Assembly: GCA_000091205.1 (NCBI GenBank) | Contig: AP006497.2 | DNA: 64,000 nucleotides | Source of the DNA: Cyanidioschyzon merolae | Lineage: Eukaryota | Direction: 5' to 3' (one strand) | In this document: positions 1 to 64,000 of the stretch, one piece after another | Position numbering within the stretch: position 1 is the first letter of the stretch | Layout of the letters: each line of letters begins with the position of its first letter | Program-made: the position numbers and the translations under genes | The notes under the pieces: generated by a model | The model's input: the letters and a program-made list of their open reading frames with translations, nothing else | The model's database searches: none | What the model was told of the DNA's origin: nothing

Positions 1-795
1 TTTTGCGTTTAGGGCGGGTATTCACGGGAGCGACAAGCCTAGATGCAACATTGCAGGGTAGCGTGTTCGTACCTAGAATGTCGAGGTCGTCTGCGCGCCA
101 TTTCGGTCCGCAAGCTAGCCTTTGCATCGTTGCTGATTAAAGCGCAAGGCGCTTGTTTGTTGATAAAGGCTGATGCAACGTCAACATCGGCCGTTGGCGG
201 TATTCCCGGCCCACCGCTTCTCGACAGCAGTGTTGGAAGAGCGGGATCGTTGTATTGCTAAACTCACTTAACTCCCCCATGGATCCGTGTCTACTAGGAA
301 AGCCCTATGGGCATCAGATATGAGGTGTGCCAGCACGTGCATTGGAGATAGTGGAAACGCCAAACGCCGAATAAATCAGCTTCTCCAGGAGAGTTCCGCC
401 CATGGGTGATGAAAGTGTCACCATCTCGTCTGGCGGTAAGTTCATGAAGAACCCCGTACTTGCATCGCAGTCGCTATGGCATCGTCTAGAACGCACAGCC
501 AGCTCATCGAATACGCAACTCAATAGGGAAATGCAGTCGCGATATGAAAACAAAGGTTATGTGGCGGGGAAGTCACTTATCCTAGGTAGAGCCCGAGTGG
601 CGCCCCAGTCTGGCTCTAGAACTCAAAGTGCAGCATTCTCATTTTTTCTCGCCGGCACGCCAGCTCTAACTTGTTCTCGAACCAGCGAAGATAGAAACGA
701 TATGACAGCATAGATGCGTTTGCAGACAACAAAGTCTGACGGAGTGCTATTTTTTAAAGCTCGTACCATTTTCAGCATAAAATGGATCAGGTCAT

Positions 796-2152
796 CGAAA
801 ACGGGCTCACACACGACACTTTGGGTCACTTGCCAGAGCAATCAGCACCGGCCTCTGCGACGTATTTCTCTGGTGGCTTGCTTTCCCTCCATCTGATCTC
901 CAGCTTCAAATACACCGGTCGCTCGTCACGCTCCAGCTCCATGCACAGCAGTCGACGGTTGTCGATGGCAGCGTTCAAGACCCGATCTCGCTGGCTGCAG
1001 CTGTTGTTTACGCATTTCATGCCGAGGCAAAGGTCGCGATCTGCGCCTCGCTTGCCAGGCTCCTCCTCTATGTGTACGGCGTCCGCGCGCCCCGAACAGC
1101 CACGACACGTGGCAACGGCGAGTCGTTCCCGTAGGCACACACGACGACCCCGCCGCCGACTGCCGGCCTGCGGTGCACGACCGCCCGCTTCATCGCCCGG
1201 GACATGCCCTTGACGGGTCCGGAGAGCTCCGGTCGATGCCGGCCACGGTTTTGCCGCGCCCGATGCCCTACTCCTCGATCAAGCACGTCGTCGGGACGAC
1301 GCTTTTGCTGAATGCACTGCCCGCTGCACGCCCGAGCACACGCGCTTCCATTGGATGAGGGATCCGTGGAATGCGATGTGGTCCCATGAAGAAACAAGCA
1401 CCAGAGACAGAATCCTGGCTCGGGAACGGGTCGAGGGATTTCCACTCGCCGACGCTGCCGTTGTGCGAAACGGCTAGGCATGCTGGAATGGACACGATCG
1501 CTGCGATAGTTCAGGCCAGAGTGCAGCACCCGTTTCGGTGCGAGCGGCACCGCCGGGAGCCTGCTGGAGCGTATCCCGCGAGACGTATCCTGTTGCTGTC
1601 GAATGCAGCTTCATCGATAGTCGGGAAGACAGCAGGGTTTTTGTTTTGAGGGGAATCGATTCGCGAACGTTTGACGGGTCATTGGGTTTGGATGTGAGCT
1701 TTTGAATGGATCTTCAAGAAGCGACGACAAGTTTTGACCGCCGTCAACGCAGTGGCGCAGGTTGCTGTGCCCCGCCTACACGGCGTCCAGTAGGTCGATC
1801 GATGACTTGAGGAATGCGTCGTTTGCATATGCTAAACGCAGGGAGCGGAGAAACGCGAGTGCTTTTGCCCATGCATTCGATCATCATACAGGTATTTACG
1901 AATCCCAGTGTTATCGTGTGTCGCGAATTCGCTTGATCCTGGTGAAGAACCGATGTTGAGCGGCAAAGCGCCGAGGGCGTCATTCGAAGCCCTCGACCAA
2001 GCATCTTAGAACTACACATGACTCCGCAAATTCCCGGTGATGCATCTTGAATGTCGAATCTGTGCATCCTGATCAAGTTGGAATTGAATCGGAAGGCAGT
2101 AATAGGGGGCAAGCAGTTCAGTGTTCCAGTTTTATCTGACACTGCAGCCGAG
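796..2152. repeat. Left arm of a ~1.36-kb inverted repeat; pairs with 4539-5893
   Basis: The reverse complement of 796-2152 matches 4539-5893 at roughly 97-98% identity by eye. ORF-track proteins on opposite strands are near-identical: 1744..2217(-) vs 4459..4947(+), 1068..1550(-) vs 5141..5623(+), and 782..1213(+) vs the C-terminus of 5478..6536(-). The identity breakpoints 2152 and 4539 were read directly from the sequence. Confidence 0.8.
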
Positions 2153-2342
2153 CCGCGCGATGACGCACGATGCTCCAAATCGTCGCCCGCTCTACTCGTG
2201 CACTGGTGATACGACAAGAGGCGCTGAGTCGGAGACCGAGAAGCATAGCCATTGACTGCGCCTACGCAAAAACCTCTTGGGACTTTATCCTTTTCTCGAG
2301 CACCTTCCTGGAATAAAGCTGCTGTTGAACAGTTACGAAAGG

Positions 2343-4145
2343 ATGGTGGTTCTCGCGATCGCTATTTTGAACAAGCTCGGCCGGCTACTGATTTCTCGTC
2401 AGTTTCGTGAGATGCAGCGGACCCGCGTCGAAGGTCTACTCGCCGCTTTTCCGAAACTTTTGGAAAACGAGATGACACGGAGTGGGGAGAATCGCCAACA
2501 CACGTTCCTCGAGTCGGACACGGTTCGCTACGTATACCAGCCAGTGGAAAATCTCTATGTGGTGTTAATCACGAACAAGACGAGCAATATCGTCCAAGAT
2601 CTTGAGACGCTTCGTTTGGTCAGCAAGTTGCTCGCAGAGCTCAGCCCGATCGTGGGAGTGATCGATGAAACCGCCGTATACGAAGCAGCTTTCGACTTGA
2701 TCTTTGCCTTTGATGAGGTCATCGACTGGGGCGGCTACGCAGAGGCCGTGAACGTGCCTCAGATTCGTCAGTATCTCGAAATGTATAGCCACGAGGAGCG
2801 CTTAGCAAAAATGATCAAAGAGAGCAAAATGCATGAGGCGAAAGAGGAGATGCGTCGAAAGGCGAATCTCATTGAGAAACAGAAGCAAGACCTTGCGAAA
2901 CTGCCGCCCGAGATACGACGCCTCATGGGCCTTGAAGGGAGCTCAGTTTCGGCAGGCTCTGGCGCGCCTGCAGTGTCTACCGGTGCGTATTCAACGGGGA
3001 ATATGCGAGGATTCGGGCCCCAAGACTTTTCTGGTGCTCTCGGAGGCAGCACTCTGCTTGGCGATGTTGGACCTGCTCCGTCCTTGACGCTGGGCGCCAC
3101 CAGAATAGCAGCGGACCAGTCGGCAAGCATCACGGTTTCAGCCGGAGGCCGGGGTCTGTCTCTCGGGAAGCCAAAGGCTCGCACCGAGGACTGGATGGCG
3201 CACCTGCATGCTGAGAGTGAAACATCTTCCGCAGATGCGCAACGCTCGCGCGTTACTCCCGATCATACGGAGCCTACAGCGTCGCAACGAGCTGCGAAGA
3301 CAGTCCCGTCCGAATCCGCCACTCGAGCGGTTGCAACATCTTCAATCCCTGCGTCTGATTTCCATCTAACGACCGAGGAGAAGCTGAGTATATCACTCAC
3401 TCGTGACGGTCGACTCGAGAGCTTTCAAGTACACGGCGAGCTTCTCCTTCAGATACGCGATCAAAAGCGGGCACACGCTCGCATCCGGCTGAAACCGCTT
3501 CCGGAATCGATGATGCAAAAGGTGCAGCTGCGACTGCATCCGATGTTGGATCGTTCGCTTTGGCAACAGTCGTGGGTGCTCGCACAACGCAACGCGGAGC
3601 GCCCGTTTCCCTATGGTAGCCCGACGCCAATGAGCCTGATCAAGTGGCGTTTTCAGTCCACTGATGAGAGTCTGCTGCCTGTGCTTCTGACCTGTTGGCC
3701 AACAGTCTCCAGTGATGAGACGTCGATGACGATCGAGTATGAGATGATGTCTCGCGCATCGGTTTCCTCAGACTTGTGTCCTCCGTCATCGCTGTCTTCC
3801 GTGCAGGTGCACGTACCGTTGCCGCGAACAGCAGTACAGCCTGGATTCTTCCAGTTGACACGTGTGGACGGCCGTGCAACGCTGGATGAAGCCGCCGCTG
3901 CCGTGCTTTGGACGTTGCCTCCGCTGGAGGCGCCCTGTAGCGGTGCGCTAGAGTTTACGATTGCAGCTGTAGAAAATCCCGAGCGTATGTTTCCGATTCA
4001 AATACAGATATCGGCCACAGAGGTTTATACGAAGCTTGAAATTTTGCGGGTGGAGGTGGCGACATCCCCAGAGTCGGTGCCAACGGAGGAGACGGCGTTC
4101 ACGCAGGAGCATCGCCTGCTCACCGATCGATTCGAGATTGTATGA
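2343..4145 (+). CDS. Coatomer (COPI) delta subunit (delta-COP)
   Basis: The N-terminal longin-like region MVVLAIAILNKLGRLLISRQF...QHTFLESDTVRYVYQPVENLYVVLITNKTSNIVQDLETLRLVSKLL is colinear with metazoan and fungal delta-COP. The C-terminal mu-homology-domain-length tail is present. The track starts at TTG 2277; the first in-frame ATG is 2343 (MVVLAIA). Confidence 0.85.
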   Translation: MVVLAIAILNKLGRLLISRQFREMQRTRVEGLLAAFPKLLENEMTRSGENRQHTFLESDTVRYVYQPVENLYVVLITNKTSNIVQDLETLRLVSKLLAELSPIVGVIDETAVYEAAFDLIFAFDEVIDWGGYAEAVNVPQIRQYLEMYSHEERLAKMIKESKMHEAKEEMRRKANLIEKQKQDLAKLPPEIRRLMGLEGSSVSAGSGAPAVSTGAYSTGNMRGFGPQDFSGALGGSTLLGDVGPAPSLTLGATRIAADQSASITVSAGGRGLSLGKPKARTEDWMAHLHAESETSSADAQRSRVTPDHTEPTASQRAAKTVPSESATRAVATSSIPASDFHLTTEEKLSISLTRDGRLESFQVHGELLLQIRDQKRAHARIRLKPLPESMMQKVQLRLHPMLDRSLWQQSWVLAQRNAERPFPYGSPTPMSLIKWRFQSTDESLLPVLLTCWPTVSSDETSMTIEYEMMSRASVSSDLCPPSSLSSVQVHVPLPRTAVQPGFFQLTRVDGRATLDEAAAAVLWTLPPLEAPCSGALEFTIAAVENPERMFPIQIQISATEVYTKLEILRVEVATSPESVPTEETAFTQEHRLLTDRFEIV

Positions 4146-4538
4146 GAAAGCACCTGCCTGGTGTAAGCGTTTTTTTTTGCATTCGCGTGGTCTCGTAGAA
4201 ATATGCCTCCGTGGACGCCAGTATGCGTCATGTTGGGCGCGTCGATATTTTGCGGCAAAGTGCGGCTCGATCGCCAGTCTGGGAAGCTGATGCACCAACG
4301 CACTAGTAGTGGATGCTGCGATTCAGAATAAGCGCCTTTTATATCGGTGGATCGATGCTTGGTAGCCGCATAGGGGTTCCGCTTCGTATACCAGGTGGGT
4401 CTGATTCACCTCCGGAAACCAGAGCAGGATCTACACGAAATCATGTAGGAGGATTACCGTGGACATTACGATCCAGAAGAATTCTGCACGTATTCCCCAT
4501 GATTCAGGGATGAGTGCGAATGTACCCGACCCGGATGC

Positions 4539-5893
4539 CTCGGCTGCAGTGTCAGATAAAACTGGAACACTGAACTGCTTGCCCCCTATTACTGCCTTCC
4601 GATTCAATTCCAACTTGATCAGGATGCACAGATTCGACATTCGAGATGCATCACCGGGAATTTCCGGAGTCATGTGTAGTTCTAAGATGCTTGGTCGAGG
4701 GCTTCGAATGACGCCCTCGGCGCTTTGCCGCTCAACATCGGTTCTTCACCAGGATCAAGCGAATTCGCGACACACGATAACACTGGGATTCGTAAATACC
4801 TGTATGATGATCGAATGCATGGGCAAAAGCACTCGCGTTTCTCCGCTCCCTGCGTTTAGCATATGCAAACGACGCATTCCTCAAGTCATCGATCGACCTA
4901 CTGGACGCCGTGTAGGCGGGGCACAGCAACCTGCGCCACTGCGTTGACGGCGGTCAAAACTTGTCGTCGCTTCTTGAAGATCCATTCAAAAGCTCACATC
5001 CAAACCCAATGACCCGTCAAACGTTCGCGAATCGATTCCCCTCAAAACAAAAACCCTGCTGTCTTCCCGACTATCGATGAAGCTGCATTCGACAGCAACA
5101 GGATACGTCTCGCGGGATACGCTCCAGCAGGCTCCCGGCGGTGCCGCTCGCACCGAAACGGGTGCTGCACTCTGGCCTGAACTATCGCAGCGATCGTGTC
5201 CATTCCAGCATGCCTAGCCGTTTCGCACAACGGCAGCGTCGGCGAGTGGAAATCCCTCGACCCGTTCCCGAGCCAGGATTCTGTCTCTGGTGCTTGTTTC
5301 TTCATGGGACCACATCGCATTCCACGGATCCCTCATCCAATGGAAGCGCGTGTGCTCGGGCGTGCAGCGGGCAGTGCATTCGGCAAAAGCGTCGTCCCGA
5401 CGACGTGCTTGATCGAGGAGTACGGCATCGGGCGCGGCAAAACCGTGGCCGGCATCGACCGGAGCTCTCCGGACCCGTCAAGGGCATGTCCCGGGCGATG
5501 AAGCGGACGGTCGTGCACCGCAGGCCGGCAGTCGGCGACGGGGTCGTCGTGTGTGCCAACGGGAACGACTCGCCGTTGCCACGTGTCGTGGCTGTTCGGG
5601 GCGCGCGGACGCCGTACACATAGAGGAGGAGCCTGGCAAGCGAGGCGCAGATCGCGACCTTTGCCTCGGCATGAAATGCGTAAACAACAGCTGCAGCCAG
5701 CGAGATCGGGTCTTGAACGCTGCCATCGACAACCGTCGACTGCTGTGCATGGAGCTGGAGCGTGACCAGCGACCGGCGTATTTGAAGCTGGAGATCAGAT
5801 GGAGGGAAAGCAAGCCACCAGAGAAATACGTCGCAGAGGCCGGTGCTGATTGCTCTGGCAAGTGACCCAAAGTGTCGTGTGTGGGCCCGTTTT
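4539..5893. repeat. Right arm of the ~1.36-kb inverted repeat; pairs with 796-2152
   Basis: See the left arm. The arm ends in ...tcatcgaaaacggg (reverse complement) exactly as the left arm begins. A 2386-bp spacer between the arms holds the delta-COP gene. Confidence 0.8.
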
Positions 5894-6237
5894 CGATCAG
5901 CCGGGATACCGTTCTTCGCTTTCCGACATTGATGTGAAAAGCGCGTACCGTTCCGTTCTTTCTTGCCCAGATATCGGTGACGATGCGTCCATAAGATGAC
6001 ACCCGTAGAGACCAGATACGATCACAATATCCGGTTGGCATGGGCCCCCACATCTCGCACAAACGCCCCCTGATGTTACTGGGTCGTTCTTTGAGCGCTG
6101 CAGCGCTGACGACCGGCTCCACCCGGAAACCGGCATTGCCTCTTTGCCGATGTTTATCGTTCGTGTGAGACGCTCTTCCAAAAAGCCGTAGGTGTTCTGG
6201 ACACGCGTCCCAGCCTAACACGCGATTTTGATAGAGA

Positions 6238-9024
6238 ATGGAGCGGTTGCTGACCGCCATTTCAAGATTGAAGCTGGGCACGCATCCCCAGGTCAGTTCG
6301 GTGGCTGACCACCAGCTGAAGTCTTCGGCAGCGGCGCTTTCGCGGACGCTATGCAGTACCAGTGACGGTACGCGCCTTTTCTTGCTTGGGGCAGACGGCG
6401 GGCTCTGGCTGACGAATGCCGAGGAACTGTGGCGTTCTGCACAGCGGCTCGGCGAAGAGTCGCGAACGGAGTTCTTCGTGAGCAGCTCTGGAACGCTGGG
6501 GACTCCCGTACACTTGACTCCAGCGTTACGCTTCAAGCCGATCGCTTGCGCGCTTTCGAGCTCGGATCGATTTCTTGCTCTTTATGACGAGGAGTTTTGC
6601 GCGGTTGTGGACCTCCAAACAGTGCCGAGTTCGCAGACTTGGCTGGATCAAATAGCCCCCGCACCTGTGACTGCACCCGCTGTGCTACTAGGTAGTCGAA
6701 CTAGTCAGAGGGCTGCTTTCACGCTACGAAGCATTCGCCAGGTAAGTTGGCATCCCTGGAGTGATGGACGCCTCGCTATCCTCTACGATGATGGCATGCT
6801 GGAGCTTTACGATACCTTGGAAGCTACGCTACCGGAGCAGACCTTGCGCATTCGCTTGCCGCTGTCGGGGAGTGAAGCACCTGCCGCAACAGGCGTCGAA
6901 GACACCACTGTTGCATCAGTCAGTATCCAGAACGTCTCTGGTGCGCTGGAGCAAACCGCAGGACAGCGCACATTGGTCAAAACTGAAGCTCCAGCGGCAT
7001 TCGCTTTCGGCCCATTAACGGAACCATCGGAATATCCTTGGGAGCTTGTCACGCTGTATTTGTTGCGAGAGTCTGATGGAGCGCTGTTTATTCTCTGTCC
7101 GTTTGCTCCTACTGGACTGCGCTTGCCCGCAGTGTGGGTAGAAGCTGTTCATGGTCAGCTGGAGACTGGAGCGCTCGCGGATACAGCAACTTCTTCGGCA
7201 GCAGACGCGACCACATGGGCCGAACTACAGATGCGTTTACGACGAGAATGGCTGGCACTCTGCACCAGTCGGCAAGCTCGTATGGATCTCGAGAGCCACC
7301 GCGCAGACTCCGAAAAAGCGCCTCCCGTATATCGTTTGCTTCGACCTCCACGCACCTTTAACATGCAATGGACGCCGCTTCTGCAGGGCCCGGTCCATAT
7401 CGAGCATGATGCTGCAACAGCAGCGAGTCATTGGGCACCCGCGTGCGGCATCCAGGTTCTTCCGAGCCCGCTAGGTCCGCTCCTGCTCCGTACCTGGTGG
7501 CACGGTGTTCTAGACGTGCTTGTCACTATGGAAAAGGTGGAACCTGTCTGGGCCCCGTCGTCAGAGTGTTCAGAACAGCTGCCCGCAGAGGAGGATGTTG
7601 CGCCATCGCTGCTTCTCTATGAGCGCATCTTCACGGGCGCTCCCTGTGCTCATTCGATCGTTGGCGAGAGCCCCACAGGGCTCTCCACGTCCTGTGCAGC
7701 AAACGATGAGCATTTACCACTTCCATGGGTGTCACCTGCGCAGACAGTGCCCCGTCTGCAACGCAGTGTGCTGCTCATACGCAGCCACCAGGGCGTCTCG
7801 GCCCTCTATTTGACGTGGCTGGATATGATCAGCCACGTGCTTTCCCCGAGAAGTTGGCCGTCTAGCTCGCTTTTCCATTCCGAACCGGATTCCAATGACG
7901 AGTTTATGGAAAGTGAGCAGCTTGAACAGCTGTTGGAGCAGTTGCCATGCTCCACGCTTGTGCAGTCGCTGGCGTCAGAGGCGGCTCCGCTGGGCCTCGC
8001 AGAGCTGCGCCTCCCCAGTACAGTGACACTTGTGAATGGCCCAGCCGCGAACCTGCTGCTTGCAATGGATGCTGATGGAGAGCACTTGCGAGCAGCGGCA
8101 TTGCACTGGTGGCGCTTACCGAGCGTGGGCGCGAGCCTCCGTTTCCCGCGCTCTTCCATGACTACGCGGGAACTCGAATACACGGATCTGGTGCACGCAT
8201 GTTCGCCGGCGGTGAAAGCAGGAGCAGCAGCAGCATCAACAACAACAACAACAACAGTAGCGACGAAAATACGTTCAGCATCGGGGCTAACGCCTTTGGA
8301 GCAAAAGCTCACGCAGGTATTCGGTTCCCTGGTGCCATGGCACACGTCCGGAGTCAGTCATGCTGCAGCGACAGGCGACGCGCAAGAACTTTGGGAACAG
8401 ACGCGAACGCTCGTTCTCCTTTGGCAGATGATACAGACGATTATCCAGCCGCTGCGACTTTTCTATGCACAAACGCTATCATCGACTATAGAACAGCTTC
8501 CTCTGAGACTGGAAACGAACGCACGTCAGTACAGCTACCTCCAACACCGCCTAGAAATGCTGCAAAGTCGAGCAAGAGACTTGGATCATCGCATTCGTAT
8601 CCTGGCGACAGGAATGAATGAAAATCTCCAAAAGCGCGCTGCAGGTCTATCGGAGCTGCTGCTGCATCGGAAACCTATGATCACTCCGCTGGAGCGCCAG
8701 TGTTTTCGCCAGCTCGAGCGCTATCGCGAACGCCTCTGCGAGTTCCAGCAGCGCCTTACGCAGTTACAACGGCAGGCTGCAGCGGCGCGGCAATCAGGAA
8801 GCAGGGCGCTGCCCGAGCTTGATATCAGGGAAGACTGGTCGCTGTTACGAAAAACCCAACAGCGTGAGATTCGTCAAGCTATCGAAGAGAACACCCGTCG
8901 TTTGGAACGGCTTTGCCAGGTTTCGCAGGAAACACGAGCGTCGATCGAGCGACTTGTGCATATGCACGACATGCGGTTCTCGTCGTTAACGGGAACGTGC
9001 AAAGACGACACTCGGATTCTCTAG
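6238..9024 (+). CDS. Nucleoporin Nup88/Nup82-like protein (divergent); beta-propeller-like N-terminus plus C-terminal coiled coil
   Basis: ATG at 6238. The blocks FLLGADGGLWLTNAE, IRQVSWHPWSDGRLAILYDDGMLELYD and AAFAFGPL...VTLYLLRESDGALFIL resemble Nup88 blocks (GGELFLWDG, AAWYPS...IRIY, AVAFDFGPL...YPLYILYENGE). The C-terminal about 200 aa is heptad-rich (LERQCFRQLERYRERLCEFQQRLTQLQRQ). Assigned from memory of the Nup88 sequence; moderate confidence. Confidence 0.5.
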   Translation: MERLLTAISRLKLGTHPQVSSVADHQLKSSAAALSRTLCSTSDGTRLFLLGADGGLWLTNAEELWRSAQRLGEESRTEFFVSSSGTLGTPVHLTPALRFKPIACALSSSDRFLALYDEEFCAVVDLQTVPSSQTWLDQIAPAPVTAPAVLLGSRTSQRAAFTLRSIRQVSWHPWSDGRLAILYDDGMLELYDTLEATLPEQTLRIRLPLSGSEAPAATGVEDTTVASVSIQNVSGALEQTAGQRTLVKTEAPAAFAFGPLTEPSEYPWELVTLYLLRESDGALFILCPFAPTGLRLPAVWVEAVHGQLETGALADTATSSAADATTWAELQMRLRREWLALCTSRQARMDLESHRADSEKAPPVYRLLRPPRTFNMQWTPLLQGPVHIEHDAATAASHWAPACGIQVLPSPLGPLLLRTWWHGVLDVLVTMEKVEPVWAPSSECSEQLPAEEDVAPSLLLYERIFTGAPCAHSIVGESPTGLSTSCAANDEHLPLPWVSPAQTVPRLQRSVLLIRSHQGVSALYLTWLDMISHVLSPRSWPSSSLFHSEPDSNDEFMESEQLEQLLEQLPCSTLVQSLASEAAPLGLAELRLPSTVTLVNGPAANLLLAMDADGEHLRAAALHWWRLPSVGASLRFPRSSMTTRELEYTDLVHACSPAVKAGAAAASTTTTTTVATKIRSASGLTPLEQKLTQVFGSLVPWHTSGVSHAAATGDAQELWEQTRTLVLLWQMIQTIIQPLRLFYAQTLSSTIEQLPLRLETNARQYSYLQHRLEMLQSRARDLDHRIRILATGMNENLQKRAAGLSELLLHRKPMITPLERQCFRQLERYRERLCEFQQRLTQLQRQAAAARQSGSRALPELDIREDWSLLRKTQQREIRQAIEENTRRLERLCQVSQETRASIERLVHMHDMRFSSLTGTCKDDTRIL

Positions 9025-9444
9025 CAGTGCTTTATGTAAGTTGCAGATGCGAGCGGGGAAGGCACGCACCAAGCGAGCAAGTGGGTAAACCCTGCGCTTC
9101 CGTTTGCCGCGGACGCGAGTTCTTAGACGACTCCACCGGTGTTCGCGTCGAGCCGCTCTCGAAGAAATTTCTACGCCCTGAAAAGCTCCGTATAGATGAA
9201 GCGCCGGCCCTATGCTTATCCAGCTGGGGGTCGCTTCCATGCAGCACTGCTCACGACAGTGCCTGCTCACCGCTGAGTGGCCATGCGTGACCAGCACCGA
9301 AGGCGTCCCAAATTTTATGTGTTCACGGTTGGTGAAGCACAGAGAAGTGACCTCGGAACTTGCTATCGTGGATGAGTTGTCCGTGATGCTTTCGTGAGCA
9401 TAATCGTGATCTGCGGCTCGAAAATCATGGATAGGTGCGTTCTG

Positions 9445-11619
9445 CTACCGCCAAGCCGACAACGAATCATCGCATGCGCGGAAAATCGTGGTTGACTCGT
9501 TCCAATAACGTAGAAGACGACCAAGCAGTCTCGCTGGTGGCAGATGACTGACCACCAACATGGGTAACTGTTGATGTTGCTGTTGACGCGCGGGCGCATC
9601 CTCCTGGTCGACAGGATCAGAGTGCTGGTCGTAAGGCCGGCATGCTTCGCGCTGACACTCAGTTCGGGGCGGCATCAGCACTCCCGAAGCAAATTCCGCG
9701 TGACACGGAACCATGAGATGTTCTTCACAGCGAATACCCTTGACGAGATTGCCTTCGAACTCCAAACACTCAAGACAGATGGCGAAATTGATGCCACAAG
9801 CTGCTCTGCATACACTACAGAACAGCGTCGAAACACAGATTGCCTCTTGCCACCAGCTGTGCCCTGCGACAAGTCGATCGATTGCCATTCGCGGAAATCG
9901 CCAAACCTGCGCATTGGCTAGGGTATTCGTCACGCTATTCCAAGCCCGCTGTCGCGTGGTCGTCCACGAGCGATGCAGGCGTTCAAGGCGCAACTTTCGT
10001 CGCCAGTGATGCAGCACAGCTGCAGCCTCCAAGCACGCTGCACTGGAACGAATCCAGTACACGAGAAAGCAACTTGCAGGATTGTCTGCTCGGCATTTTA
10101 GAGTCTGCTCTCGCCGAAACAGTTCAATGAGAAGCAGGTTGGCACGAACACAGGGACACAGCGCTTGCCGCAGCAGACTGCGTTCCCGATTGCTCCAAAG
10201 CGCAGCACCCGCCTGATTCAGCGCAGCCAGCATCTGCACAAATCCAAGTAACACGTCATTCACGGTTCCTGTTTTCTGGAGCGCACGTTCCCAGCCGATG
10301 GCTCTGCGGCTGAAAGCAAGCCACTCCAGTGGTGCCCAGTTGACTGCCTCTGCCACATTCCAGCCACAATTGAAACCGCAGTGATAGGCTCGCGGCATGG
10401 TCAGCACGATTTGACCCGGTACTTGCACTGCACGATACACGGGAATGCCGTGCTGAGCCAATGACGCCGGCGATATCAACAGCGACTTGCTCGTTAGAGC
10501 CCAGGGCAGGGTGTGCGGGGTGCGCAGCGCCCCCGAGCACGAAGCGTTGGCCCCGCTCAAGGACGCCGCGCTCCAGCGCTCCATGATCAGGTGCTCGACA
10601 CGATCCGCGAAACTTGCTGGTATCGCGTACCAAACTTTGGGTTCACCGAACCAGAGCATCGATAACGAGCACAGATGCATATCCTCGACGTGTAAACCGA
10701 AACGAGTGAACAACCCCCCCAAATACGCCATAGGTACGTTGATCCCTCCTGCTCGTGGCCAAAAGCGCAACAGGGAGAGAGGTTTCAGGGGTACTGCCTG
10801 CCCCCCGGGCGACGTACCCGCGCCTGTGCATCCCTCGCAACTTGTTGCCTGATGATGGTGGCGATGATAATGCAGGCCCTGCGGTAACCATGGTGGAAGT
10901 TCAGTGTCGCTGACACTACCCGAGAGGCCAACAATATCTATTGCGTACTGGACAGAGCGAGGATGACCTGCAAAGCCGTGCTCCAGCGCTTCCCAGAAAC
11001 AAGCCTCGAGCCATTGCACCCGTTCGGGGATGATACTTTTCTGCCACTTCAGTCTGGTTTCTAGTGGGATGCTCTTCGTTTCTGGCTCGCTCGTTGCGGG
11101 GAGCGAAGCACGCGCGTGCGTCTGCAGCCAATCCACGAGCTGGGCATCGAGTGCTCGCACTTGATCGCGAAACGCTGCTGCACTCATGGAGCGATTGCTC
11201 TCGGGAAAGCAGGGCCAACCAGCGTTAGACCATGTTCGACGGACTCTTTTCTGCGGTGAACGTTGGCTACGCTCGCTGGGTGCGAACTGCGGGAAGCGTT
11301 GCACGCGAGGCTGCACCATGGTCTGATGCAGCGCCTCGGTAAGCTCCATTTCGGAGACGCCGTATTTTTCCAGACAAGCCGGTGGAATCGAAAGCACCAC
11401 GATACCGTGGCTTTCCCATTCGGTGAAAGAACGATGGACATAATTCACAAAGTTTTCGAGGTCCTGCGGTGACGGGCGATAGACCGGTGCGTCTGCAGCA
11501 AACGCCGCGGGGGCTGCTCGTTCGCTATGCGCTCCAGATGCAATAGAATGCTCTTTTTCAGCATAAACACCAGATTGGGCATCGTCTGCTATACTTTGGT
11601 GAACGTTCTGCTGAGGCAT
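9445..11619 (-). CDS. JmjN+JmjC histone lysine demethylase (KDM4/KDM5-like), with C-terminal Cys/His-rich zinc-finger-like region
   Basis: ATG at 11619. JmjN-like PVYRPSPQDLENFVNYV. JmjC Fe(II) ligands in HVEDMHLCSLSMLWFGEPKVWYAIP (HxE) and YHCGFNCGWNVAEAVNWA (second His). Cys-rich tail CSVCRAACGINFAICLECLEF...CEEHLMVPCH. Confidence 0.8.
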   Translation of the reverse strand: MPQQNVHQSIADDAQSGVYAEKEHSIASGAHSERAAPAAFAADAPVYRPSPQDLENFVNYVHRSFTEWESHGIVVLSIPPACLEKYGVSEMELTEALHQTMVQPRVQRFPQFAPSERSQRSPQKRVRRTWSNAGWPCFPESNRSMSAAAFRDQVRALDAQLVDWLQTHARASLPATSEPETKSIPLETRLKWQKSIIPERVQWLEACFWEALEHGFAGHPRSVQYAIDIVGLSGSVSDTELPPWLPQGLHYHRHHHQATSCEGCTGAGTSPGGQAVPLKPLSLLRFWPRAGGINVPMAYLGGLFTRFGLHVEDMHLCSLSMLWFGEPKVWYAIPASFADRVEHLIMERWSAASLSGANASCSGALRTPHTLPWALTSKSLLISPASLAQHGIPVYRAVQVPGQIVLTMPRAYHCGFNCGWNVAEAVNWAPLEWLAFSRRAIGWERALQKTGTVNDVLLGFVQMLAALNQAGAALWSNRERSLLRQALCPCVRANLLLIELFRREQTLKCRADNPASCFLVYWIRSSAACLEAAAVLHHWRRKLRLERLHRSWTTTRQRAWNSVTNTLANAQVWRFPRMAIDRLVAGHSWWQEAICVSTLFCSVCRAACGINFAICLECLEFEGNLVKGIRCEEHLMVPCHAEFASGVLMPPRTECQREACRPYDQHSDPVDQEDAPARQQQHQQLPMLVVSHLPPARLLGRLLRYWNESTTIFRACDDSLSAWR

Positions 11620-12849
11620 GGCGGCTGGTGCTGCTGTCGCTGATACGACTGCAGGAGGCCGTTAGCGAGCAGGCGAGCGCCGGTCTCAGCAGGTCGCTGT
11701 GTTGACGGCAACGCGTTTCTTGCCCCGTTCAAATATGAAAGCCGCTATCCAGCACCTTTCAGGTGCACAAACTCTTCATCAAACTCGCATAAAGTTCAGT
11801 ATACTGGAACTGGAAACTCCGTTGCGGCACGTTGCGTCTGGTACGAACGGCCCAAGGCGTGCAACGCTGCTTCGATTCCGTTGCCATGGGGTGGCGATCG
11901 CTCGCCACGTCGCGCTCTTGTAGGCTCGTATCCAATGAACGTGTCACTCTGAACTGATCGCACTGATCTTGCTTTTCGATTTTGTTTCCGAACCTTTTCC
12001 TAGACGTAAAGCATCGCTATTCGGAGTACGTCAATACGGGCTTATGGATTCATGTGTAGTTATAGGGAGTCATGGTCGTCATTTACGAATGGCTTCTTTG
12101 GATCTCTGCTGCTGGAAATGATGAACACAACAGAATCAAGATGATCCGCAACGTACCCCTACAAGAGTTCGTGAAATACCTGAGATCACTATCAGATTTT
12201 AATGTACAAGCGTCCAGTCTGCTCCTTTCCGTACGGGTATGGCATGTTCAAATCATGCATTTTCCAAGTTCCTCTTTCGTTCTGTTTCAAGGCATCTCTT
12301 GGACGCTGCAATTCGGGTCGCCTTATTGACGAGAAAACATCCACGATATCGTATCTTGACAGCATTCGCACCTGCTTACGCCGAAATGTGAGTCAACTTC
12401 TGACGCTAAATAATCGATCCGGCTCGAAGGATAAATCTGGGTACCTTCGTGGTCATCGATGAAATGGCCTCCAACAGCACTTGGGTATCTCTCAAGGCAG
12501 ATGCTGCCCGGTGCTTCCATCTCTTCTGTTTGCCTGGAAATGCGCGTCGGGCCCGGACATGAGTCATCGGAGCGAGCGCGTCGAGTGCAGCGTACGTCAC
12601 TGCCTTGCACAAAGGGAACCTAGAAGCATCGACATTGCTCGACGTGCTCCCCGGCCTGGATATTCCTTCCCGTGCTGTGTTTCATCACGGGCAACGCCAT
12701 GCCCTGCACATCCTCTACCGAACCGTGTTGCGTGCGCTCGCAAGTGCAGCCGACCGAGTACTTGCCGAACGTAGCGATTAGAGGAGGCCGCAGAACGCGG
12801 GGTGCGGCACCAGACGCCGATGCAGAAAGCGCGCCCAACCTATCGTCAG

Positions 12850-13260
12850 GCACCCGTCGAGGGAATGTAACGTGCGGTAAAGTAAGCGTTTGTGGGCCAC
12901 ATGGCGGAACTCGGAGGAGGACCTTTTATGGACAGATGGGAACACCTGATCACAGTCAACTGCCACCACTGCCAAGGGTTCACCGAGCATGCATACAAAG
13001 GAGATGAAAAAAAACAAGCGAAATATAGATCGCAACTTCCGCCTCTGCATGAAATGCGTTGAAAACAGATCGAAGCTACGAAAACGGAGCTTGAACGCTG
13101 ACATCAGCATCCTGCAACTGCTTATCACGAAGCGGGACGGAGACGAGCGACCAGCATATTTAAAGCCGGTGATCCGAGAGAATAAAACGAAGCAGTCATG
13201 GCAAAAGTTCGCACGAAGCTGATGATGACGACACACAGAGGAGACCCGGAACTTTAGTAT
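12850..13260. repeat. Diverged partial copy (about 65-70% nt identity) of the sequence family forming the inverted-repeat arms
   Basis: The blocks catgaaatgcg, cttgaacgctg and gagcgaccagcatatttaaagcc align with right-arm 5640-5800. Translated similarity appears in both strands' frames (FKYAGRSS...LMSAFK...HFM vs FKYTGRSS...SMAAFK...HFM, and CMKCVEN...DERPAYLKP vs GMKCVNN...DERPVYLKL). The boundaries are approximate. Confidence 0.5.
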
Positions 13261-14273
13261 GCATACACGAGTTACTGAACCCGTTCCATTTCTTATTCTG
13301 ACATGGATGCAGGCTAGCAATATGGGAGCTACGATTCGGATTGTCCAAAGCTGGTCTGCGACGACGAGCCTGAAACAAGATATTCGGACGACAACGCCAT
13401 AGGATCAAGATGTGTCAGGCGAGGATGTGGCGACGCGTCATCGATAAAATACGCTTCGTCTATTCGCGCTAGACCCACGGTTCTTTAAAAGGAGTAGCGC
13501 ATATAGCTGCTTGAAAATCTTACCTAGCCTGAACTCATTCATTTGCTTTACAATATGTAACCGCTGGACCTGATATCCCTGATTCCCTAGCTATCGTGCT
13601 TCGAATGTTGCGAGCAGCTCAGCCGGCCGCTGCTCTCGTAAAAAACAGAGCAGAGCAACTGGACAAGAGCATCCTCCACCGACTGTTTACTGGTCGCTAG
13701 CTAGTGCACAGGTTGGTTTCGGCGAGTTGACGCTAGCAAGCCCGGAACGCTGCCGGCGTTGACAACTACCACGCTTGGCACTTTGACCTTAAAGAGAAGC
13801 TCCAGCCTCGCGCCCCCAGCTCCAAACCCGTTCGCTGCGCTACGCTCTGTAACCGACAAACTGGACTGCTTTAGCTGACTCGGCCGTATTCACCGTGATT
13901 TCAGGATCAGCTCTGTGTTCATCTGCTCTCTCTGCCGGCAGAAAGCCTGACTGGTATCCTCGCGCTAGACATGGGTTCAGGGCGCAGCGCACGACCATGA
14001 CCTTAGAAGCGCTTCAACGATCAGCGCAGCTATCGCGGAACACCATTTTCTGACCAGGTTTTCTGGCGTGTGTTTTCGAGCCAGCTAGACATAAGGCCAA
14101 GTCTCGACAGCCACGCACCGACTCTAACGAAAGAAGTACCACCAAGGCAAGTTCATCGCGAAAGGTTCGCTAAAGACCTGCAAGGAAAACTCACACACGT
14201 AGGCGTGTCGCTGTTGCGGTACGCTGTGAGCTAGCAGCTCGCGCAGCGAGCTACGCATATCTTCAGGCTCTTG

Positions 14274-14657
14274 ATGGCAAAGAATGTGAATGATCAAACA
14301 GAGCTCCGGATCGGACACGAGGGGAACCAACAGATAGAGGCCCTGCTCAAAGAGCGGAACGAACTCTCCGAGGCACTCGCACAGACACAGGCCCAGCTTG
14401 CTGCAGCGCTCATGCGGGTCGAGGCCGCAACTCGTGTGATAGAACGCCTCCTTCGTGAACGCCAACCACTGCCTCAGGAAGAGTCGAGCCCATCACCGTC
14501 ACCTACTTTATCGAAAGAATCCGTGGGTGCGGCAGAGCCCGCGTCATCGACGACGAGTCGCGCAGGGTCCAACACCCGTGGCCGTCGTACCCGGAGCTGT
14601 GTGCGCCGCGGAGGTTCCTTCCAGGACCTACCGGAGCGCTCCGCTAAAAAGCGATGA
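14274..14657 (+). CDS. Hypothetical small coiled-coil protein with Ser/Arg-rich tail
   Basis: ORF with ATG at 14274 and a heptad-like N-terminus (IEALLKERNELSEALAQTQAQLAAALMRVEAATRVIERLL). No recognisable domain. Could be a chance ORF in GC-rich DNA. Confidence 0.2.
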   Translation: MAKNVNDQTELRIGHEGNQQIEALLKERNELSEALAQTQAQLAAALMRVEAATRVIERLLRERQPLPQEESSPSPSPTLSKESVGAAEPASSTTSRAGSNTRGRRTRSCVRRGGSFQDLPERSAKKR

Positions 14658-16469
14658 CTCTCCGAGGCCTCCAATGATTTTCCGCCACATATGGATGCAA
14701 CACCATTCGCTTGAAGCGCTTCTTATGAGAGATTACGCGGATAGCTTGGTGGCGCTTTTCTTCACCAGCGGTTTCCCGCGCAATGACTTTGAGCCACAGA
14801 CATCGAAATCTCCGGAAGCAGGAAGCAATGCAGAAATGCAGGTCCATCGTCCTATATGGATGGATTATATCGGCTTGCTTCCAATGATGGAGCACGATTG
14901 ACGAATGCACGGATATGGATGGCAGCGCTTGAGCCGTCCCATTGTGATCCAGATCATTACCCGGAAAGATGCGCGCTGCTTTCACTGTTAATGTCGAAGC
15001 AGCGCGCTGTTTGGCACGTGGCTGCTTTCATTTTCCAAGAAGATATTCGTGGCTTGCGCTTTCGTTTTTCGAAAAACGTGCAATCCCGAAATCCGCACAT
15101 GGATAAGGACCTCGAGCAGGCAATGCTGAGCGTATGCTGAAGCCATCCTCTCTTCATATGGCGACTGCAAAAGGTACGGTATTCGGCAGGTAACCAGATC
15201 GATCGAGTGCCTTGGATGAAGCGCAGCAATCCGCTGGGACACCTAGTCCAGTTTGCGCAACGCTGCAGTGATGTAGAGACTGTACATATGCAGAGATCGG
15301 GTTCTCAGTGAACAGCAACCGAGCAGTATTCACTGGCATCTCGAGCTCGTATGCAGAGCCCAGGGTCGTGTTTTGCGGGCAGCGCTTCAACCGAGCGCAT
15401 GGAACGCTGCGGTGCGAGTGCTGCGACATGAATATGGTCATGGAGCAGGCGAGCTCTTCACCAGACTACGGGCATTTTTTTCCGCAAAAGGGTACATTCT
15501 GGTGGATGCTGCGGCACCATGTCACGGAAATTCGAACAGCTTTTCAGAGAGATAGGCATTCATCGTAAACGTCATTGCGCGGACTAAGTGGCGGGCGTTG
15601 TCCAGATACGTGACGAAACGCAAGGCGAGTGGGAGCTATTAATGGCAGGCAGGGCTCGAATCTCACCTTCGTGACTGAATATGGAGTCGCTGAGCGGACG
15701 TTTTGCGACGAGTTTACATGATCGCCCTTAGACGACGATGAATCAGAGATCGCCAGGTACAAGCGTTCCACCAAAGACGAAAATATCTGTGATGACGCTG
15801 CCGGATGCGCAGTGCTCTCACAAGGCCATGTGCAAGCGCTCCATAAAACAGACCCAAATCGCTGATGATCCGGTTGCATCGTCAGCGCTTCCAACAGGTA
15901 GCGTGGTCTCCGAATCAAGCCCCGATTCACCAAGATACGATGCCGAACAACAACACGTCGCTCCAGTGCCGATGCTTCAGTGGTGCTAGAGCCAACAACA
16001 AAGTCCTCAACCAATAACGCACGGGCACTTTTGCTAGTTTGTCACTTTGGGGCTAAAAGAAAAACTTGCCAGTGAAGGACTGCTTTGTCACGTGCTGTGT
16101 TCGCGTGAACAGGTTCCGGCCTTTTGGTGGAGGTCACACCACCTCCACCTGAGACGTCTACGATGCCCGTGGGTTCAGGAGATCACGACTCCGACCAAAA
16201 AAAACAGGCCGATTCAGGTCCTTCGACCCAGGACCAGCGGCCCGTCTGGCGGCGACAGCTTCACAGTTTTACGTGCGTAGCGGCAAACCGTACGCACCGG
16301 AGCCAGTCTGCGCGTTCGTGCGCCGGACGAATGGGCAACGGGTCAGACTCAGCATGACTCCAGGATAAACGGCATGAAGGTATTTCGGACATGATCTGCG
16401 TACCGAATCCGTCCCATTTCGAACCGGAGGAAGTATATACGCCCTCCAGGCGCGATGTCGTGGCACCAA

Positions 16470-17411
16470 TCACGCTGTGAACCAAGCACTCGTTGCTGAT
16501 GGCTTCTTCTCGCCAAGCTGTGCCACAAGTTGCTCGCGCAGAATGGGATACATAGCAACTGCAGCCTGTTGCGCACAGCAAAATGCCTTTGAGAAGCTCT
16601 CCGGAGCACGAATATCGTCGACTGTGCTGTCATCCCGACGTCGTTGGCTCGTGGCACCACGCCACTGCAGATCTGCAGTTAGGCCCAGATTCGGCAACAG
16701 AGCAACCCATAGACGCCCTTCGTGGGCGCTGGCTTCCTCTTCCGATGTTGGAAAAGCGATGCAGGTCTGCTCTGTGCCTGCATACCCCGGTGTCGCGTTA
16801 ACGGCGACAGAGACGCCGACAAGTGCATCAACGAGCGCGACCCCGGCATCTAGACAAGCGGCCCAGGCCGCGGTTGTTGCAAGCGCAAGTTCACTGCCAC
16901 CCTCCTCCAGAACCCAGATATATACCCAGAACTGTAGTCGTGGGTATTCAGTGCGAGCGATGACACACTCGAGGGAGCGCGTTAGCGCCGCTGCGAACCT
17001 TCGCTCCGTTTCGCTGAGCGTAGCGCGTCCGCGCGAGGGTGCCCAGCGCTGCTCGTCCGATTCTCCACCGGCAAACTGGAGTCCAGTGGATATCGTATCT
17101 GATTCTAGCGTCTGTATTGATAACGGGCGGCTTGAGAGCCCCTGGCGGTACTCCACGACCACGGTTGCCAGCTCAGTGTCGGTGTCGGTGCTCCCCTGGG
17201 GCGGCCGCGGTCCGAATACCGCAGCCACGACTTTTGTCTTCCCTAACTGGCAAACAGCGCTGCCCTCGGGCCTGGAAAGAACGCCCAACTGGCAGCGGAA
17301 CGACTTCATCGCATACTTACGTACTTGGCACGCGTCCTTGAAGGCACGGCGAAGGCCTGGAGCGCTATGTACTTGGGCGGCGGTTGGTACAACCACGAGC
17401 ATTTTTTTCAT
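16470..17411 (-). CDS. Exosome complex RNase PH-like subunit (Rrp41/Mtr3 family)
   Basis: ATG at 17411. GLRRAFKDACQVRKY...FRCQLGVLSRPEGSAVCQLGKTKVVAAVFGPRPP matches the RNase PH-domain N-terminal consensus (DGR..ELR...G.L..ADGSA..E.GNTKV.aaV.GP). Confidence 0.7.
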   Translation of the reverse strand: MKKMLVVVPTAAQVHSAPGLRRAFKDACQVRKYAMKSFRCQLGVLSRPEGSAVCQLGKTKVVAAVFGPRPPQGSTDTDTELATVVVEYRQGLSSRPLSIQTLESDTISTGLQFAGGESDEQRWAPSRGRATLSETERRFAAALTRSLECVIARTEYPRLQFWVYIWVLEEGGSELALATTAAWAACLDAGVALVDALVGVSVAVNATPGYAGTEQTCIAFPTSEEEASAHEGRLWVALLPNLGLTADLQWRGATSQRRRDDSTVDDIRAPESFSKAFCCAQQAAVAMYPILREQLVAQLGEKKPSATSAWFTA

Positions 17412-17696
17412 TTTTTCTCGATTTCACGAGATGTTGACATAGGCCAGCGTTCCTCGACGGTGCGCCTGATATCAGCGCGCGGTAAAGCATCCATTGATCC
17501 AACTACTTCCAGGTTCAATATTCTATACTTCATCTCGGATATACTAGTCGTCTCATACGTACTATCGTGTGCCGCGTGCCTGGCGTAATCGTCCGCGATA
17601 TAGCGCCCGTACCGTCGGTGCGGATGCAGCACGGAGACAGAACGACTCTGGCGCGCCCCAGAGTGCGTCAGCTCGAGCGCGTAAACTGATACCCAC

Positions 17697-18053
17697 TCAC
17701 TGGCGCTTCTCCGGTTTTGTTGACCCGCAGACTGCAGTCGGTTTCAGTTTGTCCTGGCAAACTTCGAGACTGGAAGGCTGCCCCACGAAGATGGCTAGCA
17801 TCAGCTCCGCAGGTCTTTTCTTCAGCACTGCACATCGCCTGATATTGATGGCGGTATTAAAGCCCCGGCTAGAGAATTCCATGTGTTGATTGTCGCTGGT
17901 GGAACTCATGAATGCGAGAATTGCGAGAACTCGTGCCCGCTGTGCCGTTTTCTGCTCTGTAAGCGCCACCTGCTTTTCTATCGTTGAGGCACTCCGCTGG
18001 CTTTTCTCCATCTCGAATTTCTGAAGTGTGCGCCCCAGCTCATCCCTCGGATT
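17697..18053 (-). pseudogene. Decayed 3'-terminal relic of a TnpB/Fanzor-like (RuvC-III region) gene
   Basis: Minus-strand translation DELGRTLQKFEMEKSQRSAS...RVLAILAFMSSTSDNQHMEFSSRGFNTAINIRRCAVLKKRPAELMLAIFVGQ...KLKPTAVCGS aligns residue by residue with the C-terminus of the 38590-40557 element: HELGCTLQRVEIEKCQRGPE...RELLALVYTTSDGKKRMEFVNRDLNAAINIRRSAVMGKRPPELTGENFVGQ...KMKPVVGGQS. The catalytic Asp of RD.NAA.NI is Gly here. Both Cys are replaced (C->R, C->S). An in-frame stop lies at 18054. Confidence 0.55.
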
Positions 18054-20093
18054 TTAGGTTTCTTTGAAAGCAATGAAATTGTTTATGGCCTTAGGTGAGG
18101 ACCGTCCCCGAGGGAGAGCGACTGGAAGAAGAAAGACGACACGTGTCCAGGTGTCACCGTGTGCTGAACACTTCAGCGAATCACTCTGTGTAGCGATCAT
18201 TATATTTCACGATAGAAATCACTCCGCTTTATTGGGTTGAATCACGCAGAGCATGTGAGAATGAAAAGCAGATCTACCCCGGAAAGAATCAGCAAAAGCC
18301 CAAACGCACGGGGGATGGTGAAACGCCACGTTGTCCAGTAGAAGGACGTCGTTAGACATCGAGGAATAGTCTTCAATGATTGGACAAAGTGCGTGCCGTC
18401 GTTTGAGCCTTCTCCACGAGCGAAACCGAGGCCACGAAATGAATCCATTGCCGCTCGAACAGAGGATGTCGTCGTTCTATTCGAGTTCGATCGTACATAC
18501 AACATGCTTCCTCGCCGCGAATCCCCATGTACGCTCCGACACTTTCGTCCGAAGCAAGTCCCATTGACTGAAACAAAATACCAACATCGCTGTGCGTCAT
18601 AACGATCGCGACATTCCAGGAACGCTGTCGTTGCGACCTCGGTGAAAGATGGCTGTGAATGAACGAGGACTCTTTTTTTGCGACTGTTTCCGAGTGATTT
18701 CAGGACCATACGAATAAGGTGCACCGGAACGGAAATGGCCTTGGATGCGACGATTGTCGCATTTGCTCTCCGTTACCTGTTCAAAGGATCGTTTCCCGCC
18801 ATTGACATCAAGCGCGCTTTGAGAGTGTCGGTTTGTTTTTCGCGGAACGCATATCTTTCTTTCTTTCAGTGTTCCTAAACCACATGAGTACGGTCGTATG
18901 AATAACCGAAGAGGAATGCAGTCCTCCTTACATTCTTCAGTAAAGAATATATCCTAAAGGCAAATCGTGAGCAATCTATACGGCACATTGCATCGTGAGT
19001 AAACCGAATTCAGTTGTAAGGCTATACCGCATTTGGATTATACACCTCGTTCGATTCACGGATCATCATGTACCACTGCAACGGGCGGCGGTTTTCTCAC
19101 CGCCACGAGAAAATGGTATCCGTGCCAAAAGACAGTCCAAAAGGATGCTTCCTTCAGATACTCGGCGCGCCTTTGTTCTACAGAGTTGTCCATGTCGCGT
19201 ACTATTCCGCCTCTGTGCCGAGTCCCGCGGCCATTTTCTTGAAGAGGGATTCTGGAATAGCGCCTGGCTCTCGCACCGATGCATCGCAGCGCTGGAACAA
19301 TGCCATCGGTGACGCTGTTGGACGCAGAGGTGCCCCGAGTATGCACACTGCTGCTCATATTTCTTGAGTCTGTCAGCTGTTTTAGGTGCTTCACATGTAA
19401 TCTAAATGCACATCGATTGATGCGCACGCAGATGCCAGAGACACGGAAATTCGATGTTTATTCCGCGTGCGATTATGGAGCCTGTCCAGAGATCTACTGG
19501 ATGCACGGGCGTTACTGGTCGGAAAATTGATGGACCCTGCTTGCGTCTGGGACACGGCCCGCAACACACTTTTCTCTGGTGTGGAACGCCCACATTTGCA
19601 TGTGAGTTGTCCTTTCAGGTCCAGCGTGCGTAGCGCTCGACGCCTGGTTCATTTCATGTACAGGGGCGTCTCTGGTGGCCGCTACAGACTCCAGTGACTG
19701 CGTTAGGATGCCTCCCGGCCGCGATACGCAACCTGTTTACATCGGCGCCAGCGTCTCCAGATGAACGACATGCCGGATGCTCGGCAATCGATTCGAGTAG
19801 CGAGGTGCTTGCACGCTCTGCACGGCAACGCTCGACACTGAAGCAAGCGGTTTGCGTAGAAGTTTCCGTGCGCGCACCAGTCTCAGATAAGTGTATCCGT
19901 GGCGGCTGCTACAGTTGCTGAAGCATCGCGCACAGGAATGATGTCTCTTTGTCATGTACGACTGGAAGCGATGACTCTCAAATAACGCTCCTCTGGGACG
20001 CGGCGAACCGACAGAAACCAAGACACTTGTGTATCGCTACCAAATCGGCATCTGTTCCCACCTGGTGCGATTGTATTCTCAGGGCATCAATGA

Positions 20094-20114
20094 CACCACA
20101 CACACACACACACG
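20094..20114. repeat. (CA)n microsatellite
   Basis: caccacacacacacacacacacgag is seen directly. Confidence 0.9.
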
Positions 20115-20827
20115 AGACCAGCTCGGATGATATGGAGCCTCAGGCGGGCGCAGGTGCACCCATGATGCTGGAGAGGTCTCAGCGTCTGCTGTACGACTGC
20201 CAGCTACAGCATGCGTCCCGCAAAGGCATGACACATTCTAGACGGCGTCTGCGTCCCGAAATCGTGATCGAGTCACGCGCCCAGCTTTGCCAGCGCAGAG
20301 ACCTAGTGGTCGACGTCGCTCGCGGACTGCGCGCCATCCAGCGCAGTGCACGCTCCATTTGATCCTTACATGCGTACACGGCACGTACCGTAGATCCTGC
20401 AACGCCTCGCATGCCCCATGAAATGCTTATCATAGCAGTGAGAAGCCAGCACGTGTATCGAAATCGCTGCCTGTACCGCGATACATGCGACGGATAACGC
20501 CATAAAGCGCCGCAACAGACCTTGCAGATCCAAGGTCTACGCGAACATCGCAAAGTATCCCCTCTATACATGGCGTCCAAAGGAGAAAATGAAGCGTGCC
20601 CTTATGACCCGTAGAGCCGATGCCCTGCGTGTCGGGATTCACCACACCATCCGTGGAGGAACGGCAGGCGCATCCCTGGTCACCAGCTGTTCGAGCGCAG
20701 CACGCACGTATCGATGGGATTCCTCACCGATCCGCGACACACAAACATCCGTGCCGCGCACGCTGTGATCTGGCGAACATCGCCCTCGAGATACGCAAGG
20801 CGCATGCGCGCTGCGTGTTAACGCTGT

Positions 20828-20873
20828 ATGCGTGCGTGCATGCGTGCGTGCGTGCGTGCGTGCATGCGTGCGC
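20828..20873. repeat. (GCGT/GCAT)n alternating purine-pyrimidine tract upstream of the SNF1-like gene
   Basis: gcgtgcgtgcatgcgtgcgtgcgtgcgtgcgtgcatgcgtg, about 135-180 bp upstream of ATG 21007. Confidence 0.9.
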
Positions 20874-21006
20874 AGCGCTTCGAGGCACGCACACGCCCCA
20901 GCAGTGATTGCTGTGCATTGCCGGGACGACAGCGCTGCGCCCAGTACCAACGGTGAGCGTTGCGCCTGAGTTCACAAAGACCCGTTTGTTTAGAGCGTTC
21001 CAGAGC

Positions 21007-22923
21007 ATGTCGAGTTCATCTGCAGAGCTTTTTGTGCGGGATCAGGCTGAGGAAGATGGTGCCTCGTCCCAGGGCGCGAATGTGGCTACGCGCTCGATTC
21101 CAAGGGCGCACGCCGGCATGAGCCTCGGCCCTATGATCGGACCCTACAGCCTTGGCCGAACACTGGGCGTCGGCTCTACTGGCAAAGTTAAGCTGGGTGT
21201 TCACGTGGAAACTGGTGAACTAGTTGCAATAAAAGTGATCCGAAAAGAGTTCATTGAGCGAAAGGAGTCGCTAAAGAAGAAGATGCAGCGCGAGATCGCT
21301 GTTATGAAACTGTGCGACCATCCTAATGTGCTGCGCCTGCTCGAAGTCTTTGAAACGAATACGCACCTTTTCCTGGTAACAGAGTACGCGGACGGTGGCG
21401 AGCTCTTCGACTATCTGGTCAAGCGAGGGAGCCTCGAACCAGACGAGGCGCGGCTATTTTTTCGTCAGATAATCGAGGGCGTCGACTACTGTCACCAGCG
21501 ATACATCGTTCACCGTGACTTGAAACCAGAGAACCTCTTGCTGGATAAGGAACATCGAATCAAAATAGCTGATTTTGGGATGGCAAGTATGCTGCCGCCG
21601 GGGAGTATGCTGGAAACAAGTTGCGGGTCGCCTCATTACGCCGCACCGGAGATTATCAGTGGTGAAATGTACAGTGGTTTTGAAAGCGATGTCTGGAGTT
21701 GCGGTGTGATTCTGTACGCGCTGGTTACGGGTAAGTTGCCATTCGATGATGATAATCTGCAGAGGTTGCTGCAAAAAGTGAGATGTGGGCTATACCATCT
21801 GCCGAGTTATCTGCCTCCTCAGCTCCGCTCTCTGATCCACTGCATGCTCACAGTGGACCCGAAGCGGCGAATTACCGTCGAAGGCATCAAAGCGCATCCC
21901 TGGTATCTGGGGAAGGGCGAGAAAGGTAGCGGACCACATCACTCGCAATCGACCGCAAGCGATGGGGCAACAGCTGAAGGCGCTGACGCCAGGGAATCGA
22001 GAACCATACCGCAGTCGCTGGAACCAGCGGCGCCGTTGTATCGAGAGCCGGTGCTGGATCCAGTTCCTGCGATCCTGCAGTCTTTAGTTGATCTCGGTTG
22101 GGGTGATTCGGACTCTTTGCGAGCGATTCTAGCGAGTGAGCAACCGAGTTTAGAGCGTGTCTTCTACCGGCAGCTCGAAATTCGCGAGCGCGAGATGAAA
22201 CAACAATCTGCGAATGATAGCGACGAGGGCGAAAGCGGAACTCCGAGCCCGCGCGCTGGAAGTGCAGCTGAGAAAGCCGCGGATATGTCATCGGCAATAG
22301 CTGCATTATCGAACGCAGAAGCGACGTCAGCGGTACGGACGCGAACGCGCCGACCGCAATGGTTTCCACCAGAGTGGTCGAATGCAACCGATGTGCCTGC
22401 TGGTGCTGGTGGTGGTGGTGGTGGTGGTGCTCCTGTTCAAGCCGCTGATCAGACCAATGACATACAGCATCGGCTCGCGCAAACGCACATCGGAGCTGAG
22501 GACGCAACCAAGGCAGCAGCGTCCACCGAGGCGGGCAATGCCGGTGTCCTTTGGGAGCGTCCGACAGTTGCCTCTGCGCCGCAGCGCATTCCGCGCGGTA
22601 CTGGAACGCATCACGGGGCGCACGAGAAGGAGAGCATATCGGGTGACACTGGGGAGCAGCCATCGGATGGTGCTGAAGCCCAGAATGCTGACGAGGACAT
22701 GTTCCTGGCCGACCTGTCAGGTCCGAAGAAGAATTGGTTCGATAGCCTCGGTCGCTACTTCTACTCGCGCCAGCGACGTCGCAGCCGAGGTCCCCCGTCG
22801 TCTCACTCGCAGAGCACGGACCAGACACCGAAAAACCCTACAACTTCAAGTAGCGATAACGGGAGCACGGCGACTGAGCAGAGTGCGGATACGCCCGTCA
22901 GCGCAGCGCACCTCTCATCCTAG
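21007..22923 (+). CDS. SNF1/AMPK-alpha-like Ser/Thr protein kinase (CAMKL family)
   Basis: Kinase subdomains: GVGSTGKVKLGVHVETGELVAIKVI (Gly loop and VAIK), HRDLKPENLLLD, DFGMAS, T-loop TSCGSPHYAAPE, and CAMKL-type KEFIERKESLKKKMQREIAVMKLCDHPNVLRL. The track start is TTG 20908; the first ATG is 21007. The C-terminal low-complexity tail has poly-Gly from (GGT)n at 22398-22431. Confidence 0.85.
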   Translation: MSSSSAELFVRDQAEEDGASSQGANVATRSIPRAHAGMSLGPMIGPYSLGRTLGVGSTGKVKLGVHVETGELVAIKVIRKEFIERKESLKKKMQREIAVMKLCDHPNVLRLLEVFETNTHLFLVTEYADGGELFDYLVKRGSLEPDEARLFFRQIIEGVDYCHQRYIVHRDLKPENLLLDKEHRIKIADFGMASMLPPGSMLETSCGSPHYAAPEIISGEMYSGFESDVWSCGVILYALVTGKLPFDDDNLQRLLQKVRCGLYHLPSYLPPQLRSLIHCMLTVDPKRRITVEGIKAHPWYLGKGEKGSGPHHSQSTASDGATAEGADARESRTIPQSLEPAAPLYREPVLDPVPAILQSLVDLGWGDSDSLRAILASEQPSLERVFYRQLEIREREMKQQSANDSDEGESGTPSPRAGSAAEKAADMSSAIAALSNAEATSAVRTRTRRPQWFPPEWSNATDVPAGAGGGGGGGAPVQAADQTNDIQHRLAQTHIGAEDATKAAASTEAGNAGVLWERPTVASAPQRIPRGTGTHHGAHEKESISGDTGEQPSDGAEAQNADEDMFLADLSGPKKNWFDSLGRYFYSRQRRRSRGPPSSHSQSTDQTPKNPTTSSSDNGSTATEQSADTPVSAAHLSS

Positions 22924-23447
22924 CAGTCAGGGTAAAATCCGGTTGTTCAGTGTGTGTGAGTGTGTGGCATGCTTCATGGGATACATTGCACAAGTCGTGT
23001 GGCTTGGCGCGGTATCGTGGCCCCGATGTCGACTCGGTGACCAGCTTCGGCTGAGAAGCATCGCTCCCGGCCGCAACCGGTGCCGGCAGCGCCCTGCCCC
23101 CCGTTTCTCGAACCCGAAAGCACTGGTAATCCGCGCGTTTACCTGATCCGTCTTTCGGAGGTTACTTGGCTGCGCAAGTGCAGCCAAACAACCTCCGAAC
23201 CGCACCGTCATTGGACGTGAATCGTAACGCTGCCTCTGTTCATGCATCCCGCGTACGTGCGTCGGATGCATCCTACATGCCTCCGACACTGGATTCTTCC
23301 GACATGTGAACGCATGTCCATATACTTCAACAGTGTGTATGTGTGTGTGTCTCGATCTATGCAATTGCATCGTATATGCTTCACATGACTGCATGCCTCA
23401 TCCATGTGCATATGTTTGAACGCGAATGACCCTCTTGGGAATGCATT

Positions 23448-25676
23448 TCACGCGACAGCCTGTGACGCTCGAGCCGGATCCAAATGCAGCGCATATTCGA
23501 GTCCATCTACCAGGGCATTCACAGATGCAACGATAATATTCGTATCCGCTGATACGGTCGTAAATCGTAGACCGCGTTTTCGGTCATGGAAAGAAACCAA
23601 GACTCTAGTGGTTGCGGCTGTCGCCGATTCCGAGTCCAAGATCCTGACTTTGTAGTCTTCTAGACTGATATGCTCGAGCTCGGGGAACGATCCCAGAAGC
23701 GCTCGACGCATTGCCGCGTTGACCGCGTCTACCGGGCCGTTGCCTTCCGCACACTCGAGCGTTGGTGCAGCACCATGCACGAGTACCTTCACAACAGCAT
23801 GGGTGTGCGTCTCGTTCCGCCAGACGGCCACAGAGGGATCTCGAGCAAGTGCCCTACGGCTATTTCTTTCGGGTATCTGAGCGCTCGGCAGAGGTGTTAC
23901 GAATAGTGGACCACCCGTTACCGGTGCCGCAGTACCATCGCGGGCGCCTTCCGAGAGCGATCGGGCAAGCGGTTCCGAAAACCAGCTATCTTCAGCATCC
24001 TCTGGGTCTTCGGGTGTAAAACAACCCTCCTGGTTCACATACAAAACGCGTTTGTTACCAGTGAAGACGGAAAAATCGACAAGTTCGAACGGCGCCACAT
24101 AATTGGGAACCGCTCGACGCCACATCATCGCTAGCGATGCCTCGGCGCCTTCGAACGTGAATCCCTTGTTCTCCAGCGCCTTGATACGCTCGAGTATCTT
24201 GGTAATACGCGCCTTCCAAACCGGATCGCGTTCATCAAAGGCGAGGTTCAAGGAGCGCAGTTTCGATTGAATGTTACCGCGTCCGCTGAGTTCGCTAACG
24301 AGTACTCGTGGCCGATTGCCCACCAAAGCGGGATCAATGAACTGGTAGCTGCGAGGGTCTTTCAGCATAGCGGCCACGTGGAGACCGCCTTTGTGCGCAA
24401 AAGCGCTCTCACCAACGAATGCACGCCATGGAACGTGCGGGCGATTCGCAATTTCGTCCACGAAGCGAGACACTGCCGTCAAATTCTGCAAGTGCGTCGT
24501 TGAGGCTACTACGGAATACCCCAGTCGCAGCTGCAAGATCGGGATAATCGACATGAGGTTGGCATTGCCAGTACGCTCACCGTAGCCGTTGACGCAGCCT
24601 TGGAGCAGCGTGGCGCCCCCGCGCACAGCTGCAATGGAATTCGCTACCGCCAGTTCCATATCGTTATGGCAATGGATACCCAAACGAACACCAGGTGACG
24701 ACTCAAATCGAGACTGCACCACACGCATAACATTTTCGACGACCCAGGGTGTAGCAGCGCCATTCGTGTCGCAAAGCACAAGGACGTCTGCGCCGGCCTC
24801 TACTGCCGCTTCCAAGCACTGCATCGCGTACGAAGCGTTCGCTTCATAGGCATCGAAAAAGTGCTCTGCGTCGAGCATGACCTCCCGTCCAGCTGCTTTG
24901 AGATACGAGACGGTGTCCCGAATCATCCGGATGTTTTCATCCAGACTCGTGCCGAGCACCTGCAGAACCTGAAAATCCCAGGTCTTGGCGACTATGGTTA
25001 CGGTGGGCGTTTCAGCGCGCAGCAGCGACCCTAGTTGCGGGTCCGCGTCGCAGGGAGTCCCTTTGTGTCGCGTTGCACCGAAAGCCACCAACTTTGCGTT
25101 ACGCATGCGCGGCAACAGTTCCTGCTTTGCCCGCAGGAAGAATTGTTCGTCCTTGGGATTGGATCCGGGCCAACCAGCTTCGATATACGCCACGCCAAGT
25201 TTCGCATCAAGCTCCGCAGCGATGCGCAATTTATCTTGGCAGGAGAGCGATATACCTTCGCCCTGGGTGCCGTCGCGGAGTGTGGTGTCGTAGATCTGGA
25301 TGTTCAAACCAGCGGTAGGTTGATCTAACGCATCCTTCCGGCCTTGGTCAACGTGCATGCAAGGCTGCCTAAGCAGAGACTCGGAGGCGTACTCGAACGC
25401 GGCACGTCGGCTTGTGCGTTGTATTCGATTGCGAATAGTCGAGCGACGCTTTCCGTGATTCCACTTCCCGGTATCGAAAGAAGAAAGCGCGACAGGTTCT
25501 GCTGAGAGGCCACGCCAGCGCCAGTAGACCGGAAGGCAGAACGCAGTTGCAGGGCGATGGTGATGAGTGCGCACACGCGCACGCGGCTGAGCGCACTGAG
25601 CCCAGCCAAGACCGAGTCCGTCACGACCTCCGCCGCTCGATCCAGAACGACACCACATCCCGGTCAGCAGCAGCAT
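23448..25676 (-). CDS. 2-isopropylmalate synthase / (R)-citramalate synthase family enzyme (HMGL-like), with N-terminal presequence
   Basis: IYDTTLRDGTQGEGISLS...GWPGSNPKD...GIHCHNDMELAVANSIAAVRGGATLLQGCVNGYGERTGNANL are classic LeuA/CimA motifs, with a C-terminal LeuA-dimerisation-length region. The track start is TTG at 25796; the first ATG is 25676 (MLLLTGMW...), preceded and followed by a Leu/Arg/Ser-rich presequence. Confidence 0.8.
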   Translation of the reverse strand: MLLLTGMWCRSGSSGGGRDGLGLGWAQCAQPRARVRTHHHRPATAFCLPVYWRWRGLSAEPVALSSFDTGKWNHGKRRSTIRNRIQRTSRRAAFEYASESLLRQPCMHVDQGRKDALDQPTAGLNIQIYDTTLRDGTQGEGISLSCQDKLRIAAELDAKLGVAYIEAGWPGSNPKDEQFFLRAKQELLPRMRNAKLVAFGATRHKGTPCDADPQLGSLLRAETPTVTIVAKTWDFQVLQVLGTSLDENIRMIRDTVSYLKAAGREVMLDAEHFFDAYEANASYAMQCLEAAVEAGADVLVLCDTNGAATPWVVENVMRVVQSRFESSPGVRLGIHCHNDMELAVANSIAAVRGGATLLQGCVNGYGERTGNANLMSIIPILQLRLGYSVVASTTHLQNLTAVSRFVDEIANRPHVPWRAFVGESAFAHKGGLHVAAMLKDPRSYQFIDPALVGNRPRVLVSELSGRGNIQSKLRSLNLAFDERDPVWKARITKILERIKALENKGFTFEGAEASLAMMWRRAVPNYVAPFELVDFSVFTGNKRVLYVNQEGCFTPEDPEDAEDSWFSEPLARSLSEGARDGTAAPVTGGPLFVTPLPSAQIPERNSRRALARDPSVAVWRNETHTHAVVKVLVHGAAPTLECAEGNGPVDAVNAAMRRALLGSFPELEHISLEDYKVRILDSESATAATTRVLVSFHDRKRGLRFTTVSADTNIIVASVNALVDGLEYALHLDPARASQAVA

Positions 25677-26055
25677 CAGTAGCAGCAGCCGTAGGAGTGG
25701 TCGTGCGCAAACAAACACAAACACACGAGAGAACGGTACACCCGAGAAACGTGTCGTGCGGCCACGAGTCCCAGGGAGTCGACGAGTTTCCAGCAATAGC
25801 TTTCGTCACGATCGCACCCAAAGGTAGATGTTGGCCAGCTGCGTCCAATCCTTTACAAAACCTTCACGTTTTAGACTATCCGCGTACACCGCACCGCCCT
25901 AGAGGCTGCTCGTACGCACCGCAACTCTTCCGTCGAAGCGAAAAGCACTACCACTACTACCACCACCACCAAAGAATCTCGCAGTCAAGGTGCTCGATGC
26001 AGGTACAAGTGCCCGGCGGCGCCGGCGTGCTACCCGAAAGCCTGGATCACAGCGC

Positions 26056-26089
26056 GCCTGCCTGCCTGCCTGGCTGCCTGCCTGCCTGG

Positions 26090-26124
<35 letters not shown>

Positions 26125-26182
26125 GCTGCCTGCCTGTCTGCCTGGCTGCCTGCCTGCCTGCCTGCCTGCCTGTCTGCCTGCC
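26056..26182. repeat. (CCTG)n tetranucleotide microsatellite with CTGG variants, about 127 bp
   Basis: gcctgcctgcctggctgcctgcctgcctggctgcctgcctgcc... is seen directly, between the LeuA-family gene (minus) and the VKOR gene (plus). Confidence 0.9.
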
Positions 26183-26245
26183 GGCGCGCCGCGCACCCCC
26201 GTCGCGCACAATCGCAGCAGCGATACGCTGCCGCCCCTGAATTGC

Positions 26246-26272
26246 GTGTGTGTGTGTGTGCGCGCGCGCGCG
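26246..26272. repeat. (TG)n(CG)n alternating purine-pyrimidine tract (Z-DNA-prone)
   Basis: gtgtgtgtgtgtgtgcgcgcgcgcgcg. Confidence 0.9.
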
Positions 26273-26338
26273 ACGGGCGGGTATCGCGGCGTCGACGACG
26301 CAGTCACCGGCCCGGGCATCGCGTTCATGGACACGAGG

Positions 26339-26365
26339 CCGCTGCTGCTGCTGCTGCTGCTGCTG
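26339..26365. repeat. (GCT)8 trinucleotide repeat
   Basis: gctgctgctgctgctgctgctgctg. Confidence 0.9.
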
Positions 26366-26508
26366 GGATGCGCACGCGCAATCATCCACGGTGGGTGCGG
26401 AGAGGCAGCGCGTTTGCGTCCATGCTTCAGGGGTTGTTCAGCGACGCAGAATTCCCGTAGGTTACAGCCGGGTTGGTTACGGAGATTAGCTGCACTACTG
26501 AAGGAGGC

Positions 26509-27894
26509 ATGGGGCAGTCGAGTGTCTACAAGGAGGCGTTTGTAACTGCTTTGAATTGCGGTGGAGGAGTTGCGAACGGTATCCAAGGTGAAAAACCCTC
26601 AGCAGGCGTCAGGAGGAAAGAGTCGCTGACGACGACGACGTGCCCTCGAACCAGTGCACCCACTTTTAAAAGCGGAGAGCGAAGATCTAGAACAGCCATT
26701 TGCCTTGAGTCTCGCTTTAAAACGCAGATAAATGATGGACGATGCGACTCGCCGTCGTGGGTCCAGGGAACGGTGCAGGCGTGCGGCCTGGCAGCGCACA
26801 CGCGGCTATGTTTCTGGTCGTATAGGCGAACGCAGGGTCGCCTTACACGACGCATGGCGCGCTCTAGTATACAAGGTTTGCGGGACCGATGGAGCATTTC
26901 GCCGGTGCGTCTGTATGACGCATCGTTATGGGTGGCAAGCGCAGGCGCGGTCGAGACCACCCTCTTAACGCTGTGGAAGGTACTGCGCAGCGAGGTGACC
27001 TGCGCTATGCGCGGCTGCAGTGACGTTCTCTCGAGTCCATATGCTAGTTTATTGGGCATTCCCCTGACTTTTTTCGGGGCGCTAACCTATTCCCTTCTTG
27101 CATTCTTTACGTTTCAGGCTCGGCGGGAAAGAGTGTCCAGAATGACATCCGGGGCTAGTGCGCAGAACGGTACTGCTCCAGTGGCCGATGCCGTCGACGC
27201 TATCCCGCTCGATGCAATATCTTTCCGATTGTTTGGGCGACAAGTTCGACTGCAGGGGATATCGTACCAAGATCTTATGTTTGGTGCGTCGACCTTTATG
27301 CTGGTATTCAGCGGCTACCTTGTATGGTTGCTGGTCTTCGAACTGCAAGCAGTTTGCCCGTGGTGCATATTCTCCGCCGCGAGCTCCGTCATCCTCTTTA
27401 CGCTCGCCTGTGCGATCGAGAATGCTTTTTATCAAGGTGAACGTTATCGAAGATGGAGCCGACTCTTCTGGGTCGCCGGATGCTCCACTGTGCTTTCGCT
27501 TTCAAGTGCAGCAGCTGCCTACGCAGCTGCACAGTGGAGTATGCGAGTGACAGCTACGGTTTCCGCGAGTGAGCTGTATGCGCCGCCACCAATCGAAAGC
27601 CATTCTTCTGAGTCGGCTGTGGCGCTCGCGAAACACCTCAGGTCCCTGGGCGCCCGAATGTACGGTGCGTACTGGTGCGAGCACTGCCACGCACAAAAAG
27701 AGCTTTTCGGCCGCGAAGCCTTCTCTCACATCGAGTACATAGAATGTTCCAAGTACGGGGTGAACGGAAAAATGAATCTGTGCAGAAAGCGGCACGTTCC
27801 GGGATATCCAACGTGGGAAATCCGCGGGGAGCTGTATCCGGGAAAGAAATCCCTCGATGAGCTCAAGGAAATCAGCGGGTACACTGGCCCGTAG
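26509..27894 (+). CDS. Vitamin K epoxide reductase (VKOR) domain fused to a thioredoxin-like domain (LTO1-type), with long N-terminal extension
   Basis: Membrane VKOR core with a loop Cys pair (CAMRGC) and CxxC in a TM helix (AVCPWCIFSAASSVILF). The C-terminal thioredoxin-like YGAYWCEHCHAQKELFG has WCxHC. The track start is TTG 26473; the first ATG is 26509. Confidence 0.8.
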   Translation: MGQSSVYKEAFVTALNCGGGVANGIQGEKPSAGVRRKESLTTTTCPRTSAPTFKSGERRSRTAICLESRFKTQINDGRCDSPSWVQGTVQACGLAAHTRLCFWSYRRTQGRLTRRMARSSIQGLRDRWSISPVRLYDASLWVASAGAVETTLLTLWKVLRSEVTCAMRGCSDVLSSPYASLLGIPLTFFGALTYSLLAFFTFQARRERVSRMTSGASAQNGTAPVADAVDAIPLDAISFRLFGRQVRLQGISYQDLMFGASTFMLVFSGYLVWLLVFELQAVCPWCIFSAASSVILFTLACAIENAFYQGERYRRWSRLFWVAGCSTVLSLSSAAAAYAAAQWSMRVTATVSASELYAPPPIESHSSESAVALAKHLRSLGARMYGAYWCEHCHAQKELFGREAFSHIEYIECSKYGVNGKMNLCRKRHVPGYPTWEIRGELYPGKKSLDELKEISGYTGP

Positions 27895-29699
27895 CTACAC
27901 GAGCATACGCGCTTTTGACCTGCATGGATCCATGCAGTACTGGATCGTCAATGATGACACGCCCTATGTTGTCCAGATAAATGCTCGAGGCCCATAAAGG
28001 CAGGCGCCTAGCCCAAGCAGGTACCGCCTGGACATGCATGCCTCGCGAATGCTTCGTGTTTGATGAGTACACAAGTGGCGTTTCGTATGCGGCAGGCAGG
28101 TCGATGCGCTCGCTAGCCGCGGACGTTGTGCCTTATCTTCCATGTGGACGGGCGTAGAGAAAACCACACCACGTATCTCGATCGAATAGCTCGAGCTGCC
28201 TGATTCTGCGTTCAGCATGTTTCCCAGATACCATGCGCGTGAAACCGGGCTCATTGCTGAGTCCCATATGTGCTGTGCACCCGATCATGGGAGAATCCGC
28301 GCTGCGCAAAAAACTAGCCACAGTGCTTGTACGACCGCGGTGATCGAGCTTGCGCGTCATTCTCTTTCGGGGCTGGGTGATTTTGATCCATATCACCAGC
28401 GACTCGGGCACCGTTATGTGCGTAGGCGAGCACGTGACGGAAGCGATCCAGCATCGCAGCACTCGTGACTCTGTCGCTCACGTTTCCTCCGTCGATCACG
28501 TGGCTGGGTCGATTCGCGTGTGTAGCGCTTGTCCGGCGACGATGACCGGAATCGAATGGCCAGTACGATTGCTCTGGTTCCTACTCGCCGCTTTGCACCA
28601 CACCGATATAAAGAGGGCTCATAGTGTCCGTTCTGCACATGCAGTCGCCATACTCTGGCTGTCTGATTGGTTGGTTGGCTTTACGGCTGATGCGCACGGT
28701 TCAGGCAGTTGCGGTATGCGTCCCATACGCGGACTCGACCTGCGCTTGCCCTGCCCCACCGTCAAACAAATCCACGAGCATCGCATGCCTAGCGCTGCCT
28801 GCGTAACCGGGGCTACGCTCGCGGCAACGCCCGTCGGTATTTCGCATCAGGAGGCCTCCGGTGTGAAGGGCACGCGATTTCACCCCTGAATCCGATCCGG
28901 ATCCAATGTGGTACATTCGCGAGCGATACCATCCAAACAGCAAGGGAGATTGACTACATGGGATCATGCGTGCGTGGAATCCTCGGGATGCAGCAGCTGG
29001 CGTCGCGGCAACGTCCCGTTCAGCTCCAATGCAGTGCAGACGTAGCGCTGAAAGAGGCATGCCTTCGGCGAAGTCTGCTTCACCAATGCTGCGATCGCAT
29101 GTGATGAACGGGATCACTCTAGCACACGCGATGATGACTTCCTCGTACTACGCGCAACAGCAGTGACACAGGCCTGCGTTGATGACTCCAAAACACCGCT
29201 GAGAGCGCTGGAAGAACGCATGATCATGAGACGGCCATACAGATGACCCTTGTTTGACGGCAACAGGCTTCCTTTCAAAGCCATCCGTGCAATGAAACAA
29301 AATAGGATCTCTGACATGGTTTGACCCCAAACGAAGTCACCCAGAACCTCCAGTGAGGCATCGGTGTCGCGGTGCACAGCACACGCGTTGCATGTCGCAC
29401 TTTTCGGATAACGGGGTTTATCAATATTTGCGCATGATTCGCTGCACTGTATCCAGTGCTTCACATATGGATCATGCGCGCGTTCAGCGGAGAACCCGCC
29501 ATGATGGAAAAATTCCGTGAGTGCCGCACCTGGAATCCGTTTCGATATCCTCTGAAAACTTAGCCTCGTGCTCTGCACATAAAACTTAGGATGCATGGTC
29601 ATAAGCACGCATGCTAGGCTAGTCAGTAAAACAAAAAAAAAGTTTAACGTCCATGGACTAGAAGTATATCTACCCAATGCAGACGCCTCCCAGCCTTTT

Positions 29700-29850
29700 C
29701 TGACTTCCAGAATGCTATCGATTTCAGTTTCTGCTTGTACACTTCGAGCATCAGACGCTACCTCACAAGCTTCGATCGCGTCAGCTCTGCAGGTTTCCTC
29801 TTCAATACTCCACATTTCCTGATATTGATGGTAGCGGGAAGTCTTGGCAC
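29700..29850 (-). pseudogene. Second decayed relic of the TnpB/Fanzor-like family (RuvC-III tail)
   Basis: Minus-strand translation ...TDVVRVPRLPATINIRKCGVLKRKPAELTRSKLVR*RLMLEVYKQKLKSIAFWKS aligns with NRDLNAAINIRRSAVMGKRPPELTGENFVGQRLMVELYRMKMKPVVGGQS of the full copies. There is an in-frame stop, an upstream TAA, and the RD of the motif is lost. Confidence 0.45.
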
Positions 29851-30478
29851 ACGAACGACATCCGTTTATTGCCGCTGTTTGAACACATTAATCCAAGGTT
29901 CCTCGAACTCGTGCCCCGTTTACCACGAAACTCTCGTCGTCGTCTCGACGTGCGAACACTTTTTCTCGCCCATAGCCGCTATGTTTCTTCTCCTTCGTCA
30001 TTTGCGCTTCTTCGCTCGATGATAGGCAACAAGCGGATTTTTCTTTTTTTCAGGCACACGGCGACACCAAGCCCGCAGGCTCTCCGCCTTCCATGCCCAC
30101 ACCGTCGCCTTGGGTTCTGTACTTTAGAGACTTAGCGCACTTGGAACGCTTCTCCTATAAATTGCGAGAAAGCGTTGCAACGCAGGCATCCACGCGCGTG
30201 GAACCCAGCCGTGCTGAAATCGAGTGTTGCGCGTGACGGCGAACGCACGCCATGCGATGCTGCTGCTGCTGCTGCTGCACCGGTAATCTCGTACGCGACG
30301 CTAGTTTCTACGAACCAACGCGATATTCTGCTGCGCTGTTGGTTTTGGTTGCAGTTTCGTTACGTATTTTTGAGCTAGATCGAGTTTGGTTGCACCTGAA
30401 CCTCACGTCGTGATACCCTGAGCGCCGTCCGTGGTGTCCTAGGGAGAGGCCTCTCGGATTCCGTGGCTTTCACACGCC

Positions 30479-31894
30479 ATGGATCTCGTGTACCTGCTGA
30501 CGTTCCTCACGTTATGCTTGACACTCACAGCGCTGCAAGTGGACAAGTCGTCTGCAGCGTTGTCAATCCAAAAGCTCATCATTCGTAAAGAACAACGAAA
30601 TGTTGTTGATGAATCTGGTGCTGATGATCAAATAAAGACACAACGGTTAGGTTTTTGCTCGTTTCAACGCACGTACCTAAGTGTGTACTTCCTTGCTGTA
30701 GCAGCGGACTGGCTGCAGGGGCCCATGGTGTATGCGCTCTATGATGCCTACGGGTTTTCAAAGCACGAAATTGCAGCCCTATTCATCGCTGGTTTCGGTT
30801 CAAGTATGGTTCTAGGTACGTATGCTGGAGCACTGGCTGACAACTTTGGGAGAAAGCGTCTCGCCTTGGTGTACTGTGCGTTTTACACAGTCTCCTGTCT
30901 GACGAAGCATTTTCCTCACTTTGGTGTGCTGCTCGTCGGTCGTTTACTCGGTGGCATGGCGACGTCGCTGCTTTTCTCTGTGTTTGAGGCATGGTACGTG
31001 AATGAGCACGAATCACGAGGCTTTCCGGCGGAATGGTTGAGCGAGTCGTTTTCGCGAGCATCTTTTGGTAATGGTCTCGTGGCCATCTTATGTGGACAGC
31101 TTGCGGGGTTGGTGGCGGGACCATTTGGCTTTGTGGCGCCCTTTGACGTGGCCATTGGCGTCCTGGTGCTTGTTGCTGTCCTGATCCATCACAACTGGAC
31201 CGAAAACTACGGCATGCGGGGTGAGCACGTCAGCCGAGGACTCCAGCGAGCGCTGAGGCACACACTCCGCGACTCGAAAATGCGCTGGCTGGGGATTCTC
31301 CAATCCTGTTTTGAAGCAGCAATGTATATTTTCGTGTTTTTATGGACGCCGGCGCTACAGGGCGCTCAAGAGAATCCCACGAATCCCATTCCGCATGGGA
31401 TGATCTTTTCGACGTTCATGGTTGCGCTGATGCTTGGTAGCGTTCTCTTCGATCGCATCCTTCGGCGCATCACACGCGAAGAAAAGGACGCATCCGCCGT
31501 GAAAACCATGAACAACGCGGTGCTTTGGCTTATGCAAATCCTTGTGGCGATCAGTATATGCAGTTTTGTGGTTGCCGCAGTCGGCGATCGCCTCCACTGG
31601 AGCGCAGCTTATCTTGCCATGATCGGCTTCGAAGTCACGTGTGGCCTCTATTTTCCAGCCATGGGGTGCCTGCGAGGTATCCTCATCCCTGAGGAATGTC
31701 GAGCCGCAGTTATGAATCTGTTTCGGGTGCCGATGAATTTGCTGGTGGTTCTTATTCTCGCTTATGTGGATCGATTTACGAACCGCTCCGTTTTCTTCGC
31801 GGCGGCAGGGCTGAACGCGATTGCCCTTCTCGCGCTAGTCCGTCTGAAGGCTGCGAAACCGGAGCCAGACACGACTGGGGAAGCTCACGCATGA
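30479..31894 (+). CDS. MFS_5-type major facilitator (molybdate-anion transporter MOT2/MFSD5-like)
   Basis: ATG at 30479. YLSVYFLAVAADWLQGPMVYALYDAYGF...IAALFIAGFGSSMVLGTYAGALADNFGRKRLALVYCAFYTVSCL matches the family signature. About 11-12 hydrophobic segments. Confidence 0.8.
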   Translation: MDLVYLLTFLTLCLTLTALQVDKSSAALSIQKLIIRKEQRNVVDESGADDQIKTQRLGFCSFQRTYLSVYFLAVAADWLQGPMVYALYDAYGFSKHEIAALFIAGFGSSMVLGTYAGALADNFGRKRLALVYCAFYTVSCLTKHFPHFGVLLVGRLLGGMATSLLFSVFEAWYVNEHESRGFPAEWLSESFSRASFGNGLVAILCGQLAGLVAGPFGFVAPFDVAIGVLVLVAVLIHHNWTENYGMRGEHVSRGLQRALRHTLRDSKMRWLGILQSCFEAAMYIFVFLWTPALQGAQENPTNPIPHGMIFSTFMVALMLGSVLFDRILRRITREEKDASAVKTMNNAVLWLMQILVAISICSFVVAAVGDRLHWSAAYLAMIGFEVTCGLYFPAMGCLRGILIPEECRAAVMNLFRVPMNLLVVLILAYVDRFTNRSVFFAAAGLNAIALLALVRLKAAKPEPDTTGEAHA

Positions 31895-32082
31895 GCCTGC
31901 ACACCTGTCATATTGACGTCCCTGAATACTTGTGTGTGAGTGTGTATGTCGCTTGCGCGCCGGGCGTGGTGGAGTTGGCGGCGGCAGTGCCGGCTCGCGC
32001 GGAACCCCGTGCTTGCCCCGCAGTCCAGGGCTTGTCGAGGCTGGACGCGATCGCTACCCGAGATGGATACGGGATACGCACC

Positions 32083-32622
32083 CTACTTGTGATAGGGCGT
32101 ATGGTTGTAAATCTCAATAGCCCGATAAATTTGTTCCATCAACACAAGTCGAGCTAGTTGATGGGTAAACGTCAGCGTAGACAAGCTCAATAATTCGTGG
32201 GCATGCTGGTAGACTGCTTGTGGCAGACCCGAGGCGCCGCCTATCACGAACGTGACGCGGGAGCCGCCTTGTTCCATCTGCCTCATGAAAACCTCTGCAA
32301 ACTCCTCACTTGTGTATACCTTTCCGCGCTGGGCATCAAGGGCAACCACTTGACCGCTGCTGCTGGCACGTTCCTGTCGAGTCCGTTTGACAAGGGCCTC
32401 CTCGTCGCGCACCCAGACCTGCTCCACGGTAACAAACGGAGCGAGTCGCTTCGTGTATTCCCGGAAACCTTCCTCGATCCACTGGAACTTGCTCTTACCC
32501 TGAGCCAGGATTGTAACGTGTAATCGCGCACATAAACTGTTCAAGGGGCGTGTGCGTTTGCACCGTGCCCGGGCCGGCTCGAGCGCGGTCCAGAGCGCTA
32601 CAAAGCCGCAGCTCCGCGGCAT
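32083..32622 (-). CDS. RlmH-type SPOUT rRNA (pseudouridine-N3) methyltransferase homolog with N-terminal targeting extension (likely organellar)
   Basis: Colinear with bacterial RlmH: LHVTILAQGKSKFQWIEEGFREYTKRL...VVALDAQRGKVYTSEEFAEVF...RVTFVIGGASGLPQAVYQHAHELLSLSTLTFTHQLARLVLMEQIYRAIEIYNHTPYHK. The track start is TTG 32646; the first ATG is 32622. Confidence 0.85.
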   Translation of the reverse strand: MPRSCGFVALWTALEPARARCKRTRPLNSLCARLHVTILAQGKSKFQWIEEGFREYTKRLAPFVTVEQVWVRDEEALVKRTRQERASSSGQVVALDAQRGKVYTSEEFAEVFMRQMEQGGSRVTFVIGGASGLPQAVYQHAHELLSLSTLTFTHQLARLVLMEQIYRAIEIYNHTPYHK

Positions 32623-33369
32623 CAGTCCGGCTGCGAAGCGCTTCAAACCGTCAAAACGCGTTCAACGTCGAGGTCAGCAAACGTGCAACCAGCGCTGGAA
32701 CCGCGCTTCGCCGGACGCGCCCCACAAACGCAGAACGAACGCTAGTCGTTCTTATGGATGAGAGACACGAGCGCCGCGTCCGCACCACGAAAAGCAGTGA
32801 AACATAGGGGTTGCATCAACAGCCGTGGAAGTGCTCTATGCGCTTCCAAACTGCATCATGCGTCCATGAATCGCTTTTACAGCATCCGCAGTGCATCCGA
32901 TTTTTCATCATGCTAGCCAGCGGGTACGTCAGGGAAGTACTCGTGAACAAGCCGGTATCCAGAACTGGGGCAGCATGTGGTTCCCTTATTTGCGCACACT
33001 CTACCCGGTCATTTGGCAAACACCGGATAGCCTGGAAACCGGAATTGGTTTGGATGCGAGAACTTTGCCTATCCAACTCACATTTATCAAATTCATCTAC
33101 TCGACATACCTTTTGAACCTTCCATCGCCTTGTTTGATTTTTCCAATAAACTTTCCGCGAAATTCTCGATACCAGGCCTCGATGCTTCCTCAGCACGACC
33201 CAGGTCCGATACAATGCGCTTCGCCACCTCAGTATCGACAAGCGCGCCCGCCTCTCCAACGTGCCGCTTTCGCGGTCATGATGGGCGAATCCTCCATGCG
33301 TCTCCATGGCACGGCGCTCGCTTGCCGAACACTCGACATTGCCAACGCAACGAGCCAGAAGAACAAGAA

Positions 33370-33410
33370 GAGGAGGAGGAGGAGGAGGAGGAGGAGGAGG
33401 AGGAGGCGGA
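33370..33410. repeat. (AGG)13 trinucleotide repeat
   Basis: gaggaggaggagg... is seen directly. It produces poly-Pro/poly-Glu runs in spurious ORFs. Confidence 0.9.
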
Positions 33411-33528
33411 AACCCTCGCAGGTCGCTCCTTGTGATCGCAAGCATGCAACTGCGAGCCAGCAACTAGCGATACGCTTCCATGCCCGAGCGGCCGTGTATG
33501 GACGGCATCACCATACATACAGCGTTCC

Positions 33529-33548
33529 AGTCGTCGTCGTCGTCGTCG
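33529..33548. repeat. (GTC)6 trinucleotide repeat
   Basis: gtcgtcgtcgtcgtcgtcgtt. Confidence 0.85.
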
Positions 33549-33816
33549 TTGCCTCTGGAAGCGCTCTCGTGTCCACGAGGCTAGCAACAAACCCATCATT
33601 GGACGAAAAAACAGCAGTGCACCCAGAGTGCATCAGCTTCGCCAGCAAACGCTTCGACCGCTGGCACGCAGAACACTCGGAGCATCTCTCTGTTACGAGT
33701 TGGCATCCGTTGTGCTAGCATTGTCGTTGCATCCGAAAACCCATCATGACAGCAGCATCAACCGGTGCGCGCACATCCTACTCTCCAGCGTGGCTGTTTC
33801 GCAGTCCACCTTGTGC

Positions 33817-36800
33817 TCAGAAATCGACACCTTCAATACGGTCTTCGATTTCGCGGTACAGATCCCGCAAGCGTTCGATATTCTCCTCGGAGGTTTCCCA
33901 GTAGCCACGGCCGTGTGCCTCCAGCATCGTTGTCACCATAGAGCGGAAGCTGTTGGGATTCGAGTCCATGAGCTTCTTCCGCATGGCCTCGTCGACAAAG
34001 AAGGTCTGGTTGGCGTTCTCATAGACCCAGTTGTCGACAGCGTCCGAGGTCACCGAGAACGCCATGGTGTTCCGCAAACGCTTGGAAAGTTCTCGCACAC
34101 CTTCGTAACCAGAGTTCACGAGTCCGTCGATCCACTTGGGATTCAGCAGTTTGGTCCGGCTATCGAGACGAATGGTCTCGTCGAGGCTGCGCACGGCAAC
34201 GTTCGCCGTCGTCGAGTCCGCGATATACGAGCGGGGCTTGCGCTTGTCACCCCGAAGGGCGGCAACCCACTTCTCGTTTGCGCCATCTGCATAATTCGAG
34301 ACGTCCGTCAAGGAGATCTCAGACGAATCCAGATTCTGCATCGTGACCTCGACGGTTTTGAGCGCCCGCTCGAAGCGCTGCCGCGCGGGAATCATGGCCC
34401 CCGGGCGATCACTATCGTAGGCGAAGGATTTGCGAGAGAGGTACTGTTCCTGGAGCTGCTGTTCATCGGTCCATCCTCCATTTTCAATGGCAATGCCAAC
34501 GTTCGCAGAATAACTGCCCGATGCATTCGAAAACACACGCGTTGCTGCCTCCCGTACACTGATGTTCTCCTCGGCTGCCTGCTCCAGGGCGTGCTTGCGC
34601 ACGTAGTTCATCTCGGGCGGTTCATCAGCCTCTGCTGCCATCTTGATCGCTTGGTCCATCAGCGCCATCTGGTTGATCAACAGATCGCGAAAGATGCCGC
34701 TAACCGTGACGACCACATCGATTCGTGGGCGTCCCAGCTCCGAGAGCGACACCAGCTCCACCCGGTTGACTCGTCCCGATGCGTCCGGCACCGGACGTGC
34801 CCCAATGAGCCACAGCACCTGGGCAATGCTCTGGCCAAACGACTTGATCGCCTCTGTGCCATAAAGTACCAGCGATACCGTCTCTGGCATTTGACCTTGG
34901 TTCGCGGCTGCTTCCCGCTCGAGCAGGCGCTCTACGACGACTTTGGCTTCGGCGAAGGCCGAACTCGTCGGAATCGACTGCGGATCCAGCGCGTGAATGT
35001 TCTTGCCGGTTGGGACGACGGCGGGGTTCCGGATGGGATCTCCCCCCGGACCCGGTTCGATGTAACGTCCTTGGAGTGCCTGCATCAGCGAACCGAGCTC
35101 GTTATCCTTAATGATCTGCTCTAGGCAGACCTCAAGGTACTCAAAGAGCGGCTTCAGGTCTCGTGCTGAGCACTGGGGAAAGCCGCTCTCCTCGAGCGCC
35201 ACCAGATACGTCGGTTTGATCGCTTCGGACAGGAACGATACCATCACGCGATCAATGCGTCCATCCTTGTTGACTGACTTGGAGACAACCCGCTCAACAG
35301 CGTTGCGGCACGCACGCTGAATGCGATCCAACAGCTCGACATCGTCTAGCGCTGTTGAGCGGTACAACTGCTCAATATCCCGATCAACAGACTCGGCTAC
35401 AATACGGGGCAAGGCCTTGAGTCCTTTCTCCGGCCGATCGACACCGGCGATATTCACGAGTGTTGCTACCGCCTCCGCCGCAGTCGGTGGTTTGCCTATC
35501 GTATGCAGCCCGATCGGCAACAAACGAGCTTCTATCTCCATGAGACGGGCGTAGATCGATCCAATAACCTGGTCCCGCTCTTGACGCGTGAGTTGATCGA
35601 ATCCGTCTACGGGCAAGTTGGGAATGTCTCGGTCGAGGTTGCACTGTCGAGCGGTTGCGACGATCGCTGCGCACAGTGCAGCAGCTCTGGACTCATTCGC
35701 ACGCAGTTCCTGGTACTCCCGGATAAGCGATTGACACTCTTTGAGTTCCTTGTAGAGGCCGGCGTTCTCTGCAGGCGGTGTAAGGTAGGAGATGATTCCG
35801 GCGTAGGAGCGTCGCTTCGCTATGGTTGCCTCCGAGGGATTATTCGCGGCATAATAGTAGAGGTTGGGTAGACCCCCGATGAGAAGGTCGGGGTAGCAAT
35901 CTCCACTCATGCCGACCTGTTTGCCCGGCATAAATTCCAGACTTCCATGCGTTCCAAAATGAATCACCGCATTCGCGTCGAAAATCTTCTGCAACCACGT
36001 ATAGCAGGCTGCGAATCCATGATGCGGCGATGCAGACTTGGAGAACAGCAGCCGCATAGGGTCGCCTTCGTACCCGAAACTTGGTTGCACGACCACGGCG
36101 ACATTTCCGAACTGTGCACCGTAGACCAGCAGATTTGTGCCGTCGGTGTTCAGGGTACCGGGAGGCGGACCCCAGTGCTCCTGCAATGAACGCTGATACT
36201 CACATAGACGTTCGTATTCGGATACAGGCATTCGATAGAGCACGTTGAGTTCAGGCGAGCTGATTTTGGCCTCGCGATCGTGCAGTACGCGCTCCATCAA
36301 CGCATCAACAGTCTCGGGAATATCACCGACGGTATAACCATCCAGCTTCATTGCCTGGAGGACCTTGTGGATCGAGCCGAACACGTCCAGATAGGCCGCG
36401 GTACCGACATTGCCCTTGTCTGGTGGAAACGAGAACACGACGACTGCAACCTTCTTCTCGCGGTTCTTCATGCGTCCAAGTTGGGCCCACTTCAGCGCTC
36501 GTGACGCCAGCAAATGAATGCGATCGTGCAGTGGAATACTCCGCCCTGTGAGTCCGTCTCGCCCCGCATAGATGAGCGGCTCGATCGCGCCGTCCAGCTC
36601 AGGCAGACTAACCTGTAATGCAGTCTGAATCGGATGCAGTCCGAGCTCGCTTCGCTTCCACTCATCAAATGTCTGGAATACAAGCGGCAGCGAGCAAATG
36701 TATGGGCGATTCAGGGCTTTGAGGGCTGCAACTGCGCGCGGATGGTCCTGTTTGGCGGGACCCCCAACCAGCGCAAATCCCGTAAGCGACACAACGACGT

Positions 36801-38091
36801 CGACCAGGGGCACTGCTGTATTCAGCGCATAAAAGAAACGGTTCACTGGCTCGCTGAAATCCAGGGCTCCCGAGAAAATCGGGATTACTTTCGCTCCACG
36901 GGCCTCCAGTTCCTGGATGAACGACACATAGTGACAATCATCTTTGGTGACCAGATGAGAGCGCTGCAGTACGATGCCGATGGTGGGCGCATCATTCGCA
37001 AGCCTTGCTCGCGGAGCGTGCTCCTTGTCGTACCAACGTATGTACTCGGTGACGTCCTCAAACATCTTGGGTGCCACAGGATGCCAGATTCCTGCATCCG
37101 GAAACAGGACCGGATCCTTCACTTCAAACTGGAAGCTCTGAACATCCTGAACGTACTTGGATGCAACCATTAAGATCATGTTTTCGAGGTTCTCTACAGT
37201 GCCCCCGAGCCAGTACTGAAAAGAGAGCATAAACGATCGCGCATCCTGAGCCTTGTCGCTCGGCAAGTACTTAAGCACCTTTGGCAGAGTGCGCAGCAAG
37301 CGAAGCATTTGGGACTCGAAGTCTGCACCCTGTTGTTCTCGCCGTTTCTTCATGATCTGCCCGATGAACGATGTCGTAGACTGTCCAGTCTGGTTCAGTT
37401 GGCCCATACTAAAAGCCCCGAGTTTGTTCAGTTTCATCACCGGAGGTAAGGACGGAAACACGACGCATGCATCGAGACGATCTCTTACAGGCGCGACGGC
37501 GGCGACGACCTTGTCGGCAAGCTCTTGGACAAAAATCAGAGATCCGATGAAAATGTTCGCATCCGCAATATCGCGCTTGAAGGCGTTGTAGTTGGCCTCG
37601 TTTCGAAGCTCCTCCAGGAGATAGCCACTCAGTTCCACCGCCATGTGCTCCTGTTTCGCGTTGATCTTTCGAACCGCAGCCGTCAGCGTCGACTGGTACT
37701 GCGACTCCAACACGACATATACAATTTTGACCAGTTTCCGTCCTTCTAGCACTGGAGGTACAATGTGCCTGTCCTCTGGCTTCGACGCCGTAAACAGGCC
37801 GCCTGGCGCTCCGGCCAGAATGCCCGTACCGTCGTCATTCACACCGTTTCCACCAGCGTTCCAGTTCACTGCAGCACCCGTACCTTTACGGCGCTCGTTC
37901 GCAGCAGTCATCACCGACCGAGTGCGCATCTGTTGCGAGCGGCGGCTGCTCGAAGGCAGCACCAGCGGCCCCCAGGCTGAGGTCTTGCCCCACTGGTGCA
38001 GCGGCTGCACGGAACCAGCTTTCACAGCAACACCGGTTCCTAAAAAGCGCTTCTGCAACGTGGTACTCGGCGCTACAAAGCTAATCTCCAT
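33817..38091 (-). CDS. CHLH: Magnesium-chelatase subunit H (ChlH), 1424 aa, with N-terminal transit-peptide-like extension
   Basis: ATG at 38091. The blocks [70 protein letters not shown] and the overall length match ChlH/BchH rather than the shorter CobN. The N-terminus [11 protein letters not shown] is Ser/Thr-rich with an early Phe. Confidence 0.9.
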
Positions 38092-38589
38092 ATTTAACGC
38101 ACGGTGGAATGTTTACCAGACCCTACGCTGGACGGAAGAAGCGTTCAGGTTGTGAAGCGTACACTACTTCTCTTCGTCAAACGTGTCTACTATGCGCAAG
38201 CCTCTGCACACGTGACAAGATGCTACGAGTTACTATACGCTCCAGGGAACGCTGAACTAGAAAATATCAAAACCAGACGCCAAGCCACAGCAATGCTATG
38301 CGCTCGTAGCAAAAGAGCGCGATAGGTTGTAAAGTGACCCGGAGATCAGTTCGACGAGGGCATGCGGCGGTGCAGTCGCACCTGCGCGTATCAGCGACGG
38401 CAGGAACGGCGGCGACGATCAGAAAACGACCGATGCAGAAGCGTTGAGGGCCGCATTGCGCAGCGCCCCGGATGGTGACCTGAAGCGTTCCTCCGGAGGT
38501 GCAGGGAAATCAGTGGAATAAAATGGATATTTATGGATAGAGTGCGTCGGGATCTGATTCTTATCTTCACGAAACGATGACATCGGGAC

Positions 38590-40557
38590 CATGGATCCCC
38601 GAATTCGGAATCTATGATGGCTTTCGGGAAAGCGTCCACCATGAAGCACTTTCCTTCAAGTTCCATTACCCATACTTGCTTTCGGATAAACAGGTCTTTT
38701 CATAGGTTCCATCCAGCGGCGAATGGCTGCCTTGAGCACTCGCCGTAGCGCCTGCACCGCTCAAGCAGATGCTGCATAGAGAGTCAGAGGGGCTCTGCAA
38801 TACCACAGAGGGCGTCGGCTCGAGGCGTCATTCATTCAACCTCGACTCGACATTCATAATGAAACTGGGAGCCTGCAAGCGCTGCTGACAGACCTACTGT
38901 CTGCGGCAGCGCGAAGCAACAGACTAGGAGTCCACTGCGACCAGGGCGACGCCCAGACGCAGTAAAGCGGCGTCTAGACCCAGAATGAACTGCGTTGCGG
39001 AAGAGTTGAACAGGTCTCACGAAAGCACCTGCCACTGGAGGAAGCATAAAGCGCGACCCGGGCAGACTCGTCCAGGTCGCGGGACCTTCCGCCTAGGGGG
39101 TAAGCTTTTGACGGCATCGGAAACTTTCCCCTCGTTTCACGTCTATCGTAAAGCGGGGAAGGAATCGTTATCTCGTTGCAATGTAGTGGTACGTTGCTGT
39201 TATTTTGTCTATACGGCGCTCGACAGGCGCACCTGGAATATCTGGCGGTCACGAGACAAGACGGATATCTCGCCGTTGAAGGGAAACCCGATCGTGATCA
39301 TTTGCGTGTTGCTCTGACGTACATGTTGTGTTTGCGTTACAGTCGTGCCAAAGTACAGTATTTCATCTCGATGGTGTTTCGACCATCAAGCAACGATATT
39401 CCGGTAGTTTTCGCGCAGTTTGTATCAGAAGCGTTCAAAAAGCGTTCTTTTTCAAAAAAACAAAAAAGGAAAGTTTTGGAGAGGCAAGTCGTCGATCCCA
39501 GAGGCCAAGTGTCACCGGATGCCGGAAAAAGCGGAGAGCACTGCCGAGCCCAGAAGCACTGGAGAGGACCGCGACGCGGAAAGTGCATGAGAACGACTTG
39601 GTCGTTGGTGCAGACGCCGGACACACGAAGATCCGTAGCCATCGCGGTTCGCGAGTGTGCGGAAGATGGCATGGACGGTAACCTACGTCCGAAAGACATG
39701 CGGCTTTTGAGCTTCTCGAGAGCGAGATGCTATCGAGAATCTGGAATCATGAATGCAAGGACAAAAATCGAGACGTGGAACGCAGGAATGAAGGATCACG
39801 TGGAAGCTTCGAGCGATGTGACGAGCCGAGGAGCAGACTTTCAAACTTTTCTGAAATGCATGGAAGTTCGCGTCGCTGACTGGGAGGCGCTGTGGAAAGC
39901 GTATCCAAAGCCCCGGTGGGCTCGTCTGCGTATGCGTCTATACTGTGGGAAGCAGCGCGCATTCGCCAATTTTTTCAATCCACTGAACGCCTTGAAGGAG
40001 GACGAGGGTCAGAGGCTCCTAGTAGCGTACGGAGCAGGGCGCTGGATGACCCAAAACAGGATATACGCCAGCTCCAACAACAAGAACGTACAAGGAGCGC
40101 GCACGGCGTTTTGTCACCATACCGATAGATGCGTTCCGAACATCGTACACACACCATGAGCTGGGCTGCACGCTTCAGAGGGTCGAGATAGAAAAGTGCC
40201 AGCGGGGCCCTGAGCATTTAAAAAAGTACGGAGCGCCGACGGAAGAGCAAATGGAAAGGAGGGCAAAAGTGCGAGAGCTACTCGCATTAGTATATACAAC
40301 CAGTGATGGCAAGAAACGTATGGAATTCGTGAACCGAGACTTGAACGCCGCTATCAATATTCGGAGAAGTGCGGTGATGGGGAAAAGACCTCCAGAGTTG
40401 ACAGGAGAGAATTTTGTGGGGCAGCGTCTCATGGTCGAATTGTACAGAATGAAAATGAAGCCAGTTGTAGGTGGCCAGTCGAGCGAGACAGTGAGGCTTC
40501 GGCGTTTCAGTTGGAGACGTTTTGTGTAGGGCGCGTTTGCCGCCACTGCTGTATACC
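38590..40557 (+). mobile_element. Copy A of a ~1.97-kb TnpB/Fanzor-like (IS200/605-OrfB-related) element
   Basis: Near-identical to 48310-50278 at a constant offset of 9721 bp with no indels across about 1.9 kb. The edges are more diverged than the core. It encodes a RuvC-fold TnpB-like protein. No terminal inverted repeats are evident, as expected for IS200/605-type elements. Confidence 0.65.
39176..40529 (+). pseudogene. TnpB/Fanzor-like RuvC nuclease gene split across two overlapping frames (+1 shift between ~40045 and ~40105)
   Basis: Frame 1 (39176-40159) carries a RuvC-I-like AEDGMDGNL and downstream ...LLVAYGAGRW. Frame 2 (open from 40050) reads RRFVTIPIDAFRTSYTHHELGCTLQRVEIEKCQRG...MEFVNRDLNAAINIRRSAVMGKRP. 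That contains the TnpB block V.P.YTS..C, a zinc-ribbon-like region and the RuvC-III hallmark RD.NAA.NI. A frameshift (or recoding) is needed to join the two frames. Confidence 0.6.
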
Positions 40558-41175
40558 GCTGCGCCACCGTGTTCCCATGGAAGAGAAATTTCGAAAACTT
40601 GAAGACTGCGTGACTGGGAGCTTCTGCACACGAATTCGAGAGTATATCATTTGCTCTCCGATGCCTTGTTCGACGGCGTCGCGAATCTTCATGTTTCCCG
40701 TGGCGTATCGAACTGCAGCGGTAAAGATCCCAGGTATCCATTCCGAAAACCCGACCGAGAATCCTAAAACTACCTTTGAGTTCTCAAGTCCGTCTCTTTA
40801 TATTTCGAATGTCGACTTTGGAAATCACGGAATAAAACATTCAGAAAAAAATGCAAAGCCACGAACACAGTGCGAGCATCTCCCAATCCACTTGTAATCC
40901 AGGATTGGCGTGGTATCATCTGCGCGCTGTTGATGCAGCACTAGCACCAATACGCTGGTCTCTCAGGAACTCAAGTCGGTTGGGTCCTAAAAACCACCAG
41001 CGTGGGAGGAATTTTCATCTGTCCGTGCTAACCGCTTGGCTGTTTCTTTGAACCAGTGGCGGGAAGCAAGGCTCGGTTCACTAGGACGAGTCTAGCGGAG
41101 CGTTACGGTGCTGATCGAAAGGCCGTGCCGCTCTACCGCCGAGCACTCCGAGTTCATGTGGCTGGCTCTTTCGAC

Positions 41176-44100
41176 ATGAGCGCCGGTCCACGTTACAGCG
41201 ACGAGTCAGGCACGTTCTTGCTCGAAACGAGCCGTTTGGCTCGGCGCCGAAGAGCCGTCGTCGAGGAGCTGTGGAACCATCGTCTGGCGTGGCCACCAGC
41301 ACAACTGCATCACGTTTACCAGGGCACGTTTTATACGAGCCTGAATGATCTAGACGTTGCTCGAAGTGCCTTCCGCGAGTCTCACGTTCCCTTACGCGAA
41401 GCGTTGGGCACCGAAATCCAAATGCTTCTGGGTTTCGACCTTGATAGTGGAAAGTGGTGCGGCCGTATGCCTGCACCGCCTCCGTTGCCGGACAGTTTCG
41501 TGTACAAAGTGCTTTTCGAGTCCGGCTTGCCTTGGCAGGAAAGCGTGCTCGCGCTTGGGTATATCCCTTTCCAGTATGGTTTATCTGGCGATGCTACCGA
41601 TCGGTTAACCCGGTTTCGTGAAACCTCTTGGCGCAAAGCACCAAGGGCGGCACCAGCAGGCGCACCCGAACAGAGTCGTGGACGCTCGCTAAAGAACAGC
41701 TCCTTGGTGGACACTACGCAACCAGTGATAGTACCTTTGCGCTTGAGCGCCGTCCTCCTGGAGCAGGCAGTGACCTTTCTAATGACAAGCGTTTCTGGAG
41801 CTTCTTTGGAGGACCCCGACACGATCGTCGTTAGAGAACGCACGAGCGCTGTTCTCTGTGGAGATGTACAAGTTGCTTCGCAGGATGAATCGACGCCATC
41901 GTCGATACCAACATTGAAACCTCACCATGAGTTCTCAGATCGTGTACAGCAACAGACGCATCGCGCCGAACCCGCCACGGATATGGCGGTTGGAGAAAAT
42001 AGGTCCAGGAGGACAACACCTGCTTGCGTGCGTCGCATGAATGTGTGCACTGGTGAAGCGCATGCAACGGCACCTAGTAGAATCACGTCGCCTACTCGGC
42101 CGGATAGGTACCAAGCAGCGTTTGGGCATCGAGCCAAAACAGGTCGATTAGCGGCCTCATCTCATGCCAGCGCTGCTGATGCTGCTGCTTCCGCGTCTAC
42201 GAATACAGCCCCAGCAGGTACGGGACAATGCGAGCAGAATGACCTGGCGCAGCGAGAGCGGCATTTTTTGATAGGGAGACATATCGCAAGGCTTCCATCG
42301 ATGCTAGCGCGCTGTTTGCTCATTCGTCTGATTGCCACAAACCAGCTAACGCTGCCGCTGCTATGCCTTTTCCAGGGATTGGAGCTGCCGATCCTTTCGC
42401 TGAGATCGTGTCGTATGCACATCACCGACACGTGGATGCCGTTAATTGGGACTTTTGTGGGGCTCGAAGAACTCGATCTCTCGTTCTGTCATCGCATCAC
42501 TGACCAGGGTATCCGTTTCCTCGCTAGGCGTTACGGATCCGAAGAGAACACCGAGGAGCCGTCGGTGGCGTCGAGAACGCTGCGATCGCTTTCTCTCCAG
42601 GGGTGCAACCAGCTGACCAATACGGCAGTTTTACACCTGGAGGCGTTTCCGCGGCTGAAACGACTCGACGTGAGCGATTGCCCCAATATGGGGAATGCGG
42701 CGCTTCAGGTTCTCGCGGAGCGCTTTCGGCTGAGAGCACTCTCGGTTGCTCGTTGCGAGCGGGTCGGGAGCTCCAGCATAGCGGCGCTGTTACGGGGAGA
42801 AAACCACAATCGCATGGCATCTAGCAAAAGCGTACAGCTCGACCAGAAAGCACCCATCGAAGAGGTACCGTTGGAGACCAATGAATGTCAGTTAGAGTTT
42901 TTGGACGTTTCTGGATGCCCAGCTGTTGGCGAGTACGCCTTTCTTGGATCCGCAACACGCTTCAGTAATCGTATCGCTGCGAACGCTGCATCGCCGTCGA
43001 CCGGCTTGCCGCTTCGGACTCTGCGTTTACGAGGATGTACGCGGGTCAACGACACGGTTTGCGAACAAATAGGGCATCTGTTCCGAAATCTGCAGGAGCT
43101 GGACCTTTACGGGTGTGCACGCGTTACCGATCGCGGCATACTAGACTTGGTACGAAGCCTCGAAGAATCCCTCCAGGTGCTCTGCTTGGCGGAAACCCAG
43201 ATTACGGACAAGGGGCTCGCCGCATTGGCACAGCTGCGGTGTTTGCGTCGCTTGCACCTGACCCGCTGTCGACGGCTGGAGTTTGCACCAGGTGTTATGG
43301 AGATGTTCTGTACCCGAATGGCTGCGCAGGCGAGTCTGAGCGAACTCCGATTGCGCTCTCTGCCTTCGGTGAACGCCCGAGTCATCGCAGAACTGAGCGG
43401 TTTGTTTGTCGCGGGCGAGCTCAAGCATTTGAATTTGACGGACTGCCACCAGGTGAACGACGAGGCACTGCTGGCTCTGGGCGAGGCGCTGCGCGTACGC
43501 CTTATGGACGCCACGCCTCGAACGTCGTCAAGAACGGGAAACTCCTCAGCTGTCGCCACACAGCGACCTCCGCGTTGTCTCGTACAATCTTTATCGTTAC
43601 GGAATACCGGTATCCGCGATACAGGCCTAATATTCAAGGTTTTTATTGGCATGCGTCATCTGGACCTGGGCGAGTGCCCGACCCTAGAGAAACTGGATAC
43701 GCTCTTTGGCGACATTGCCGAGGCGGAGGAAGCACTTGCACGTTTCGGACGCCGTTCGATGCGCCTAGAGCGGCCTGCGGTGCCCACTGCGAACCGCACC
43801 AGTGCGCCTGCCTTCAGTGCCTACGAGGGCATCGTTTCAGGCACCTGCAGCCGTGCTTGCCGCGATTCGCATGATGACGTCGCAGACTGGCGAGGTCGCA
43901 CAAACACCAACACAGAGGATGCCGGCTGCTGGGCGCCTTGGGGCCTCGCGAACGCACGCGCCTCACAGGAAGCGGGGTTGTCCCATGGACCAAGCGCACT
44001 GCCCGTGGTCCCTCCCTGGCTGAATACGCTCGAATATCTGGACTTGTCCCATTGTCAGTCGGTTTCATTCGCAAATCTGCGTACACTGCGCTCAGAAAGT

Positions 44101-44838
44101 TTGCGAATCCTCATACTCGATCATTGTTCTGGGGTGACAAACGCATGCGTCGCCCTGCTTGCCTATCACGTACCGAATCTCCAGGAATTGAGCCTGCGCT
44201 TCACTGCCGTTGGTGACCTGGGAATTGCCGCTTTTGCGAACCGCTTCCGGCATTTGGAGAAACTGCACCTTCGAGGCCTACCCGATGTGACGCATGTTGG
44301 CATACGACGACTTGCTGCGTCTCCACTGGCGACGAAGCTCCGTGTTTTGGAGCTTGCCGAGTGTCCAGCGATCGGCGAACTTGCGCTCGCATCCCTGAAT
44401 GGCATGAAAGCGCTCGAATATCTGAGCCTCAAAGGATGCACCGAAATCAACGACGCTGCATTGCGGCAATTAGAAGACGTACCAGTTTTGACGGTTCTTA
44501 ACCTGCGGCAGTGTCCTTTAGTGAGCAGCAAACAGATTGAATTGTTGCGCAGTCGACTGCCAAGTCTTGTCGAAGTGAAATTTTCAAATGAATCCAGGGG
44601 CCTTGCGGAGCACACCGGCACGCCGAGTGCGCTTGTGGATAGCTTTCTCGCCTACGTTCATGGCGGTTCGCGAAGATCACCAACGGGTCGAAATCAGGCG
44701 CTTGCGCGGCAGCAACAAGTCGATGAGGCAGCACCGTCTCCGACTCGCATTTTTCTGGACATGTTTGACGCTTGGGAGATGGGACAGCGTTCAGCCCGAC
44801 GCCGCTGCAGCCGTAGTAGCAGCAGCGCAAACCGCTAA
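41176..44838 (+). CDS. F-box/LRR-repeat protein (FBXL/GRR1-type cysteine-containing leucine-rich repeats)
   Basis: Many LRR_cc units of the form L..L.L..C..(I/V)TD.G(I/L): LEELDLSFCHRITDQGI, LRSLSLQGCNQLTNTA, LKRLDVSDCPNMGNAAL, LQELDLYGCARVTDRGI, LRVLELAECPAIGELAL and so on. A putative F-box-like LPSMLARCLLIRL lies upstream of the repeats. The track start is GTG 41056; the first ATG is 41176. Confidence 0.65.
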   Translation: MSAGPRYSDESGTFLLETSRLARRRRAVVEELWNHRLAWPPAQLHHVYQGTFYTSLNDLDVARSAFRESHVPLREALGTEIQMLLGFDLDSGKWCGRMPAPPPLPDSFVYKVLFESGLPWQESVLALGYIPFQYGLSGDATDRLTRFRETSWRKAPRAAPAGAPEQSRGRSLKNSSLVDTTQPVIVPLRLSAVLLEQAVTFLMTSVSGASLEDPDTIVVRERTSAVLCGDVQVASQDESTPSSIPTLKPHHEFSDRVQQQTHRAEPATDMAVGENRSRRTTPACVRRMNVCTGEAHATAPSRITSPTRPDRYQAAFGHRAKTGRLAASSHASAADAAASASTNTAPAGTGQCEQNDLAQRERHFLIGRHIARLPSMLARCLLIRLIATNQLTLPLLCLFQGLELPILSLRSCRMHITDTWMPLIGTFVGLEELDLSFCHRITDQGIRFLARRYGSEENTEEPSVASRTLRSLSLQGCNQLTNTAVLHLEAFPRLKRLDVSDCPNMGNAALQVLAERFRLRALSVARCERVGSSSIAALLRGENHNRMASSKSVQLDQKAPIEEVPLETNECQLEFLDVSGCPAVGEYAFLGSATRFSNRIAANAASPSTGLPLRTLRLRGCTRVNDTVCEQIGHLFRNLQELDLYGCARVTDRGILDLVRSLEESLQVLCLAETQITDKGLAALAQLRCLRRLHLTRCRRLEFAPGVMEMFCTRMAAQASLSELRLRSLPSVNARVIAELSGLFVAGELKHLNLTDCHQVNDEALLALGEALRVRLMDATPRTSSRTGNSSAVATQRPPRCLVQSLSLRNTGIRDTGLIFKVFIGMRHLDLGECPTLEKLDTLFGDIAEAEEALARFGRRSMRLERPAVPTANRTSAPAFSAYEGIVSGTCSRACRDSHDDVADWRGRTNTNTEDAGCWAPWGLANARASQEAGLSHGPSALPVVPPWLNTLEYLDLSHCQSVSFANLRTLRSESLRILILDHCSGVTNACVALLAYHVPNLQELSLRFTAVGDLGIAAFANRFRHLEKLHLRGLPDVTHVGIRRLAASPLATKLRVLELAECPAIGELALASLNGMKALEYLSLKGCTEINDAALRQLEDVPVLTVLNLRQCPLVSSKQIELLRSRLPSLVEVKFSNESRGLAEHTGTPSALVDSFLAYVHGGSRRSPTGRNQALARQQQVDEAAPSPTRIFLDMFDAWEMGQRSARRRCSRSSSSANR

Positions 44839-45177
44839 CTTGGATCTCGTATAACGACTGCAAGTTGCCACGCTTCTGGATTCGCACATGAACGCTCCCC
44901 AAAGACCGGGTCGAATGCAGGCTACAGCGAGCGCTCGGGCACGCGGAACCGAGACGCTTTCCGTTTAGACCGTTATCACATGCGGCGACGATGCGTTCTT
45001 TCGGACGACGACGAGACCGCCATACTTGCCTCCGTCAAGCGGTGTTTTCTGGTCGCATCCGGTTCACTCGCTACTCGGCGACGTAGAGACGTCAGGTGCC
45101 GTCTCAGAGCACAGCATCCGATCGATTGATGCACCTCAAGGCACAGGGCGCCTTTGTTGCAAGCATTGCCGCCAGTA

Positions 45178-45201
45178 GCGGCGGCGGCGGCGGCGGCGGC
45201 G
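45178..45201. repeat. (GCG)8 trinucleotide repeat
   Basis: gcggcggcggcggcggcggcggcg, in the convergent 3' intergenic region. Confidence 0.9.
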
Positions 45202-45831
45202 CCTGACACGACTGCCGTGCCCTGTAGTGCCTCGCTATGTACGAATACAGCCCAGGCGCATGCCCTGTGTATGTGTGTGTGTGTACAGACCTCGGCGGAG
45301 AAGTTGCGGCGTGAAACGCTTCGGTGCACAACTGGGTCACGCTAGTGCAGAGCGAGCGTTTCTCGCATGCGAACACTGCACAGGCTGAATACAGGCGAAC
45401 AGATGGGACGCTGGGGCCTGGTTACCCGCTGGGATTCCCTCTCGCGGCTGGCAAGTTGCCCCAGTCATGTCTGGCCACTCGCTTCTCATCGCGTAAAGCG
45501 CTTTTTCGCGAGACGGCGTCGTCTGCGCATGCCGGCTACGACGCCCTGCAGCATATCACGAGGGGATCAGCGGCAGCCCGCGTCGCCGCTGTACAGCGCA
45601 TCCCAGGTCACATCAGCACCTGGAGCATTGTTTAAACGTACCGCGCTTCTCAAGCCAAGTGCGGTTTATCGCGTGCTTTCGAAGATAGGGAATGGCTCTG
45701 GAACGGAGAGCTGGTCGCTTTCCCAAATGGCGATGCAGAAACGCATATCCCTGCATCCTTGGTTCGATGCAACGCGTCCACAGAAAAACGTGCCGCAGAG
45801 GCGCGATCACCGCTACGTCATCTTTATCCAT

Positions 45832-47931
45832 TTATATACTATATCGTCCAGATTCTTCCGTGCTGCCCGATGCCTTGTGTCTGCCGTTCGCATCCGCCTC
45901 GTGTGATAACGACAGCACCGCTACCGTCTCTATATGCGGTGTGTGCGGGAACTGGTCAACCAGCGCCACTTTCTCCAGGCGATACCAAGGTGCATCTCGC
46001 AAGAGTAGGTCTAGGTCACGCGTCTGGCTCGCTGGATTACAGGACACGTATACAAGGCGGCGCGGTCGTAGTGCCGGCGGTGCACCGGCGATCGCTTTGA
46101 GCTGCCGCGGGTGCACGCCGGCACGCGGCGGGTCCATTACCAGCAGGTCCACTGGATGTTGCCGCGCCAGCGGCAAGTGTCGAAAGATGACTTGCCACAA
46201 GTTCTCTTTCTCCAGGTCCGTCACTTGAAAAACCGTGTTTGTGCGTGCATTGAGTCTGGCGTTCGTGCGGGCGTCATCGACGGCACTCGCCACGAGCTCC
46301 AGTCCCAGAACTTGCTCGGCGAAAGGTGCCAAGCAAAGCGCAATGGTGCCAGTGCCGCAGAAGAGGTCCACAACGAGCGCACCGGTGTCTTGTCTGGCCT
46401 GCGGGCTCGACACGGCAAGCTCGGCAGAAGACTCTGCAGCGGGTGACACCTGACCGACGCTCGGCTGTTCCAGGAGGCCGCTGTTCTCCAGAACAACCGC
46501 CATGAGCCGTTCAGCTTGTGCTGGATTCGTCTGAAAGAAGGAATTCGCGGAAATCTGAAAGTTGATGCCCGTCTCGGACCAGGAGCTGGTTTGGATTCGA
46601 GAGCGCACGTGGCGAAGCGGACGCAGGCACTGTTCGATGGTATCCTGGGTACCTGCCAGGCGTCGTTGGCTCTCTCCGACCGCAACTCCGGAGCGATTGC
46701 TGGTAATGTTTTGCAGCACGCAAACAAGGCCACGATTGGTCTCACCGAAAGCTTTCCACAGCGCAGCCGCAACGTCCTCCAGTGCAGCCTGCTGGTGAGC
46801 GTCTGCCGGTGGGCTCGTGACTAGGTTGACCATCACCTGCGTCTGATTGTGTCGGTCTTGAGCTGTCCGAATGACCAGGTTGCGCAGGAAACCAACGTGT
46901 TCCACGAGGTCGTAGGGCGGCAAGAGCGTCTCGGCCAGCGGTCGACAATGACGCTCGACGAAGCGAAGGATTTCGTTCGCGACGTCGATCTGAAGTGCGC
47001 AGTCCTCAATGCAGAGCACCTTATCGTAGCGTCGCGGTACGTGCAGTCCCAGCGCAAACCCAGTGCGCATGTCCTCACCGCTTTCCGGAGCTGTGTCCGT
47101 CCCGGGTCGTTTCCTACCAGAACTAACCGTGTTTTCGTCTCGCGTGGACGTGTCCCGGCCCTGACGCAGCGTGACCTTTCCGCTATCGTCTGCTGTATTC
47201 GGTTTCGGACGCCATACACGAGTTCCAAAGGTGAAATCCATCTTGTTCCGATACGCGTAGAGTCCTGTAGGCACCGTTGCTCCTACGGCCGGTAAGAACT
47301 CTACCGATGCCTCAGATGCAAGTCCATCTGTCTCCAGACGGCGGAGCAAGGCCCGATACATGTCACGAACTTGCTCCTCCTTCTCGGACAACTGTTTTGT
47401 GTAGATCAAGTTCTGAAACTTGCAGCCTCCACAACCTTCGAGGAAGTGTCGACACAGTGGCGCAGTTGCGAACATCGAGGGTGGATCTAGGCGTTCCACC
47501 ACTATCGCCTCCGCATGGTTACGTTTCCGACGAATGATGCGAGCACGCACTCGTTCTCCTGGAATGGCGTTGTGGACGAGCACCACGAATGACTCGTTCT
47601 CACTCAGTTGCAAACGACTGACGCCCATGCCAGTACCGTGCGCCAGTGACTCGACAGCGAGCTCCACCAGGAGGCCGCGCGAGGGCGACTTTTGTGACGA
47701 GGGCGCTCCAGGTCCATCGGTCGCTACCATGGTAGCGCTAGAGAGTCGCTCGCCCGCTGAAAAGTGTCGAGTTTGACGACTCCTGTGACACGGACGCTGC
47801 CAGACGCGTGCCCTGTAGATAATCGGTGAAAGCACTCGCGCAAAAGCAGGTTTTAGCGACACAGGTCTTTCGAAAAGTGAAACATACGTTCGTTCGACCA
47901 GGACAGCACCAGTGCGAATCTCTGTCCGCAT
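45832..47931 (-). CDS. TRM2/RumA-family RNA (uracil-5)-methyltransferase
   Basis: ATG at 47931. TRAM-like VLVHNAIPGERVRARIIRRK. Fe-S-type Cys cluster CRHFLEGCGGCKFQN. SAM-binding VVDLFCGTGTIALCLA. C-terminal nucleophile motif LVYVSCNPAS. Confidence 0.85.
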   Translation of the reverse strand: MRTEIRTGAVLVERTYVSLFERPVSLKPAFARVLSPIIYRARVWQRPCHRSRQTRHFSAGERLSSATMVATDGPGAPSSQKSPSRGLLVELAVESLAHGTGMGVSRLQLSENESFVVLVHNAIPGERVRARIIRRKRNHAEAIVVERLDPPSMFATAPLCRHFLEGCGGCKFQNLIYTKQLSEKEEQVRDMYRALLRRLETDGLASEASVEFLPAVGATVPTGLYAYRNKMDFTFGTRVWRPKPNTADDSGKVTLRQGRDTSTRDENTVSSGRKRPGTDTAPESGEDMRTGFALGLHVPRRYDKVLCIEDCALQIDVANEILRFVERHCRPLAETLLPPYDLVEHVGFLRNLVIRTAQDRHNQTQVMVNLVTSPPADAHQQAALEDVAAALWKAFGETNRGLVCVLQNITSNRSGVAVGESQRRLAGTQDTIEQCLRPLRHVRSRIQTSSWSETGINFQISANSFFQTNPAQAERLMAVVLENSGLLEQPSVGQVSPAAESSAELAVSSPQARQDTGALVVDLFCGTGTIALCLAPFAEQVLGLELVASAVDDARTNARLNARTNTVFQVTDLEKENLWQVIFRHLPLARQHPVDLLVMDPPRAGVHPRQLKAIAGAPPALRPRRLVYVSCNPASQTRDLDLLLRDAPWYRLEKVALVDQFPHTPHIETVAVLSLSHEADANGRHKASGSTEESGRYSI

Positions 47932-48309
47932 CCACGAGCAGTGCGAAAGGGCAAGTACTCGGAGCCTGGAAACACAGCGTCAGTGCCAGTTCGAGACTGA
48001 GCGACCTGCGTCCGTCTTGGTAGAGGTTTTCAACTTGGCAGGCTCGCGAAGCCGACTTTTCGGTTAAGGGACGCACTGTTGCTGCTCTTTAATCCTAACG
48101 AGAGCTTGCCTCTTCAGCAGAGACTACCGCGTTCCAATAGCCCCGCAGTAAAGTTCGTGAAGAGAATAGAGTCTGGTTTTTCACGCGGCTCTGCGGGGGT
48201 AGCGTCTACCGCTGGTGTTTTAAGAAAAAGCGGTACGATGTGTGGTTTTGGAGCAAAAGAGCATCGCGCAGCGTAGATATGTCCTCGATGACAGAACGTC
48301 TCCATTGAT

Positions 48310-50278
48310 CAGGGATCCCAGATTGCGGGATGGATTTCGGCAAGCGGGAAAGTGTTTATGAAACTGTACCCTACCTTCAAGTTCCATTACCCATACTTGC
48401 TTTCGGATATACAGGTCTTTTCATAGGTTCCATCCAGCGGCGAATGGCTGCCTTGAGCACTCGCCGTAGCGCCTGCACCGCTCAAGCAGATGCTGCATAG
48501 AGAGTCAGAGGGGCTCTGCAATACCACAGAGGGCGTCGGCTCGAGGCGTCATTCATTCAACCTCGACTCGAGATTCGTAATGAAACTGGGAGCCTGCAAG
48601 CGCTGCTGGCAGACCTACTGTCTGCGGCAGCGCGAAGCAACAGACTAGGAGTCCACTGCGACCAGGGCGACGCCCAGACGCAGTAAAGCGGCGTCTAGAC
48701 CCAGAATGAACTGCGTTGCGGAAGAGTTGAACAGGTCTCACGAAAGCACCTGCCACTGGAGGAAGCATAAAGCGCGACCCGGGCAGACTCGTCCAGGTCG
48801 CGGGACCTTCCGCCTAGGGGGTAAGCTTTTGACGGCATCGGAAACTTTCCCCTCGTTTCACGTCTATCGTAAAGCGGGGAAGGAATCGTTATCTCGTTGC
48901 TATGTAGTGGTACGTTGCTGTTATTTTGTCTATACGGCGCTCGACAGGCGCACCTGGAATATCTGGCGGTCACGAGACAAGACGGATATCTCGCCGTTGA
49001 AGGGAAACCCGATCGTGATCATTTGCGTGTTGCTCTGACGTACAAGTTGTGTTTGCGTTACAGTCGTGCCAAAGTACAGTGTTTCATCTCGATGGTGTTT
49101 CGACCATCAAGCAACGATATTCCGGTAGTTTTCGCGCAGTTTGTATCAGAAGCGTTCAAAAAGCGTTCTTTTTCAAAAAAACAAAAAAGGAAAGTTTTGG
49201 AGAGGCAAGTCGACGATCCCAGAGGCCAAGTGTCACCGGATGCCGGAAAAAGCGGAGAGCACTGCCGAGCCCAGAAGCACTGGAGAGGAGTGCGACGCGG
49301 AAAGTGCATGAGAACGACTTGGTCGTTGGTGCAGACGCCGGAAACACGAAGATCAGGAACCATCGCCGTGCGCGAGTGTGCGGAAGATGGCGTGGACGGT
49401 AACCTACGTCCGAAAGACATGCGGCTTTTGAGCTTCTCGAGAGCGAGATGCTATCGAGAATCTGGAATCATGAATGCAAGGACAAAAATCGAGACGTGGA
49501 ACGCAGGAATGAAGGATCACGTGGAAGCTTCGAGCGATGTGACGAGCCGAGGAGCAGACTTTCAAACTTTTCTGAAATGCATGGAAGTTCGCGTCGCTGA
49601 CTGGGAGGCGCTGTGGAAAGCGTATCCAAAGCCCCGGTGGGCTCGTCTGCGTATGCGTCTATACTGTGGGAAGCAGCGCGCATTCGCCAATTTTTTCAAT
49701 CCACTGAACGCCTTGAAGGAGGACGAGGGTCAGAGGCTCCTAGTAGCGTACGGAGCAGGGCGCTGGATGACCCAAAACAGGATATACGCCAGCTCCAACA
49801 ACAAGAACGTACAAGGAGCGCGCACGGCGTTTTGTCACCATACCGATAGATGCGTTCCGAACATCGTACACACACCATGAGCTGGGCTGCACGCTTCAGA
49901 GGGTCGAGATAGAAAAGTGCCAGCGGGGCCCTGAGCATTTAAAAAAGTACGGAGCGCCGACGGAAGAGCAAATGGAAAGGAGGGCAAAAGTGCGAGAGCT
50001 ACTCGCATTAGTATATACAACCAGTGATGGCAAGAAACGTATGGAATTCGTGAACCGAGACTTGAACGCCGCTATCAATATTCGGAGAAGTGCGGTGATG
50101 GGGAAAAGACCTCCAGAGTTGACAGGAGAGAATTTTGTGGGGCAGCGTCTCATGGTCGAATTGTACAGAATGAAAATGAAGCCAGTTGTAGGTGGCCAGT
50201 CGAGCGAGACAGTGAGGCTTCGGCGTTTCAGTTGGAGACGTTTTGTGTAGGGCGCGTTTGCCGCCACTGCTGTGCACC
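48310..50278 (+). mobile_element. Copy B of the ~1.97-kb TnpB/Fanzor-like element
   Basis: See copy A. It has the same two-frame gene structure and the same frameshift. About 12 substitutions relative to A cluster in 39176-39700/48897-49421, and most are non-synonymous. Confidence 0.65.
48897..50250 (+). pseudogene. TnpB/Fanzor-like RuvC nuclease gene, copy B, with the same +1 frame split
   Basis: The 327-aa frame-1 ORF differs from A at about 9 residues (for example GVDGNL vs GMDGNL). The frame-2 C-terminal part, including NRDLNAAINIRR, is identical to A. Confidence 0.6.
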
Positions 50279-50328
50279 GCTGACGACTGCTTTCGACTTT
50301 TGAAAGGCGTTTGCTAGCGGTGTAAGCG

Positions 50329-51222
50329 TTGGCGCACCTCCGGAGGACTGACACTGGGCCCGGGCGGTCATCTGTGCAACAGTCGCATGTTCTCGGTATT
50401 CTTCGCTCATATCTGCTTCGCCCGCTCACCACTCGTGGACGCAGTCACTGGCACGCAGTACCGAGCCGAGCACTCGTGGCCGTAGCAGAGCGCCCTGCTG
50501 GCCCTGGAGGCGTGCAAAAGCGCACCGAACGCGTCGTACCGAGTGAGGCCGCTCGACAGGAGCGCACTGCCCGTCTGCGTCGCGCCGTAGACCTTCCACA
50601 AAATCGCATTTATCCCTTTCTAGAGCATAAGGTTGCTGGCGAGGCCAAACGCAAGGACCTCCTGGCCGTTCTGGAGCAGGACTCGAGTCGCTTCGAAGAT
50701 GAACGAGCCATTCGTGACTGGGTTGAGTCACAGATTCAGGAAGCGATTCGGCAAGGGGCGTTCGAGCGGCTCCCGCGAGGGCCACTGCAGCTGCCGCAAC
50801 CACCACTCGGTGTCGACCTTGTCACGTATACCATGCATGGTCTTTTACAGCGGCACGGACTGCGACCTGTCTGGATAGAATGTATGCATGAAGTAGACGC
50901 CGAAGTGAAACGTATTCGTCTGGCTCTGGAACGAGCGTATCGAGCTCGAGTTGCTACCGCCGAGGACACGTCACCTGCGAGCACAGCACAACGAGCTGAG
51001 CGCTGGGAGGCAGCAGCGCGGGAGCTCCAGGAACAGATGCATCAAGTGAACCGACGAAATGATGCTTTTAATCTCATGAAACCCGAGCGCCTGGACACTG
51101 TTTTCCGACTGCGCATGCGTTGGGAGCACGAATTCATGCGCGTCAAGCAACGAGTGGAAAGCGAGTACTCAGCTGAACCGCGTAGCAGTTTAGCTCCGGA
51201 GGCAACGGACCCGAAAGCTTGA
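50329..51222 (+). CDS. DUF1992 (DnaJC28 C-terminal domain family) protein; start codon unresolved
   Basis: IRDWVESQIQEAIRQGAFERLPRGPLQL resembles the DUF1992 core (W.E..I.EA...G.FDNLPG.GKPL). The ORF opens at TTG 50329 immediately after a TAA. The first in-frame ATG falls only at about residue 165, downstream of the conserved core. Confidence 0.45.
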   Translation: MAHLRRTDTGPGRSSVQQSHVLGILRSYLLRPLTTRGRSHWHAVPSRALVAVAERPAGPGGVQKRTERVVPSEAARQERTARLRRAVDLPQNRIYPFLEHKVAGEAKRKDLLAVLEQDSSRFEDERAIRDWVESQIQEAIRQGAFERLPRGPLQLPQPPLGVDLVTYTMHGLLQRHGLRPVWIECMHEVDAEVKRIRLALERAYRARVATAEDTSPASTAQRAERWEAAARELQEQMHQVNRRNDAFNLMKPERLDTVFRLRMRWEHEFMRVKQRVESEYSAEPRSSLAPEATDPKA

Positions 51223-53427
51223 CGGTTTCATGGGATGTTTATGAACATACGGAGCGCCTTTACAATCGATAAAGGTCATAGCGGTCAAGTATCTAGTGGT
51301 CGTTGATACCGATGATATTTGCCATGGCGAGCATGATGATGAGAATGAGCATCTTCACGCGATGGATGTGCGATGCATCATACAGTAGATCATGCGTTCG
51401 TCTACGTTGATCCGATAACGCTCATGTCAAAATACAGTTCGATGGGATCGGGTAGACAAGTCAGGTGTACGTCCTTAAATTTCATCTCTTCCCATTGTAA
51501 TAAACACCAGTCCGTGTCGGAGTTTTTTGCAACTGCTCACTTGTCGTCTCCCTCGTACCGCTGGCTTTCAATTAGCTGGTACCTCCTAGTCCTGCAGCTC
51601 GGTCGCCAACTCTTGAGAACTGTTTACCGCAGCGTTCAGGTCCGGTATTCTGCTGCTTACTCCTGTTGTGCACCAATTTCGTGCACAGACAAAGGTTGCG
51701 ATCTAGGCCTCACCTGCCATGTTCATCGTTCCTGTGCACATTTTTGGTGCGCTCGTCACTGCTGTGACACTTAGTTGTGGTCAGGTGCTTCCGTGTGACC
51801 GCCGCTTACGCTTCTTTGCGCGTCACCCTGTGGCGTATAAACGCTTGCCTTATCGCTCAGTGCATGCCCTCTACGGATACGGAAGGCGTCCACAGATTCC
51901 CGCATCCGTTTCTGGAACTCGAGCCATTTCCTGCGATCCTGGGCTTGTCATCGTCAATGCTTTCGGCGAGTACACTGTCTGCTGCATGCGCTAGCGCACA
52001 CTGTCCCAGGCAATACAGGGCTTATGGAACGCAATGTTGCCCGTGATGAGAAAAGTACCGGAAGTAAAATCCAAGCCGGAGAACAAGTAAGGAAAATTCG
52101 GTCCGCCTGTCCGCCGTTCGTGCAAGGCGACGATGCACGCTCCACTGGAAGCAAGCGCTGCGATGCCTAAACCACGAGTCGAGCAACCCTTTCCACGCAA
52201 CTAGAAGAGATCGAAGCCTCTGTGAGCACATCTCACGGGGTGTATCATGCTGCCGTCGAATCCTGACTTGTCGATGGCCACACAGTCAGGATGATTTATC
52301 ATTCGATCTGAACTGATTTTTCGACCTGAAAAGTTACGGGTACTTTCTGCATGAGCTTATAGAAAAGGCCGTTAACCAGTGGCGTCCAGTTTATGCCTTG
52401 TCAATCAAGCCGCGCAAATAGCTACGCCCGCGAATTGCCCTGAAACAAAAAATTCGAAAACCTGAATCACGCGTGATTTCAGCATGCTTCTCGCAAGGAA
52501 ACAGGATGATTCGAGCCGTGTCCATATGCATCGGATTCTGATATCCATCATTTCACGAATCCTTGTTCGAAGGTTTCCAACATCCTTTTGTTTTCCATAA
52601 CGCTACAAACTCCAGCTGCAAATCACGAAAGCAACCCCTCGAAAATTCAACAGAAAACCGGTTTGCGCATTCCTGAACTCGTTATGGATGAACCTCGATG
52701 TCGAGACTGTACATCTAGCAACCATTTCAAACAAAAATAGTTATTCATAGACAGCGCATGTATCTCGGTAAACATCGATCACAGGGATCCGCGGCGCGCG
52801 CGCTCGCTCGCGCATCTGGCACAATCGATCCAAACCTGCACGCACGCGATGCCAGGAGCGATACTGCCCCGCGATTCGACGCAGCGGCGATGCGCGGATT
52901 CCCAAGCAATATATCTGGCAGGGGCGCGGAGCGTTGCCGGTTGAACGCCGCCTCGGTCGGTGTGCTGCGTGGCGAAAGGCGGCAGCATGCAGCGCAGCGC
53001 CGCCTGCGCAGCACGGGACACGTGTACGAACGCCTCCGCTGCGCATCCGTTTTTTCGCGTAGTGCCTGCTCTGGACGCTTGCTGTGACGCGTCATAGACC
53101 CTGGGGCTTGCTCTCTCTGTCTCTCTCTGTGTGTGCGCGCGCTTGGGTGTGCCCTTGTGCTGTACAACTGTCGCCGTTACGTAGGTGAGTTGTCAGACCG
53201 TTGGCACGCGTTTGTGCGCGCGCGAGTCAACTGGTGTCCGCACAACGTTTCGGGTGAGACGCGTAGAGGCTGCTGAGCGGACGCGTGTGTATCTGCAAAC
53301 CTGCCCTGCGTGGCGCCTAGACTCGCGGGAGACACGCGTCTGGAACGGTGATCGACGTGGTGGAAGGAACGCGTGGTGCTGGTGCGTGAAGCTTGCGTGT
53401 TTTTCACGAGCTGCACCTGCGTGCGGA

Positions 53428-54789
53428 ATGCCGGCTGACTGCAGCGACCGGCCTTCAGCGGCAAGCGACGCGACAAACGGTTTGGAGCACAGGCACGATA
53501 GCCTCGTTTCCGAACCTGTAGTTCAGGACTCTGATCTCGCTGGAGGAAGCAGTGGAAGCTGTCCCGTCCCGACGGCACCGGTGAGCTCGTTGCAGTCGGA
53601 GTGCACCTCGGCGACCAAAAGCAGTGTGGGAGCACCGGCGAGCGATCCGCACCATGCCCGGGAGCTGGCGCTTGCAGACCTTGCGGAAAACGGCCCCAAC
53701 AACTTCGCACCTAACTCCAATGCAATCCACCAGACCATATCTTATTCAGCGGATCGTCTGATAGGCAACGGTTCCTTTGGCGTCGTTTTCCAGGCGACAG
53801 TGGTCGAGACCGGCGAGATCGTGGCCATCAAGAAAGTCATCCAGGACAAGCGGTACAAGAATCGGGAACTGCAGATTATGCGGATGCTCTCCCATCCAAA
53901 TATCGTAGAATTGAAACATTGCTTTTTCTCCTCCGGAGAAAAGACAGGGGAAGTGTGCCTCAACCTTGTGCTCGAGTACATACCCGAGACGGTCTACCGC
54001 ATTTCAAGGCACTACTCGAAACTACGCCAACCGATGCCGCTTTTGTACGTGCGTCTCTACGCATACCAACTACTTCGCGCCTTGGCCTATATCCACGACT
54101 TGAACATCGCACATCGCGACGTGAAACCGCAGAATCTCCTCGTCGAGCCGCGCACGCAAGTGCTCAAGTTATGCGATTTTGGGTCCGCCAAGGTTCTAGT
54201 ACCCGGAGAAAAATCCCTCTCCTACATAGTTTCACGCTTTTACCGGGCAATCGAGTTACTGATTGGTTCAGAAGACTATACGCCAGCGATTGACCTCTGG
54301 AGCGCAGGCTGCGTCATTGGGGAACTCCTGCTCGGGCGTCCGCTTTTCTGCGGTGAGTCGGGCCTCAGCCAGCTGATCGAAATCATCAAAGTTCTGGGCG
54401 CACCAACCGAGGAAGATCTCGTCGCGATGCGGAGCAAGCACAGTGACTTCAAAATTCCCCGGGTGCAGCCATTGACGCTTCGGCGTGTCTTCAAAGCACG
54501 CACGGACGCCGATGCTGTCGATCTGGTTAGCCAGTTGCTCGTCTACAATCCGCAGAAGCGGATTCGGGCGATGCAGGCGCTTGCGCATCCCTTTTTTGAC
54601 CCACTGCGCCAACTGGAAGCAGCCCTGCCGAACGGTCGTCCGTTACCGCCCCTGTTCAACTTCTCCCAACGAGAATGGGAAATCGCTGGAATCGACCTTG
54701 CTCATCGTATCCTTCCACGCGAGCACTTTGAAGCGGCGCTACGCATGTACGGGGTGTCTCGCCAGCGGGCGTCGGGCGCCTCCGCGTGA
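53428..54789 (+). CDS. Glycogen synthase kinase-3 (GSK3/shaggy)-like protein kinase
   Basis: [89 protein letters not shown] and [39 protein letters not shown] are strongly GSK3-like. The track start is GTG 53185; the first ATG is 53428. Confidence 0.9.
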
Positions 54790-54922
54790 ACGGCGCCACT
54801 GGCTGGGTACCCAGACGCCGCGAAAACAACCGTATGCATGTTCGACGGCTGGACAGGGCATCGCGCTAGGTTGCCTTCGGATCCTCTGTAAAGTCTCTAA
54901 CCATCGCTGCGACGCGCAATGA

Positions 54923-57900
54923 TCATGGATTCTCTCCATGAGGTTCCAGGGATGTTGGAGGCGACTCGTACTCGCGCTCCGAGGGGTATCTGCTGGCATG
55001 CTGTTGCCACTTTCGAACAGAAGCAGCAGTTGCCAGCAGCAGCGTCCGCGTTCGTTCTTCGAGGCCCTGCTGGGTTTCTTTCGTAGCCAGGTACGCGGCA
55101 ACTTGGTCGACCTGCAGCGCGCCGCCTTCCACTGGCATCCAACAGAACGGAACCGCGTAGACGCGCAGGCTACCTCCGTGGCGATGTCCGCAGACCTCGT
55201 TTTCCCAAAACGTACGCAGCAACGCGTGGAACTTGACCAGCGAAAGCGTACCTGTTGCGTTCACGTCTGTTGCCGCCTCATCGGTGTCTTGCTTCAAGAG
55301 CGCGCGTAGGTAGCGAGCCTCCTGTTCTCCTCGTTGGTACTGGTAGGTACCGTGCTCTATCTCGGCCCAGAAGCGCGCACCCCGTTCGGGGAGGTTTCGA
55401 TCCGGCTCCTCTCGTTTCTCTGCCATCGCCTCCAGGTACGGCCGCAGGTCATCGACGCGCAGGCGCTGCAGCTGGTTCTGGTAAAAGTCGTGGAGAAAGC
55501 ACTCGAGCCGTTCGGCAACATGCCACGGCGGATGCCGCTCCGTCGACTGTACCAGGAAGAAGAGTCCCTGCGCTCCGCACCGGCGATACACAAAGTTGGA
55601 TACCACATAGCCCAGCTGTTGGACAGTGCGTAGCTCGTGGAACAGCGGCTTCTGGAGCAGGTTCGAGAGCACCTCTACCAAGAGATCCCGTTCCAGGGAG
55701 CGCACGCCCGTCTGCACATAGTATCCGAGGCTCGCATTCGACTCCGTTGCGTTTGGCAGTGGAATGAAGAGCCCCAGGGGCGAGAGCTCCGCAGGGATGC
55801 GCAACTGGTGGCACTCGAGTCGCCGGAGAAACTGACGAAGGTCGCCGACCTCTGGACGCAAACACGGCTGGACAATCGCCATGCAGCGATCAAAAAGCAG
55901 TCTTGCTTCGTCTTCGGTCACATTGCCATGGAGAAGCGCTTCGACGACGAGGTTGCGCATGGAGCACCCAGGCGCCCCGGATGCACCACCGAACAGTGTC
56001 GTTCGGAATGCGTCGACGCTTTCCAGAGAGAAACGTTCGGTCCCAGCTGATGACGCTTCCCGCAACAACGAGAGATAGTCCCAGGTCGCGTGCCAGTGCG
56101 GTAGCTGCAGCAGCACGCGTGTGTTGTACATTACCTGCTGATACGGTTTCTGCAAGGCAGCATCCTCGTAAGAGCGTCGCAGACGATCCAGATGCGCGTC
56201 CAGGAGCCGCTGACGAATCTCCGTCGACTGCTTGACATCCTCGCCTGAGCAGGTTGCTGCAGCGGTGCGGAAAACATGCTCGGTGAAGCGGATGAAGGTA
56301 TCGGCGAAGCCGCTGAGACCAAGGAAAACACCCGTTGCTGTGGGCGTGAGTGTATACGACATGCCCGCGAGTTCGGCATCGTACGCACTCGCTGTGAGCG
56401 CATCTTCAATGAGAGCTATCGCTAGTTTCGTGAAAATGGCCTGCTCAGGGCTCGCGTACGCCATATCTGTGTAGAGTTGAAAGAAGGCCTGAATTCGTGG
56501 CTGCCGAAAACTCGTATCCAGGCTGTGGTGGAGCACCCGACCTTGGGCCTCATCCAAGAGAAGGCAGCGAGGCAACGGCTGCTGACCGTTTGCGTCGGCC
56601 GCAGCGGTTCCCGCAGCCGGTGCTACCTTCAAGCTGAAAGAACGCGGCATGAACGGGTTCGGAAGCGGTACGTGGAGCGCACGCGCAGCGGGTGTCTCTG
56701 AGTACCAAGCGGCTGCTGGCATGGTGCCCGTCAGGTAACGCGTCTGGTACCAAGGCTCCAGGCCGTGCACTAGCTGCGTGGATTCCAGCCCATAAGCCTC
56801 AGGCTGCTGATACATTTCAGTGGTCACCAGAAAAACGATCGCCTGTTCAGGGCACATGTGCTCAGAGAGAAGCTCCCGCAGCGCACAGGCGGATGGACGA
56901 TCCCAGTAGAGAAACGGCCCCGCCAGCACGTCCTCTGGATCAAAGACGCGGAGTGAGGAACTCAGCTCCACAACAGCCTGGAATGGTGAGGACTCTCGCT
57001 CCTGGTATCGAAAGTGGATCTCGCCAAGTAACTGCAGTTCCTCGTAGATGTAGGAAGGCAAGTCGGCGTCGAGGATATCTCCGGGCCCCAGCAGAGTACG
57101 CAGTAGGCGCAAGTAGGCACCTACTAGACTCAGCGTTTGTTGCCAGTGAACAAGGCCCCGCTCGGTAAGTGCGATATCGATGTCAAAAAACGCGATGCCC
57201 GTTAATTCCCAAGAGACGCCCGCACTGAGGGCAGTGGCGAACCCGTGCTCCTTTAGCGCGGCGAGCAGCGAGCCATTCGACTCATGTCCCAGGAGGTGTG
57301 CAAGACAGTGTGCCGGCTTTGTGCGATACAGCGGCCGTTGCGGCGGTATCGTGAAGACGATGCGCATCTCCCGGAGCGCCTTCACCGGTTCCACGACATA
57401 AAGTTTGCCTTGGGGTTGGTGGTCCTCTCGAAAGAGTGGCTGATGCGCATAGGACGCGGCTGGCGCCTTCTGGAGGGCACGCGGCACCTCTCCGAATAGC
57501 GACCAAACAGCGGACTGCATTTCCGCCATCGTCTGGTGCGCGGTAAAACTGACGCATAAACACATGAGGTCAGCGCCATAGTACTGACGATGAAATTCGC
57601 AAAGTGCTTCCCGAACGCTTTCCTGGCTTTCAACGACCGCAGCTGGTAGGCAGGTTGGTGCTTGGTGCGGTTCTGCTGCGGCTTCTGCTGCTGCTGCTGC
57701 TGCTGCTGATGCGGACCCCAGAAGCGTCTCGCGGTTGCCCGTTCCAAAGTTGTGAAAGGGATGCACGGGGTCCGTGAGCGATTTGAGTAGTTGGAAAAGG
57801 CGATGGGTATCACTCTGAATATTCATGCGATACTCGGCATCGACAGCATCTACTTCACGCCCGACCGCGGCTTTGTGGAAGCGAGGGTGTAGGAAGCACT

Positions 57901-58351
57901 GTGCAAAGCGATCGAGTGTCTCCAGCAGCTGCTCGGGTCCGATTTCGAAGGCGTAGTTCGTCTCCTCTAATGAAGTGAAGGCATTTGCGTGCCCACCGTG
58001 ACGAGCGATGTGCTCATGATAGGCTCCTTCGTCAGGGTATTTGTCCGAGCCCAGAAAACACATGTGTTCACAGAAATGTGCCAGGCCAGGATACGAGGGC
58101 GGGTCCTGCATGTGACCAACGCCTACCGACATGGAGGCGGCAGCGCGGTTGGCCTTGGGATCTTGGATGAGAAGCACCTGCAAGTTGTTCGAGGCGAGTC
58201 GGAAATAGCAGTAGCTGCGTTCATCGATATCGGGTTTGCGGGGCCACTTGAACACAGTGACACCTTCAGGAGGCTCCGTGGCGGTACGGCAGGGCTCGAT
58301 GGAGCGCTGCGGTGCCGGCTGAACGGCGGGGTTTGAGGTAGGATCACTCAT
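54923..58351 (-). CDS. M16 family zinc metallopeptidase (insulinase/nardilysin-like, inverted HxxEH zincin)
   Basis: ATG at 58351. GLAHFCEHMCFLGSDKYPDEGAYHEHIARHGGHANAFTSLEETNY contains the HxxEH...E zinc-binding signature. The 1142-aa length fits a four-domain M16A enzyme. The N-terminal poly-Gln/Ala run comes from (GCT)n at 57684-57709. Confidence 0.85.
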   Translation of the reverse strand: MSDPTSNPAVQPAPQRSIEPCRTATEPPEGVTVFKWPRKPDIDERSYCYFRLASNNLQVLLIQDPKANRAAASMSVGVGHMQDPPSYPGLAHFCEHMCFLGSDKYPDEGAYHEHIARHGGHANAFTSLEETNYAFEIGPEQLLETLDRFAQCFLHPRFHKAAVGREVDAVDAEYRMNIQSDTHRLFQLLKSLTDPVHPFHNFGTGNRETLLGSASAAAAAAAEAAAEPHQAPTCLPAAVVESQESVREALCEFHRQYYGADLMCLCVSFTAHQTMAEMQSAVWSLFGEVPRALQKAPAASYAHQPLFREDHQPQGKLYVVEPVKALREMRIVFTIPPQRPLYRTKPAHCLAHLLGHESNGSLLAALKEHGFATALSAGVSWELTGIAFFDIDIALTERGLVHWQQTLSLVGAYLRLLRTLLGPGDILDADLPSYIYEELQLLGEIHFRYQERESSPFQAVVELSSSLRVFDPEDVLAGPFLYWDRPSACALRELLSEHMCPEQAIVFLVTTEMYQQPEAYGLESTQLVHGLEPWYQTRYLTGTMPAAAWYSETPAARALHVPLPNPFMPRSFSLKVAPAAGTAAADANGQQPLPRCLLLDEAQGRVLHHSLDTSFRQPRIQAFFQLYTDMAYASPEQAIFTKLAIALIEDALTASAYDAELAGMSYTLTPTATGVFLGLSGFADTFIRFTEHVFRTAAATCSGEDVKQSTEIRQRLLDAHLDRLRRSYEDAALQKPYQQVMYNTRVLLQLPHWHATWDYLSLLREASSAGTERFSLESVDAFRTTLFGGASGAPGCSMRNLVVEALLHGNVTEDEARLLFDRCMAIVQPCLRPEVGDLRQFLRRLECHQLRIPAELSPLGLFIPLPNATESNASLGYYVQTGVRSLERDLLVEVLSNLLQKPLFHELRTVQQLGYVVSNFVYRRCGAQGLFFLVQSTERHPPWHVAERLECFLHDFYQNQLQRLRVDDLRPYLEAMAEKREEPDRNLPERGARFWAEIEHGTYQYQRGEQEARYLRALLKQDTDEAATDVNATGTLSLVKFHALLRTFWENEVCGHRHGGSLRVYAVPFCWMPVEGGALQVDQVAAYLATKETQQGLEERTRTLLLATAASVRKWQQHASRYPSEREYESPPTSLEPHGENP

Positions 58352-58360
58352 GGCTATGAC

Positions 58361-58660
58361 AGCAAACAGAGCCAGGCGAGTCCTTCAATGTTAGAGAAGT
58401 TTTCCGCGAATCCGATCAGGGCCTGGTGGGTCCTTCTACCGTAGTGTCGTGACCGCCGACTGCAAACAAAGCCAGGCGAGTCTTCGAGACTTTGCGTAGT
58501 CTTCCGCGTTGTCGACAAAAGCCAGACAGCTCTCGCAATCTTACGGTCCTCTTCCGCGCCCTCAAACGGAGTCAGGCGGATCTTTACGTCGCAGTGTAGT
58601 TACCTGCGACGATGAATAGAGCCAGGCGAATACCCTTTTTTCTGACGTTTTCACTCACGA
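58361..58660. repeat. Six tandem degenerate 50-bp units with core AGCCAGGCGAGTC, in the 5' leader/promoter of the M16 peptidase gene
   Basis: Core occurrences at 58369, 58419 (degenerate: cagggcctggtgggtcc), 58469, 58519, 58569 and 58619, in exact 50-bp register. Each unit begins with a (g)caaac/(t)caaac-like stretch. Confidence 0.7.
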
Positions 58661-60992
58661 GCAGGCACCGGGCCGACGCGCAATGGTGCAGTGTGCTTCT
58701 CACTCTATGCTCACGAGCACGCGAAGGCAACTCATGAAGCGGCAGTTTGTTTTCGAAGTGTGTTCACTCGGGGGTACGAAATCTCCGCCTCGCACTTGAT
58801 TTGACCAGGTCGAAACAGTGGGCATTATGCTGGGAGCATTCTACGCTGGAATCTGTATACCAGCACCTCATTGTTTTTGTTTGTTTTCTACCAGCTGTTG
58901 AACAAACCCGGAGTATCCTGTGGATCGGAGAATAGCTGCGGAAAGACGATACGCGGTCACTGGTGGCTTACGAAGGACCGCGTTGCTTCGGCAAGCCAAT
59001 TATTCTACTATTAGCAGGTAGGTGAAGCTCCTGTCACGCAGTCCTCATTCAGAACGTCGCGTACCTAAACCAGAACTTGATTAACTCGATGAATATGAAT
59101 GCCTCTTCCTCGATCTTTTCCACTCGATAGATTCCCCAAGAAATGCTACCGAACAAGGCTAAGGATGCAAAGTCTTCGCACCGTGGATACGACCGGTGAT
59201 TACCAGACACGAATGTACTGGAAACAAATCGCGTTTCTATGGAGGAGTATCGCGCATTGACCAAGTACCTATCGATCTCGTACCGAGTCGCTAACGCTTA
59301 CTACATGGCGGGACGGATGCTCGCCAACTGTGGGGAGCATTCACCTGCGAGAAACGATAGACCTGTCCATAGGCTGGCAAAGAGCAGCAAACCGCTGTTC
59401 AGAAAGCAGAGGCAAGGAGCCTCTACAAAAGCGTCACCCCAAGCGCCGATTTCATCCTGTGTACGCCAACCAAGCGCCAAATGCATGGGATCATTCACCA
59501 TCTCGTCCTTCATCGAAGCGATTCGTGGCTTCTGTTTCCCACATGCCTCTGTCCAGGGCGTAGAACGTGTGGCTCCCGATTACCCAGAAGCGGTCGGCGA
59601 GTAGGCAGCTGAAATCCGCGTCGAGCTGCTGTTCCTGCTAGCCTCTTCTTTCTCGGTACGTCCGGTCAAAGGAGTCTTGTTTTTCGTGAAACACCGACTC
59701 GAAGCTCACCGATCCATCAATGAGTCGTGCCCATCTGGGACACACTTCCTCGATGAATCGCTCTTCGACATGTCGTTCTTGATGTCACCTGGCCCTGAAG
59801 TGGTGTGTTGCACCTCTGGTCATGCACTGGAGGGAGTGGTATGAGGCGCCTCGGTCCACGGGCGTGCTCGCGACCGAGAAGGTAGCAAAGAGGTATTCGA
59901 CGAGTCGCACGTATGCATACTTATAGAGAAAGCAAGTTTCGGTTCTACCTCTCACCCAATAAGACTGAATCCCGACGGAAACGAACCGATGTAGAGGGTA
60001 CCGATCACGGCTATGCTACCGCGCCAGGTAGCGGGGAAGAAGAGATCGGACAAGGAAGAAAAAAGATCCTCACGAAAAGAGGACAATAGGAGGCAGGAAG
60101 GAAAAACACGTCGGATCGGAACCATCAGTTTGCTGTCGTCGTTAATGACTTGCTAATACAACACAACAACGAGAAGAATCTTTTGAAGCGTGCGATGCAG
60201 GTCGCCAGGCGCGATCGCGTAGCTTCGAACTCGACAAGTCTCGCGGAGCGTCTCCCGCCTTGCCGCGCATCGTCGAGCATCTAATCCAGGGCACCCGGAC
60301 ACCCAGCGCTGCTACCTGTCCACATGGTTCTCGGAATCTTTCGATCAAACCTTCATGCGATCATACAGTTCATGTTCACGACAGAACATGTCGTACGGTA
60401 TGATCCAAGGATCGGAAGTTTGCATACTCACACACATAGACAGTCACGCTTCCCAGTGTACCTTGAGCGGTCGCCACACCACCTCAGCGACTGGAACCTT
60501 AATAGCACAGATACCAAACAGGATCAAACCATGCCCAGCCGCTCCTACACCAGACGTCTGGGGACAGAGGCGCAAAGCAATGCTCGGATGCACGTCGCAC
60601 CCGATGACATCATCGATCTCATTCGAAACAAGGAGCATCTCACGAACGGGGCGCTCTATCCATGCGGCATACTGAAAAAATAACACAAAAAAGTAAGACA
60701 AGAAAAATGCGCATCCTCGGAGAACGCTGGCTTAAGGAAACGTTTTGTCCATGAGAAAAAAATCCATGCGGCATCATCGCGGCGGACTGCTGCACACACG
60801 TTGCGCCGAGACGCCAACGCGCCCCTGCGAATCGATCGTCGCGGATACGCCGCCGCCCGGCAGGCCGCAGCGGCGCCCGGCAGGAGATCGGATCTACGGG
60901 CGAGGCGCGGGTAGCCCGCAGGTCCCCGCAGTCGTAGCACGAGGCGTTGTCGTCACTGGTGCTGGCGAAGGTCTGCTTTCACTGGGCTCTTG

Positions 60993-62201
60993 ATGATAGG
61001 CTCACACGGTGAACGCGCTATTTCCATGCCTCCTCGACCTGTGCGTACCGTACTACGACGCTCCGTGGAGTTTAGTCTTTGTGCTGTTGGCATCTACGCA
61101 ACGTACCTGGGCTATGGCGTGCTGCACGAGCGGCTGTACTGGCGGCTTTACCGGACGCGTGATGGAGCAGCATACGACCGCTTCCGATACCCTCTCTTTC
61201 TTGTCTTCTGGCAGTGCCTGTGTAACGCAAGCGTCTCGTTTTTTTCTCGGAAAATCGCGCGGAGCACGCCTCACGACGAGCGTCTGCGGTTCAATGAAAA
61301 ACGACGTTTGTACAGCGCGGGAAGCGCAGCGTCGAGCCGTTTCTATGCGTTGGTTGCGGCGTGCCATGTGGTCGCCATGTGCTGTGCTTTCGGCGCACTG
61401 ATTTACGTTCCGTATCCTCTGCAAGTCCTCGCCAAGAGCAGTAAAATGATCCCAATCATGCTCACTGGAGCCGCGATGCGACGAAAGCGATACACCCGCA
61501 CCGAGATCATCCGCGTACTTTTGATCACGTTCGGTGTGGTGCAGTTCTCTCGGCAGCGGCACTCGAAGGAAAGTACTTTCCGACAGGCAGCAGTTCCAGG
61601 TCCGCAGTCAGGCGGTGGCCACCAGAGGCACCTGGGATGGGCGTTGCTCCTCATGAGCCTCGTTATGGACGGGATCGTAGGGCCGCTGCAAGAGCATACG
61701 CGCGCCCTCTTTGATGTTGAGGCGATTCACTTCATGTTTGCGCAGAATTCCTGGGCTACGTTCTGGATGACGTTGGTCCTGCTGGCGACAGGCCAGGGTG
61801 TTGCTGCATGGAGCTTTCTCCGAACACACCCGAGTGTCTGGCGAGACCTGTTCGGTTTCGGTCTGCTGAGTGCAATGGGACAACATTTTGTCTTCTACGT
61901 CGTTTGTCATTTTTCCGCACTCACTTTGGCGATGATCACGACAACTCGGAAACTCTTTTCTGTCCTGTTGAGCATTGTGGTATTTGCGCACAGGCTCTCC
62001 GTTGGTCAGGCCCTAGGGATGTGTTGCGCGTTCGCAGGATTGCTCTGGGAAGCGATAGCGAGTTTGGCCACGCGGAACGTGGCGGGCAGTGCGCTCAGCG
62101 GCAAGTGCTCGAGTTCTGTGCCAGGGGCGCAGGAGAAACAGGCCAGTGGAGCGAGTTGCAGAAACACGAGTACGTCTGTACATGTCGGCGAAGAGGGCTA
62201 G
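60993..62201 (+). CDS. SLC35B-like nucleotide-sugar/PAPS transporter (UAA transporter family)
   Basis: N-terminal LCAVGIYATYLGYGVLHERLY resembles the SLC35B signature (C..G...SYL..G.LQE.I). There are multiple hydrophobic helices. The track start is TTG 60990; ATG at 60993. Confidence 0.6.
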   Translation: MIGSHGERAISMPPRPVRTVLRRSVEFSLCAVGIYATYLGYGVLHERLYWRLYRTRDGAAYDRFRYPLFLVFWQCLCNASVSFFSRKIARSTPHDERLRFNEKRRLYSAGSAASSRFYALVAACHVVAMCCAFGALIYVPYPLQVLAKSSKMIPIMLTGAAMRRKRYTRTEIIRVLLITFGVVQFSRQRHSKESTFRQAAVPGPQSGGGHQRHLGWALLLMSLVMDGIVGPLQEHTRALFDVEAIHFMFAQNSWATFWMTLVLLATGQGVAAWSFLRTHPSVWRDLFGFGLLSAMGQHFVFYVVCHFSALTLAMITTTRKLFSVLLSIVVFAHRLSVGQALGMCCAFAGLLWEAIASLATRNVAGSALSGKCSSSVPGAQEKQASGASCRNTSTSVHVGEEG

Positions 62202-62467
62202 CGTTTAGAAACATGGGAGGTCGCTCGAACGCCATGAGCTGCGTCGAGACACCAGCGGTTGCGAGCGACGGTCCCGGATCTCGCGGTGGTGTACCCATTA
62301 CAGCGGATACTCAATTTGGCAGACGCGAAGGCACCCCGAGTTCGATCATTGAACGGAGATATCTACATTCAGCAGCATGTATGCCGGGGGATTTGTCTGC
62401 GACGCTCACCTGAGCAGCCTGGACACGTCCCAACAAACCTCGTCATTCACGGGATTGGATGCTCTTG

Positions 62468-63472
62468 TCACAGCGGATCGCAGCAGGTGTTCATACCGCA
62501 TTCAGCACTGGTTACCGACGAGGTTACATCCTCAATCAGCAACTCTTCTTGATCAACTTGATCCCAGAACCCAGCCTGTTCGAGCACGAGTTCACGTTTC
62601 AAGGCCGGACTGCGTCCGGGCGGGTGGCGCACCCGTGCGTGCACCGTCGCATGAGACACGCGCGTCTGCTCCTGGAGCAGGTTCGACGCCTCATTTCCTG
62701 TCGTCACTGCCGACGGTGTCAACTTGTCCGAAGAGCGCTCATTGATTGGTGACGCTTTCGCGCTGCGCAGCCGACGCGCCCGCGACTTGCGCGCCTGTAC
62801 AGACGGCGCTCCAGTCGTCGACGACGCGGATAAGCGCTTCGGCTCCAGCCGCTCTGTAGTGCTCGACCTCAGGTTTGACTCGGGTACCTCGGCGTTGGGC
62901 TCGAAAACGGAGCTCCCGATATTTTTTCGAAAGCGACGCTCAAACGTAACAAGCTCTTCTTCGGTGCTCGTTGGCGTGCTCAAAGAAATGATTTCGACGC
63001 TTTTGTCGCTGTCGTTTCCAGAAGGCTCTGGTGCGCCCGACGTCAACTGCCTCAGACCGTCTCCTGCCGTTATCGCGTCGACAGGTTTTCCAGGACTAAT
63101 ATTTGCTTCTAACGTCGCGTTAACCGCCTTCGTGGACGTAAGAAGGCGAGCCTTCTTGACTTGGGTCGCACGCGCCTGTGAGAGGCGCCCCCGAGCGTCT
63201 GCACCACGCTGTGCCTCGCGGTTACGCAGGTGTTCGACGTCGCCCGTCACGTCCGCCAGGGGTTGCCTGCTCCCGGCCACTCGCTTGGGAGAAGAGGGCT
63301 GCGTTGAACGGCGCTTACGGCGAGCGCGCTGCATGCTAAGCAAAACCCAACGCTGCGGATACGAGAGCCGTAGCGGAAGCCCGACAATGTCGAAGTGTGC
63401 GCGCACGGATCGCGCCAGAGCGTCCCGATGCCGAATTTGTTTTCTGTTCGACAACGGCATCTTTATACGCAT
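62468..63472 (-). CDS. Hypothetical basic, low-complexity protein
   Basis: A 354-codon ORF whose track start is GTG 63532; the first ATG is 63472. No recognisable domain. An antisense ORF of similar length (62724..63644) overlaps it, so coding status is uncertain. Confidence 0.25.
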   Translation of the reverse strand: MRIKMPLSNRKQIRHRDALARSVRAHFDIVGLPLRLSYPQRWVLLSMQRARRKRRSTQPSSPKRVAGSRQPLADVTGDVEHLRNREAQRGADARGRLSQARATQVKKARLLTSTKAVNATLEANISPGKPVDAITAGDGLRQLTSGAPEPSGNDSDKSVEIISLSTPTSTEEELVTFERRFRKNIGSSVFEPNAEVPESNLRSSTTERLEPKRLSASSTTGAPSVQARKSRARRLRSAKASPINERSSDKLTPSAVTTGNEASNLLQEQTRVSHATVHARVRHPPGRSPALKRELVLEQAGFWDQVDQEELLIEDVTSSVTSAECGMNTCCDPL

Positions 63473-64000
63473 AGAGAGAGGCTGGGAATCTTTGATGATG
63501 CGACTGGTAGCAGCTTTGAGGAAAGCATTCACCGTTCCACGCCTTAGTCGTCAGAATTCCAACACCCTTGCTTTCCCGCGGAGATACTGGTTATTCCTCG
63601 TGTTCGCTCGAGCGCCAAGTGCATCGATTGCGCGTCCACAGTGACGTCTGTAGCGCCGGTGCGGACACAGCACGAAACCAGAGCGGCTTTTGTCATGCCA
63701 CTGAGTATCTTGGCTCGAGACGGGCGCGTTTGTGCCGCTACGGGCGCTTTTTATTGAGCGCATCGACACCCTCCGGAAGGTTGCCGGACTGGATGCGGGA
63801 GAAGTGAAGCGCCCTAACCTTATGATCGTAAAATGATCAGAACTGTATAGATAGTGTTGCACCGCTTTCGTTCGCGAAGAGGACGCCTCCGCTGCCTGGT
63901 TTCTTATAGTTTTTCAACTCATTTATGTTCCAGTACCTCTGCGATATAGAGCAGGAGATCGAAATCCGGTTTTAATGTATCCTACAGATCGTAGACGAAT

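Follow-up and report, generated by a model that had tools for sequence, protein, structure and literature searches.

Long inverted repeats around a unique segment

Long inverted repeats that enclose a unique segment of DNA are described from several kinds of genome. At human Xq28, 11.3-kb repeats flank FLNA-EMD, and the palindromes of primate X and Y chromosomes are also inverted-repeat cases; low-copy repeats of this sort give rise to polymorphic inversions and are homogenised by gene conversion. In compact yeast genomes, for example that of Candida albicans, long repeat sequences drive inversions. The plastid inverted repeat is known for its flip-flop, where conversion keeps the arms identical and the single-copy region occurs in either orientation. 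Inversion of a segment bounded by inverted repeats is also the principle of the Hin, Gin and Fim switches and of the yeast 2-micron FLP/FRT system, where an adjacent recombinase acts at short specific sites and expression is switched.

The locus of the coatomer delta subunit (delta-COP) in Cyanidioschyzon merolae 10D can be placed in this known kind, as an inverted repeat that would be kept alike by gene conversion around a spacer which is probably invertible. With the FLNA-EMD repeats and the X and Y palindromes it shares long near-identical inverted arms, a unique spacer with an intact gene or genes, concerted evolution of the arms, GC-biased substitutions and lack of a dedicated recombinase. 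Those systems have both spacer orientations among haplotypes, which short-read contigs suggest for delta-COP. It is, however, far smaller, with arms of 1.36 kb and a spacer of 2.4 kb, it belongs to the very compact genome of an alga, here a haploid laboratory strain, and its arms come from a dispersed repeat, whereas those of the compared systems are gene-containing segmental duplications. The yeast repeats are likewise kilobase-sized, inverted and often intergenic or derived from a repeat family. They mediate inversions via homologous recombination, as is proposed for delta-COP; long reads and evolution experiments established the yeast cases, while the evidence at delta-COP is comparative and metagenomic only. 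In contrast to the plastid, a multicopy organelle with arms of tens of kb carrying rRNA genes and equimolar isomers in each cell, the delta-COP locus is single-copy and nuclear and its arms are non-coding. It differs from the recombinase-driven switches in having long arms, no recombinase and a self-contained gene.

Structure of the delta-COP repeat

In the window, that is the whole 64,000-nt stretch of DNA which was analysed, the left arm occupies positions 794-2152 (plus strand; outer end 794, inner end 2152) and the right arm, its reverse complement, positions 4539-5897 (minus strand; inner end 4539, outer end 5897). By repeat search and base-by-base comparison each arm is 1359 nt long, and the two differ by 10 mismatches and no indels (99.26% identity); the mismatches are located at left-arm positions 807, 914, 924, 1133, 1153, 1184, 1268, 1309, 2027 and 2048. 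The original prediction had placed the arms at 796-2152 and 4539-5893 with 97-98% identity, and thus the inverted pair exists as described while its limits and its identity have to be corrected. The breakpoints are as sharp as was claimed, since just outside all four edges identity falls to the level of chance. A match of 1359 nt at 99.3% cannot have a chance origin, and no second long inverted repeat is present in the 64-kb window.

The unique loop between the arms (2153-4538, plus strand, 2386 nt) consists of the delta-COP coding sequence with 190 nt of flanking DNA on its 5' side and 393 nt on its 3' side. The coding sequence (2343-4145, plus strand) encodes 600 amino acids, with homologues and a match to Pfam Adap_comp_sub (E 4e-19), and its product is identical to the C. 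merolae 10D protein annotated as "coatomer protein complex, subunit delta" (BAM81555.1 / XP_005537591.1). This is the one coding sequence of the loop, as had been predicted. The delta-COP start codon follows the inner end of the left arm (2152) after 190 nt, and the outer end of the right arm (5897) is upstream of CMO203C by 341 nt. The right arm holds no annotated protein, CMO203C being bracketed by BAM81555 and BAM81557.

The absence of an ORF or domain in the arms was confirmed: every frame is interrupted (5-15 stops per frame, and 5-21 across every copy of the family to which the arms belong), and no Pfam match, hence no transposase domain, was obtained in any of the six frames. Rfam (E<=1) and tRNA searches of the arms gave no match, and period-3 conservation was not seen in the family. 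Inside the arm there are no terminal inverted repeats, LTR-like repeats or sub-repeats longer than 24 nt, and no target-site duplication surrounds the whole structure or either arm. As for the suspected hazard to replication, it is probably small given the 2.4-kb spacer.

The arms as units of a dispersed family

The arms belong to a dispersed non-coding family, old and lineage-specific, with units of about 1.35 kb. A diverged full-length copy, here called c2, is found at 11919-13270 (minus strand; nhmmer E 3e-83; about 56% identical to the arms and collinear with them), and its inner end precedes the start of the JmjC gene by 300 nt. The diverged copy c3 (51469-52738, plus strand; nhmmer E 4e-67; about 54% identical to the arms) sits upstream of a protein-kinase gene at 53185. 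A fragment which corresponds to unit positions ~959-1312 was detected with the family profile at 40557-40880 (plus strand; nhmmer E 8e-31), where it adjoins a Fanzor1-type repeat, at the 3' end of the latter, and is situated upstream of an LRR gene at 41056. One more copy, from another locus, is carried by an ENA contig (L038, E 2e-117). At about 55% identity the copies are still collinear and nearly free of indels. GC content is 57.7% in the arms, 50.7% in c2 and 49.8% in c3.

Arm and family unit end together at the inner edge, while at the outer edge the family homology passes beyond the repeat by about 25-40 nt on both sides, where the two flanks are mutually unlike. On the left this concerns the last ~25-44 nt of the flank (750-793, plus strand; nhmmer homology to c2 reaching 750), which are unlike the corresponding right flank, and on the right the first ~40-130 nt (5898-6027, minus strand; weak c2 homology, nhmmer reaching 6027). 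In local alignments the left flank matches c2 in register (p~0.007 against shuffles) and the right flank roughly in register (p~0.04), both being short and marginally significant stretches; the similarity of the left flank to the right flank is not significant.

Interspersed repeats reported from C. merolae include CMe-1A, a Fanzor1 element of ~3 kb with ~150 copies, and TE-N2_CMe (PMC3627910), and a "WSV486-like" repeat of 253 copies (PMC1955436). CMe-1A appears to be the "WSV486-like" repeat because PMC3627910 lists Fanzor1 in white spot syndrome virus, a link which is stated in neither of these papers. The arm family is similar to CMe-1A and TE-N2_CMe in being dispersed, old, intergenic and devoid of terminal inverted repeats and target-site duplications, but in contrast to CMe-1A it has no open reading frame. 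No match was found between the arms and the two CMe-1A-like copies of the window (38653-40561 and 48374-50282), which were used in place of the Repbase consensus, or the proteins of that family. The sole arm match to CMe-1A-family proteins concerns an ORF tail which is itself read from an adjoining arm-family unit. The arm family could not be matched to the C. merolae repeats of PMC1955436 and PMC3627910 or to any described transposon. Of the original reservation that the arms could prove to be copies of a known dispersed transposon, the dispersed copies are real, a described transposon is not matched, and the inverted repeat stands.

The 3' ends of CMe-1A-like elements touch arm-family DNA at two independent loci and in opposite orientations. 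It could be imagined that the arm family is a preferred landing site or a working partner of these Fanzor1 (TnpB-like RNA-guided nuclease) elements, and that breaks made by the nuclease in family units drive the homology-directed repair which homogenised the units beside delta-COP. This is improbable; a search of the arms for a guide-like 20-nt match found none, the best reaching 16/20.

Reality of the locus and synteny in relatives

The genome of C. merolae 10D is finished from telomere to telomere by Sanger sequencing (PMC1955436), and the locus belongs to its chromosome 15: CMO203C is identical at 928/928 positions and the product of the JmjC gene exactly matches an annotated 10D protein. 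Contigs of many JGI, ENA and Logan assemblies either cross the arms or break off at or within them, and the arm-flank and arm-loop junctions recur in >30 metagenome contigs that are ~99% identical to 10D. At least eight metagenome contigs of ~2.2-2.8 kb consist of the loop with 50-220 nt of arm. On each of the contigs L003, L004 and L036 the two inner arm ends occur together, in inverted orientation. The inverted repeat has identical edges in every strain sampled. An assembly artefact, which had been considered at first, is contradicted by the finished Sanger genome and by the recurrence of the junctions in many independent metagenome assemblies. A more specific error of the reference, by a collapsed or mis-joined repeat or a misoriented loop, would agree with the fact that most arm-crossing environmental contigs are opposite to the reference orientation. 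It is very improbable nevertheless, given the finished telomere-to-telomere sequence (PMC1955436), the recurrence of the two arms and of every junction type in independent assemblies, and the reference orientation, which is that of the conserved synteny of relatives and of one environmental contig (L023).

This synteny is evident in two related lineages, Cyanidiococcus (L010) and a third lineage (L011-L015), which keep the order Pentapeptide - delta-COP - nup82-like - JmjC and the gene orientation and have no inverted repeat. The spacers flanking delta-COP measure 560-805 nt in these lineages versus about 2490 and 2092 nt in 10D. Judged by this comparison of sequences, the arms are additions relative to the armless lineages. 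The foldback-type element proposed earlier, or a composite transposon in which delta-COP was captured between long terminal inverted repeats, would have the observed topology of arm (outer to inner), cargo and arm (inner to outer), and the arms do come from a dispersed family. Such an origin is contradicted by synteny and is the least probable of all those considered: delta-COP occupies its ancestral place and orientation between Pentapeptide and nup82-like, as in the armless relatives, target-site duplications are absent from the whole structure and from either arm, the arm has no sub-repeats, terminal inverted repeats or transposase, and in the metagenome collection a 36-mer from the outer arm was found at the delta-COP locus only.

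Sequence exchange between the arms

The left and right arms of 10D differ at 10 sites, while either of them differs at 14-29 sites from the arms of three other haplogroups. This comparison is valid even if the metagenome arms are a collapsed consensus. If no exchange took place, the distance between arms within a genome would have to be equal to or larger than the distance between genomes, so that 10 against 14-29 differences requires conversion. A CC/GT polymorphism at arm positions 151 and 153 is found on arms adjacent to the left flank and on those adjacent to the right flank alike. The mismatches between the 10D arms are clustered, leaving a central tract of 718 nt identical (p=0.006). As the within-10D arms are closer than arms of different strains, it can be said, on the evidence of sequence comparison, that the arms evolve in concert by gene conversion. 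C. merolae is known for efficient homologous recombination of nuclear DNA, and there is a report of a chromosomal allele undergoing gene conversion (PMC3764038).

Conversion of the arms also appears to be GC-biased. The ratio of AT-to-GC to GC-to-AT changes, obtained by parsimony from an alignment of ~55% identity and to be taken as indicative only, is 116:64 in the arm lineage, 67:87 in c2 and 72:101 in c3, and the arms differ from c2 and c3 with Fisher p of 2e-4 and 2e-5 respectively. The GC excess may also come from a regional effect that is separate from conversion.

The same data bear on the assumption that the repeat is simply young, either as a recent inverted duplication or because an active element inserted twice not long ago, exchange between the copies having no part in it and the opposite junctions (discussed below) being arbitrary repeat resolution by the assemblers. 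The 99.3% identity and the sharp edges agree with it, the arm edges are nearly those of the family unit, as is expected of a discrete inserted element, and the ambiguity of assemblers is real, many contigs ending at or inside the arms. However, all strains have the same edges and yet show 10 differences within 10D and 14-29 between strains, which is impossible without exchange, and the clustered mismatches, the AT-to-GC excess of the arm lineage and the diverged family sequence in both outer flanks also speak against youth. No further near-identical copy of the arm was found in the window or in the metagenome scan, and with the closest relatives at only ~55% identity there is no sign of an active source element. 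Recent origin is thus unlikely, although it comes before the remaining alternatives. The original idea of a recent inverted duplication has to be modified in this respect, for the arms belong to an old family, diverged family sequence is present in both flanks, and the near-identity fits conversion better than youth. The repeat would be old and not recently rebuilt.

Orientation of the loop

Environmental contigs mostly link the flanks to the opposite loop ends, in short-read assemblies that cannot span 1359 nt. The path from the delta-COP 3' end through the arm to the left flank is found in L001, L002 (with five similar contigs), L019, L032, L033 and L034, while L031 runs from the right flank through the arm to the delta-COP 5' end; these two junctions together make up one inverted arrangement. 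The ancestral arrangement is found in L023 and the 10D reference. All arm-crossing contigs come from short-read assemblies, in which collapsed arms give the same assembly graph for both orientations, so that the chosen path can be arbitrary. Nine contigs of ~11 kb derive from a single sample series, processed by a single pipeline, and therefore may count as a single observation, and the variation among them of the left-flank-adjacent allele at positions 151 and 153 suggests unphased arms. Counted by independent series there are ~3 inverted cases versus 1 of the reference type, which is not significant. The contigs suggest an inversion polymorphism of the delta-COP loop, which short-read assemblies cannot prove, and the inverted junctions would then be real isomers. 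The original statement that such arms can mediate inversion is supported in so far as independent short-read contigs show both loop-flank orientations.

An invertible segment could be a programmed switch, or the arms could be a pair of regulatory or RNA elements (promoters, insulators, a 1.36-kb hairpin transcript) held alike by selection. In four of the five family copies the inner end lies 190-450 nt upstream of a gene start, and collinearity with hardly any indels at ~55% identity gives a hint that the length of the family unit is constrained. On the other hand, the right arm is the exception to the pattern in which the inner end faces a gene start, Rfam gave no match, and delta-COP is complete within the loop. 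No recombinase gene is present in or beside the loop, which holds delta-COP only and has Pentapeptide, nup82-like and JmjC genes as neighbours. Between strains, the SNP density of c2 is the regional maximum (1.4-1.7%, compared with 0.1-0.4% in coding sequence and 0.5-1.0% in other spacers) and the arms differ by ~2%, which does not favour selection for function. This explanation is considered improbable.

Proposed explanation and meaning

The reading preferred here, to which we give a confidence of 0.7, is that two units of the family, inverted around delta-COP, are kept alike by conversion and that crossover inverts the cassette between them. Paralogous units of the old repeat would occupy both intergenic spacers beside delta-COP in opposite orientation. 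Intrachromosomal homologous recombination, resolved as non-crossover gene conversion, would keep their 1359-nt interiors near-identical, and crossover resolution of the same recombination would invert the 2.4-kb delta-COP cassette. We infer this mechanism together with neutrality of the inversion, the latter as an assumption: since delta-COP has its own 190-nt 5' and 393-nt 3' flanks in the loop and meets the same arm sequence on each side, its expression should be equal in both orientations.

The value of C. merolae 10D lies in its genome, the simplest of a photosynthetic eukaryote to be fully finished, and in efficient gene targeting by homologous recombination. In practice, the delta-COP locus will be mishandled by short-read assembly and read mapping, and recombination with either arm may occur in constructs aimed at delta-COP or a neighbouring gene. 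Small and clearly delimited, enclosing a single gene that is essential, and marked by signs of conversion, of GC bias and possibly of inversion, the repeat would offer a convenient natural test bed in which to measure ectopic recombination, the length of conversion tracts and GC-biased conversion in a red alga. The current understanding of how such repeats behave is unchanged by this locus, which is an ordinary and clean case of a well-known kind of structure, and the genome of C. merolae is seen to contain an old non-coding repeat family.

Structure and gene content of the inverted repeat

In a base-by-base comparison the left arm (794-2152) and the right arm (4539-5897), each of 1359 nt, were found to be reverse complements of one another with 99.26% identity, 10 mismatches and 0 indels. 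The near-perfect inverted repeat of the original prediction is thus real, and its arms are even more alike than the 97-98% stated there. The arms are separated by 2386 nt, all four arm edges are sharp, with identity at chance level directly outside, and a scan of the 64-kb window revealed no other long inverted repeat. As had been claimed, delta-COP is the sole gene of the loop: one CDS (2343-4145, +) is present, it contains an adaptor mu-homology domain, its best homologues are delta-COP proteins and its product is an exact match to BAM81555.1. CYME_CMO203C (6238-9024) is a 928-aa ORF identical in 928 of 928 residues to the C. merolae 10D protein, and the JmjC product matches BAM81557.1 exactly; because BAM81555 and BAM81557 bracket CMO203C, the right arm has no annotated protein. 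These matches place the window on chromosome 15 of 10D.

The absence of a recognisable ORF or domain in the arms was likewise borne out. Every frame is interrupted by stops (5-15 per frame), no arm-family copy has an open frame or codon (period-3) periodicity, Pfam (ORFs and six-frame translations), Rfam and tRNA scans of the arms gave no match, and exact-product look-ups of the arm ORFs and of CMO203C gave no entry. A hidden gene in the arms, coding or RNA, was rejected on these ORF lists, six-frame stops, domain and RNA scans and periodicity. The H3K27me3 supplementary tables hold no entries for locus tags CMO199-CMO204.

Gene callers mark a 103-aa ORF of the left flank (402-713) as a gene on dozens of metagenome and Logan contigs. 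Its cluster comprises 7 variants, one of them on 31 contigs; the ORF lacks a Pfam match, and no name was found for it among the 10D entries examined. Either a small conserved gene or an error of gene calling could lie behind it. Elsewhere in the window a long (GCCT)n-type microsatellite with GCCTGCCTGGCT variants occupies 26004-26210, within overlapping ORFs at about 25547-26545.

Reality of the locus

An assembly artefact had been proposed as one source of the structure, and this explanation is rejected, as the 10D genome is a finished, telomere-to-telomere Sanger sequence (PMC1955436) and the arm junctions recur in independent metagenome contigs. JGI metagenome contigs carry the delta-COP/arm locus at about 99% identity. 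Many of them consist of the loop and 50-220 nt of arm, a break which is expected at a repeat, and in three (L003, L004 and L036) both inner arm ends are present as inverted copies. When the metagenome collection was scanned with an outer-arm 36-mer, nine contigs were retrieved, all of this locus, with the arm joined to the left or the right flank. Contigs retrieved via the left-flank ORF reach only 30-360 nt into the arm; such ends agree with the repeat and are uninformative on orientation. The right-hand ends of four contigs from different samples (L001, L002, L032 and L033) lie at about 11.1-11.2 kb, a nearly common endpoint beyond Noc2; a further repeat or a break in assembly may therefore be located about 6.6 kb outside the left edge of the window.

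Origin of the arms

In Cyanidiococcus yangmingshanensis (L010) and in a third related lineage (L011-L015) the gene order is Noc2(-), Pentapeptide(+), delta-COP(+), nup82-like(+), JmjC(-), Prp19(+), and no inverted repeat surrounds delta-COP. The spacers next to this gene measure 560-805 nt in these relatives, compared with about 2490 and 2092 nt in 10D, each longer by about one arm, and neither blastn, tblastx nor the family profile detected arm homology in the relatives' spacers. The conserved synteny implies that the 10D orientation of delta-COP is ancestral and that the gene was not brought in by a mobile element, and, since the relatives lack arms at the same gene order, the arms are lineage-specific additions. 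The idea of a foldback-type element does not survive these observations: delta-COP sits at its ancestral site, and the arms examined have no terminal inverted repeats, LTRs or target-site duplications, nor notable internal repeats, whether terminal or direct. Foldback or composite transposon was tried as a class for the arms and failed.

Profile and nucleotide searches showed that the arm is homologous over nearly its full length to other sites in the window, namely c2 (11919-13270, -, E 3e-83) and c3 (51469-52738, +, E 4e-67), and a partial copy covering part of the unit lies at 40557-40880. An additional copy is found at an unrelated locus, on ENA contig L038. Whether the arm sequence is a dispersed repeat had been set as a check: the family is dispersed, with diverged copies in the window and on L038, but the outer-arm 36-mer occurs in the metagenome collection only at this locus. 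The copies share 54-56% identity and are collinear with very few indels (e.g. 1322 vs 1322 aligned nt). Their length is conserved without a coding, periodicity or RNA-family signal, and in four of the five it is the same end of the unit that lies 190-450 nt upstream of a gene start. Between strains, c2 reaches a SNP density of 1.4-1.7%, the highest in its neighbourhood (coding 0.1-0.4%, other spacers 0.5-1.0%), and the family appears free of constraint.

On the inner side, the inverted repeat stops where the family unit ends, and on the outer side family homology runs about 25-40 nt further into both flanks. The left flank is in register with c2 (p ~0.007), the right flank gives p ~0.04 against c2, and similarity between the two flanks is not significant. 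This suggests either that family copies occupied both sites before their interiors became identical, or that an old inverted repeat has eroded edges.

Sequence exchange between the arms

Had no exchange taken place since the repeat was formed, the divergence between the two arms of one genome should be no smaller than that between any arms of different genomes. The left and right arms of 10D differ at 10 sites, while 14-29 sites separate either of them from the arms of three other haplogroups, and this argument stands even with the metagenome arms as collapsed consensus sequences. Moreover, a two-site polymorphism is common to left-flank-adjacent and right-flank-adjacent arms. The central 718 nt of the arms are identical and the mismatches lie clear of them (p=0.006), as would be the case for a recent conversion tract. 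By three-way parsimony, AT-to-GC and GC-to-AT changes stand at 116:64 in the arms, 67:87 in c2 and 72:101 in c3 (p 2e-4 and 2e-5), and GC content is 57.7% in the arms vs about 50% in c2 and c3, a pattern that long-term GC-biased gene conversion would be expected to leave. Efficient recombination of homologous nuclear DNA, with conversion of a chromosomal allele as one outcome, is documented for C. merolae (PMC3764038). The 10 differences between the 10D arms are private to 10D and provide no left/right assignment of metagenome contigs.

A recent inverted duplication was another of the origins initially suggested; the arms are, however, built from old family units, and gene conversion accounts for their near-identity better than a young age does.

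Orientation of the delta-COP loop

Orientation was read from contigs which span an entire arm and extend into the flank on one side and the loop on the other. The reference arrangement is carried by L023 and the 10D reference. In L001, L002 (and five similar contigs), L019, L032, L033 and L034 the delta-COP 3' end is linked via the arm to the left flank, and in L031 the right flank is linked via the arm to the delta-COP 5' end; one and the same inverted arrangement accounts for both junctions. The contig data fit an inversion polymorphism, and both isomers are given roughly even odds, or slightly better, of being real. The proposed ability of the arms to invert delta-COP thus gains from the presence of both junction types, but short-read paths through collapsed arms are ambiguous, since with such arms the assembly graph is equal for both isomers. 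The contigs of about 11 kb all come from one sample series, and the left-flank-side allele at positions 151/153 differs among them, which suggests that the arms are unphased. The locus was also tested as a site-specific switch and failed.

The Fanzor-like direct repeat

The window also contains a direct repeat of 1909 nt, whose copies (38653-40561 and 48374-50282) are 99.0% identical and lie 9.7 kb from each other. Both are frameshifted; each retains a residual ORF of 327 aa and the motifs IDAFRTS and NRDLNAAINI, and on the basis of the RuvC-like motifs and Bao & Jurka 2013 the copies are assigned to a TnpB/Fanzor-like element. Older fragments of this family are found around 17395-18065, 29655-30194 and 63461-63742, and metagenomes contain at least 136 clusters of related proteins. 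In profile searches for TnpB/Fanzor against PDB, NCBIfam and Pfam no match passed the threshold (a faint Cas12f1-like TNB match had E 0.15), and the AlphaFold model (pLDDT 35) was too poor for a fold search. The direct repeat most likely belongs to CMe-1A, a Fanzor1 family of C. merolae described by Bao & Jurka 2013 (PMC3627910). Because these authors list Fanzor1 in white spot syndrome virus, we infer that CMe-1A and the 'WSV486-like' interspersed repeat of Nozaki 2007 (PMC1955436) are the same.

Arm-family DNA adjoins CMe-1A-like elements on their 3' side at two unrelated loci, in opposite orientations: at 40557-40880 in the window (unit positions 959 to 1312, forward) and at 6426-7555 of L038 (1145 to 20, reversed). 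Nested insertion or a preference for such targets may explain this contact. The 3' flank of the element showed no guide-like similarity to the arms (best match 16/20), and membership of the arm family in CMe-1A was tested and failed.

Class and biological meaning

Judged from sequence, the locus shows the structure and the concerted evolution of the inverted-repeat/palindrome class, and the contig data on orientation are mixed. By analogy, its mode of working would be like that of the inverted low-copy repeats and palindromes of mammalian sex chromosomes and of the long inverted repeats of yeast genomes. The arms are two units of an old dispersed repeat, probably kept homogeneous by gene conversion, and they enclose delta-COP as a self-contained cassette which could probably be inverted without effect on the gene.

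Follow-up and report, generated by a model that had tools for sequence, protein, structure and literature searches.

Two relic Fanzor1 insertions in Cyanidioschyzon merolae very probably homogenised by recurrent non-allelic gene conversion

Fanzor1 elements and the closest described systems

The template of the Fanzor1 omega-RNA comprises the ORF's 3′ end together with the right end of the element, and its guide of 14–15 nt comes from the flank. In yeast and other eukaryotes, concerted evolution via ectopic gene conversion has been described both for duplicated genes and for copies of transposons. In C. merolae, a Fanzor1 element, CMe-1A, has been catalogued as ~150 copies of ~3 kb without TIRs (Bao and Jurka, 2013, Mob DNA 4:12; PMC3627910). 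For CMe-1A, that paper reports no terminal hairpin, left-end T-run, gene-relative position or gene conversion.

We analyzed a stretch of 64,000 nucleotides of C. merolae DNA (the window), which carries two copies of such an element, A (~38558–40561) and B (~48278–50322), both on the + strand. A and B belong to CMe-1A, an assignment made from the host organism, the element's size and copy number and the type of protein encoded, and not by direct alignment. Their family has what was described for CMe-1A: it resides in the C. merolae genome, encodes a Fanzor1-type protein, includes relatives of ~3.2 kb and has a high copy number, with many diverged copies that are ~70–80% identical to one another; no TIRs were found. 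Unlike CMe-1A, however, A and B are internally deleted, frameshifted and catalytically dead, and A is also truncated on the right.

Full-length relatives measure 3.2–3.3 kb, and both window copies are without an internal stretch of ~1.3 kb that holds the N-terminal coding region. Positions 38657–39569 and 39573–40556 of A align to positions 8436–9351 and 10654–11635 of contig L006; since these two segments of A match separated segments of L006, A is short of the full-length element by ~1.3 kb. What is left of the gene in A is a remnant of the C-terminal (RuvC) half of Fanzor1, distributed over three frames (39629–40529, + strand; tblastn identity of 65–77% to family proteins) and containing the motifs GADAG, IDAFRTS and NRDLNAAINI. 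The N-terminal ~430 residues, two thirds of the protein, are missing in both copies. Relative to 69–70 family sequences, A and B have two +1 frameshifts in common (one surplus base at 39634, and at 40057 a surplus C), and in both the RuvC-II catalytic Glu is changed to Ala (IDAFRTS; GCG at 40131–40133 in A). Throughout the family the D-E-D residues (D327, E505, D568) never vary; neither A nor B has the triad intact in a single open reading frame. A and B are degenerate relics of Fanzor1, and neither is able to produce an active RNA-guided nuclease. The long 5′ part of the element is also present in left-end-only relics, which may correspond to TE-N2_CMe (PMC3627910).

The frameshift-corrected ORF has 144 metagenome homologues, the best of them at 77% identity. 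A shallow family profile had no match in the PDB and a diverse profile was needed to reach the solved Fanzor1 structures of Parasitella parasitica (9cf0, 3.1e-18), Spizellomyces punctatus (8gkh, 1.6e-12) and Guillardia theta (9cer, 1.7e-7). This profile-level homology extends over REC/WED-RuvC, and the D...E...D residues of the solved proteins lie in the same motifs as those of the family (GxDPG, DEFRT and NRDxNAA). The relation is nevertheless distant, and in the window copies neither the N-terminal two thirds nor the catalytic Glu is present.

Elements of the IS200/IS605 type, which move by 'peel and paste' and carry TnpB, resemble the family in the absence of TIRs, the TnpB-family nuclease gene at the 3′ side, the conserved right-end hairpin, a related left-end motif in direct orientation and a preferred base or bases left of the left end. 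In contrast, the 3.2-kb family element has no room for a Y1 TnpA or other transposase gene, its host is a eukaryote, and its hairpin sits at the very terminus. Helitrons, for their part, are recognized by 5′-TC...CTRR-3′ ends, insertion at A|T, a RepHel gene and a hairpin that precedes the 3′ end by 10–12 nt. We considered and rejected this class, as the hairpin of the family lies at the very end, finishing ...GGTG, and no second ORF fits into a 3.2-kb element; the sole Helitron-like feature is an A before the T-rich 5′ end.

Extent of the repeat and true ends of the copies

Self-comparison of the window recovers A and B as a direct repeat with a spacing of 9721 bp, and bears out the initial annotation in that both copies have the plus orientation and bracket two genes. 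These are an LRR (FBXL-like) gene (41056–44838, + strand; Pfam LRR families and a precomputed LRR_FBXL15 match) and a gene for a TRM2-like tRNA (uracil-5) methyltransferase (45832–47931, − strand; Pfam tRNA_U5-meth_tr, E = 1.4e-19, and TRAM). To the left of A is ChlH (Mg-chelatase subunit H; 33817–38091, − strand; Pfam CobN-Mg_chel, E = 0), whose protein is identical to C. merolae 10D BAM81565.1 / XP_005537601.1. A DJC28-like ORF (50326–51222, + strand; Pfam DJC28_CD, E = 3.4e-9) opens 3 nt past the right end of B and in 10D has no ATG ahead of residue 168. In contig L005, an in-frame ATG is found in this ORF where 10D reads GTT (50389–50391). A lies in the divergent promoter region between ChlH and the LRR gene, whose starts face its left end and its truncated right end, respectively; B lies in that between TRM2 and the DJC28-like ORF, with the TRM2 start facing its left end.

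The part that A and B have in common is a block of 1909 bp (38653–40561 in A, 48374–50282 in B, both + strand) that blastn aligns at 99.0% identity, with 19 mismatches and no gaps. The length is below the 1.97 kb given earlier. The left limit of the block is the family-conserved stretch CCTTCAAGTTCCATTACCC, and its right limit is the end of A's homology, directly after the conserved stretch GCCGCCACTGCTGT. Along the block the 19 differences are strongly non-uniform: seven fall inside the 50 bp of 39622–39671 (P = 5e-5), and there are none in the 881 bp of 39672–40552 on the 3′ side (P = 1.5e-4).

A repeat of this kind could in principle belong to a larger segmental duplication, as the initial annotation had allowed for, or be an artefact of assembly, and the repeat itself is the one observation in favor of this. 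Nonetheless, self-comparison of the window detects no similarity outside the elements, the flanks of A and B are unrelated, the neighbors of the elements are distinct single-copy genes whose synteny is conserved in a relative, and independent metagenome assemblies reproduce both A and B with their flanks. We therefore regard the probability of this explanation as negligible.

The elements extend beyond the block. According to family profiles, the true left end of A is at ~38558 and that of B at ~48278, ~95 bp to the left of the block. A profile of the family left-end 100 bp, from the building of which A and B were excluded, matches A at 38562–38650 (E = 1.7e-14) and B at 48282–48373 (E = 3.8e-21), and family conservation begins at the left-end T-run. 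The outer left termini (38558–38652 in A, with the T-run and CACGAAACG..., and 48278–48373 in B; both + strand) are outside the 99% block and differ at 55–58 of ~112 positions, or about half, versus 19 of 1909 within it. The left ends proposed earlier (~38590 and ~48310) fall inside the element and mark neither the edge of the block nor the real end of the element. Placement upstream of the two ATGs stands, but the distances of 380–500 bp become 467 bp (ChlH) and 347 bp (TRM2) from the true termini; from the block boundary they are 562 and 443 bp.

On the right, A is truncated at 40561, while B continues for ~40 bp past the block to ~50322 and ends in an imperfect palindrome (CACCGCTG...CAGCGGTG; 50275–50322, + strand), of which only the first 8 nt are inside the block. 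A profile of the family's right-end extension, built without A and B, matches B at 50284–50324 (E = 1.8e-5) and has no match in A. The 48-nt right end of B folds at −20.2 kcal/mol (z = −2.95), versus z = +1.5 for the equivalent stretch of A. Copy A has lost the terminal hairpin, unless its right flank holds one too diverged to be recognized. In the family, the palindrome varies in sequence between sub-lineages and its stem is kept. As a sign of an omega-RNA, nothing beyond this conserved hairpin was found: RNAalifold returned just 4 pairs, a 175-nt fold has z = −0.89, and there was no match in Rfam.

These ends bear on the most obvious reading of the repeat, namely recent transposition or local duplication, in which one copy is a young daughter, the mobile unit is 1.9–2.0 kb and the 1% divergence gives the age of the event. 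The block is gapless and nearly identical, A and B have in common the deletion junction, the two frameshifts and the replacement of Glu by Ala, as for a copied defective element, and elements often cluster within a few kb in related contigs. However, the block stops ~95 bp inside the left terminus and ~40 bp inside the right terminus of B, the outer parts are ~50% different, and the right-end hairpin conserved in the family is absent in A. Taken together with the strain data below, this makes recent copying improbable.

Strain variation and gene conversion between the copies

Both copies are also present in other strains. The outer left terminus of A has no differences over 113 bp among five strains, and that of B has none over 112 bp between 10D and the strain contig L089, versus 55 of 111 when compared with A. 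Between strains, the unique flanks diverge by 0.2–0.7% and the block by 0.8–1.8%. Over the 881 positions at which 10D-A and 10D-B are identical, the A orthologs of four strain contigs depart from 10D-A at 4–16. In its 5′ part, B of L089 is closer to 10D-A (5/1019 differences) than to 10D-B (16/1020). In its 3′ part, it differs at 2/805 positions from A of L003/L004 and at 10/805 from 10D-B, a within-strain comparison that is approximate outside 10D, as L089 and L003/L004 are different samples whose TRM2 flank differs at 6–7 of 2451 positions. Over the same 3′ part, A and B of 10D have 0/805 differences and strains differ from each other at 10–12/805. Both haplotypes at 39622–39671 are found at both loci across strains, and the tract ends differ in L002. 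Overall, the interiors of A and B swap alleles across strains while the outer ends stay orthologous.

Against recent copying stand also the presence of both copies, with invariant outer termini, in diverged strains and the alleles common to the paralogs across strains. The pattern is instead that of concerted evolution by ectopic conversion: paralogs are closer within a genome than orthologs are between genomes, identity changes in sharp steps, tracts are patchy and polymorphisms are shared between paralogs. It differs from the described cases in that A and B began as diverged sub-lineages and that a 1.3-kb deletion and inactivating mutations spread as well.

In the relative GCA_041825655.1, the gene order DJC28-TRM2-LRR-ChlH is the same, and no Fanzor, left-end or right-end homology was detected over 21.9 kb. 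The invariant outer ends, the allele swapping and this syntenic relative without either copy point to two old independent insertions and not to a recent duplication. Thus, the earlier proposal that one copy arose by duplication does not hold: the outer termini differ by ~50% and come from distinct sub-lineages, other strains have both copies, and the sites of the relative are empty.

We consider it highly probable that A and B are two old, independent insertions of Fanzor1 CMe-1A elements homogenised by recurrent non-allelic gene conversion. The two would have inserted separately, long ago, in divergent promoter regions; conversion between same-orientation copies 9.7 kb apart would have recurred and brought them to 99% identity over 1909 bp, and the ~1.3-kb deletion and the inactivating mutations would have spread between A and B along with it. 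The terminus of A falls with those family members that the block also resembles, and that of B with a different sub-lineage. This suggests that the original direction of conversion was from A to B, as far as modest differences in terminus identity (0.71–0.83 vs. 0.62–0.69) can indicate the donor. If A and B were as similar before conversion as is typical of the family (~70–80%), homologous recombination would have had little to work on, and a mechanism for the first conversion is hard to find. The initial annotation had viewed the pair as a substrate for non-allelic homologous recombination; this is upheld for the non-crossover outcome, as A and B can be shown to have undergone gene conversion with each other, whereas none of the four contigs running from ChlH to TRM2 has a deletion or duplication allele of the interval.

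Placement near gene starts and wider significance

The promoter-proximal placement suggested earlier for the two copies holds across the family, as counted over non-redundant metagenome loci from C. merolae-like algae. A downstream gene start faces the right end of the element in 45 of 63 cases (length-weighted expectation 0.52, p = 0.0015). In 11 of 13, an upstream gene has its start toward the left end (p = 0.023), and of 12 elements 8 lie in divergent intergenic regions (0.29 expected, p = 0.0075). Family right ends are found 25–150 nt from host ATGs in 24 of 40 cases; where the downstream gene is co-oriented, the right-end hairpin is 0–100 nt ahead of its ATG in ~60%. The cause would be either a preference at insertion or survival and selection afterwards.

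The Fanzor1 TAM is AT-rich, spans 4–5 nt and adjoins the left end (PMC13565253). The shared TAM-like context envisaged for A and B finds no support, the likeness in the 30–50 bp left of the earlier ends being the left terminus of the element itself, and the flanks show no convincing TAM-like motif. Outside the real end, the flank carries <0.15 bit per position except for 0.25–0.35 bit at −28 and −31. One further signal is the base before the left-end T-run, which is A in 14 of 25 cases (0.28 expected, p = 0.006), with GA in 9 of 25; the T-run may be part of the element or of the target.

We think it unlikely, if conceivable, that CMe-1A Fanzor1 elements are targeted to the very 5′ ends of host genes, or are kept nowhere else. 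If they were, the omega-RNA guide flank would be the 5′ UTR of a host gene, the host promoter would have to be provided by the element or act through it, and breaks made by intact family members could also drive ectopic conversion between A and B ('ectopic homing').

The closeness of family right ends to host ATGs, and the position of both A and B in divergent promoter regions, could also suggest that the interior has been domesticated, for instance as a non-coding RNA or regulatory element for the neighbors, and that purifying selection keeps it identical. This is very improbable: between strains the block diverges 2–5 times faster than the unique flanks, the opposite of constraint, A and B trade variants instead of being free of them, the coding part is a frameshifted pseudogene, and Rfam offers no matching family.

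A and B are a relic pair of a transposon family already catalogued in C. merolae, shaped by ordinary ectopic gene conversion. Two cautions follow from them: high identity of nearby transposon copies in C. merolae cannot show recent transposition, and block boundaries are not usable as element ends in searches for TAMs or target sites. For the Fanzor field, the by-products are the real termini of the family, a T-run at the left end and a palindrome at the right, and a statistically supported placement at gene starts in which the right end abuts host ATGs. Both bear on the transposition mechanism of the unclassified CMe-1A element.

A direct repeat of two Fanzor1 relics

Self-comparison of the window yielded a single long direct repeat, with 38653-40561 matching 48374-50282 (1909 bp, 19 mismatches, no gaps, spacing 9721 bp), and pairwise alignment detected no similarity outside both blocks. 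The initial annotation had correctly spotted this repeat, which is real, although it placed it only approximately. Its names for the neighboring genes agree with ours: ChlH (33817-38091, minus strand), whose protein is identical to BAM81565.1/XP_005537601.1 of Cyanidioschyzon merolae 10D and so assigns the window to this genome, an LRR/FBXL-like gene (41056-44838, plus strand), and a TRM2-like methyltransferase (45832-47931, minus strand). A DJC28-like ORF (50326-51222, plus strand) lies 3' of the second copy.

On the plus strand, both copies (A and B) encode the C-terminal half of a TnpB/Fanzor-type protein, split among three frames, with the motifs GADAG (RuvC-I), IDAFRTS (RuvC-II) and NRDLNAAINI (RuvC-III). 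The frameshift-corrected translation has 144 relatives at no more than 77% identity, all metagenomic and up to ~610 aa in length, and a HMMER search of 1.84 billion representatives returned 1616. The D/E/D triad is invariant in a profile of diverse family members, and this profile matches solved Fanzor1 proteins of Parasitella (3e-18), Spizellomyces (1.6e-12) and Guillardia (1.7e-7). The diverse profile was required, as a shallow family profile had no match in the PDB, and the sole Pfam match of the stitched A/B remnant was a sub-threshold Cas12f1-like TNB domain (E = 0.096). The AlphaFold model of one family protein, P0107, was poor (mean pLDDT 46.7), and exact-protein look-up of a 92-aa element ORF returned only one 1-kb contig; look-ups of this kind were unsuccessful for the 10D TRM2, LRR and 1142-aa proteins. 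In intact proteins (P0001, P0003, P0021 and others), a variable number of ~25-aa tandem repeats (…ATQEVEDNDLVVDAAKDEEKKEAGP…) stands just before the RuvC-I motif, and part of each repeat mimics its NDLVVGADPG start. One intact protein type, P0121, is 699 aa long.

The C. merolae family CMe-1A was described as a Fanzor1 element of ~3 kb and ~150 copies, without TIRs, with TSDs undetermined and classification unknown (Bao and Jurka, 2013; PMC3627910). The 10D genome also has ~70 copies of TE-N2_CMe. Against a full-length relative of ~3.2-3.3 kb (contig L006), A and B match over the 5' 0.9 kb and the 3' 1.0 kb and lack the intervening 1.3 kb. Compared with 69-70 family sequences, both carry two extra bases, one at 39634 and the other (a C) at 40057, and the invariant catalytic Glu is replaced by Ala (GCG, 40131-40133; coordinates of A). 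Judged from sequence, A and B are dead deletion derivatives. They are very probably two relics of the known Fanzor1 family that inserted independently and have been kept alike by gene conversion.

Further relics of the same family occur at 17697-18041 (minus), 29674-29903 (minus), 17413-17497 (plus), 60707-60764 (minus) and 63441-63544 (plus). Two are C-terminal Fanzor fragments (48% and 40% amino acid identity to A) and three are left-end-like pieces (E = 1.4e-12, 2.2e-7 and 0.003); with A and B, the window thus contains no fewer than six or seven insertions, which differ in age. Elements are also often clustered in related metagenome contigs (L013, L018, L030-L032, L037, L043, L049, L064/L065 and others), including head-to-head pairs spaced by 100-200 bp and groups of two or three same-orientation copies within 3-10 kb, so the layout of A and B is nothing out of the ordinary for this family. 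Separately, a 1359-bp inverted repeat (794-2152/4539-5897, 99.3% complementary) surrounds a 622-aa ORF at 2277-4145 and has a weak 149-bp match (74%) at 13027-13174. No long convincing ORF was found within it, the Fanzor left-end profile did not match it, and its assignment to the same family was rejected; it may be another repeat pair kept identical by conversion. Self-comparison also revealed a short tandem array at 26056-26185, whose copies share 91-96% identity and are mostly offset by multiples of 12 bp.

Element termini and separate insertion

In a multiple alignment of ~40 left ends from related contigs, family homology runs ~95 bp left of 38653 and 48374 and stops at a T-run (consensus TTTTTTTCGATGACAAAACGTTTACATTGACC). 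A left-end profile built without A and B matches 38562-38650 (E = 1.7e-14) and 48282-48373 (E = 3.8e-21). The left ends initially taken as termini are therefore internal: the similarity that a comparison would reveal 30-50 bp further left is the element's own terminus. About half of the positions in this outer stretch distinguish A from B, compared with 1% inside the block. The block begins in a family-conserved stretch (CCTTCAAGTTCCATTACCC) and ends where homology of A stops.

Most family members extend ~40 nt further right than the position equivalent to 40561, through a terminal imperfect palindrome (CACCG...CGGTG) of 40-48 nt whose stem is kept while its sequence varies by sub-lineage. The arms are GTTCGA/TCGAAC in some sub-lineages and GTTTTTC/GAAAGAC in others, with complementarity retained (examples include window 50275-50322, L024:2588-2640, L061 and L066). 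RNAalifold, run on 32 right ends, recovered no more than a 4-bp stem, since the sequence alignment does not keep the hairpin in register; with each sequence folded separately instead, 18 of 39 non-redundant ends have z < -2. Copy B retains the palindrome at 50275-50322 (right-end profile E = 1.8e-5, fold z = -2.95); neither profile nor fold detected it in A, which is truncated at 40561. An Rfam search matched no family. The family left end (TTTTTTC-GAT-GACAAAACGTTT) is similar, in direct orientation, to the right-end hairpin over the latter's 3' two thirds. Terminal features were not reported for CMe-1A by Bao and Jurka, whereas here a right-end palindrome and a left-end T-run are found; no TSD was definable from elements with both ends available.

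Because end homology continues beyond the block, the 99% identical block is internal to two older, diverged elements. It had been proposed that one copy arose by duplication. In a related species (three assemblies, among them GCA_041825655.1), the gene order DJC28-TRM2-LRR-ChlH is kept, the TRM2|DJC28 spacer measures 741 bp, and no Fanzor, left-end or right-end homology was detected across 21.9 kb. Both sites were thus divergent promoter regions that once stood empty and received their elements separately in the C. merolae lineage, which speaks against duplication of one copy. A larger segmental duplication is excluded, given the unrelated flanks in self-comparison and the same gene order without elements in GCA_041825655.1. 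Among the fetched loci, the search for empty paralogous sites gave one ambiguous case only, with the left end inside another repeat.

The suggested TAM-like context shared by A and B was not borne out either, as information content left of the T-run stays <0.15 bit per position, apart from two positions at 0.25-0.35 bit. The only other flank signal is an A, often GA, immediately before the T-run (14/25, p = 0.006); GA is present in both A (CTGA|TT) and B (TAGA|TA).

Gene conversion between the copies

The 19 differences between A and B are unevenly distributed: none falls in 39672-40552 (P = 1.5e-4) and seven are packed into the 50 bp at 39622-39671 (P = 5e-5). Orthologous copies with flanks were available on metagenome contigs ~99.4% identical to the window (L001-L004 for A, L005 and L089 for B). 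Ortholog divergence is 0.8-1.8% in the block compared with 0.2-0.7% in the unique flanks, and the outer termini are invariant (0/113 differences for A, 0/112 for B). Over the 3' part, 10D-A and 10D-B are identical (0/805 differences) and A of L003/L004 is 2/805 from B of L089; between the two strain groups the count is 10-12/805. Over the 5' part, B of L089 lies closer to 10D-A (5/1019 differences) than to 10D-B, its own ortholog (16/1020). Each of the two haplotypes at the 39622-39671 patch is present at both loci, and L002 has a different tract end. On these alignments, the pattern is the one typically left by recurrent non-allelic gene conversion.

The left terminus of A groups with the same family members as the block (identity 0.71-0.83) and that of B does not (0.62-0.69), which suggests that A was the original donor; this would account for the block ending at A's truncation point. 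The repeat had also been viewed as a substrate for non-allelic homologous recombination. The two copies do interact, as conversion shows, but no deletion or duplication allele was seen: all four contigs spanning ChlH-TRM2, a small sample, keep the interval.

Position relative to gene starts

We reduced 80 related loci to 71 non-redundant elements and counted neighbors with simple ORF-based gene models. In these loci, which were sampled from C. merolae-like algae in metagenomes and not from 10D, and whose gene models are crude, the start of the downstream neighbor faces the right end in 45/63 cases (length-weighted expectation 0.52, p = 0.0015) and that of the upstream neighbor faces the left end in 11/13 (p = 0.023). 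Divergent regions hold 8 of the 12 elements with both neighbors (0.29 expected, p = 0.0075). The promoter-proximal position first noted for A and B is thus a family property, which may reflect insertion preference or selective retention. Targeting of tRNA genes was rejected, as no tRNA gene was found.

A co-oriented host ATG lies 25-150 nt past the right-end anchor CCACTACTGTA, directly after the terminal hairpin, in 24/40 non-redundant loci (L007, L024, L044, L055 and others), so that the element must either contain the host promoter or 5' UTR or be read through from it. The ORFs starting there are often large, including an SMC protein (1267 aa) and others of 1770, 849 and 837 aa. Copy B conforms: its right end stops at ~50322, and strain contig L005 carries an in-frame ATG at its equivalent of 50389-50391. 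The DJC28-like ORF opens 3 nt past the right end of B; its 10D version lacks any ATG ahead of residue 168, a position inside the conserved domain, and the homolog in the related species is 355 aa long. At 50389-50391, L005 reads CAT ATG CTC and 10D CAT GTT CTC, part of five substitutions in 15 bp.

The A/B repeat is real but ordinary; the family-level termini and the right ends adjoining host ATGs are leads that merit checking across the genome.

Follow-up and report, generated by a model that had tools for sequence, protein, structure and literature searches.

[quoted passage not shown] About 150 copies of CMe-1A exist in this alga, which are around 80% identical to the consensus and have no TIRs, and the 5' part of CMe-1A is common to TE-N2_CMe (PMC3627910). 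At the protein level, SpuFz1 from Spizellomyces punctatus (PDB 8GKH, 9CEU; Saito et al. 2023, PMC10432273) shares its whole fold with the intact relatives of the gene found here, including the RuvC-I, RuvC-II and RuvC-III motifs DP(G/N), DE(F/Y)(R/K)TS and NRD. The omegaRNAs of Fanzor proteins are reported to contain, at the right end, a structured RNA region that overlaps the stop codon (PMC10432273), and by analogy such a structure is plausible at the right end of CMe-1. Prokaryotic IS200/IS605 TnpB (e.g. ISDra2) and Cas12f belong to the same RuvC nuclease superfamily.

Assignment of the two repeats to CMe-1A

The window, i.e. the whole stretch of 64,000 nucleotides that was analysed, is nuclear DNA of C. 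merolae 10D, and the ChlH and RNA methyltransferase proteins encoded in it match exactly BAM81565 and BAM81567 of this strain. It harbors a direct repeat at a constant offset of 9,721 bp, in which 38653-40562 corresponds to 48374-50283 over 1,910 bp, ungapped and at ~99% identity, and for which chance cannot account. The original prediction of a repeat without indels at this offset is real, however, its length of 1.97 kb has to be reduced, because the first 63 bp (38590-38652 versus 48310-48372) differ, with 12-15 of 50 bases matching at the 9,721 offset. Both of these segments belong to the element in the respective copy, because each matches the left end of the family.

For comparison, the CMe-1A consensus (3,169 bp) and the CMe-1 protein (734 aa) were taken from the supplement of PMC3627910. 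The two copies and further family members in the window are:

38565..40573, + strand: copy 1, an internally deleted CMe-1A with degenerate right end (blastn versus the CMe-1A consensus)
48286..50321, + strand: copy 2, the same deletion derivative from the complete left end to the terminal hairpin (blastn; hairpin to 50320)
17480-17677, + strand: older CMe-1A remnant, consensus 60-255
17775-18043, - strand: older CMe-1A remnant, consensus 2737-3008
29678..30171, - strand: older CMe-1A remnant, internally deleted too (30038-30171, consensus 840-969; 29678-29909, consensus 2849-3085)
63557..63719, + strand: fragment of the CMe-1A 5' part, consensus 96-255, in the part common to TE-N2_CMe

Both copies align with the published consensus end to end, both termini included, at 79-85% identity. 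In copy 1, consensus 6-1000 corresponds to 38569-39569 (79.2%) and consensus 2154-3155 to 39571-40573 (84.9%), while in copy 2 consensus 1-999 corresponds to 48286-49289 (79.6%) and consensus 2153-3169 to 49291-50309 (84.9%). This level of decay fits the published value of about 80%. On these alignments both repeats belong to the known CMe-1A family already published in 2013, hence the suggestion that such a family may be undescribed in this host does not hold. The copies share with CMe-1A the host, the DNA from the first base to the last, the remnants of the same protein and the lack of TIRs. No inverted repeats of at least 30 nt were detected in 36000-53000, and the alignments of the left ends and of the right ends of the family revealed no mutual complementarity, which fits the absence of TIRs. 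Unlike the published element, they represent a 2.0-kb derivative without consensus ~1000-2153, of which the two copies are nearly identical to each other; the full-length structure (~3 kb with a 734-aa Fanzor1 ORF) is absent from both, which makes them deletion derivatives and not full-length CMe-1A members. With at least five further CMe-1A-derived fragments elsewhere in the window, the description of the genome as transposon-poor fails for CMe-1A in this region.

Fanzor1 relatives and decay of the gene in the window

A search of the PDB with a profile of 122 full-length relatives yielded only PpFz1 (E=3.5e-19), SpuFz1 (E=1.1e-11) and GtFz1 (E=0.007), whereas the window remnant as single query gave no PDB match. 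The fold comparison was made on P0081, an intact relative that is 49% identical to the window remnant. Its AlphaFold2 model (pLDDT 91.6, pTM 0.89) matched best SpuFz 9ceu over the full length in Foldseek (E=1.6e-17, TM 0.65/0.71); the top matches were SpuFz, PpFz and GtFz (E 1e-17 to 1e-15, TM up to 0.71), and Cas12f was far weaker (E ~1e-4, TM 0.2-0.3). Of the catalytic residues, D398 and E569 are the same in all 122 relatives, and D636 in nearly all of them. Sequence profile and predicted fold together show the intact relatives to be true Fanzor1 proteins, and the proposed origin of the window sequence in a TnpB/Fanzor-type RuvC nuclease gene is supported. The CMe-1 clade, known here from sequence and predicted fold, differs from SpuFz1 by a sequence identity of only ~15% and has no canonical zinc-ribbon CxxC pairs, since HH..C and LLWC take the place of C..C and C....C in the alignment. 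The profile and fold tests proposed with the original prediction were thus strongly positive for intact relatives. In Pfam, the RD.NAA.NI motif of the window remnant gave a weak match to PF07282 over 11 residues, with 16.5 bits where the cut-off is 26.3; relatives performed no better, and OrfB_IS605 was not matched.

In the window copies, the remains of the Fanzor1 gene were mapped as follows, with coordinates of copy 1:

39476..39478, + strand: former Fanzor1 start codon, now TTG (from ATG); consensus GTTATGGAAAAGG versus window GTTTTGGAGAGGC, both copies
39526, + strand: frameshift 1, 1-nt deletion versus the consensus ORF (consensus alignment; frame change in tblastn with P0064)
39569..39571, + strand: junction left by the internal deletion of 1,153 bp (copy 2 junction 49289-49291)
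39601..39633, + strand: RuvC-I remnant VVGADAGHTKI (three-frame translation, alignment with relatives)
39633, + strand: frameshift 2, 1-nt insertion (indel list versus consensus)
39634..40056, + strand: central RuvC/helical region AEDGMDGNL...LLVAYGAGRW in the second frame (translation, relatives)
40057, + strand: frameshift 3, 1-nt insertion that ends the central RuvC/helical region
40122..40145, + strand: RuvC-II motif PIDAFRTS (consensus and relatives VDEFRTS)
40332..40367, + strand: RuvC-III motif NRDLNAAINIRR (Asp codon 40338-40340)
40527..40529, + strand: stop codon of the C-terminal frame, same stop position in the consensus (...RRFV then stop)

The deletion comprises consensus ~1000-2153, corresponding to residues ~32-416 of the CMe-1 protein, and is common to both copies. 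Among the retrieved loci its junction was spanned only in L002, which is the same locus of a 99%-identical strain. The C-terminal peptide quoted before, RRFVTIPIDAFRTSYTHHELGC...KRMEFVNRDLNAAINIRRSAVMGKRP, is present in frame, and NRDLNAAINIRR was correctly recognised as RuvC-III, since it falls on the conserved RD.NAA column of the 122 relatives and its alignment to PpFz1/SpuFz1 places it in their RuvC-III region. The assignment of AEDG(M/V)DGNL as RuvC-I has to be revised, because RuvC-I is the GADAG within 39601-39633 in a different frame; its Asp codon lies at 39613-39615, and the DPG of the family (consensus G.DPG) reads DAG here. The catalytic Glu of RuvC-II is changed to Ala (codon GCG at 40131-40133). 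Hence, of the RuvC triad, the Asp of motif I lies in another frame, the Glu of motif II is replaced and the Asp of motif III alone is in place. That each copy encodes a protein is true in a loose sense only, because the homologous reading crosses three frames by three 1-nt frameshifts and has no start codon, and one frame correction would not restore a protein given the lost ATG, the 1,153-bp deletion, the three frameshifts and the altered RuvC-II. These lesions show that the window copies, unlike SpuFz1, are pseudogenes that, as read from their DNA, cannot make an RNA-guided nuclease, and RNA-guided double-strand DNA cleavage by them is excluded because no ORF exists. Among related metagenome loci, an ORF of at least 600 aa is kept in 3 of 72.

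The 3'-terminal hairpin

One further feature defines the right end of the family:

50276..50320, + strand: 3'-terminal hairpin of copy 2, family right end, candidate 3' stem of an omegaRNA scaffold

The hairpin of copy 2 has an MFE of -18 to -22 kcal/mol (z = -3.8 versus dinucleotide shuffles) and was the sole covariance-model match in the window (E=2.4e-6). The equivalent segment of copy 1 (40555-40600) is unfolded (z = +0.95), hence the hairpin was lost in copy 1 and kept in copy 2. Folding at z < -2 was found for 23 of 47 non-redundant right ends and for none of the 47 upstream control segments. The covariation of 0.155 compared with 0.135 +/- 0.010 in shuffles (0.155 or more in 8 of 500) and 0.03-0.09 in slid controls is a modest signal, and related sequences can reach such scores without structure. 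G-U pairs are frequent, therefore the structure is strand-specific. The published CMe-1A consensus stops within the hairpin, at ...GAAAGGCG; the 3' arm complementary to this part is located ~12-15 nt past the consensus end. Thus, a new, albeit small, finding is that the right end of the family is a strand-specific 3' hairpin that extends past the published consensus. The variable outer stem of the hairpin falls outside that consensus. No covariation was seen for four further candidate helices within the 3' 150 nt, RNAalifold found no structure in the whole 3' alignment, and Rfam gave no match.

Like IS200/IS605 elements, CMe-1A elements have neither TIRs nor TSDs and possess a subterminal/terminal hairpin at the right end; unlike them, they reside in a eukaryotic nucleus, and no transposase ORF (TnpA) was found in or adjoining the elements. 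Fanzor1 rides Helitrons in Chlamydomonas. For this reason, and in view of the 3' hairpin, a Helitron was also considered here; it was rejected, as there is no CTRR, the sequences of 46 non-redundant right ends diverge directly behind the hairpin, and the full-length loci examined contain no Rep/Hel ORF.

Proposed origin of the copies and probable working of the intact family

The two copies differ at their ends and agree in their interiors:

38565..38652, + strand: left-end-proximal segment of copy 1 (counterpart in copy 2: 48286-48373), outside the homogenised part, 76% to consensus 6-90
38653..40562, + strand: high-identity tract, partner 48374-50283, ~99%, ungapped; putative gene-conversion tract

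The left-end-proximal segment of each copy is ~76% identical to the consensus, yet the two segments are 58% identical to each other (gapped alignment of the first ~85 bp), and at 38653 the identity jumps sharply from 58 to 99%. The best matches of 38587-38649 in copy 1 are the left ends of two other loci, L020 and L033, with 90% identity, while copy 2 has the best matches of its left end at other loci. The tract contains 17 mismatches up to 40552, all in its first 1,019 bp (38653-39671), while the last 881 bp (39672-40552) are free of mismatches, followed by two at 40553-40554 and divergence thereafter. Beyond it, the right element ends of the copies are 50% alike and differ in their identity to the consensus (70% versus 80%). 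Copy 1 is situated in the divergent intergenic region between ChlH and an LRR gene, copy 2 in that between the RNA methyltransferase and a DJC28-domain gene. From the identity pattern we infer two old independent insertions with interiors homogenised by gene conversion. Both copies are present, at 99% identity, in each of the C. merolae-like contigs retrieved (L002, L075-L078), hence none of these contigs provides an outgroup with an unconverted copy. Two CMe-1A elements would have inserted long ago, independently, at separate intergenic sites, and their interiors (1,910 bp) would have been homogenised recently by ectopic gene conversion over a distance of 9.7 kb; such conversion would explain why the interiors are ~99% alike and the first 85 bp only ~58%.

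Several other explanations have to be weighed against this scenario. The high identity could stem from a recent duplication, in which a 1.9-kb piece of one deletion derivative was copied into or recombined with the second site, or from recent transposition of the derivative with ends changed afterwards, and the shared deletion and frameshifts as well as the identical last 881 bp would agree with it. However, the sequences that flank the tract in both copies can still be recognised as left and right ends of CMe-1A, which share ~76% identity with the consensus but belong to different sublineages, therefore a CMe-1A element pre-existed at both sites, and the replacement of the interior of a pre-existing element is gene conversion by definition. 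Furthermore, ends cannot drop to 58% while the interior holds 99%, which leaves duplication as an unlikely though not negligible option. It is quite improbable that the remnants were kept for host use, be it as promoter or insulator or as hairpin-ended ncRNA on which intact Fanzor1 copies would draw in trans. The position of both copies between divergently transcribed genes, the well-folding hairpin kept in copy 2 and the 99% conservation of the loci in several C. merolae-like metagenome contigs might point in this direction; but those contigs are 99% identical throughout, hence the conservation of the loci is uninformative on selection, the syntenic Cyanidiococcus region is without such an element, and copy 1 has lost its hairpin.

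Almost no credence is given to a reading along the lines of the original prediction, in which the repeats would belong to an active and hitherto undescribed transposon with a Fanzor/OMEGA RNA-guided nuclease, for which one frame correction would suffice. The RuvC-III motif is indeed intact, the family is truly Fanzor1, and 99% identity between copies could suggest recent activity. Nevertheless, the change of ATG to TTG, the loss of residues ~32-416, the three frameshifts and the Glu to Ala exchange in RuvC-II speak against it, as do the left and right ends, which differ between the copies in a way not expected for products of one transposition burst, and the presence of the family in print since 2013; for both loci, an active element is refuted by the sequence. 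Collectively, the two repeats are very probably non-autonomous, internally deleted and mutationally dead CMe-1A copies, which would have inserted independently and become gene-converted in their interiors.

For the intact family, analogy with SpuFz1 and TnpB suggests that Fanzor1 would bind an omegaRNA produced by transcription of the element's 3' end. This predicted omegaRNA would run across the stop codon as far as the terminal hairpin, which is conserved and strand-specific and would form its end, and the flank adjoining the hairpin would act as guide. Hence, by this analogy the hairpin may be an omegaRNA end, and it could also act at the DNA level in transposition. The more specific proposals, namely that it forms the guide-proximal end of the CMe-1 omegaRNA or, alternatively, given the lack of TIRs and TSDs, that it reflects HUH-like single-strand mobilisation of an unclassified element class, are speculative and rather doubtful. 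If the hairpin does mark the guide-proximal end of this omegaRNA, the few CMe-1 genes still intact in Cyanidioschyzon-like algae would encode active RNA-guided nucleases, in an organism with growth at ~42-45 C and pH 1-2. In that case, guide RNAs could still be provided in trans by decayed copies with a retained hairpin, of which copy 2 is an example.

Decayed CMe-1A copies in two intergenic spacers

The two repeated elements are dead deletion derivatives of CMe-1A, the one Fanzor1 family listed for C. merolae (Bao & Jurka 2013, PMC3627910). About 150 copies have been described, each with approximately 80% identity to a consensus about 3 kb long, without TIRs, with TSDs undetermined and class unknown, and the 5' 635 bp are common to TE-N2_CMe (PMC3627910). 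The supplement of that paper contains a 3,169-bp consensus and the 734-aa CMe-1 protein. The family can hence not be regarded as undescribed, as the original prediction had thought possible, because host, copy number and Fanzor1 protein were all published in 2013 (PMC3627910). The published 3,169-bp consensus was compared with the window by blastn, which matched each copy in two blocks and revealed five further CMe-1A-derived fragments with 68-77% identity to the consensus.

CMe-1A-derived sequences in the window
38569-39569, +, copy 1, consensus 6-1000, 79.2% identical
39571-40573, +, copy 1, consensus 2154-3155, 84.9% identical
48286-49289, +, copy 2, consensus 1-999, 79.6% identical
49291-50309, +, copy 2, consensus 2153-3169, 84.9% identical
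17480-17677, +, fragment
17775-18043, -, fragment
29678-29909, -, fragment
30038-30171, -, fragment
63557-63719, +, fragment, only the 5' part given as common to TE-N2_CMe (PMC3627910)

The five fragments are older than the two copies, and the pair at 29678-29909 and 30038-30171 looks like another internally deleted CMe-1A copy. Each of the two copies occupies most of its divergent intergenic spacer.

Genomic setting of the two copies
33817-38091, minus, magnesium chelatase H subunit (ChlH), 1,424 aa, exact match to C. merolae 10D BAM81565
38091-41056, spacer with copy 1, between the divergent genes for ChlH and an LRR protein
45832-47931, minus, RNA methyltransferase, 699 aa, exact match to C. 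merolae 10D BAM81567
47931-50329, spacer with copy 2, between the divergent genes for the RNA methyltransferase and a DJC28-domain protein

The accession numbers on both sides follow one another once the LRR gene is counted in, from which we infer that neither repeat contains a gene in the public annotation. Lesions were scored against the consensus ORF, which starts with the ATG at consensus position 906, and the following ones are shared by both copies.

Lesions shared by copy 1 and copy 2 (copy 1 coordinates)
39476-39478, start codon ATG to TTG
39526, 1-nt deletion
39569/39571, junction of a 1,153-bp deletion, residues ~32-416 lost
39633, 1-nt insertion just past RuvC-I
40057, 1-nt insertion
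RuvC-I, DPG to DAG
40131-40133, RuvC-II Glu to Ala (GAG to GCG)

Both copies are pseudogenes of a CMe-1A deletion derivative and not, as had been proposed, genes for a nuclease in need of a single frame correction. Rescue of the ORF by introns or programmed frameshifting was also rejected, because the three 1-nt indels, the lost start, the 1.15-kb deletion and the Glu-to-Ala exchange would all need it. Decay is the rule in the CMe-1A family, as an ORF of at least 600 aa including RuvC-III survives in just 3 of the 72 related loci from metagenomes. The family has lost the catalytic Glu more than once, as seen in the JGI metagenome protein P0064 (562 aa), a deletion derivative that arose independently in a related alga; RuvC-I is missing from it and the RuvC-II Glu is exchanged for Met (IDMFRTS), but a single ORF is nevertheless called.

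Assignment of the family to Fanzor1

The frame-corrected translation has more than 120 relatives with 55-85% identity, mostly from JGI metagenomes, the full-length ones comprising 600-750 aa. Their alignment defines the family motifs G.DPG..NI (RuvC-I), VDEFRT (RuvC-II) and NRD(F/L)NAA.NIRR (RuvC-III). The C-terminal peptide quoted in the original prediction was found in frame, and its reading as RuvC-III proved correct in the alignment with full-length relatives, whereas RuvC-I had been misplaced at AEDGMDGNL and is actually represented by GADAG at 39601-39633 in another frame. A Pfam scan of the remnant and eight relatives returned only sub-threshold PF07282 over the RD.NAA.NI motif, and the precomputed PF26935 label on relatives stands for DUF8286. 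The match to PDB sequences needed a family profile, because phmmer with the single frame-corrected remnant found none there. Searched with a profile of 122 full-length relatives, PDB gave matches limited to Fanzor1 chains, namely PpFz1 (E=3.5e-19), SpuFz1 (E=1.1e-11) and GtFz1 (E=0.007), in which the three RuvC motifs align. The fold was predicted for P0081, an intact relative of 676 aa with 49% identity to the window remnant; its confident AlphaFold2 model (pLDDT 91.6, pTM 0.89) was best matched in Foldseek by SpuFz (E=1.6e-17, TM 0.65/0.71), followed by PpFz and GtFz, with Cas12f and other Cas12 proteins far below the Fanzor1 matches.

Judged from sequence profiles and the predicted fold, the family is Fanzor1, which upholds the proposed Fanzor/TnpB-like assignment. 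The profile and structure searches suggested at that time were positive when run on the relatives, and neither a lack of significant hits nor a displaced RuvC-III motif was found at the family level. An IS200/IS605 class is unsupported, since Pfam gives just the sub-threshold PF07282, and a Helitron class was considered and is likewise unsupported. In alignments of the region from RuvC-II to RuvC-III, the CMe-1 clade differs from other TnpB/Fanzor proteins in that both CxxC pairs typical of the zinc ribbon are absent, and it shows conserved HH..(G)C and LLWC at the aligned positions; its zinc site may have degenerated or may have another architecture. Tandem acidic repeats of 25 residues (..KHEEKKEA.PATQEV.DND.VVD..), present in approximately 2-6 units, directly precede G.DPG in metagenome relatives such as P0019, P0004, P0002 and P0024 (loci L001, L015, L018 etc.). 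The C. merolae consensus has one such unit, and the deletion of the window copies ends in that region.

Near-identical interiors of the two copies

The direct repeat at a constant 9,721-bp offset is real, but it extends over 1,910 bp (38653-40562 and 48374-50283, ungapped) and not over the 1.97 kb claimed before, as the first 63 bp (38590-38652) differ, with 12-15 of 50 bases matching copy 2 at this offset. Up to 40552 there are 17 mismatches, all confined to the first 1,019 bp, followed by two more at 40553-40554 and divergence beyond. The copies are approximately 99% identical over the 1,910 bp, and each is about 80-85% identical to the CMe-1A consensus. Beyond the tract, recognisable CMe-1A ends exist in both copies and differ from each other. 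Compared with the consensus, the initial 85 bp of either copy show approximately 76% identity; aligned with gaps to one another, they reach only 58%, and at 38653 the identity switches abruptly from 58% to 99%. At its left end copy 1 shares 90% identity with the metagenome loci L020/L033, while the best matches of copy 2 are other loci; at the right end, identity to the consensus is 70% in copy 1 and 80% in copy 2.

This pattern points to two old, independent CMe-1A insertions at the two sites, the interiors of which would then have been homogenised by ectopic gene conversion between relics 9.7 kb apart. Conversion is inferred from this identity pattern. Contigs L002 and L075-L078, which resemble C. 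merolae, already contain both copies in the same state, and an empty site was sought in the syntenic region of Cyanidiococcus yangmingshanensis (L074), where no Fanzor remnant was found and the intergenic DNA is unalignable. One of these contigs, L077 (JGI 3300050387, 9,846 bp), corresponds to the 9,721-bp inter-repeat unit in circularly permuted form; compared with 38653-50282, it joins window 44313-50282 via the repeat to 40562-44435. The simplest reading is that the assembly ran through the collapsed repeat, and the contig is not taken as evidence of circular DNA; a real circle or a tandem duplication, each from recombination between the copies, would be the alternative.

Family ends and significance

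Right ends were compared across 71 related loci fetched from metagenomes. They have in common the consensus ...CCACTACTGTACACCGCTGG-CGTCGTTCGA-CTT-TCGAACGGCG-TT and, after it, a variable stretch of about 10 bases complementary to bases upstream. A terminal hairpin with up to 18 bp results, and the published CMe-1A consensus stops within it (...GAAAGGCG). Folding z-scores below -2 against dinucleotide shuffles were obtained for 23 of 47 non-redundant right ends and none of 47 upstream control segments. A covariance model built from 12 ends gave 49 matches, in the window only at 50276-50320 (E=2.4e-6); copy 2 folds (z = -3.8), copy 1 does not (z = +0.95). The covariation score was 0.155 compared with 0.135 +/- 0.010 in shuffles (reached by 8 of 500) and 0.03-0.09 for slid partners. 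Double changes occur at eight pairs, and several pairs are mostly G-U, the hairpin being therefore sense-strand-specific. Collectively, these data moderately support a conserved structure, short of proof. In Fanzor and TnpB systems the omegaRNA arises by transcription of the transposon's right end, sometimes overlapping the stop codon (PMC10432273). In analogy to these RNAs, we regard the hairpin as a candidate for the 3' stem in an omegaRNA scaffold; it could alternatively serve as a DNA signal in transposition.

Four hand-drawn internal helices in the last 150 nt (AGUAGU/ACUACU, CCGGUC/GACNGG, CGUCU/AGACG, GGCG/CGCC) have complementary arms in the consensus and are not claimed as structure, as their covariation does not exceed that of shuffles. 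RNAalifold on the 333-column 3' alignment gave no meaningful structure, and Rfam at gathering threshold had no match within the window.

At many left ends a T-rich run after ..GAT (TTTTTTTTC / TTTGTTTCC) precedes the published first base (CGATGACAAAACG), for example in L020, L023, L031, L071 and others and at window 48273-48286. The element may in reality begin about 12-15 nt before the consensus does, or the family may favour T-rich targets. An 89-bp segment at 60672-60760 (-) is 82% identical to L001 4402-4484, located shortly before the CMe-1A left end in that locus, and the L001 segment recurs in about 10 other loci; it may represent another small repeat family adjoining CMe-1A left ends.

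As a discovery the two copies carry little weight, because the family was published in 2013 and both are dead. Their value is that of a calibration example, in which a perfect RuvC-III and a 99% repeat resembled an active new RNA-guided nuclease transposon and the outcome was a known family, a misplaced RuvC-I and multiple inactivating lesions. New details are limited to the likely gene conversion between the copies and the better-defined 3' terminal hairpin. For specialists, the interest lies in evidence for ectopic conversion of transposon relics in a very compact genome and in the option to define the CMe-1A right end anew, as a long hairpin that covaries and is strand-specific, a concrete starting point for finding the omegaRNA of the thermo-acidophile Fanzor1 clade.

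Follow-up and report, generated by a model that had tools for sequence, protein, structure and literature searches.

Why should two copies of a transposon gene on the same chromosome be broken at the same position and in the same way? The question is raised by a window of 64,000 nucleotides (the whole stretch of DNA analysed here, to which all positions refer), in which a preliminary description had noticed a TnpB-like ORF stopping at position 40160, with its continuation in the +1 frame and an identical arrangement in a second copy. Three explanations had been put forward: descent of both copies from an already broken template (for example by segmental duplication rather than transposition), programmed recoding, or a shared assembly error. 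The arrangement itself is as described, save for one base at the end of the ORF. In the first copy (A) the frame-1 ORF (39176-40159) codes for 327 aa, has the C terminus ...CVPNIVHTP and finishes with a TGA at 40157-40159, i.e., it ends at 40159. The +1 frame is indeed open from 40050, preceded by a TGA at 40047-40049; it runs via FVTIPIDAFRTSYTHHELGC... to a TAG at 40527-40529 and translates from 40050 as PKTGYTPAPTTRTYKERARRFVTIPIDAFRTSYTHHELGC..., and the two frames (0 and +1) overlap by 108 nt. In the second copy (B) the ORF occupies 48897-49880, and the frame arrangement is identical, repeated exactly 9721 bp further on in direct orientation.

When the window was compared with itself one direct repeat was found, 38653-40561 versus 48374-50282, a tract of 1909 bp with 99.0% identity (1890/1909), 19 mismatches and no gaps. 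This tract is contained within two longer elements (all element features given here are on the + strand), located by blastn to a published consensus at 38569-40588 (A, whose degenerate last ~15 bp were positioned by alignment) and 48286-50309 (B, with both consensus ends complete). Both carry the same internal deletion. No duplicated host flanking sequence was found around A and B. The neighbouring long ORFs (1424, 1260 and 699 aa) are intact, and the products of two of them are known from strain 10D with exactly the same sequence, magnesium chelatase H (ChlH, 1424 aa) as BAM81565.1 and an RNA methyltransferase (699 aa) as BAM81567.1; these identical flanking proteins place the locus in the genome of Cyanidioschyzon merolae 10D.

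The consensus is that of CMe-1A, one Fanzor1 family described in the C. merolae genome (Bao and Jurka, 2013, Mob DNA 4:12; PMC3627910). According to these authors the family has ~150 copies, each ~80% identical to a ~3-kb consensus and without terminal inverted repeats, and some copies are still intact; its 5' 635 bp are common with TE-N2_CMe, a 635-bp derivative present in ~70 copies (PMC3627910). The supplementary consensus is 3169 bp long, with an ORF at 906-3110 coding for the 734-aa CMe-1 protein (PMC3627910). In blastn, consensus positions 6-1000 matched 38569-39569 (79%) and 2154-3155 matched 39571-40573 (85%) in copy A, and positions 1-999 and 2153-3169 matched 48286-49289 and 49291-50309 in copy B, with an overall identity of 79-85% for both copies. 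Hence A and B belong to CMe-1A by DNA homology that includes both termini, and they share with it the host genome, this level of identity across both ends and the lack of terminal inverted repeats; what remains of their ORF corresponds in order to CMe-1 codons 1-31 and 417-734. The family is an old one. A and B differ from typical members in lacking an internal segment of ~1.15 kb, a start codon and an invariant Glu, in carrying three 1-nt indels and in the 99% mutual identity of their interiors.

Sequence searches gave little to assign the protein itself. A Pfam scan of the remnant produced a sub-threshold hit to PF07282 (E=0.0093; 16.5 bits, where the cut-off is 26.3; 11 residues matched, on NRDLNAAINI), the scan of 13 full-length relatives gave no match, and sequence and profile searches of the PDB returned nothing relevant. 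Fanzor1 membership is shown instead by the fold and by the published consensus. A profile search against 1.84 billion representatives retrieved 1764 relatives, and an AlphaFold (AF2) model was built for the closest family representative (P0151) on 58 sequences, with pLDDT 87.9 and pTM 0.86. The best structural matches of this model were the Fanzor1 nucleases SpuFz, GtFz and PpFz (E 1e-15 to 1e-16, TM 0.53-0.74), followed by Cas12 and TnpB. The family is thus predicted to adopt the Fanzor/TnpB fold (WED/REC plus a split RuvC), a fold that the A and B remnants would not form. Along the 58-sequence alignment three acidic residues are invariant or nearly so: Asp in the RuvC-I motif GxDPG, Glu in (D/E)EF(R)T and Asp in the RuvC-III motif NRDxNAA. 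At the canonical RuvC-II position this family has a Gly (AFGAG), and the conserved Glu is found 33 residues downstream. Such a rearranged catalytic site is known in Fanzors, in which the alternative Glu is essential, the E467A mutant of ApmFNuc being inactive (PMC10530073). The model matches SpuFz (8GKH/9CEU), GtFz (9CER) and PpFz (9CF0) over the full length and shares with them the rearranged RuvC site (PMC10530073), but the sequence identity to these solved nucleases is only 13-16% and most of the zinc-ribbon cysteines are missing from the C. merolae family. A and B depart further from them, keeping only the RuvC-containing C-terminal ~318 codons, split over three frames.

To locate the break we relied on a comparison set of at least 75 non-redundant family copies from metagenome contigs, among the matches listed. 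The change of frame corresponds to a single inserted nucleotide, the C in CCCAAAA[C]AGGA, at 40057 in A and 49778 in B, where the other listed copies have a gap (75/75). All 75 of the listed copies read CCCAAAA-AGGGAC at this site, A and B read CCCAAAACAGGATA instead, and the published consensus, CCCAAAAAGGGA, is also without the extra base. At the protein level, the joined conceptual product used as query in a homology search retrieved 159 proteins, ~70-75% identical, from hot-spring-type metagenomes, and in all 13 of the 13 aligned homologous proteins the region is read in a single frame (...LVVAYGAGRWxxQKGTTPAPTTRTYKECARRFVTIPVDEFRTSYTHHELGC...). An intron as the source of the frame change was considered and rejected, since the homology of the protein runs through the site unbroken, with exactly one nucleotide extra. 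The matches listed in the metagenome scan were family members only ~70% identical, and an exact-protein look-up with the 92-aa C-terminal ORF matched one short contig. Given that A and B are 99% identical, a break common to both is to be expected and is no independent coincidence. We are almost certain that the frame break is an inherited pseudogene lesion; very probably it is a private, fixed 1-nt insertion in a dead Fanzor1 remnant of the CMe-1A family in C. merolae 10D.

The break is not the only damage, and here the preliminary description, right about the break being real, had overlooked the remaining lesions. A second shared 1-nt insertion lies just 3' of the RuvC-I motif (39634 in A, 49355 in B) and is again a gap in 75/75 other listed copies. 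A 1-nt deletion, also shared, has shortened an A-run (39521-39525, GGAAAAAAACG in the consensus, GGAAAAAGCG here, from the alignment to the consensus and 41 family copies); its placement near 39523 is approximate because the length of this run varies across the family. The start codon (39476-39478) has been lost in both copies, the ATG of the consensus and of most family copies being TTG. The junction of the internal deletion is found at 39569-39571, where ~1.15 kb have gone (consensus ~1001-2152, i.e., ~codons 32-416 of 734); the two blocks of homology are separated, in full-length relatives found on metagenome contigs, by 1.1-1.2 kb that code for the N-terminal part of the protein. As for the catalytic residues, the RuvC-I Asp codon (GAC in GADAG, 39613-39615) is kept but out of frame with the adjoining segments, and the RuvC-III Asp codon (GAC, NRDLNAAINI, 40338-40340) is retained. 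The alternative RuvC-II Glu has become Ala in both (GAG to GCG, DEF to DAF, at 40131-40133 in A and 49852-49854 in B, from the alignment of copies). GAG is present at this site in 67 of the 77 aligned copies (the 75 listed family copies plus A and B), and the Glu is invariant across 58 diverse relatives. All of these lesions are common to A and B and none characterises the family, amounting to the loss of ~385 codons, the start codon and the alternative Glu, plus three 1-nt indels.

The ancestral reading frame can be followed through this damage. It starts in frame 1 (39476 to ~39522), passes to frame 0 (~39523 to 39633, spanning the deletion junction and the RuvC-I motif), returns to frame 1 (39635-40056) and continues in frame 2 (40058-40529) to the ancestral Fanzor1 stop, the TAG at 40527-40529. 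The -1 shift near 39523 is cancelled by the +1 shift at 39634, which is why the long frame-1 ORF survives. Neither copy has an intact 734-aa Fanzor1 ORF (deletion, ATG to TTG, three indels), and judged from its sequence the remnant codes for no functional nuclease, and nothing is recoded. The stretch 39340-39400, considered as possibly coding for residues ~245-275 of the protein, was rejected as such and belongs to the 5' non-coding region of the element. Just 10 of the 75 other listed copies have no frameshift or stop within their last 300 codons, so that decay is the norm in this family. A and B are ordinary pseudogene copies of an already described transposon family.

Against this background, the proposal that programmed +1 ribosomal frameshifting fuses the two frames into a functional Fanzor is vanishingly improbable. 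The overlap of the 0 and +1 frames and the lack of in-frame stops after frame correction would be compatible with it, and AAC AGG A (like ATC AGG A, at the other insertion site of B) superficially resembles the hungry-codon motif of Ty1, CUU AGG C. Overlapping 0/+1 ORFs and an AGG at the shift point are indeed features of established programmed sites (yeast Ty1 CUU-AGG-C, antizyme, prfB). However, the A/B site is private and not conserved, the extra base being absent from every listed relative (0/75 carry it) and from the consensus, and relatives use one frame. Nor is there a slippery P-site codon; at the site CAA AAC AGG ATA, a P-site AAC (on ACA) would by codon pairing rules be unable to re-pair in +1, and the same would hold for ATC. 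No viable product could be expected either, from a gene that has lost its start codon and ~385 codons (including the N-terminal half), that has its RuvC-I motif in another frame and that has Ala in place of the invariant catalytic Glu, the very change that inactivates ApmFNuc (PMC10530073). An error of assembly or sequencing shared by both copies, such as a homopolymer miscall, is hardly more than a formal alternative. The inserted base does adjoin an A4 run, but the C interrupts the run instead of changing its length, the adjacent 1424-, 1260- and 699-aa ORFs are intact, and six metagenome contigs of the A locus, assembled independently from different samples (JGI and ENA), show the same base and no indel at either insertion site. 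These contigs are colinear over 38300-41000 and 98.6-99.3% identical, the only indel among them being one extra A in the longer A-run at 39453, in the 5' non-coding part.

The substitutions that distinguish A from B had been taken in the preliminary description as a sign of relaxed constraint, given their excess of amino-acid replacements. The list could be recovered, with 13 of the 19 mismatches inside the 327-aa ORF giving nine amino-acid changes and three silent ones. The conclusion is right for A and B, but the evidence listed for it is not valid, as it mixes non-coding positions with positions read in the wrong frame. Those at 39180, 39324 and 39360 are in the 5' non-coding region of the element, those at 39622-39638 (within a patch that extends to 39649) had been translated in frame 1 although the ancestral frame there is 0, and the ones at 39492 and 39671 are the sole ones in the ancestral codon frame. 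In the C-terminal coding remnant A and B have only seven differences, too few for a dN/dS between them. We have compared instead the frame-corrected remnant with the consensus, which gave a dN/dS of 0.27 (dS 0.42); the 318 codons of the remnant contain no in-frame stop. These figures imply that the source lineage was coding for most of the divergence, until fairly recently, in keeping with the intact CMe-1A copies mentioned by Bao and Jurka (PMC3627910), and show purifying selection on the family as a whole. A dN/dS well below 1 across many copies had been named beforehand as an argument for function; the value found here reflects the history of the family and not the present function of A or B.

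A way to understand how both copies came by the same lesions is to look at where their near-identity ends. The boundaries of the 99% tract fall inside the element on both sides, and family homology goes on beyond them, for 84-88 bp on the left in both copies, and on the right for ~27 bp in B and weakly in A. In these terminal segments, whose shortness (84-88 and ~27 bp) makes the identities imprecise, A and B are 57% identical on the left (53/93) and 48% on the right (14/29); each of them is 72-79% identical to the consensus on the left and 57-74% on the right. The similarity of the two copies before any conversion, as inferred from the termini (~50-57%), is low for homologous recombination. 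Divergent termini around a near-identical interior look like two old, independent insertions with a young interior, a pattern that neither transposition of the whole element nor segmental duplication would give, because the identity ends inside the element. The remaining A/B differences are themselves distributed in patches, with six of them clustered in 30 bp (39622-39649) and none in the 881 bp of 39672-40552 (permutation P ~1e-4 in each case).

In the reading that we favour, A and B would go back to separate, old insertions lying 9.7 kb from each other in direct orientation. Ectopic (non-allelic) gene conversion would then have overwritten the interior of one with the broken version carried by the other, or both interiors with the broken version of a third copy. 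The putative conversion tract would be 38653-40561 in A and its partner 48374-50282 in B, and conversion over this extent would account for every lesion being shared. On the pattern of identity, it is rather likelier that gene conversion spread the lesion than that another copying route did. The differences still present are patchy, which suggests repeated conversion; a third copy acting as donor, or a set of deletion derivatives all identical to one another, may lie outside the 64-kb window compared.

Two other ways of copying have to be weighed against ectopic gene conversion. Recent mobilisation in trans, with A and B as fresh insertions of one non-autonomous CMe-1A deletion derivative moved by the proteins of intact members, is an unlikely proposition. 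Family deletion derivatives with other breakpoints do exist (e.g., L054/L057 and L076/L077, from metagenome contigs), the 635-bp TE-N2_CMe has reached ~70 copies (PMC3627910), and homology to both consensus ends is kept in A and B, which resemble internally deleted non-autonomous DNA transposons such as TE-N2_CMe in having kept the ends and lost the interior and the coding capacity. But such an origin predicts ~99% identity over the entire element, and the outer 84-88 bp and ~27 bp are just 57% and 48% identical; moreover, the right-terminal hairpin has been lost in A and kept in B. It is this stopping of the near-identity short of the termini, a difference from non-autonomous derivatives, that makes recent mobilisation not the best reading for these copies. 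Segmental duplication of a 1.9-kb piece of the chromosome, the example given in the preliminary description for a common broken template, fits two direct copies on one chromosome, 9.7 kb apart, with sharp boundaries of identity. It is nevertheless very improbable, since those boundaries lie inside a transposon that extends past them to its ends, left and right, in A as well as in B, and the host flanks are not duplicated; the duplicated piece would have had to land in register inside an old copy of the same element, which is gene conversion in effect. What stands of that first explanation is the common broken template, to judge by the sharing of every lesion, and not the route.

The right end of the element deserves a comment of its own. 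A family-type terminal hairpin, read by single-sequence folding, is intact in B (50283-50309), and its equivalent in A (40562-40588) is degenerate. RNAalifold applied to the right end gave one small hairpin only, as the terminal stem occurs in two indel variants that do not align properly. We regard the terminal hairpin as a candidate conserved feature of CMe-1A and as a structural hint of a possible guide RNA (fRNA) encoded at the 3' or right end. One could imagine that the interiors of CMe-1A deletion derivatives are kept near-identical by recurrent homology-directed (homing-like) copying, possibly stimulated by Fanzor, with B-type copies that have the hairpin acting as guide-RNA donors or mobilisable partners for intact Fanzor1 genes. 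This is a highly speculative and improbable scenario; if it were true, the shared lesions would be hitch-hikers on a function at the level of RNA or of cis elements and not plain decay.

What looked like a recoding signal is then, in all likelihood, a frameshift private to two pseudogene copies of a transposon family known since 2013, and in itself it matters little. It does carry a caution for genome scans. Near-identical repeats share every lesion, so that the sharing of a lesion adds no weight to it, and substitutions have to be counted in the ancestral reading frame; in these copies that frame changes repeatedly and covers only part of the ORF originally described. There are two by-products for the biology of these elements. 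One is the candidate conserved hairpin at the right end of the CMe-1A family. The other, mildly useful, is what would be a clean local case in which ectopic gene conversion has made the interiors of two old Fanzor1 elements alike, within a eukaryotic genome that is very compact.

A terminal hairpin is conserved at the right end of the CMe-1A family, the Fanzor1 transposons of C. merolae, as seen in the right ends of loci L015-L094 on metagenome contigs. Its stem occurs in two variants, with G.U pairs present, and the median MFE over 61 copies is -16 kcal/mol. Of the two decayed copies in the window, copy B has retained this hairpin (50283-50309, MFE -16.5) and copy A has lost it, the equivalent stretch (40562-40588) having an MFE of -4.7. 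The right-end hairpins of CMe-1A are possible candidates for the Fanzor guide RNA (fRNA) or for a right-end structure. A GC/CG swap (28 vs 20 copies) is seen in a small hairpin directly 3' of the ORF stop.

Over the 1909-bp tract that A and B share almost identically, the sole indel among the six metagenome alleles of the copy A locus is one extra A, present in all six relative to strain 10D, in the A-rich run at 39453-39466 within the 5' non-coding region of the element. Six of the 19 differences between A and B are packed into 30 bp (39622-39649) around the 1-nt insertion at 39634. Here the metagenome allele L005 matches part of the A version and the other metagenome alleles match the B version. 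The cluster has the look of a polymorphism in the population, left by either a short conversion patch or a multi-nucleotide event.

Directly upstream of the RuvC-I motif, the family proteins carry tandem repeats of ~22 aa (KDEEKKEADPATQEVEDNDLVV), from 1 to 6 per protein (P0002, P0003, P0019 and others; loci L015 and L048), the end of each mimicking the start of the motif. The 3' breakpoint of the internal deletion in A and B falls within this repeat zone.

Near the start of the window, an inverted repeat of 1359 bp with 99.3% identity (794-2152 and 4539-5897) is possibly a further pair of young copies, produced by duplication or by conversion. No coding capacity is obvious in the repeat, an intact 622-aa ORF (2277-4145) lies between its arms, and a weak match is found at 13027-13177.

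The window holds five additional CMe-1A fragments, far more diverged than A and B (69-77% identity to the consensus), at 17480-17677 and 63557-63719 on the plus strand and at 17775-18043, 29678-29909 and 30038-30171 on the minus strand; the stretch 29678-30171 is a further remnant with an internal deletion. Elsewhere, the second copies at L054/L057 and the copies at L076/L077 are internally deleted derivatives with breakpoints unlike those of A and B, ~550 bp of the 5' part being fused to ~900 bp of the 3' part. Deletion derivatives are common in the CMe-1A family.

Follow-up and report, generated by a model that had tools for sequence, protein, structure and literature searches.

Does the DNA immediately downstream of a TnpB-like gene in Cyanidioschyzon merolae encode a guide RNA, and where does the element that carries it end? 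The question was raised by positions 40480-40600 of a 64,000-nt stretch of genomic DNA (hereafter, the window), in which two near-identical copies of the gene, A and B, are found. The original prediction placed here an ωRNA-like 3' region, with the right end of the element shortly past the stop codon and a copy-specific guide in the adjoining flank. In TnpB systems, the guide is taken from the flank of the element, and its function is homing. The source organism was identified as C. merolae 10D, the ChlH ORF of the window being 100% identical to BAM81565.1 / XP_005537601.1. Our analysis shows that this interval corresponds to the 3' terminus of copy A, a degenerate Fanzor1 element of the CMe-1-type family, and that A and B are ordinary degenerate copies of an already known family. 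The features discussed below are collected in Table 1.

Table 1. Features of the Fanzor1 family and adjoining repeats located in the window.
Feature	Position	Strand	Evidence
5' (LE) module, copy A, ~290 bp	38545-38828	+	HMM of four window copies
5' (LE) module, copy B	48268-48549	+	HMM of four window copies
Solo LE module adjoining relic 1	17379-17683	+	HMM
Solo LE module	63419-63723	+	HMM
Relic 1, C-terminal ~115 codons of a diverged member of the family	17697-18043	-	nhmmer, translation
Relic 2, C-terminal coding fragment, plus piece 30039-30173	29676-29976	-	nhmmer, alignment
Copy A, block partner of B	38653-40561	+	self-BLAST and ungapped comparison
Copy B, block partner of A	48374-50282	+	self-BLAST and ungapped comparison
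Fanzor1 pseudogene, copy A	38985-40529	+	three-frame translation; alignment to 12 family proteins
Fanzor1 pseudogene, copy B, frameshifts and Glu->Ala as in A	48706-50250	+	only substitutions vs A
SL1, copy A, stop codon TAG pairs with CTG	40527-40548	+	covariance model alignment; RNAfold of the identical 22 nt of B
Breakpoint, copy A, just inside the SL2 5' arm, joined to fam2 fragment	40553-40558	+	covariance model, fam2 homology
fam2 fragment, 3' ~330 bp of an unrelated repeat family, abuts A	40558-40890	+	nhmmer
SL1, copy B	50248-50269	+	RNAfold, covariance model
SL2, copy B, outer arms 50273-50282 / 50315-50324, loop 50297-50299	50273-50324	+	RNAfold, covariance model
Putative guide position, copy B, provided that the module acts as ωRNA scaffold	50325-50340	+	analogy with SpuFz1 (PMC10432273)

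The CMe-1A family of C. merolae was described as comprising ~150 copies without TIRs or TSDs, its 5' part being a separate element (Bao & Jurka 2013, PMC3627910). The elements studied here resemble it in being multi-copy, TnpB-like and ~20-30% diverged, with no TIRs and no TSDs determined, and in having a 5' part that also occurs by itself in short form (our LE module, their TE-N2_CMe); the likeness is to the published description, not to the Repbase consensus sequence. That description predates ωRNAs and contains no 3' structured module. For the family, sequence searches returned 153 close homologues, more than 538 metagenome loci and 2399 representatives at E<=1e-3. Full family elements measure ~2.4-3.4 kb, and some copies retain intact ORFs.

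For the fold comparison, the family member P0112 was modeled rather than the broken copies A and B. An AF2 model based on 36 close sequences was unusable (pLDDT 44); adding distant representatives gave a usable one (pLDDT 88.9, pTM 0.87). The top seven matches of this model in a structure search were SpuFz, PpFz and GtFz (E 2.5e-17 to 8e-16; TM 0.63/0.72), whereas Cas12 and TnpB structures matched far more weakly (E of at least 4e-5). Judged by this predicted fold, the element is a Fanzor1. The RuvC D/E/D triad of Fanzor1 proteins pairs the Asp residues of RuvC-I and RuvC-III with a relocated, 'alternative' Glu; in this family it (D421, E592, D658) is invariant in 75 relatives, and the position of the catalytic Glu within its motif suggests that it corresponds to E467 of ApmFNuc (PMC10530073). 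Matches to the Cas12f1-like_TNB profile were sub-threshold, both for copy A (E 0.0068) and for three of ten relatives (6e-4 to 2e-3); a Pfam search with three close full-length family members gave no match, and a PDB sequence search with family proteins gave no significant one.

Both copies are pseudogenes, carrying frameshifts and a replacement of the catalytic Glu by Ala. The coding sequence of copy A passes through reading frames 1, 2, 3 and back to 1, with junctions near 39320, 39630 and 40050. Its RuvC-I Asp codon lies at 39613-39615, the RuvC-III Asp codon at 40338-40340 and the stop at 40527-40529; the family's invariant Glu is replaced by GCG (Ala) at 40131-40133 (IDAFRTS vs VDEFRTS), and both A and B depart from the RuvC triad at this residue. 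Neither has a continuous ORF (at least three frameshifts), and both lack ~250-300 N-terminal residues relative to relatives of 590-700 aa. As elements, A and B are internally deleted, frameshifted copies of ~2 kb. Both reading frames do terminate in TGTGTAG, at 40529 and 50250, as first reported; the ORFs themselves are not intact, the 92-aa ORF at 40251-40529 being the last piece of a frameshift-broken gene.

A and B share 1909 bp at 99.0% identity. The 19 mismatches, 10 of them within 39569-39671, are all substitutions, and none lies between 39672 and 40552. The left edge of this block falls ~105 bp inside the older 5' LE module, and the outer LE part to the left of it is 56% identical between A and B, a score reached by 1/1000 shuffles. 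Beyond 40561 and 50282 there is no significant A/B similarity: 617/1000 shuffles equal or beat the global alignment of the next 79 nt. The block is thus nested in older, diverged copies, and its edges are therefore not transposon ends; rather than a whole element, it represents a tract of conversion or duplication. The pattern points to gene conversion, and two old copies may have produced the tract through ectopic gene conversion or recombination, with a breakpoint in A possibly setting its right limit. Two other pairs of family copies, L037/L052 and L008/L018, show a comparable mosaic of identity. If instead a 1.9-kb truncated derivative with true ends at 38653 and 40561 had transposed recently, the sharpness of both edges and the 99% identity would be accounted for. 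Such an event is very unlikely, given that both copies continue to the left of 38653 in the same LE module, that solo and family LE modules pass the equivalent point unbroken, that the right edge is a rearrangement junction in A, and that the mosaic pattern recurs in the two other pairs. No convincing inverted repeat joins the block ends. An empty B site was sought through the adjoining tRNA-methyltransferase-like gene, and no record of that protein was found; the metagenome contig L004 carries the same B flank (99%). On the A side, all contigs carry the element, and no empty site was found among them.

An HMM of the four LE modules of the window produced 45 matches in family loci, with sharp ends. 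No TAM or left-end motif was definable; only the (GA)T-run start of the LE module was readable. The window also holds two decayed fragments, which the original prediction took to retain exactly the 3'-terminal part of the family. They are genuine family relics: 18043-17704 (minus strand) matches element positions 1504-1846 (nhmmer E 3e-30), and 29976-29676 (minus strand) matches positions 1555-1854 (E 5e-20), with a further match at E 1e-6. What they keep, however, is only the C-terminal coding part, ending at or before the stop codon. Relic 1 breaks off ~30 nt before the position of the family stop, next to an inverted LE module, and relic 2 ends approximately at the stop codon. An unfiltered search of the whole window with a covariance model of the post-stop region matched only B and, in truncated form, A, with nothing at the relics.

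In this family, a conserved module of two hairpins, encoded on the ORF strand, extends from the stop codon to the right end. In ~55 non-redundant relatives, homology continues for 58-72 nt past the stop and gives way to unrelated flanks; pairwise identity of the 3' ends is 0.63-0.85 up to ~+60 nt and 0.25-0.35 thereafter. The first hairpin, SL1, consists of a 6-bp core and 3 bp that include the stop codon. The terminal hairpin, SL2, comprises 17-25 bp, its 5' arm reading CACCGCTGGCG in the family consensus, and homology between copies ends sharply after it. SL1 followed by a single long SL2 is predicted in most copies. The covariance model, for which a hand-defined structure on six gap-free seeds was realigned with Infernal, matched 40 copies at E<5e-6.

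In the model-fitted alignment of related copies, from which all covariation counts come, 15 of the 31 pairs are changed on both sides and 87% of cells are paired (31-50% in slid controls). Cells changed on both sides number 37 against 14.0 +/- 3.2 in shuffles, and 0/500 shuffles reach 37; the excess in pairing itself is modest (87.0% vs 83.5% in shuffles). The fold and covariation check proposed with the original prediction thus supports a conserved structure. The sense strand folds at -26.4 kcal/mol vs -20.2 for the antisense (p = 2.7e-7), and real copies are 3.05 kcal/mol more stable than neutral-decay simulations (29/38 copies, p = 2e-5). Primary-sequence conservation of the module (~0.7) does not exceed that of third codon positions (~0.75) and is therefore not by itself evidence of selection. 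From a plain MAFFT alignment of 52 3' ends, in which the variable spacers put SL2 out of register, RNAalifold retrieved just 4 bp of SL1. Covariation is confined to the region after the stop codon: candidate stems in the last 100 nt of the ORF (CCGGTC/GACGGG, GGCGTCT/AGACGT, AGAC/GTCT) were rejected, as they are mostly invariant and their changes break pairs without compensation. Rfam gave no match at gathering score in the window and none at E<=1 in 50100-50400, and a tRNA search of the window found none.

The right end of the family can be bracketed, two recent pairs of copies diverging at +58 and +62, before or inside the outer SL2 3' arm. Past SL2, the copies have unrelated flanks. GGTG, the complement of the CACC at the foot of the hairpin, occurs next to the end in 26/38 copies vs 6/38 in a control segment, which blurs the line between element and flank. 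Solo post-stop modules are rare in the sampled DNA; one was found (L018, 362-476).

Copy B has the complete module, 50248-50324, matched by the covariance model over 50231-50322 (55.8 bits). Its RNAfold energy is -31.2 kcal/mol (z = -2.1 vs shuffles), a marginal stability that 16% of neutral simulations attain. The 99% block stops at 50282, the last base of the outer SL2 5' arm, and the family consensus runs ~40 nt further, to ~50322-50324. By analogy with SpuFz1, a guide would be expected just past SL2; the right end being bracketed to 50308-50324, it could begin up to ~16 nt earlier. No second match to the proposed guides or to the B flank was found within the window.

Copy A keeps SL1 and lacks SL2: its module breaks off at 40553-40558, where a fragment of another repeat is joined to it. 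The covariance model match is truncated (36.3 bits), with 35 SL2 positions replaced by 12 nt. Over the 79 nt that start at the stop, folding is not in excess (z = -0.06), and the minimum-energy fold of this context does not form SL1. Homology to the other repeat family, fam2, begins at or before 40558; nhmmer placed further fam2 matches at 1857-2124, 4834-4564 (minus strand), 12219-11951 (minus strand) and 52426-52775. Segments 40558-40603 and 52421-52466 agree at 33/46 positions, a score reached by 0/1000 shuffles. A possible 3' arm for the orphan SL2 5' arm of A, at ~40713-40722, was rejected because it belongs, by alignment, to the fam2 homology.

These results reassign the sequences at the edge of A/B identity. 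The two copies are indeed identical through GGCGCGTTTGCCGCCACTGCTGT (40530-40552 / 50251-50273), and the reported residual similarity after the divergence is real: AT vs GC at 40553-4 is followed by seven matches, ACCGCTG, up to 40561 / 50282. ACCGCTG marks the beginning of the 5' arm of SL2. In the original prediction, the right end lay at ~40557-40575 (50278-50296 in B), with ATACCGCTGCGCCACCGTG and GCACCGCTGACGACTGCTT as copy-specific, flank-derived guides. A/B identity does stop at 40552-40561, and Fanzor guides do lie just past the right end (PMC10432273); even so, this arrangement is extremely unlikely. The boundary at 40552-40561 is not the element end, as B follows both consensus and covariance model well past 50282, and gcaccgctgacgactgctt, read as the guide of B, is by the same two measures the 5' arm of the conserved SL2. 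From 40558 onward, A is a copy of another repeat, and the sequence read as the guide of A, ataccgctgcgccaccgtg, therefore marks a junction created by rearrangement. On its left side, too, the 99% block ends within a conserved module. It is thus very probable that the identity edge is not the right end and that the guides were misassigned. Of the predicted ωRNA-like 3' region, a structured module on the ORF strand between stop codon and right end stands, whereas the right end and guides as specified do not.

Fanzor ωRNAs are encoded from the stop region to the right end (PMC10432273, PMC10530073, PMC11423790). SpuFz1 has a 75-nt scaffold between stop and right end and a 14-15-nt guide (Saito 2023, PMC10432273), an Fz1 ωRNA comprises SL1, one SL2 and the guide (Xu 2024, PMC11423790), and fRNAs originate from conserved non-coding 3' sequence at the right end (PMC10530073). 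The predicted structure of the family module matches this Fz1 layout of SL1, SL2 and then a guide position. A family-level ωRNA-like module is plausible on these grounds, and we hypothesize that the two-hairpin module probably is the ωRNA scaffold of the C. merolae Fanzor family. A search of a literature library for C. merolae Fanzor RNA found no paper.

The closest likeness is to the SpuFz1 and PpFz1 ωRNAs, with SL1, a single SL2 and then variable flank at the guide position, and with a protein fold matching SpuFz at E ~1e-17. SL1 is predicted here as 6 + 3 bp including the stop codon, in contrast to 7 bp in theirs; SL2 is unusually long, and the module here is a prediction from sequence. Spu-1 has 30-nt IRs and a conserved CA, whereas no inverted repeats and no TAM-like flank were identified here. 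The ωRNA/reRNA of IS200/IS605 TnpB (ISDra2) similarly lies at the 3' end of the nuclease gene and reaches through the right end. Bacterial ωRNAs, however, overlap the ORF extensively, unlike the covariation described above; there is no TnpA partner here, and the TnpB structure matches the P0112 model weakly (E 1e-3). With CrFNuc-1 of C. reinhardtii (Jiang 2023, PMC10530073), the family shares an algal Fanzor1, a conserved structured 3' RNA region and extra solo module copies; the RNA there was detected by small-RNA sequencing, whereas our module is seen in DNA and its solo copies are rare.

As an ωRNA scaffold, the module would be produced along with, or out of, the 3' end of the Fanzor mRNA, and Fanzor protein encoded by intact copies at other genomic sites would bind its RNA. 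The 14-21 nt that follow SL2 would act as the guide and direct cleavage of element-free sites, as in TnpB and Fanzor homing. Copy B could supply RNA only, and A would be unable to make a usable ωRNA because it lacks SL2 and its native flank. The outer SL2 3' arm (GGTG...) pairs with the internal CACC, and two very recent copy pairs already differ there; the arm may therefore include target-derived sequence. One could imagine TIR-less, TSD-less insertion by complementarity to element RNA or DNA, or Fanzor breaks at right ends driving conversion tracts that reach the 3' end (A/B, L037/L052, L008/L018), though we consider such schemes quite improbable.

Two other roles for the hairpins have to be weighed. 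They could form a DNA-level cis element for a transposase or recombinase, possibly acting as ssDNA like IS200/IS605 or Helitron ends, instead of a guide-RNA scaffold. Ends of that type combine a subterminal hairpin with an HUH transposase and lack TIRs and TSDs. The family indeed lacks TIRs and TSDs (PMC3627910), with no inverted match between the two ends here, the element terminates in a hairpin, and GGTG is enriched next to it. We nevertheless judge this unlikely. G.U pairs are numerous in the stems, and folding is 6 kcal/mol more favorable for the sense than for the antisense strand, which fits RNA, or one DNA strand only; SL1 and SL2 after the stop reproduce the layout of solved Fz1 ωRNAs (PMC11423790); and an unsystematic look at Fanzor loci revealed no HUH-type transposase. 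The DNA-element and guide-RNA roles can, moreover, coexist.

An ordinary 3'-UTR feature acting in 3'-end formation or stability, or a neutral relic of a structured ancestor, would require no guide function at all, and would agree with conservation equal to that of synonymous sites and with the modest thermodynamic excess in single copies. It is difficult to reconcile with the number of compensatory cells (37 vs 14 in shuffles), with the retention of more structure than neutral decay predicts (p = 2e-5), with homology that stops right after the hairpin in unrelated flanks, as at a transposon end rather than in a host-type UTR, and with an architecture close to known Fz1 ωRNAs; we regard it as rather unlikely. 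The explanation we favor as a whole, and consider reasonably probable, is a degenerate Fanzor1 3' end with an observed two-hairpin module, which would act as the ωRNA scaffold with a guide past it, and with conversion shaping the A/B block.

Together, our results indicate that the Fanzor1 copies A and B are both dead, the 3' end of A being broken, and that the sequences flagged as guides are unsuitable for target searches. In C. merolae, the identity edges of near-identical copies can be recombination tracts, not transposon ends. The family-level ωRNA candidate is SL1 + SL2, ~70 nt after the stop, with a guide expected past SL2 and a model that recognizes 40 copies; it belongs to the sole Fanzor family of C. 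merolae, a thermo-acidophilic red alga used as a model. If RNA-seq proves this true, a rhodophyte, moderately thermophilic Fanzor1/ωRNA pair would join the few characterized ones, and could help explain the intact ORFs in an old family without a recognizable transposase.

The repeat present in the window as copies A and B encodes a TnpB-like protein in pieces only, with homology in frames 1, 2, 3 and 1 and frame junctions near 39320, 39630 and 40050. The stitched translation retrieved 153 homologues at 58-80% identity, some intact and 560-700 aa long. Profile searches by sequence barely recognise the family: Pfam gave only sub-threshold Cas12f1-like_TNB matches, and PDB sequence searches with family proteins gave no match. 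Structure told more. The AlphaFold model of one family member, obtained with a deeper alignment, reached a pLDDT of 88.9, and its seven top structural matches were the solved Fanzor1 proteins SpuFz, PpFz and GtFz (E 2.5e-17 to 8e-16, TM 0.63/0.72), with Cas12 and TnpB structures far behind. The RuvC Asp/relocated Glu/Asp triad is invariant in 75 relatives; Ala replaces the Glu in both A and B (IDAFRTS vs family VDEFRTS). A and B are thus two copies of one dead gene. The repeat fits CMe-1A, the C. merolae Fanzor1 family described by Bao and Jurka, whose roughly 150 copies are some 80% identical to a ~3-kb consensus. That family lacks TIRs and determinable TSDs, and has a 5' part that is also a separate element (PMC3627910).

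The linker before RuvC-I carries tandem ~75-nt repeats that encode KHEEKKEA-type repeats (2589-3043 in the metagenome locus L008 and the corresponding stretch of family ORFs); their copy number differs among family members. CxxC...CxxC zinc-finger cysteines are usual in the TnpB/Fanzor TNB region; the consensus of this family lacks them, with TSYTHHELGC ... LLALVSTT in their place (or, more widely in the family, LLWCxST), at 40137-40165 and about 40290-40320 of the window.

Eighty related loci were fetched, and about 55 non-redundant 3' ends were aligned. Mean pairwise identity stays at 0.63-0.85 until about +60 nt after the stop codon and then drops to 0.25-0.35; family homology thus extends past the identity decay 25-45 nt after the stop that the original prediction had taken as the element end. 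Because two very recent copy pairs part at +58 and +62 but other subfamilies are alike until about +72, the putative right end can only be bracketed within +58 to +72 (50308-50324 in B). The post-stop consensus reads TAG GGCGGGTTTCTCGCC ACTACTGTA CACCGTTGGCGTCGTTCGA CTT TCGAACGGCGTTGATGGTG. Folded one by one, most copies form the same pair of hairpins: SL1 (TAGGGCGGG-UUU-CUCGCC.CUA), with the stop codon within its base, and SL2, which is terminal and long (17-25 bp). Compensatory variants are visible in SL2, for example TTCTAC/TAGAA and TTTTTC/GAAAG.

Six gap-free seeds carrying this structure were used to build a covariance model, which matches 40 copies at E<5e-6. On its alignment, which is fitted to the model and consists of related copies, both-sided changes occur in 15 of the 31 pairs (37 cells vs 14.0 +/- 3.2 in shuffles; 0/500 shuffles reach 37), paired cells show a small excess (87.0% vs 83.5% in shuffles), and slid partners, used as a control, bring pairing down to 31-50%. 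Two further measures support the structure. The stems contain many G.U pairs, and the sense strand folds at -26.4 vs -20.2 kcal/mol for the antisense (p = 2.7e-7). Compared with a neutral-decay simulation, in which the consensus receives an equal number of random substitutions, the real copies gain 3.05 kcal/mol of stability on average, with the excess appearing in 29/38 copies (p = 2e-5). On the other side, the module is conserved in primary sequence to the same degree as third codon positions, and plain RNAalifold on the MAFFT alignment returned 4 bp only. Candidate stems within the ORF showed no covariation, and the codon-position signature fades over its last ~80 nt. The metagenome locus L018 has a solo 3' module (362-476, 43.9 bits) that consists of SL1, SL2 and the final ~38 nt of the ORF and is not preceded by a Fanzor ORF. 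It could be a 'ghost' or a copy truncated on its 5' side, and its extent may point to where the RNA unit starts.

Run on the window without filters, the model matched a complete module in B (55.8 bits), which folds at -31.2 kcal/mol (z = -2.1). The match in A scores 36.3 bits, with 35 SL2 positions replaced by 12 nt; starting at the stop codon, its 79-nt stretch is no more stable than shuffled sequence (z = -0.06). As originally described, both reading frames terminate in TGTGTAG (40529/50250), and the copies agree through GGCGCGTTTGCCGCCACTGCTGT, followed by two mismatches and a shared ACCGCTG, which is the beginning of the SL2 5' arm; the next 79 nt are without likeness (617/1000 shuffles align equally well or better). 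The flanks read as copy-specific guides proved to be something else. In B, GCACCGCTGACGACTGCTT is the outer 5' arm of SL2: that arm has its last base at 50282, exactly where the 99%-identical block stops, and the model match in B covers the complete module. In A, ATACCGCTGCGCCACCGTG is a rearrangement junction, since A is homologous from 40558 to 40890 to fam2, an unrelated repeat family (40558-40603 vs 52421-52466, 33/46 matching; 0/1000 shuffles as high). The relics at 17.7 and 29.7 kb, said to retain the 3'-terminal part of the family, keep only C-terminal coding sequence and gave no match to the model. The flagged interval (40480-40600) is made up of a pseudogene tail, an intact SL1, a breakpoint and a piece of another repeat.

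Coordinates of repeat features in the window
Feature	Position	Strand	Basis
A/B common segment, A	38653-40561
A/B common segment, B	48374-50282
5' module of A	38545-38828
5' module of B	48268-48549
Solo 5' module	17379-17683	+
Solo 5' module	63419-63723	+
Solo 5' module, weak	60708-60775	-
Module match, A	40510-40571		covariance model
Module match, B	50231-50322		covariance model
SL1 of B	50248-50269		covariance model / fold
SL2 of B	50273-50324		covariance model / fold
fam2 copy	794-2152	+
fam2 copy	5897-4539	-
fam2 copy	13323-11909	-
fam2 copy	51479-52775	+
fam2 fragment	40558-40890	+
Adaptor-complex mu-subunit-like ORF	2277-4145
Imperfect palindrome, 46 nt, 83%	23154-23199		window self-comparison
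Short tandem duplication, 66 nt, 82%	26040-26185		window self-comparison

The common segment of A and B spans 1909 bp with 19 mismatches (99.0% identity). It is no assembly artefact, as independent metagenome contigs (~99% identity) carry A beside the same ChlH gene and B with its own flank; the 1424-aa ChlH ORF matches the magnesium chelatase H BAM81565.1 from Cyanidioschyzon merolae 10D at 100% identity. The left edge of the block (38653) falls ~105 bp into a discrete ~290-bp 5' module, and outside the block the two 5' modules are 56% identical, a clear homology (1/1000 shuffles as high). The block itself is not an element; its left edge and the 56% outer identity show that A and B are old, diverged copies in which 1.9 kb was recently homogenised. 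Ectopic gene conversion or recombination, with the breakpoint in A as the right limit, is the most economical reading. Ten of the 19 mismatches crowd into ~100 nt (39569-39671; 49290-49392 in B) surrounding the first frameshift junction and the RuvC-I motif; the family majority is not consistently nearer to one copy than to the other.

Similar mosaic identity in other family pairs suggests that conversion between copies is frequent, although these pairs were picked for high 3'-end identity and tracts reaching the 3' end may reflect ascertainment. Among the metagenome loci, L037 and L071 are 99.2% identical across the last 980 bp, L037 829-3108 and L052 103-2380 are 91.8% identical across 2.28 kb (L071 and L052 appear to be one and the same locus), and L008 1133-4019 and L018 1206-4021 are 79% identical until the final 1.35 kb, where identity rises to 92.9%.

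Within family loci the 5' module was found in 45 places; its ends there are sharp, and both orientations occur. It acts as a short mobile element in its own right, resembling TE-N2_CMe in this respect. It begins with a (GA)T-run and occurs solo, head-to-head (L073 1954-2227(-)/2254-2526(+)) and immediately next to the right end of a Fanzor copy (L018 4024-4153). The unrelated ~1.35-kb fam2 repeat has no convincing ORF; two of its copies, 99.3% identical and inverted relative to each other, flank the mu-subunit-like ORF, and its 3' ~330 bp are fused to copy A.

In Fanzor and TnpB systems the guide RNA (ωRNA) is encoded on the same strand as the nuclease; it begins in the 3' end of the ORF and crosses the right end, and the flanking DNA supplies the guide. 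In solved Fz1 complexes SL1 binds the RuvC and TNB domains; a single SL2 follows in SpuFz1 and PpFz1, and the guide comes last (PMC11423790); algal and viral Fanzors have their guide RNA in the same placement (PMC10530073). Given its similarity to Fz1 ωRNAs in position, strand, size and two-hairpin layout, we consider the C. merolae module, on balance, to be the ωRNA scaffold of its Fanzor1 family, in which case the 14-21 nt that follow SL2 would serve as guide. A search for a TAM at the left end gave none readable, and a search of the accessible literature found no paper on C. merolae Fanzor RNA.

The hairpins may instead be a DNA-level end signal of this TIR-less element, a reading with which the enrichment of GGTG, complementary to the hairpin-foot CACC, agrees (26/38 copies vs 6/38 controls). 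The module may also be a plain 3'-UTR feature or an inherited structure.

Together, the observation behind the original prediction largely holds and its general idea is reasonable, but its placing of the right end and of the guides is wrong. Under the ωRNA reading, the family-level ωRNA-like module would be a credible addition to the Fanzor ωRNAs.
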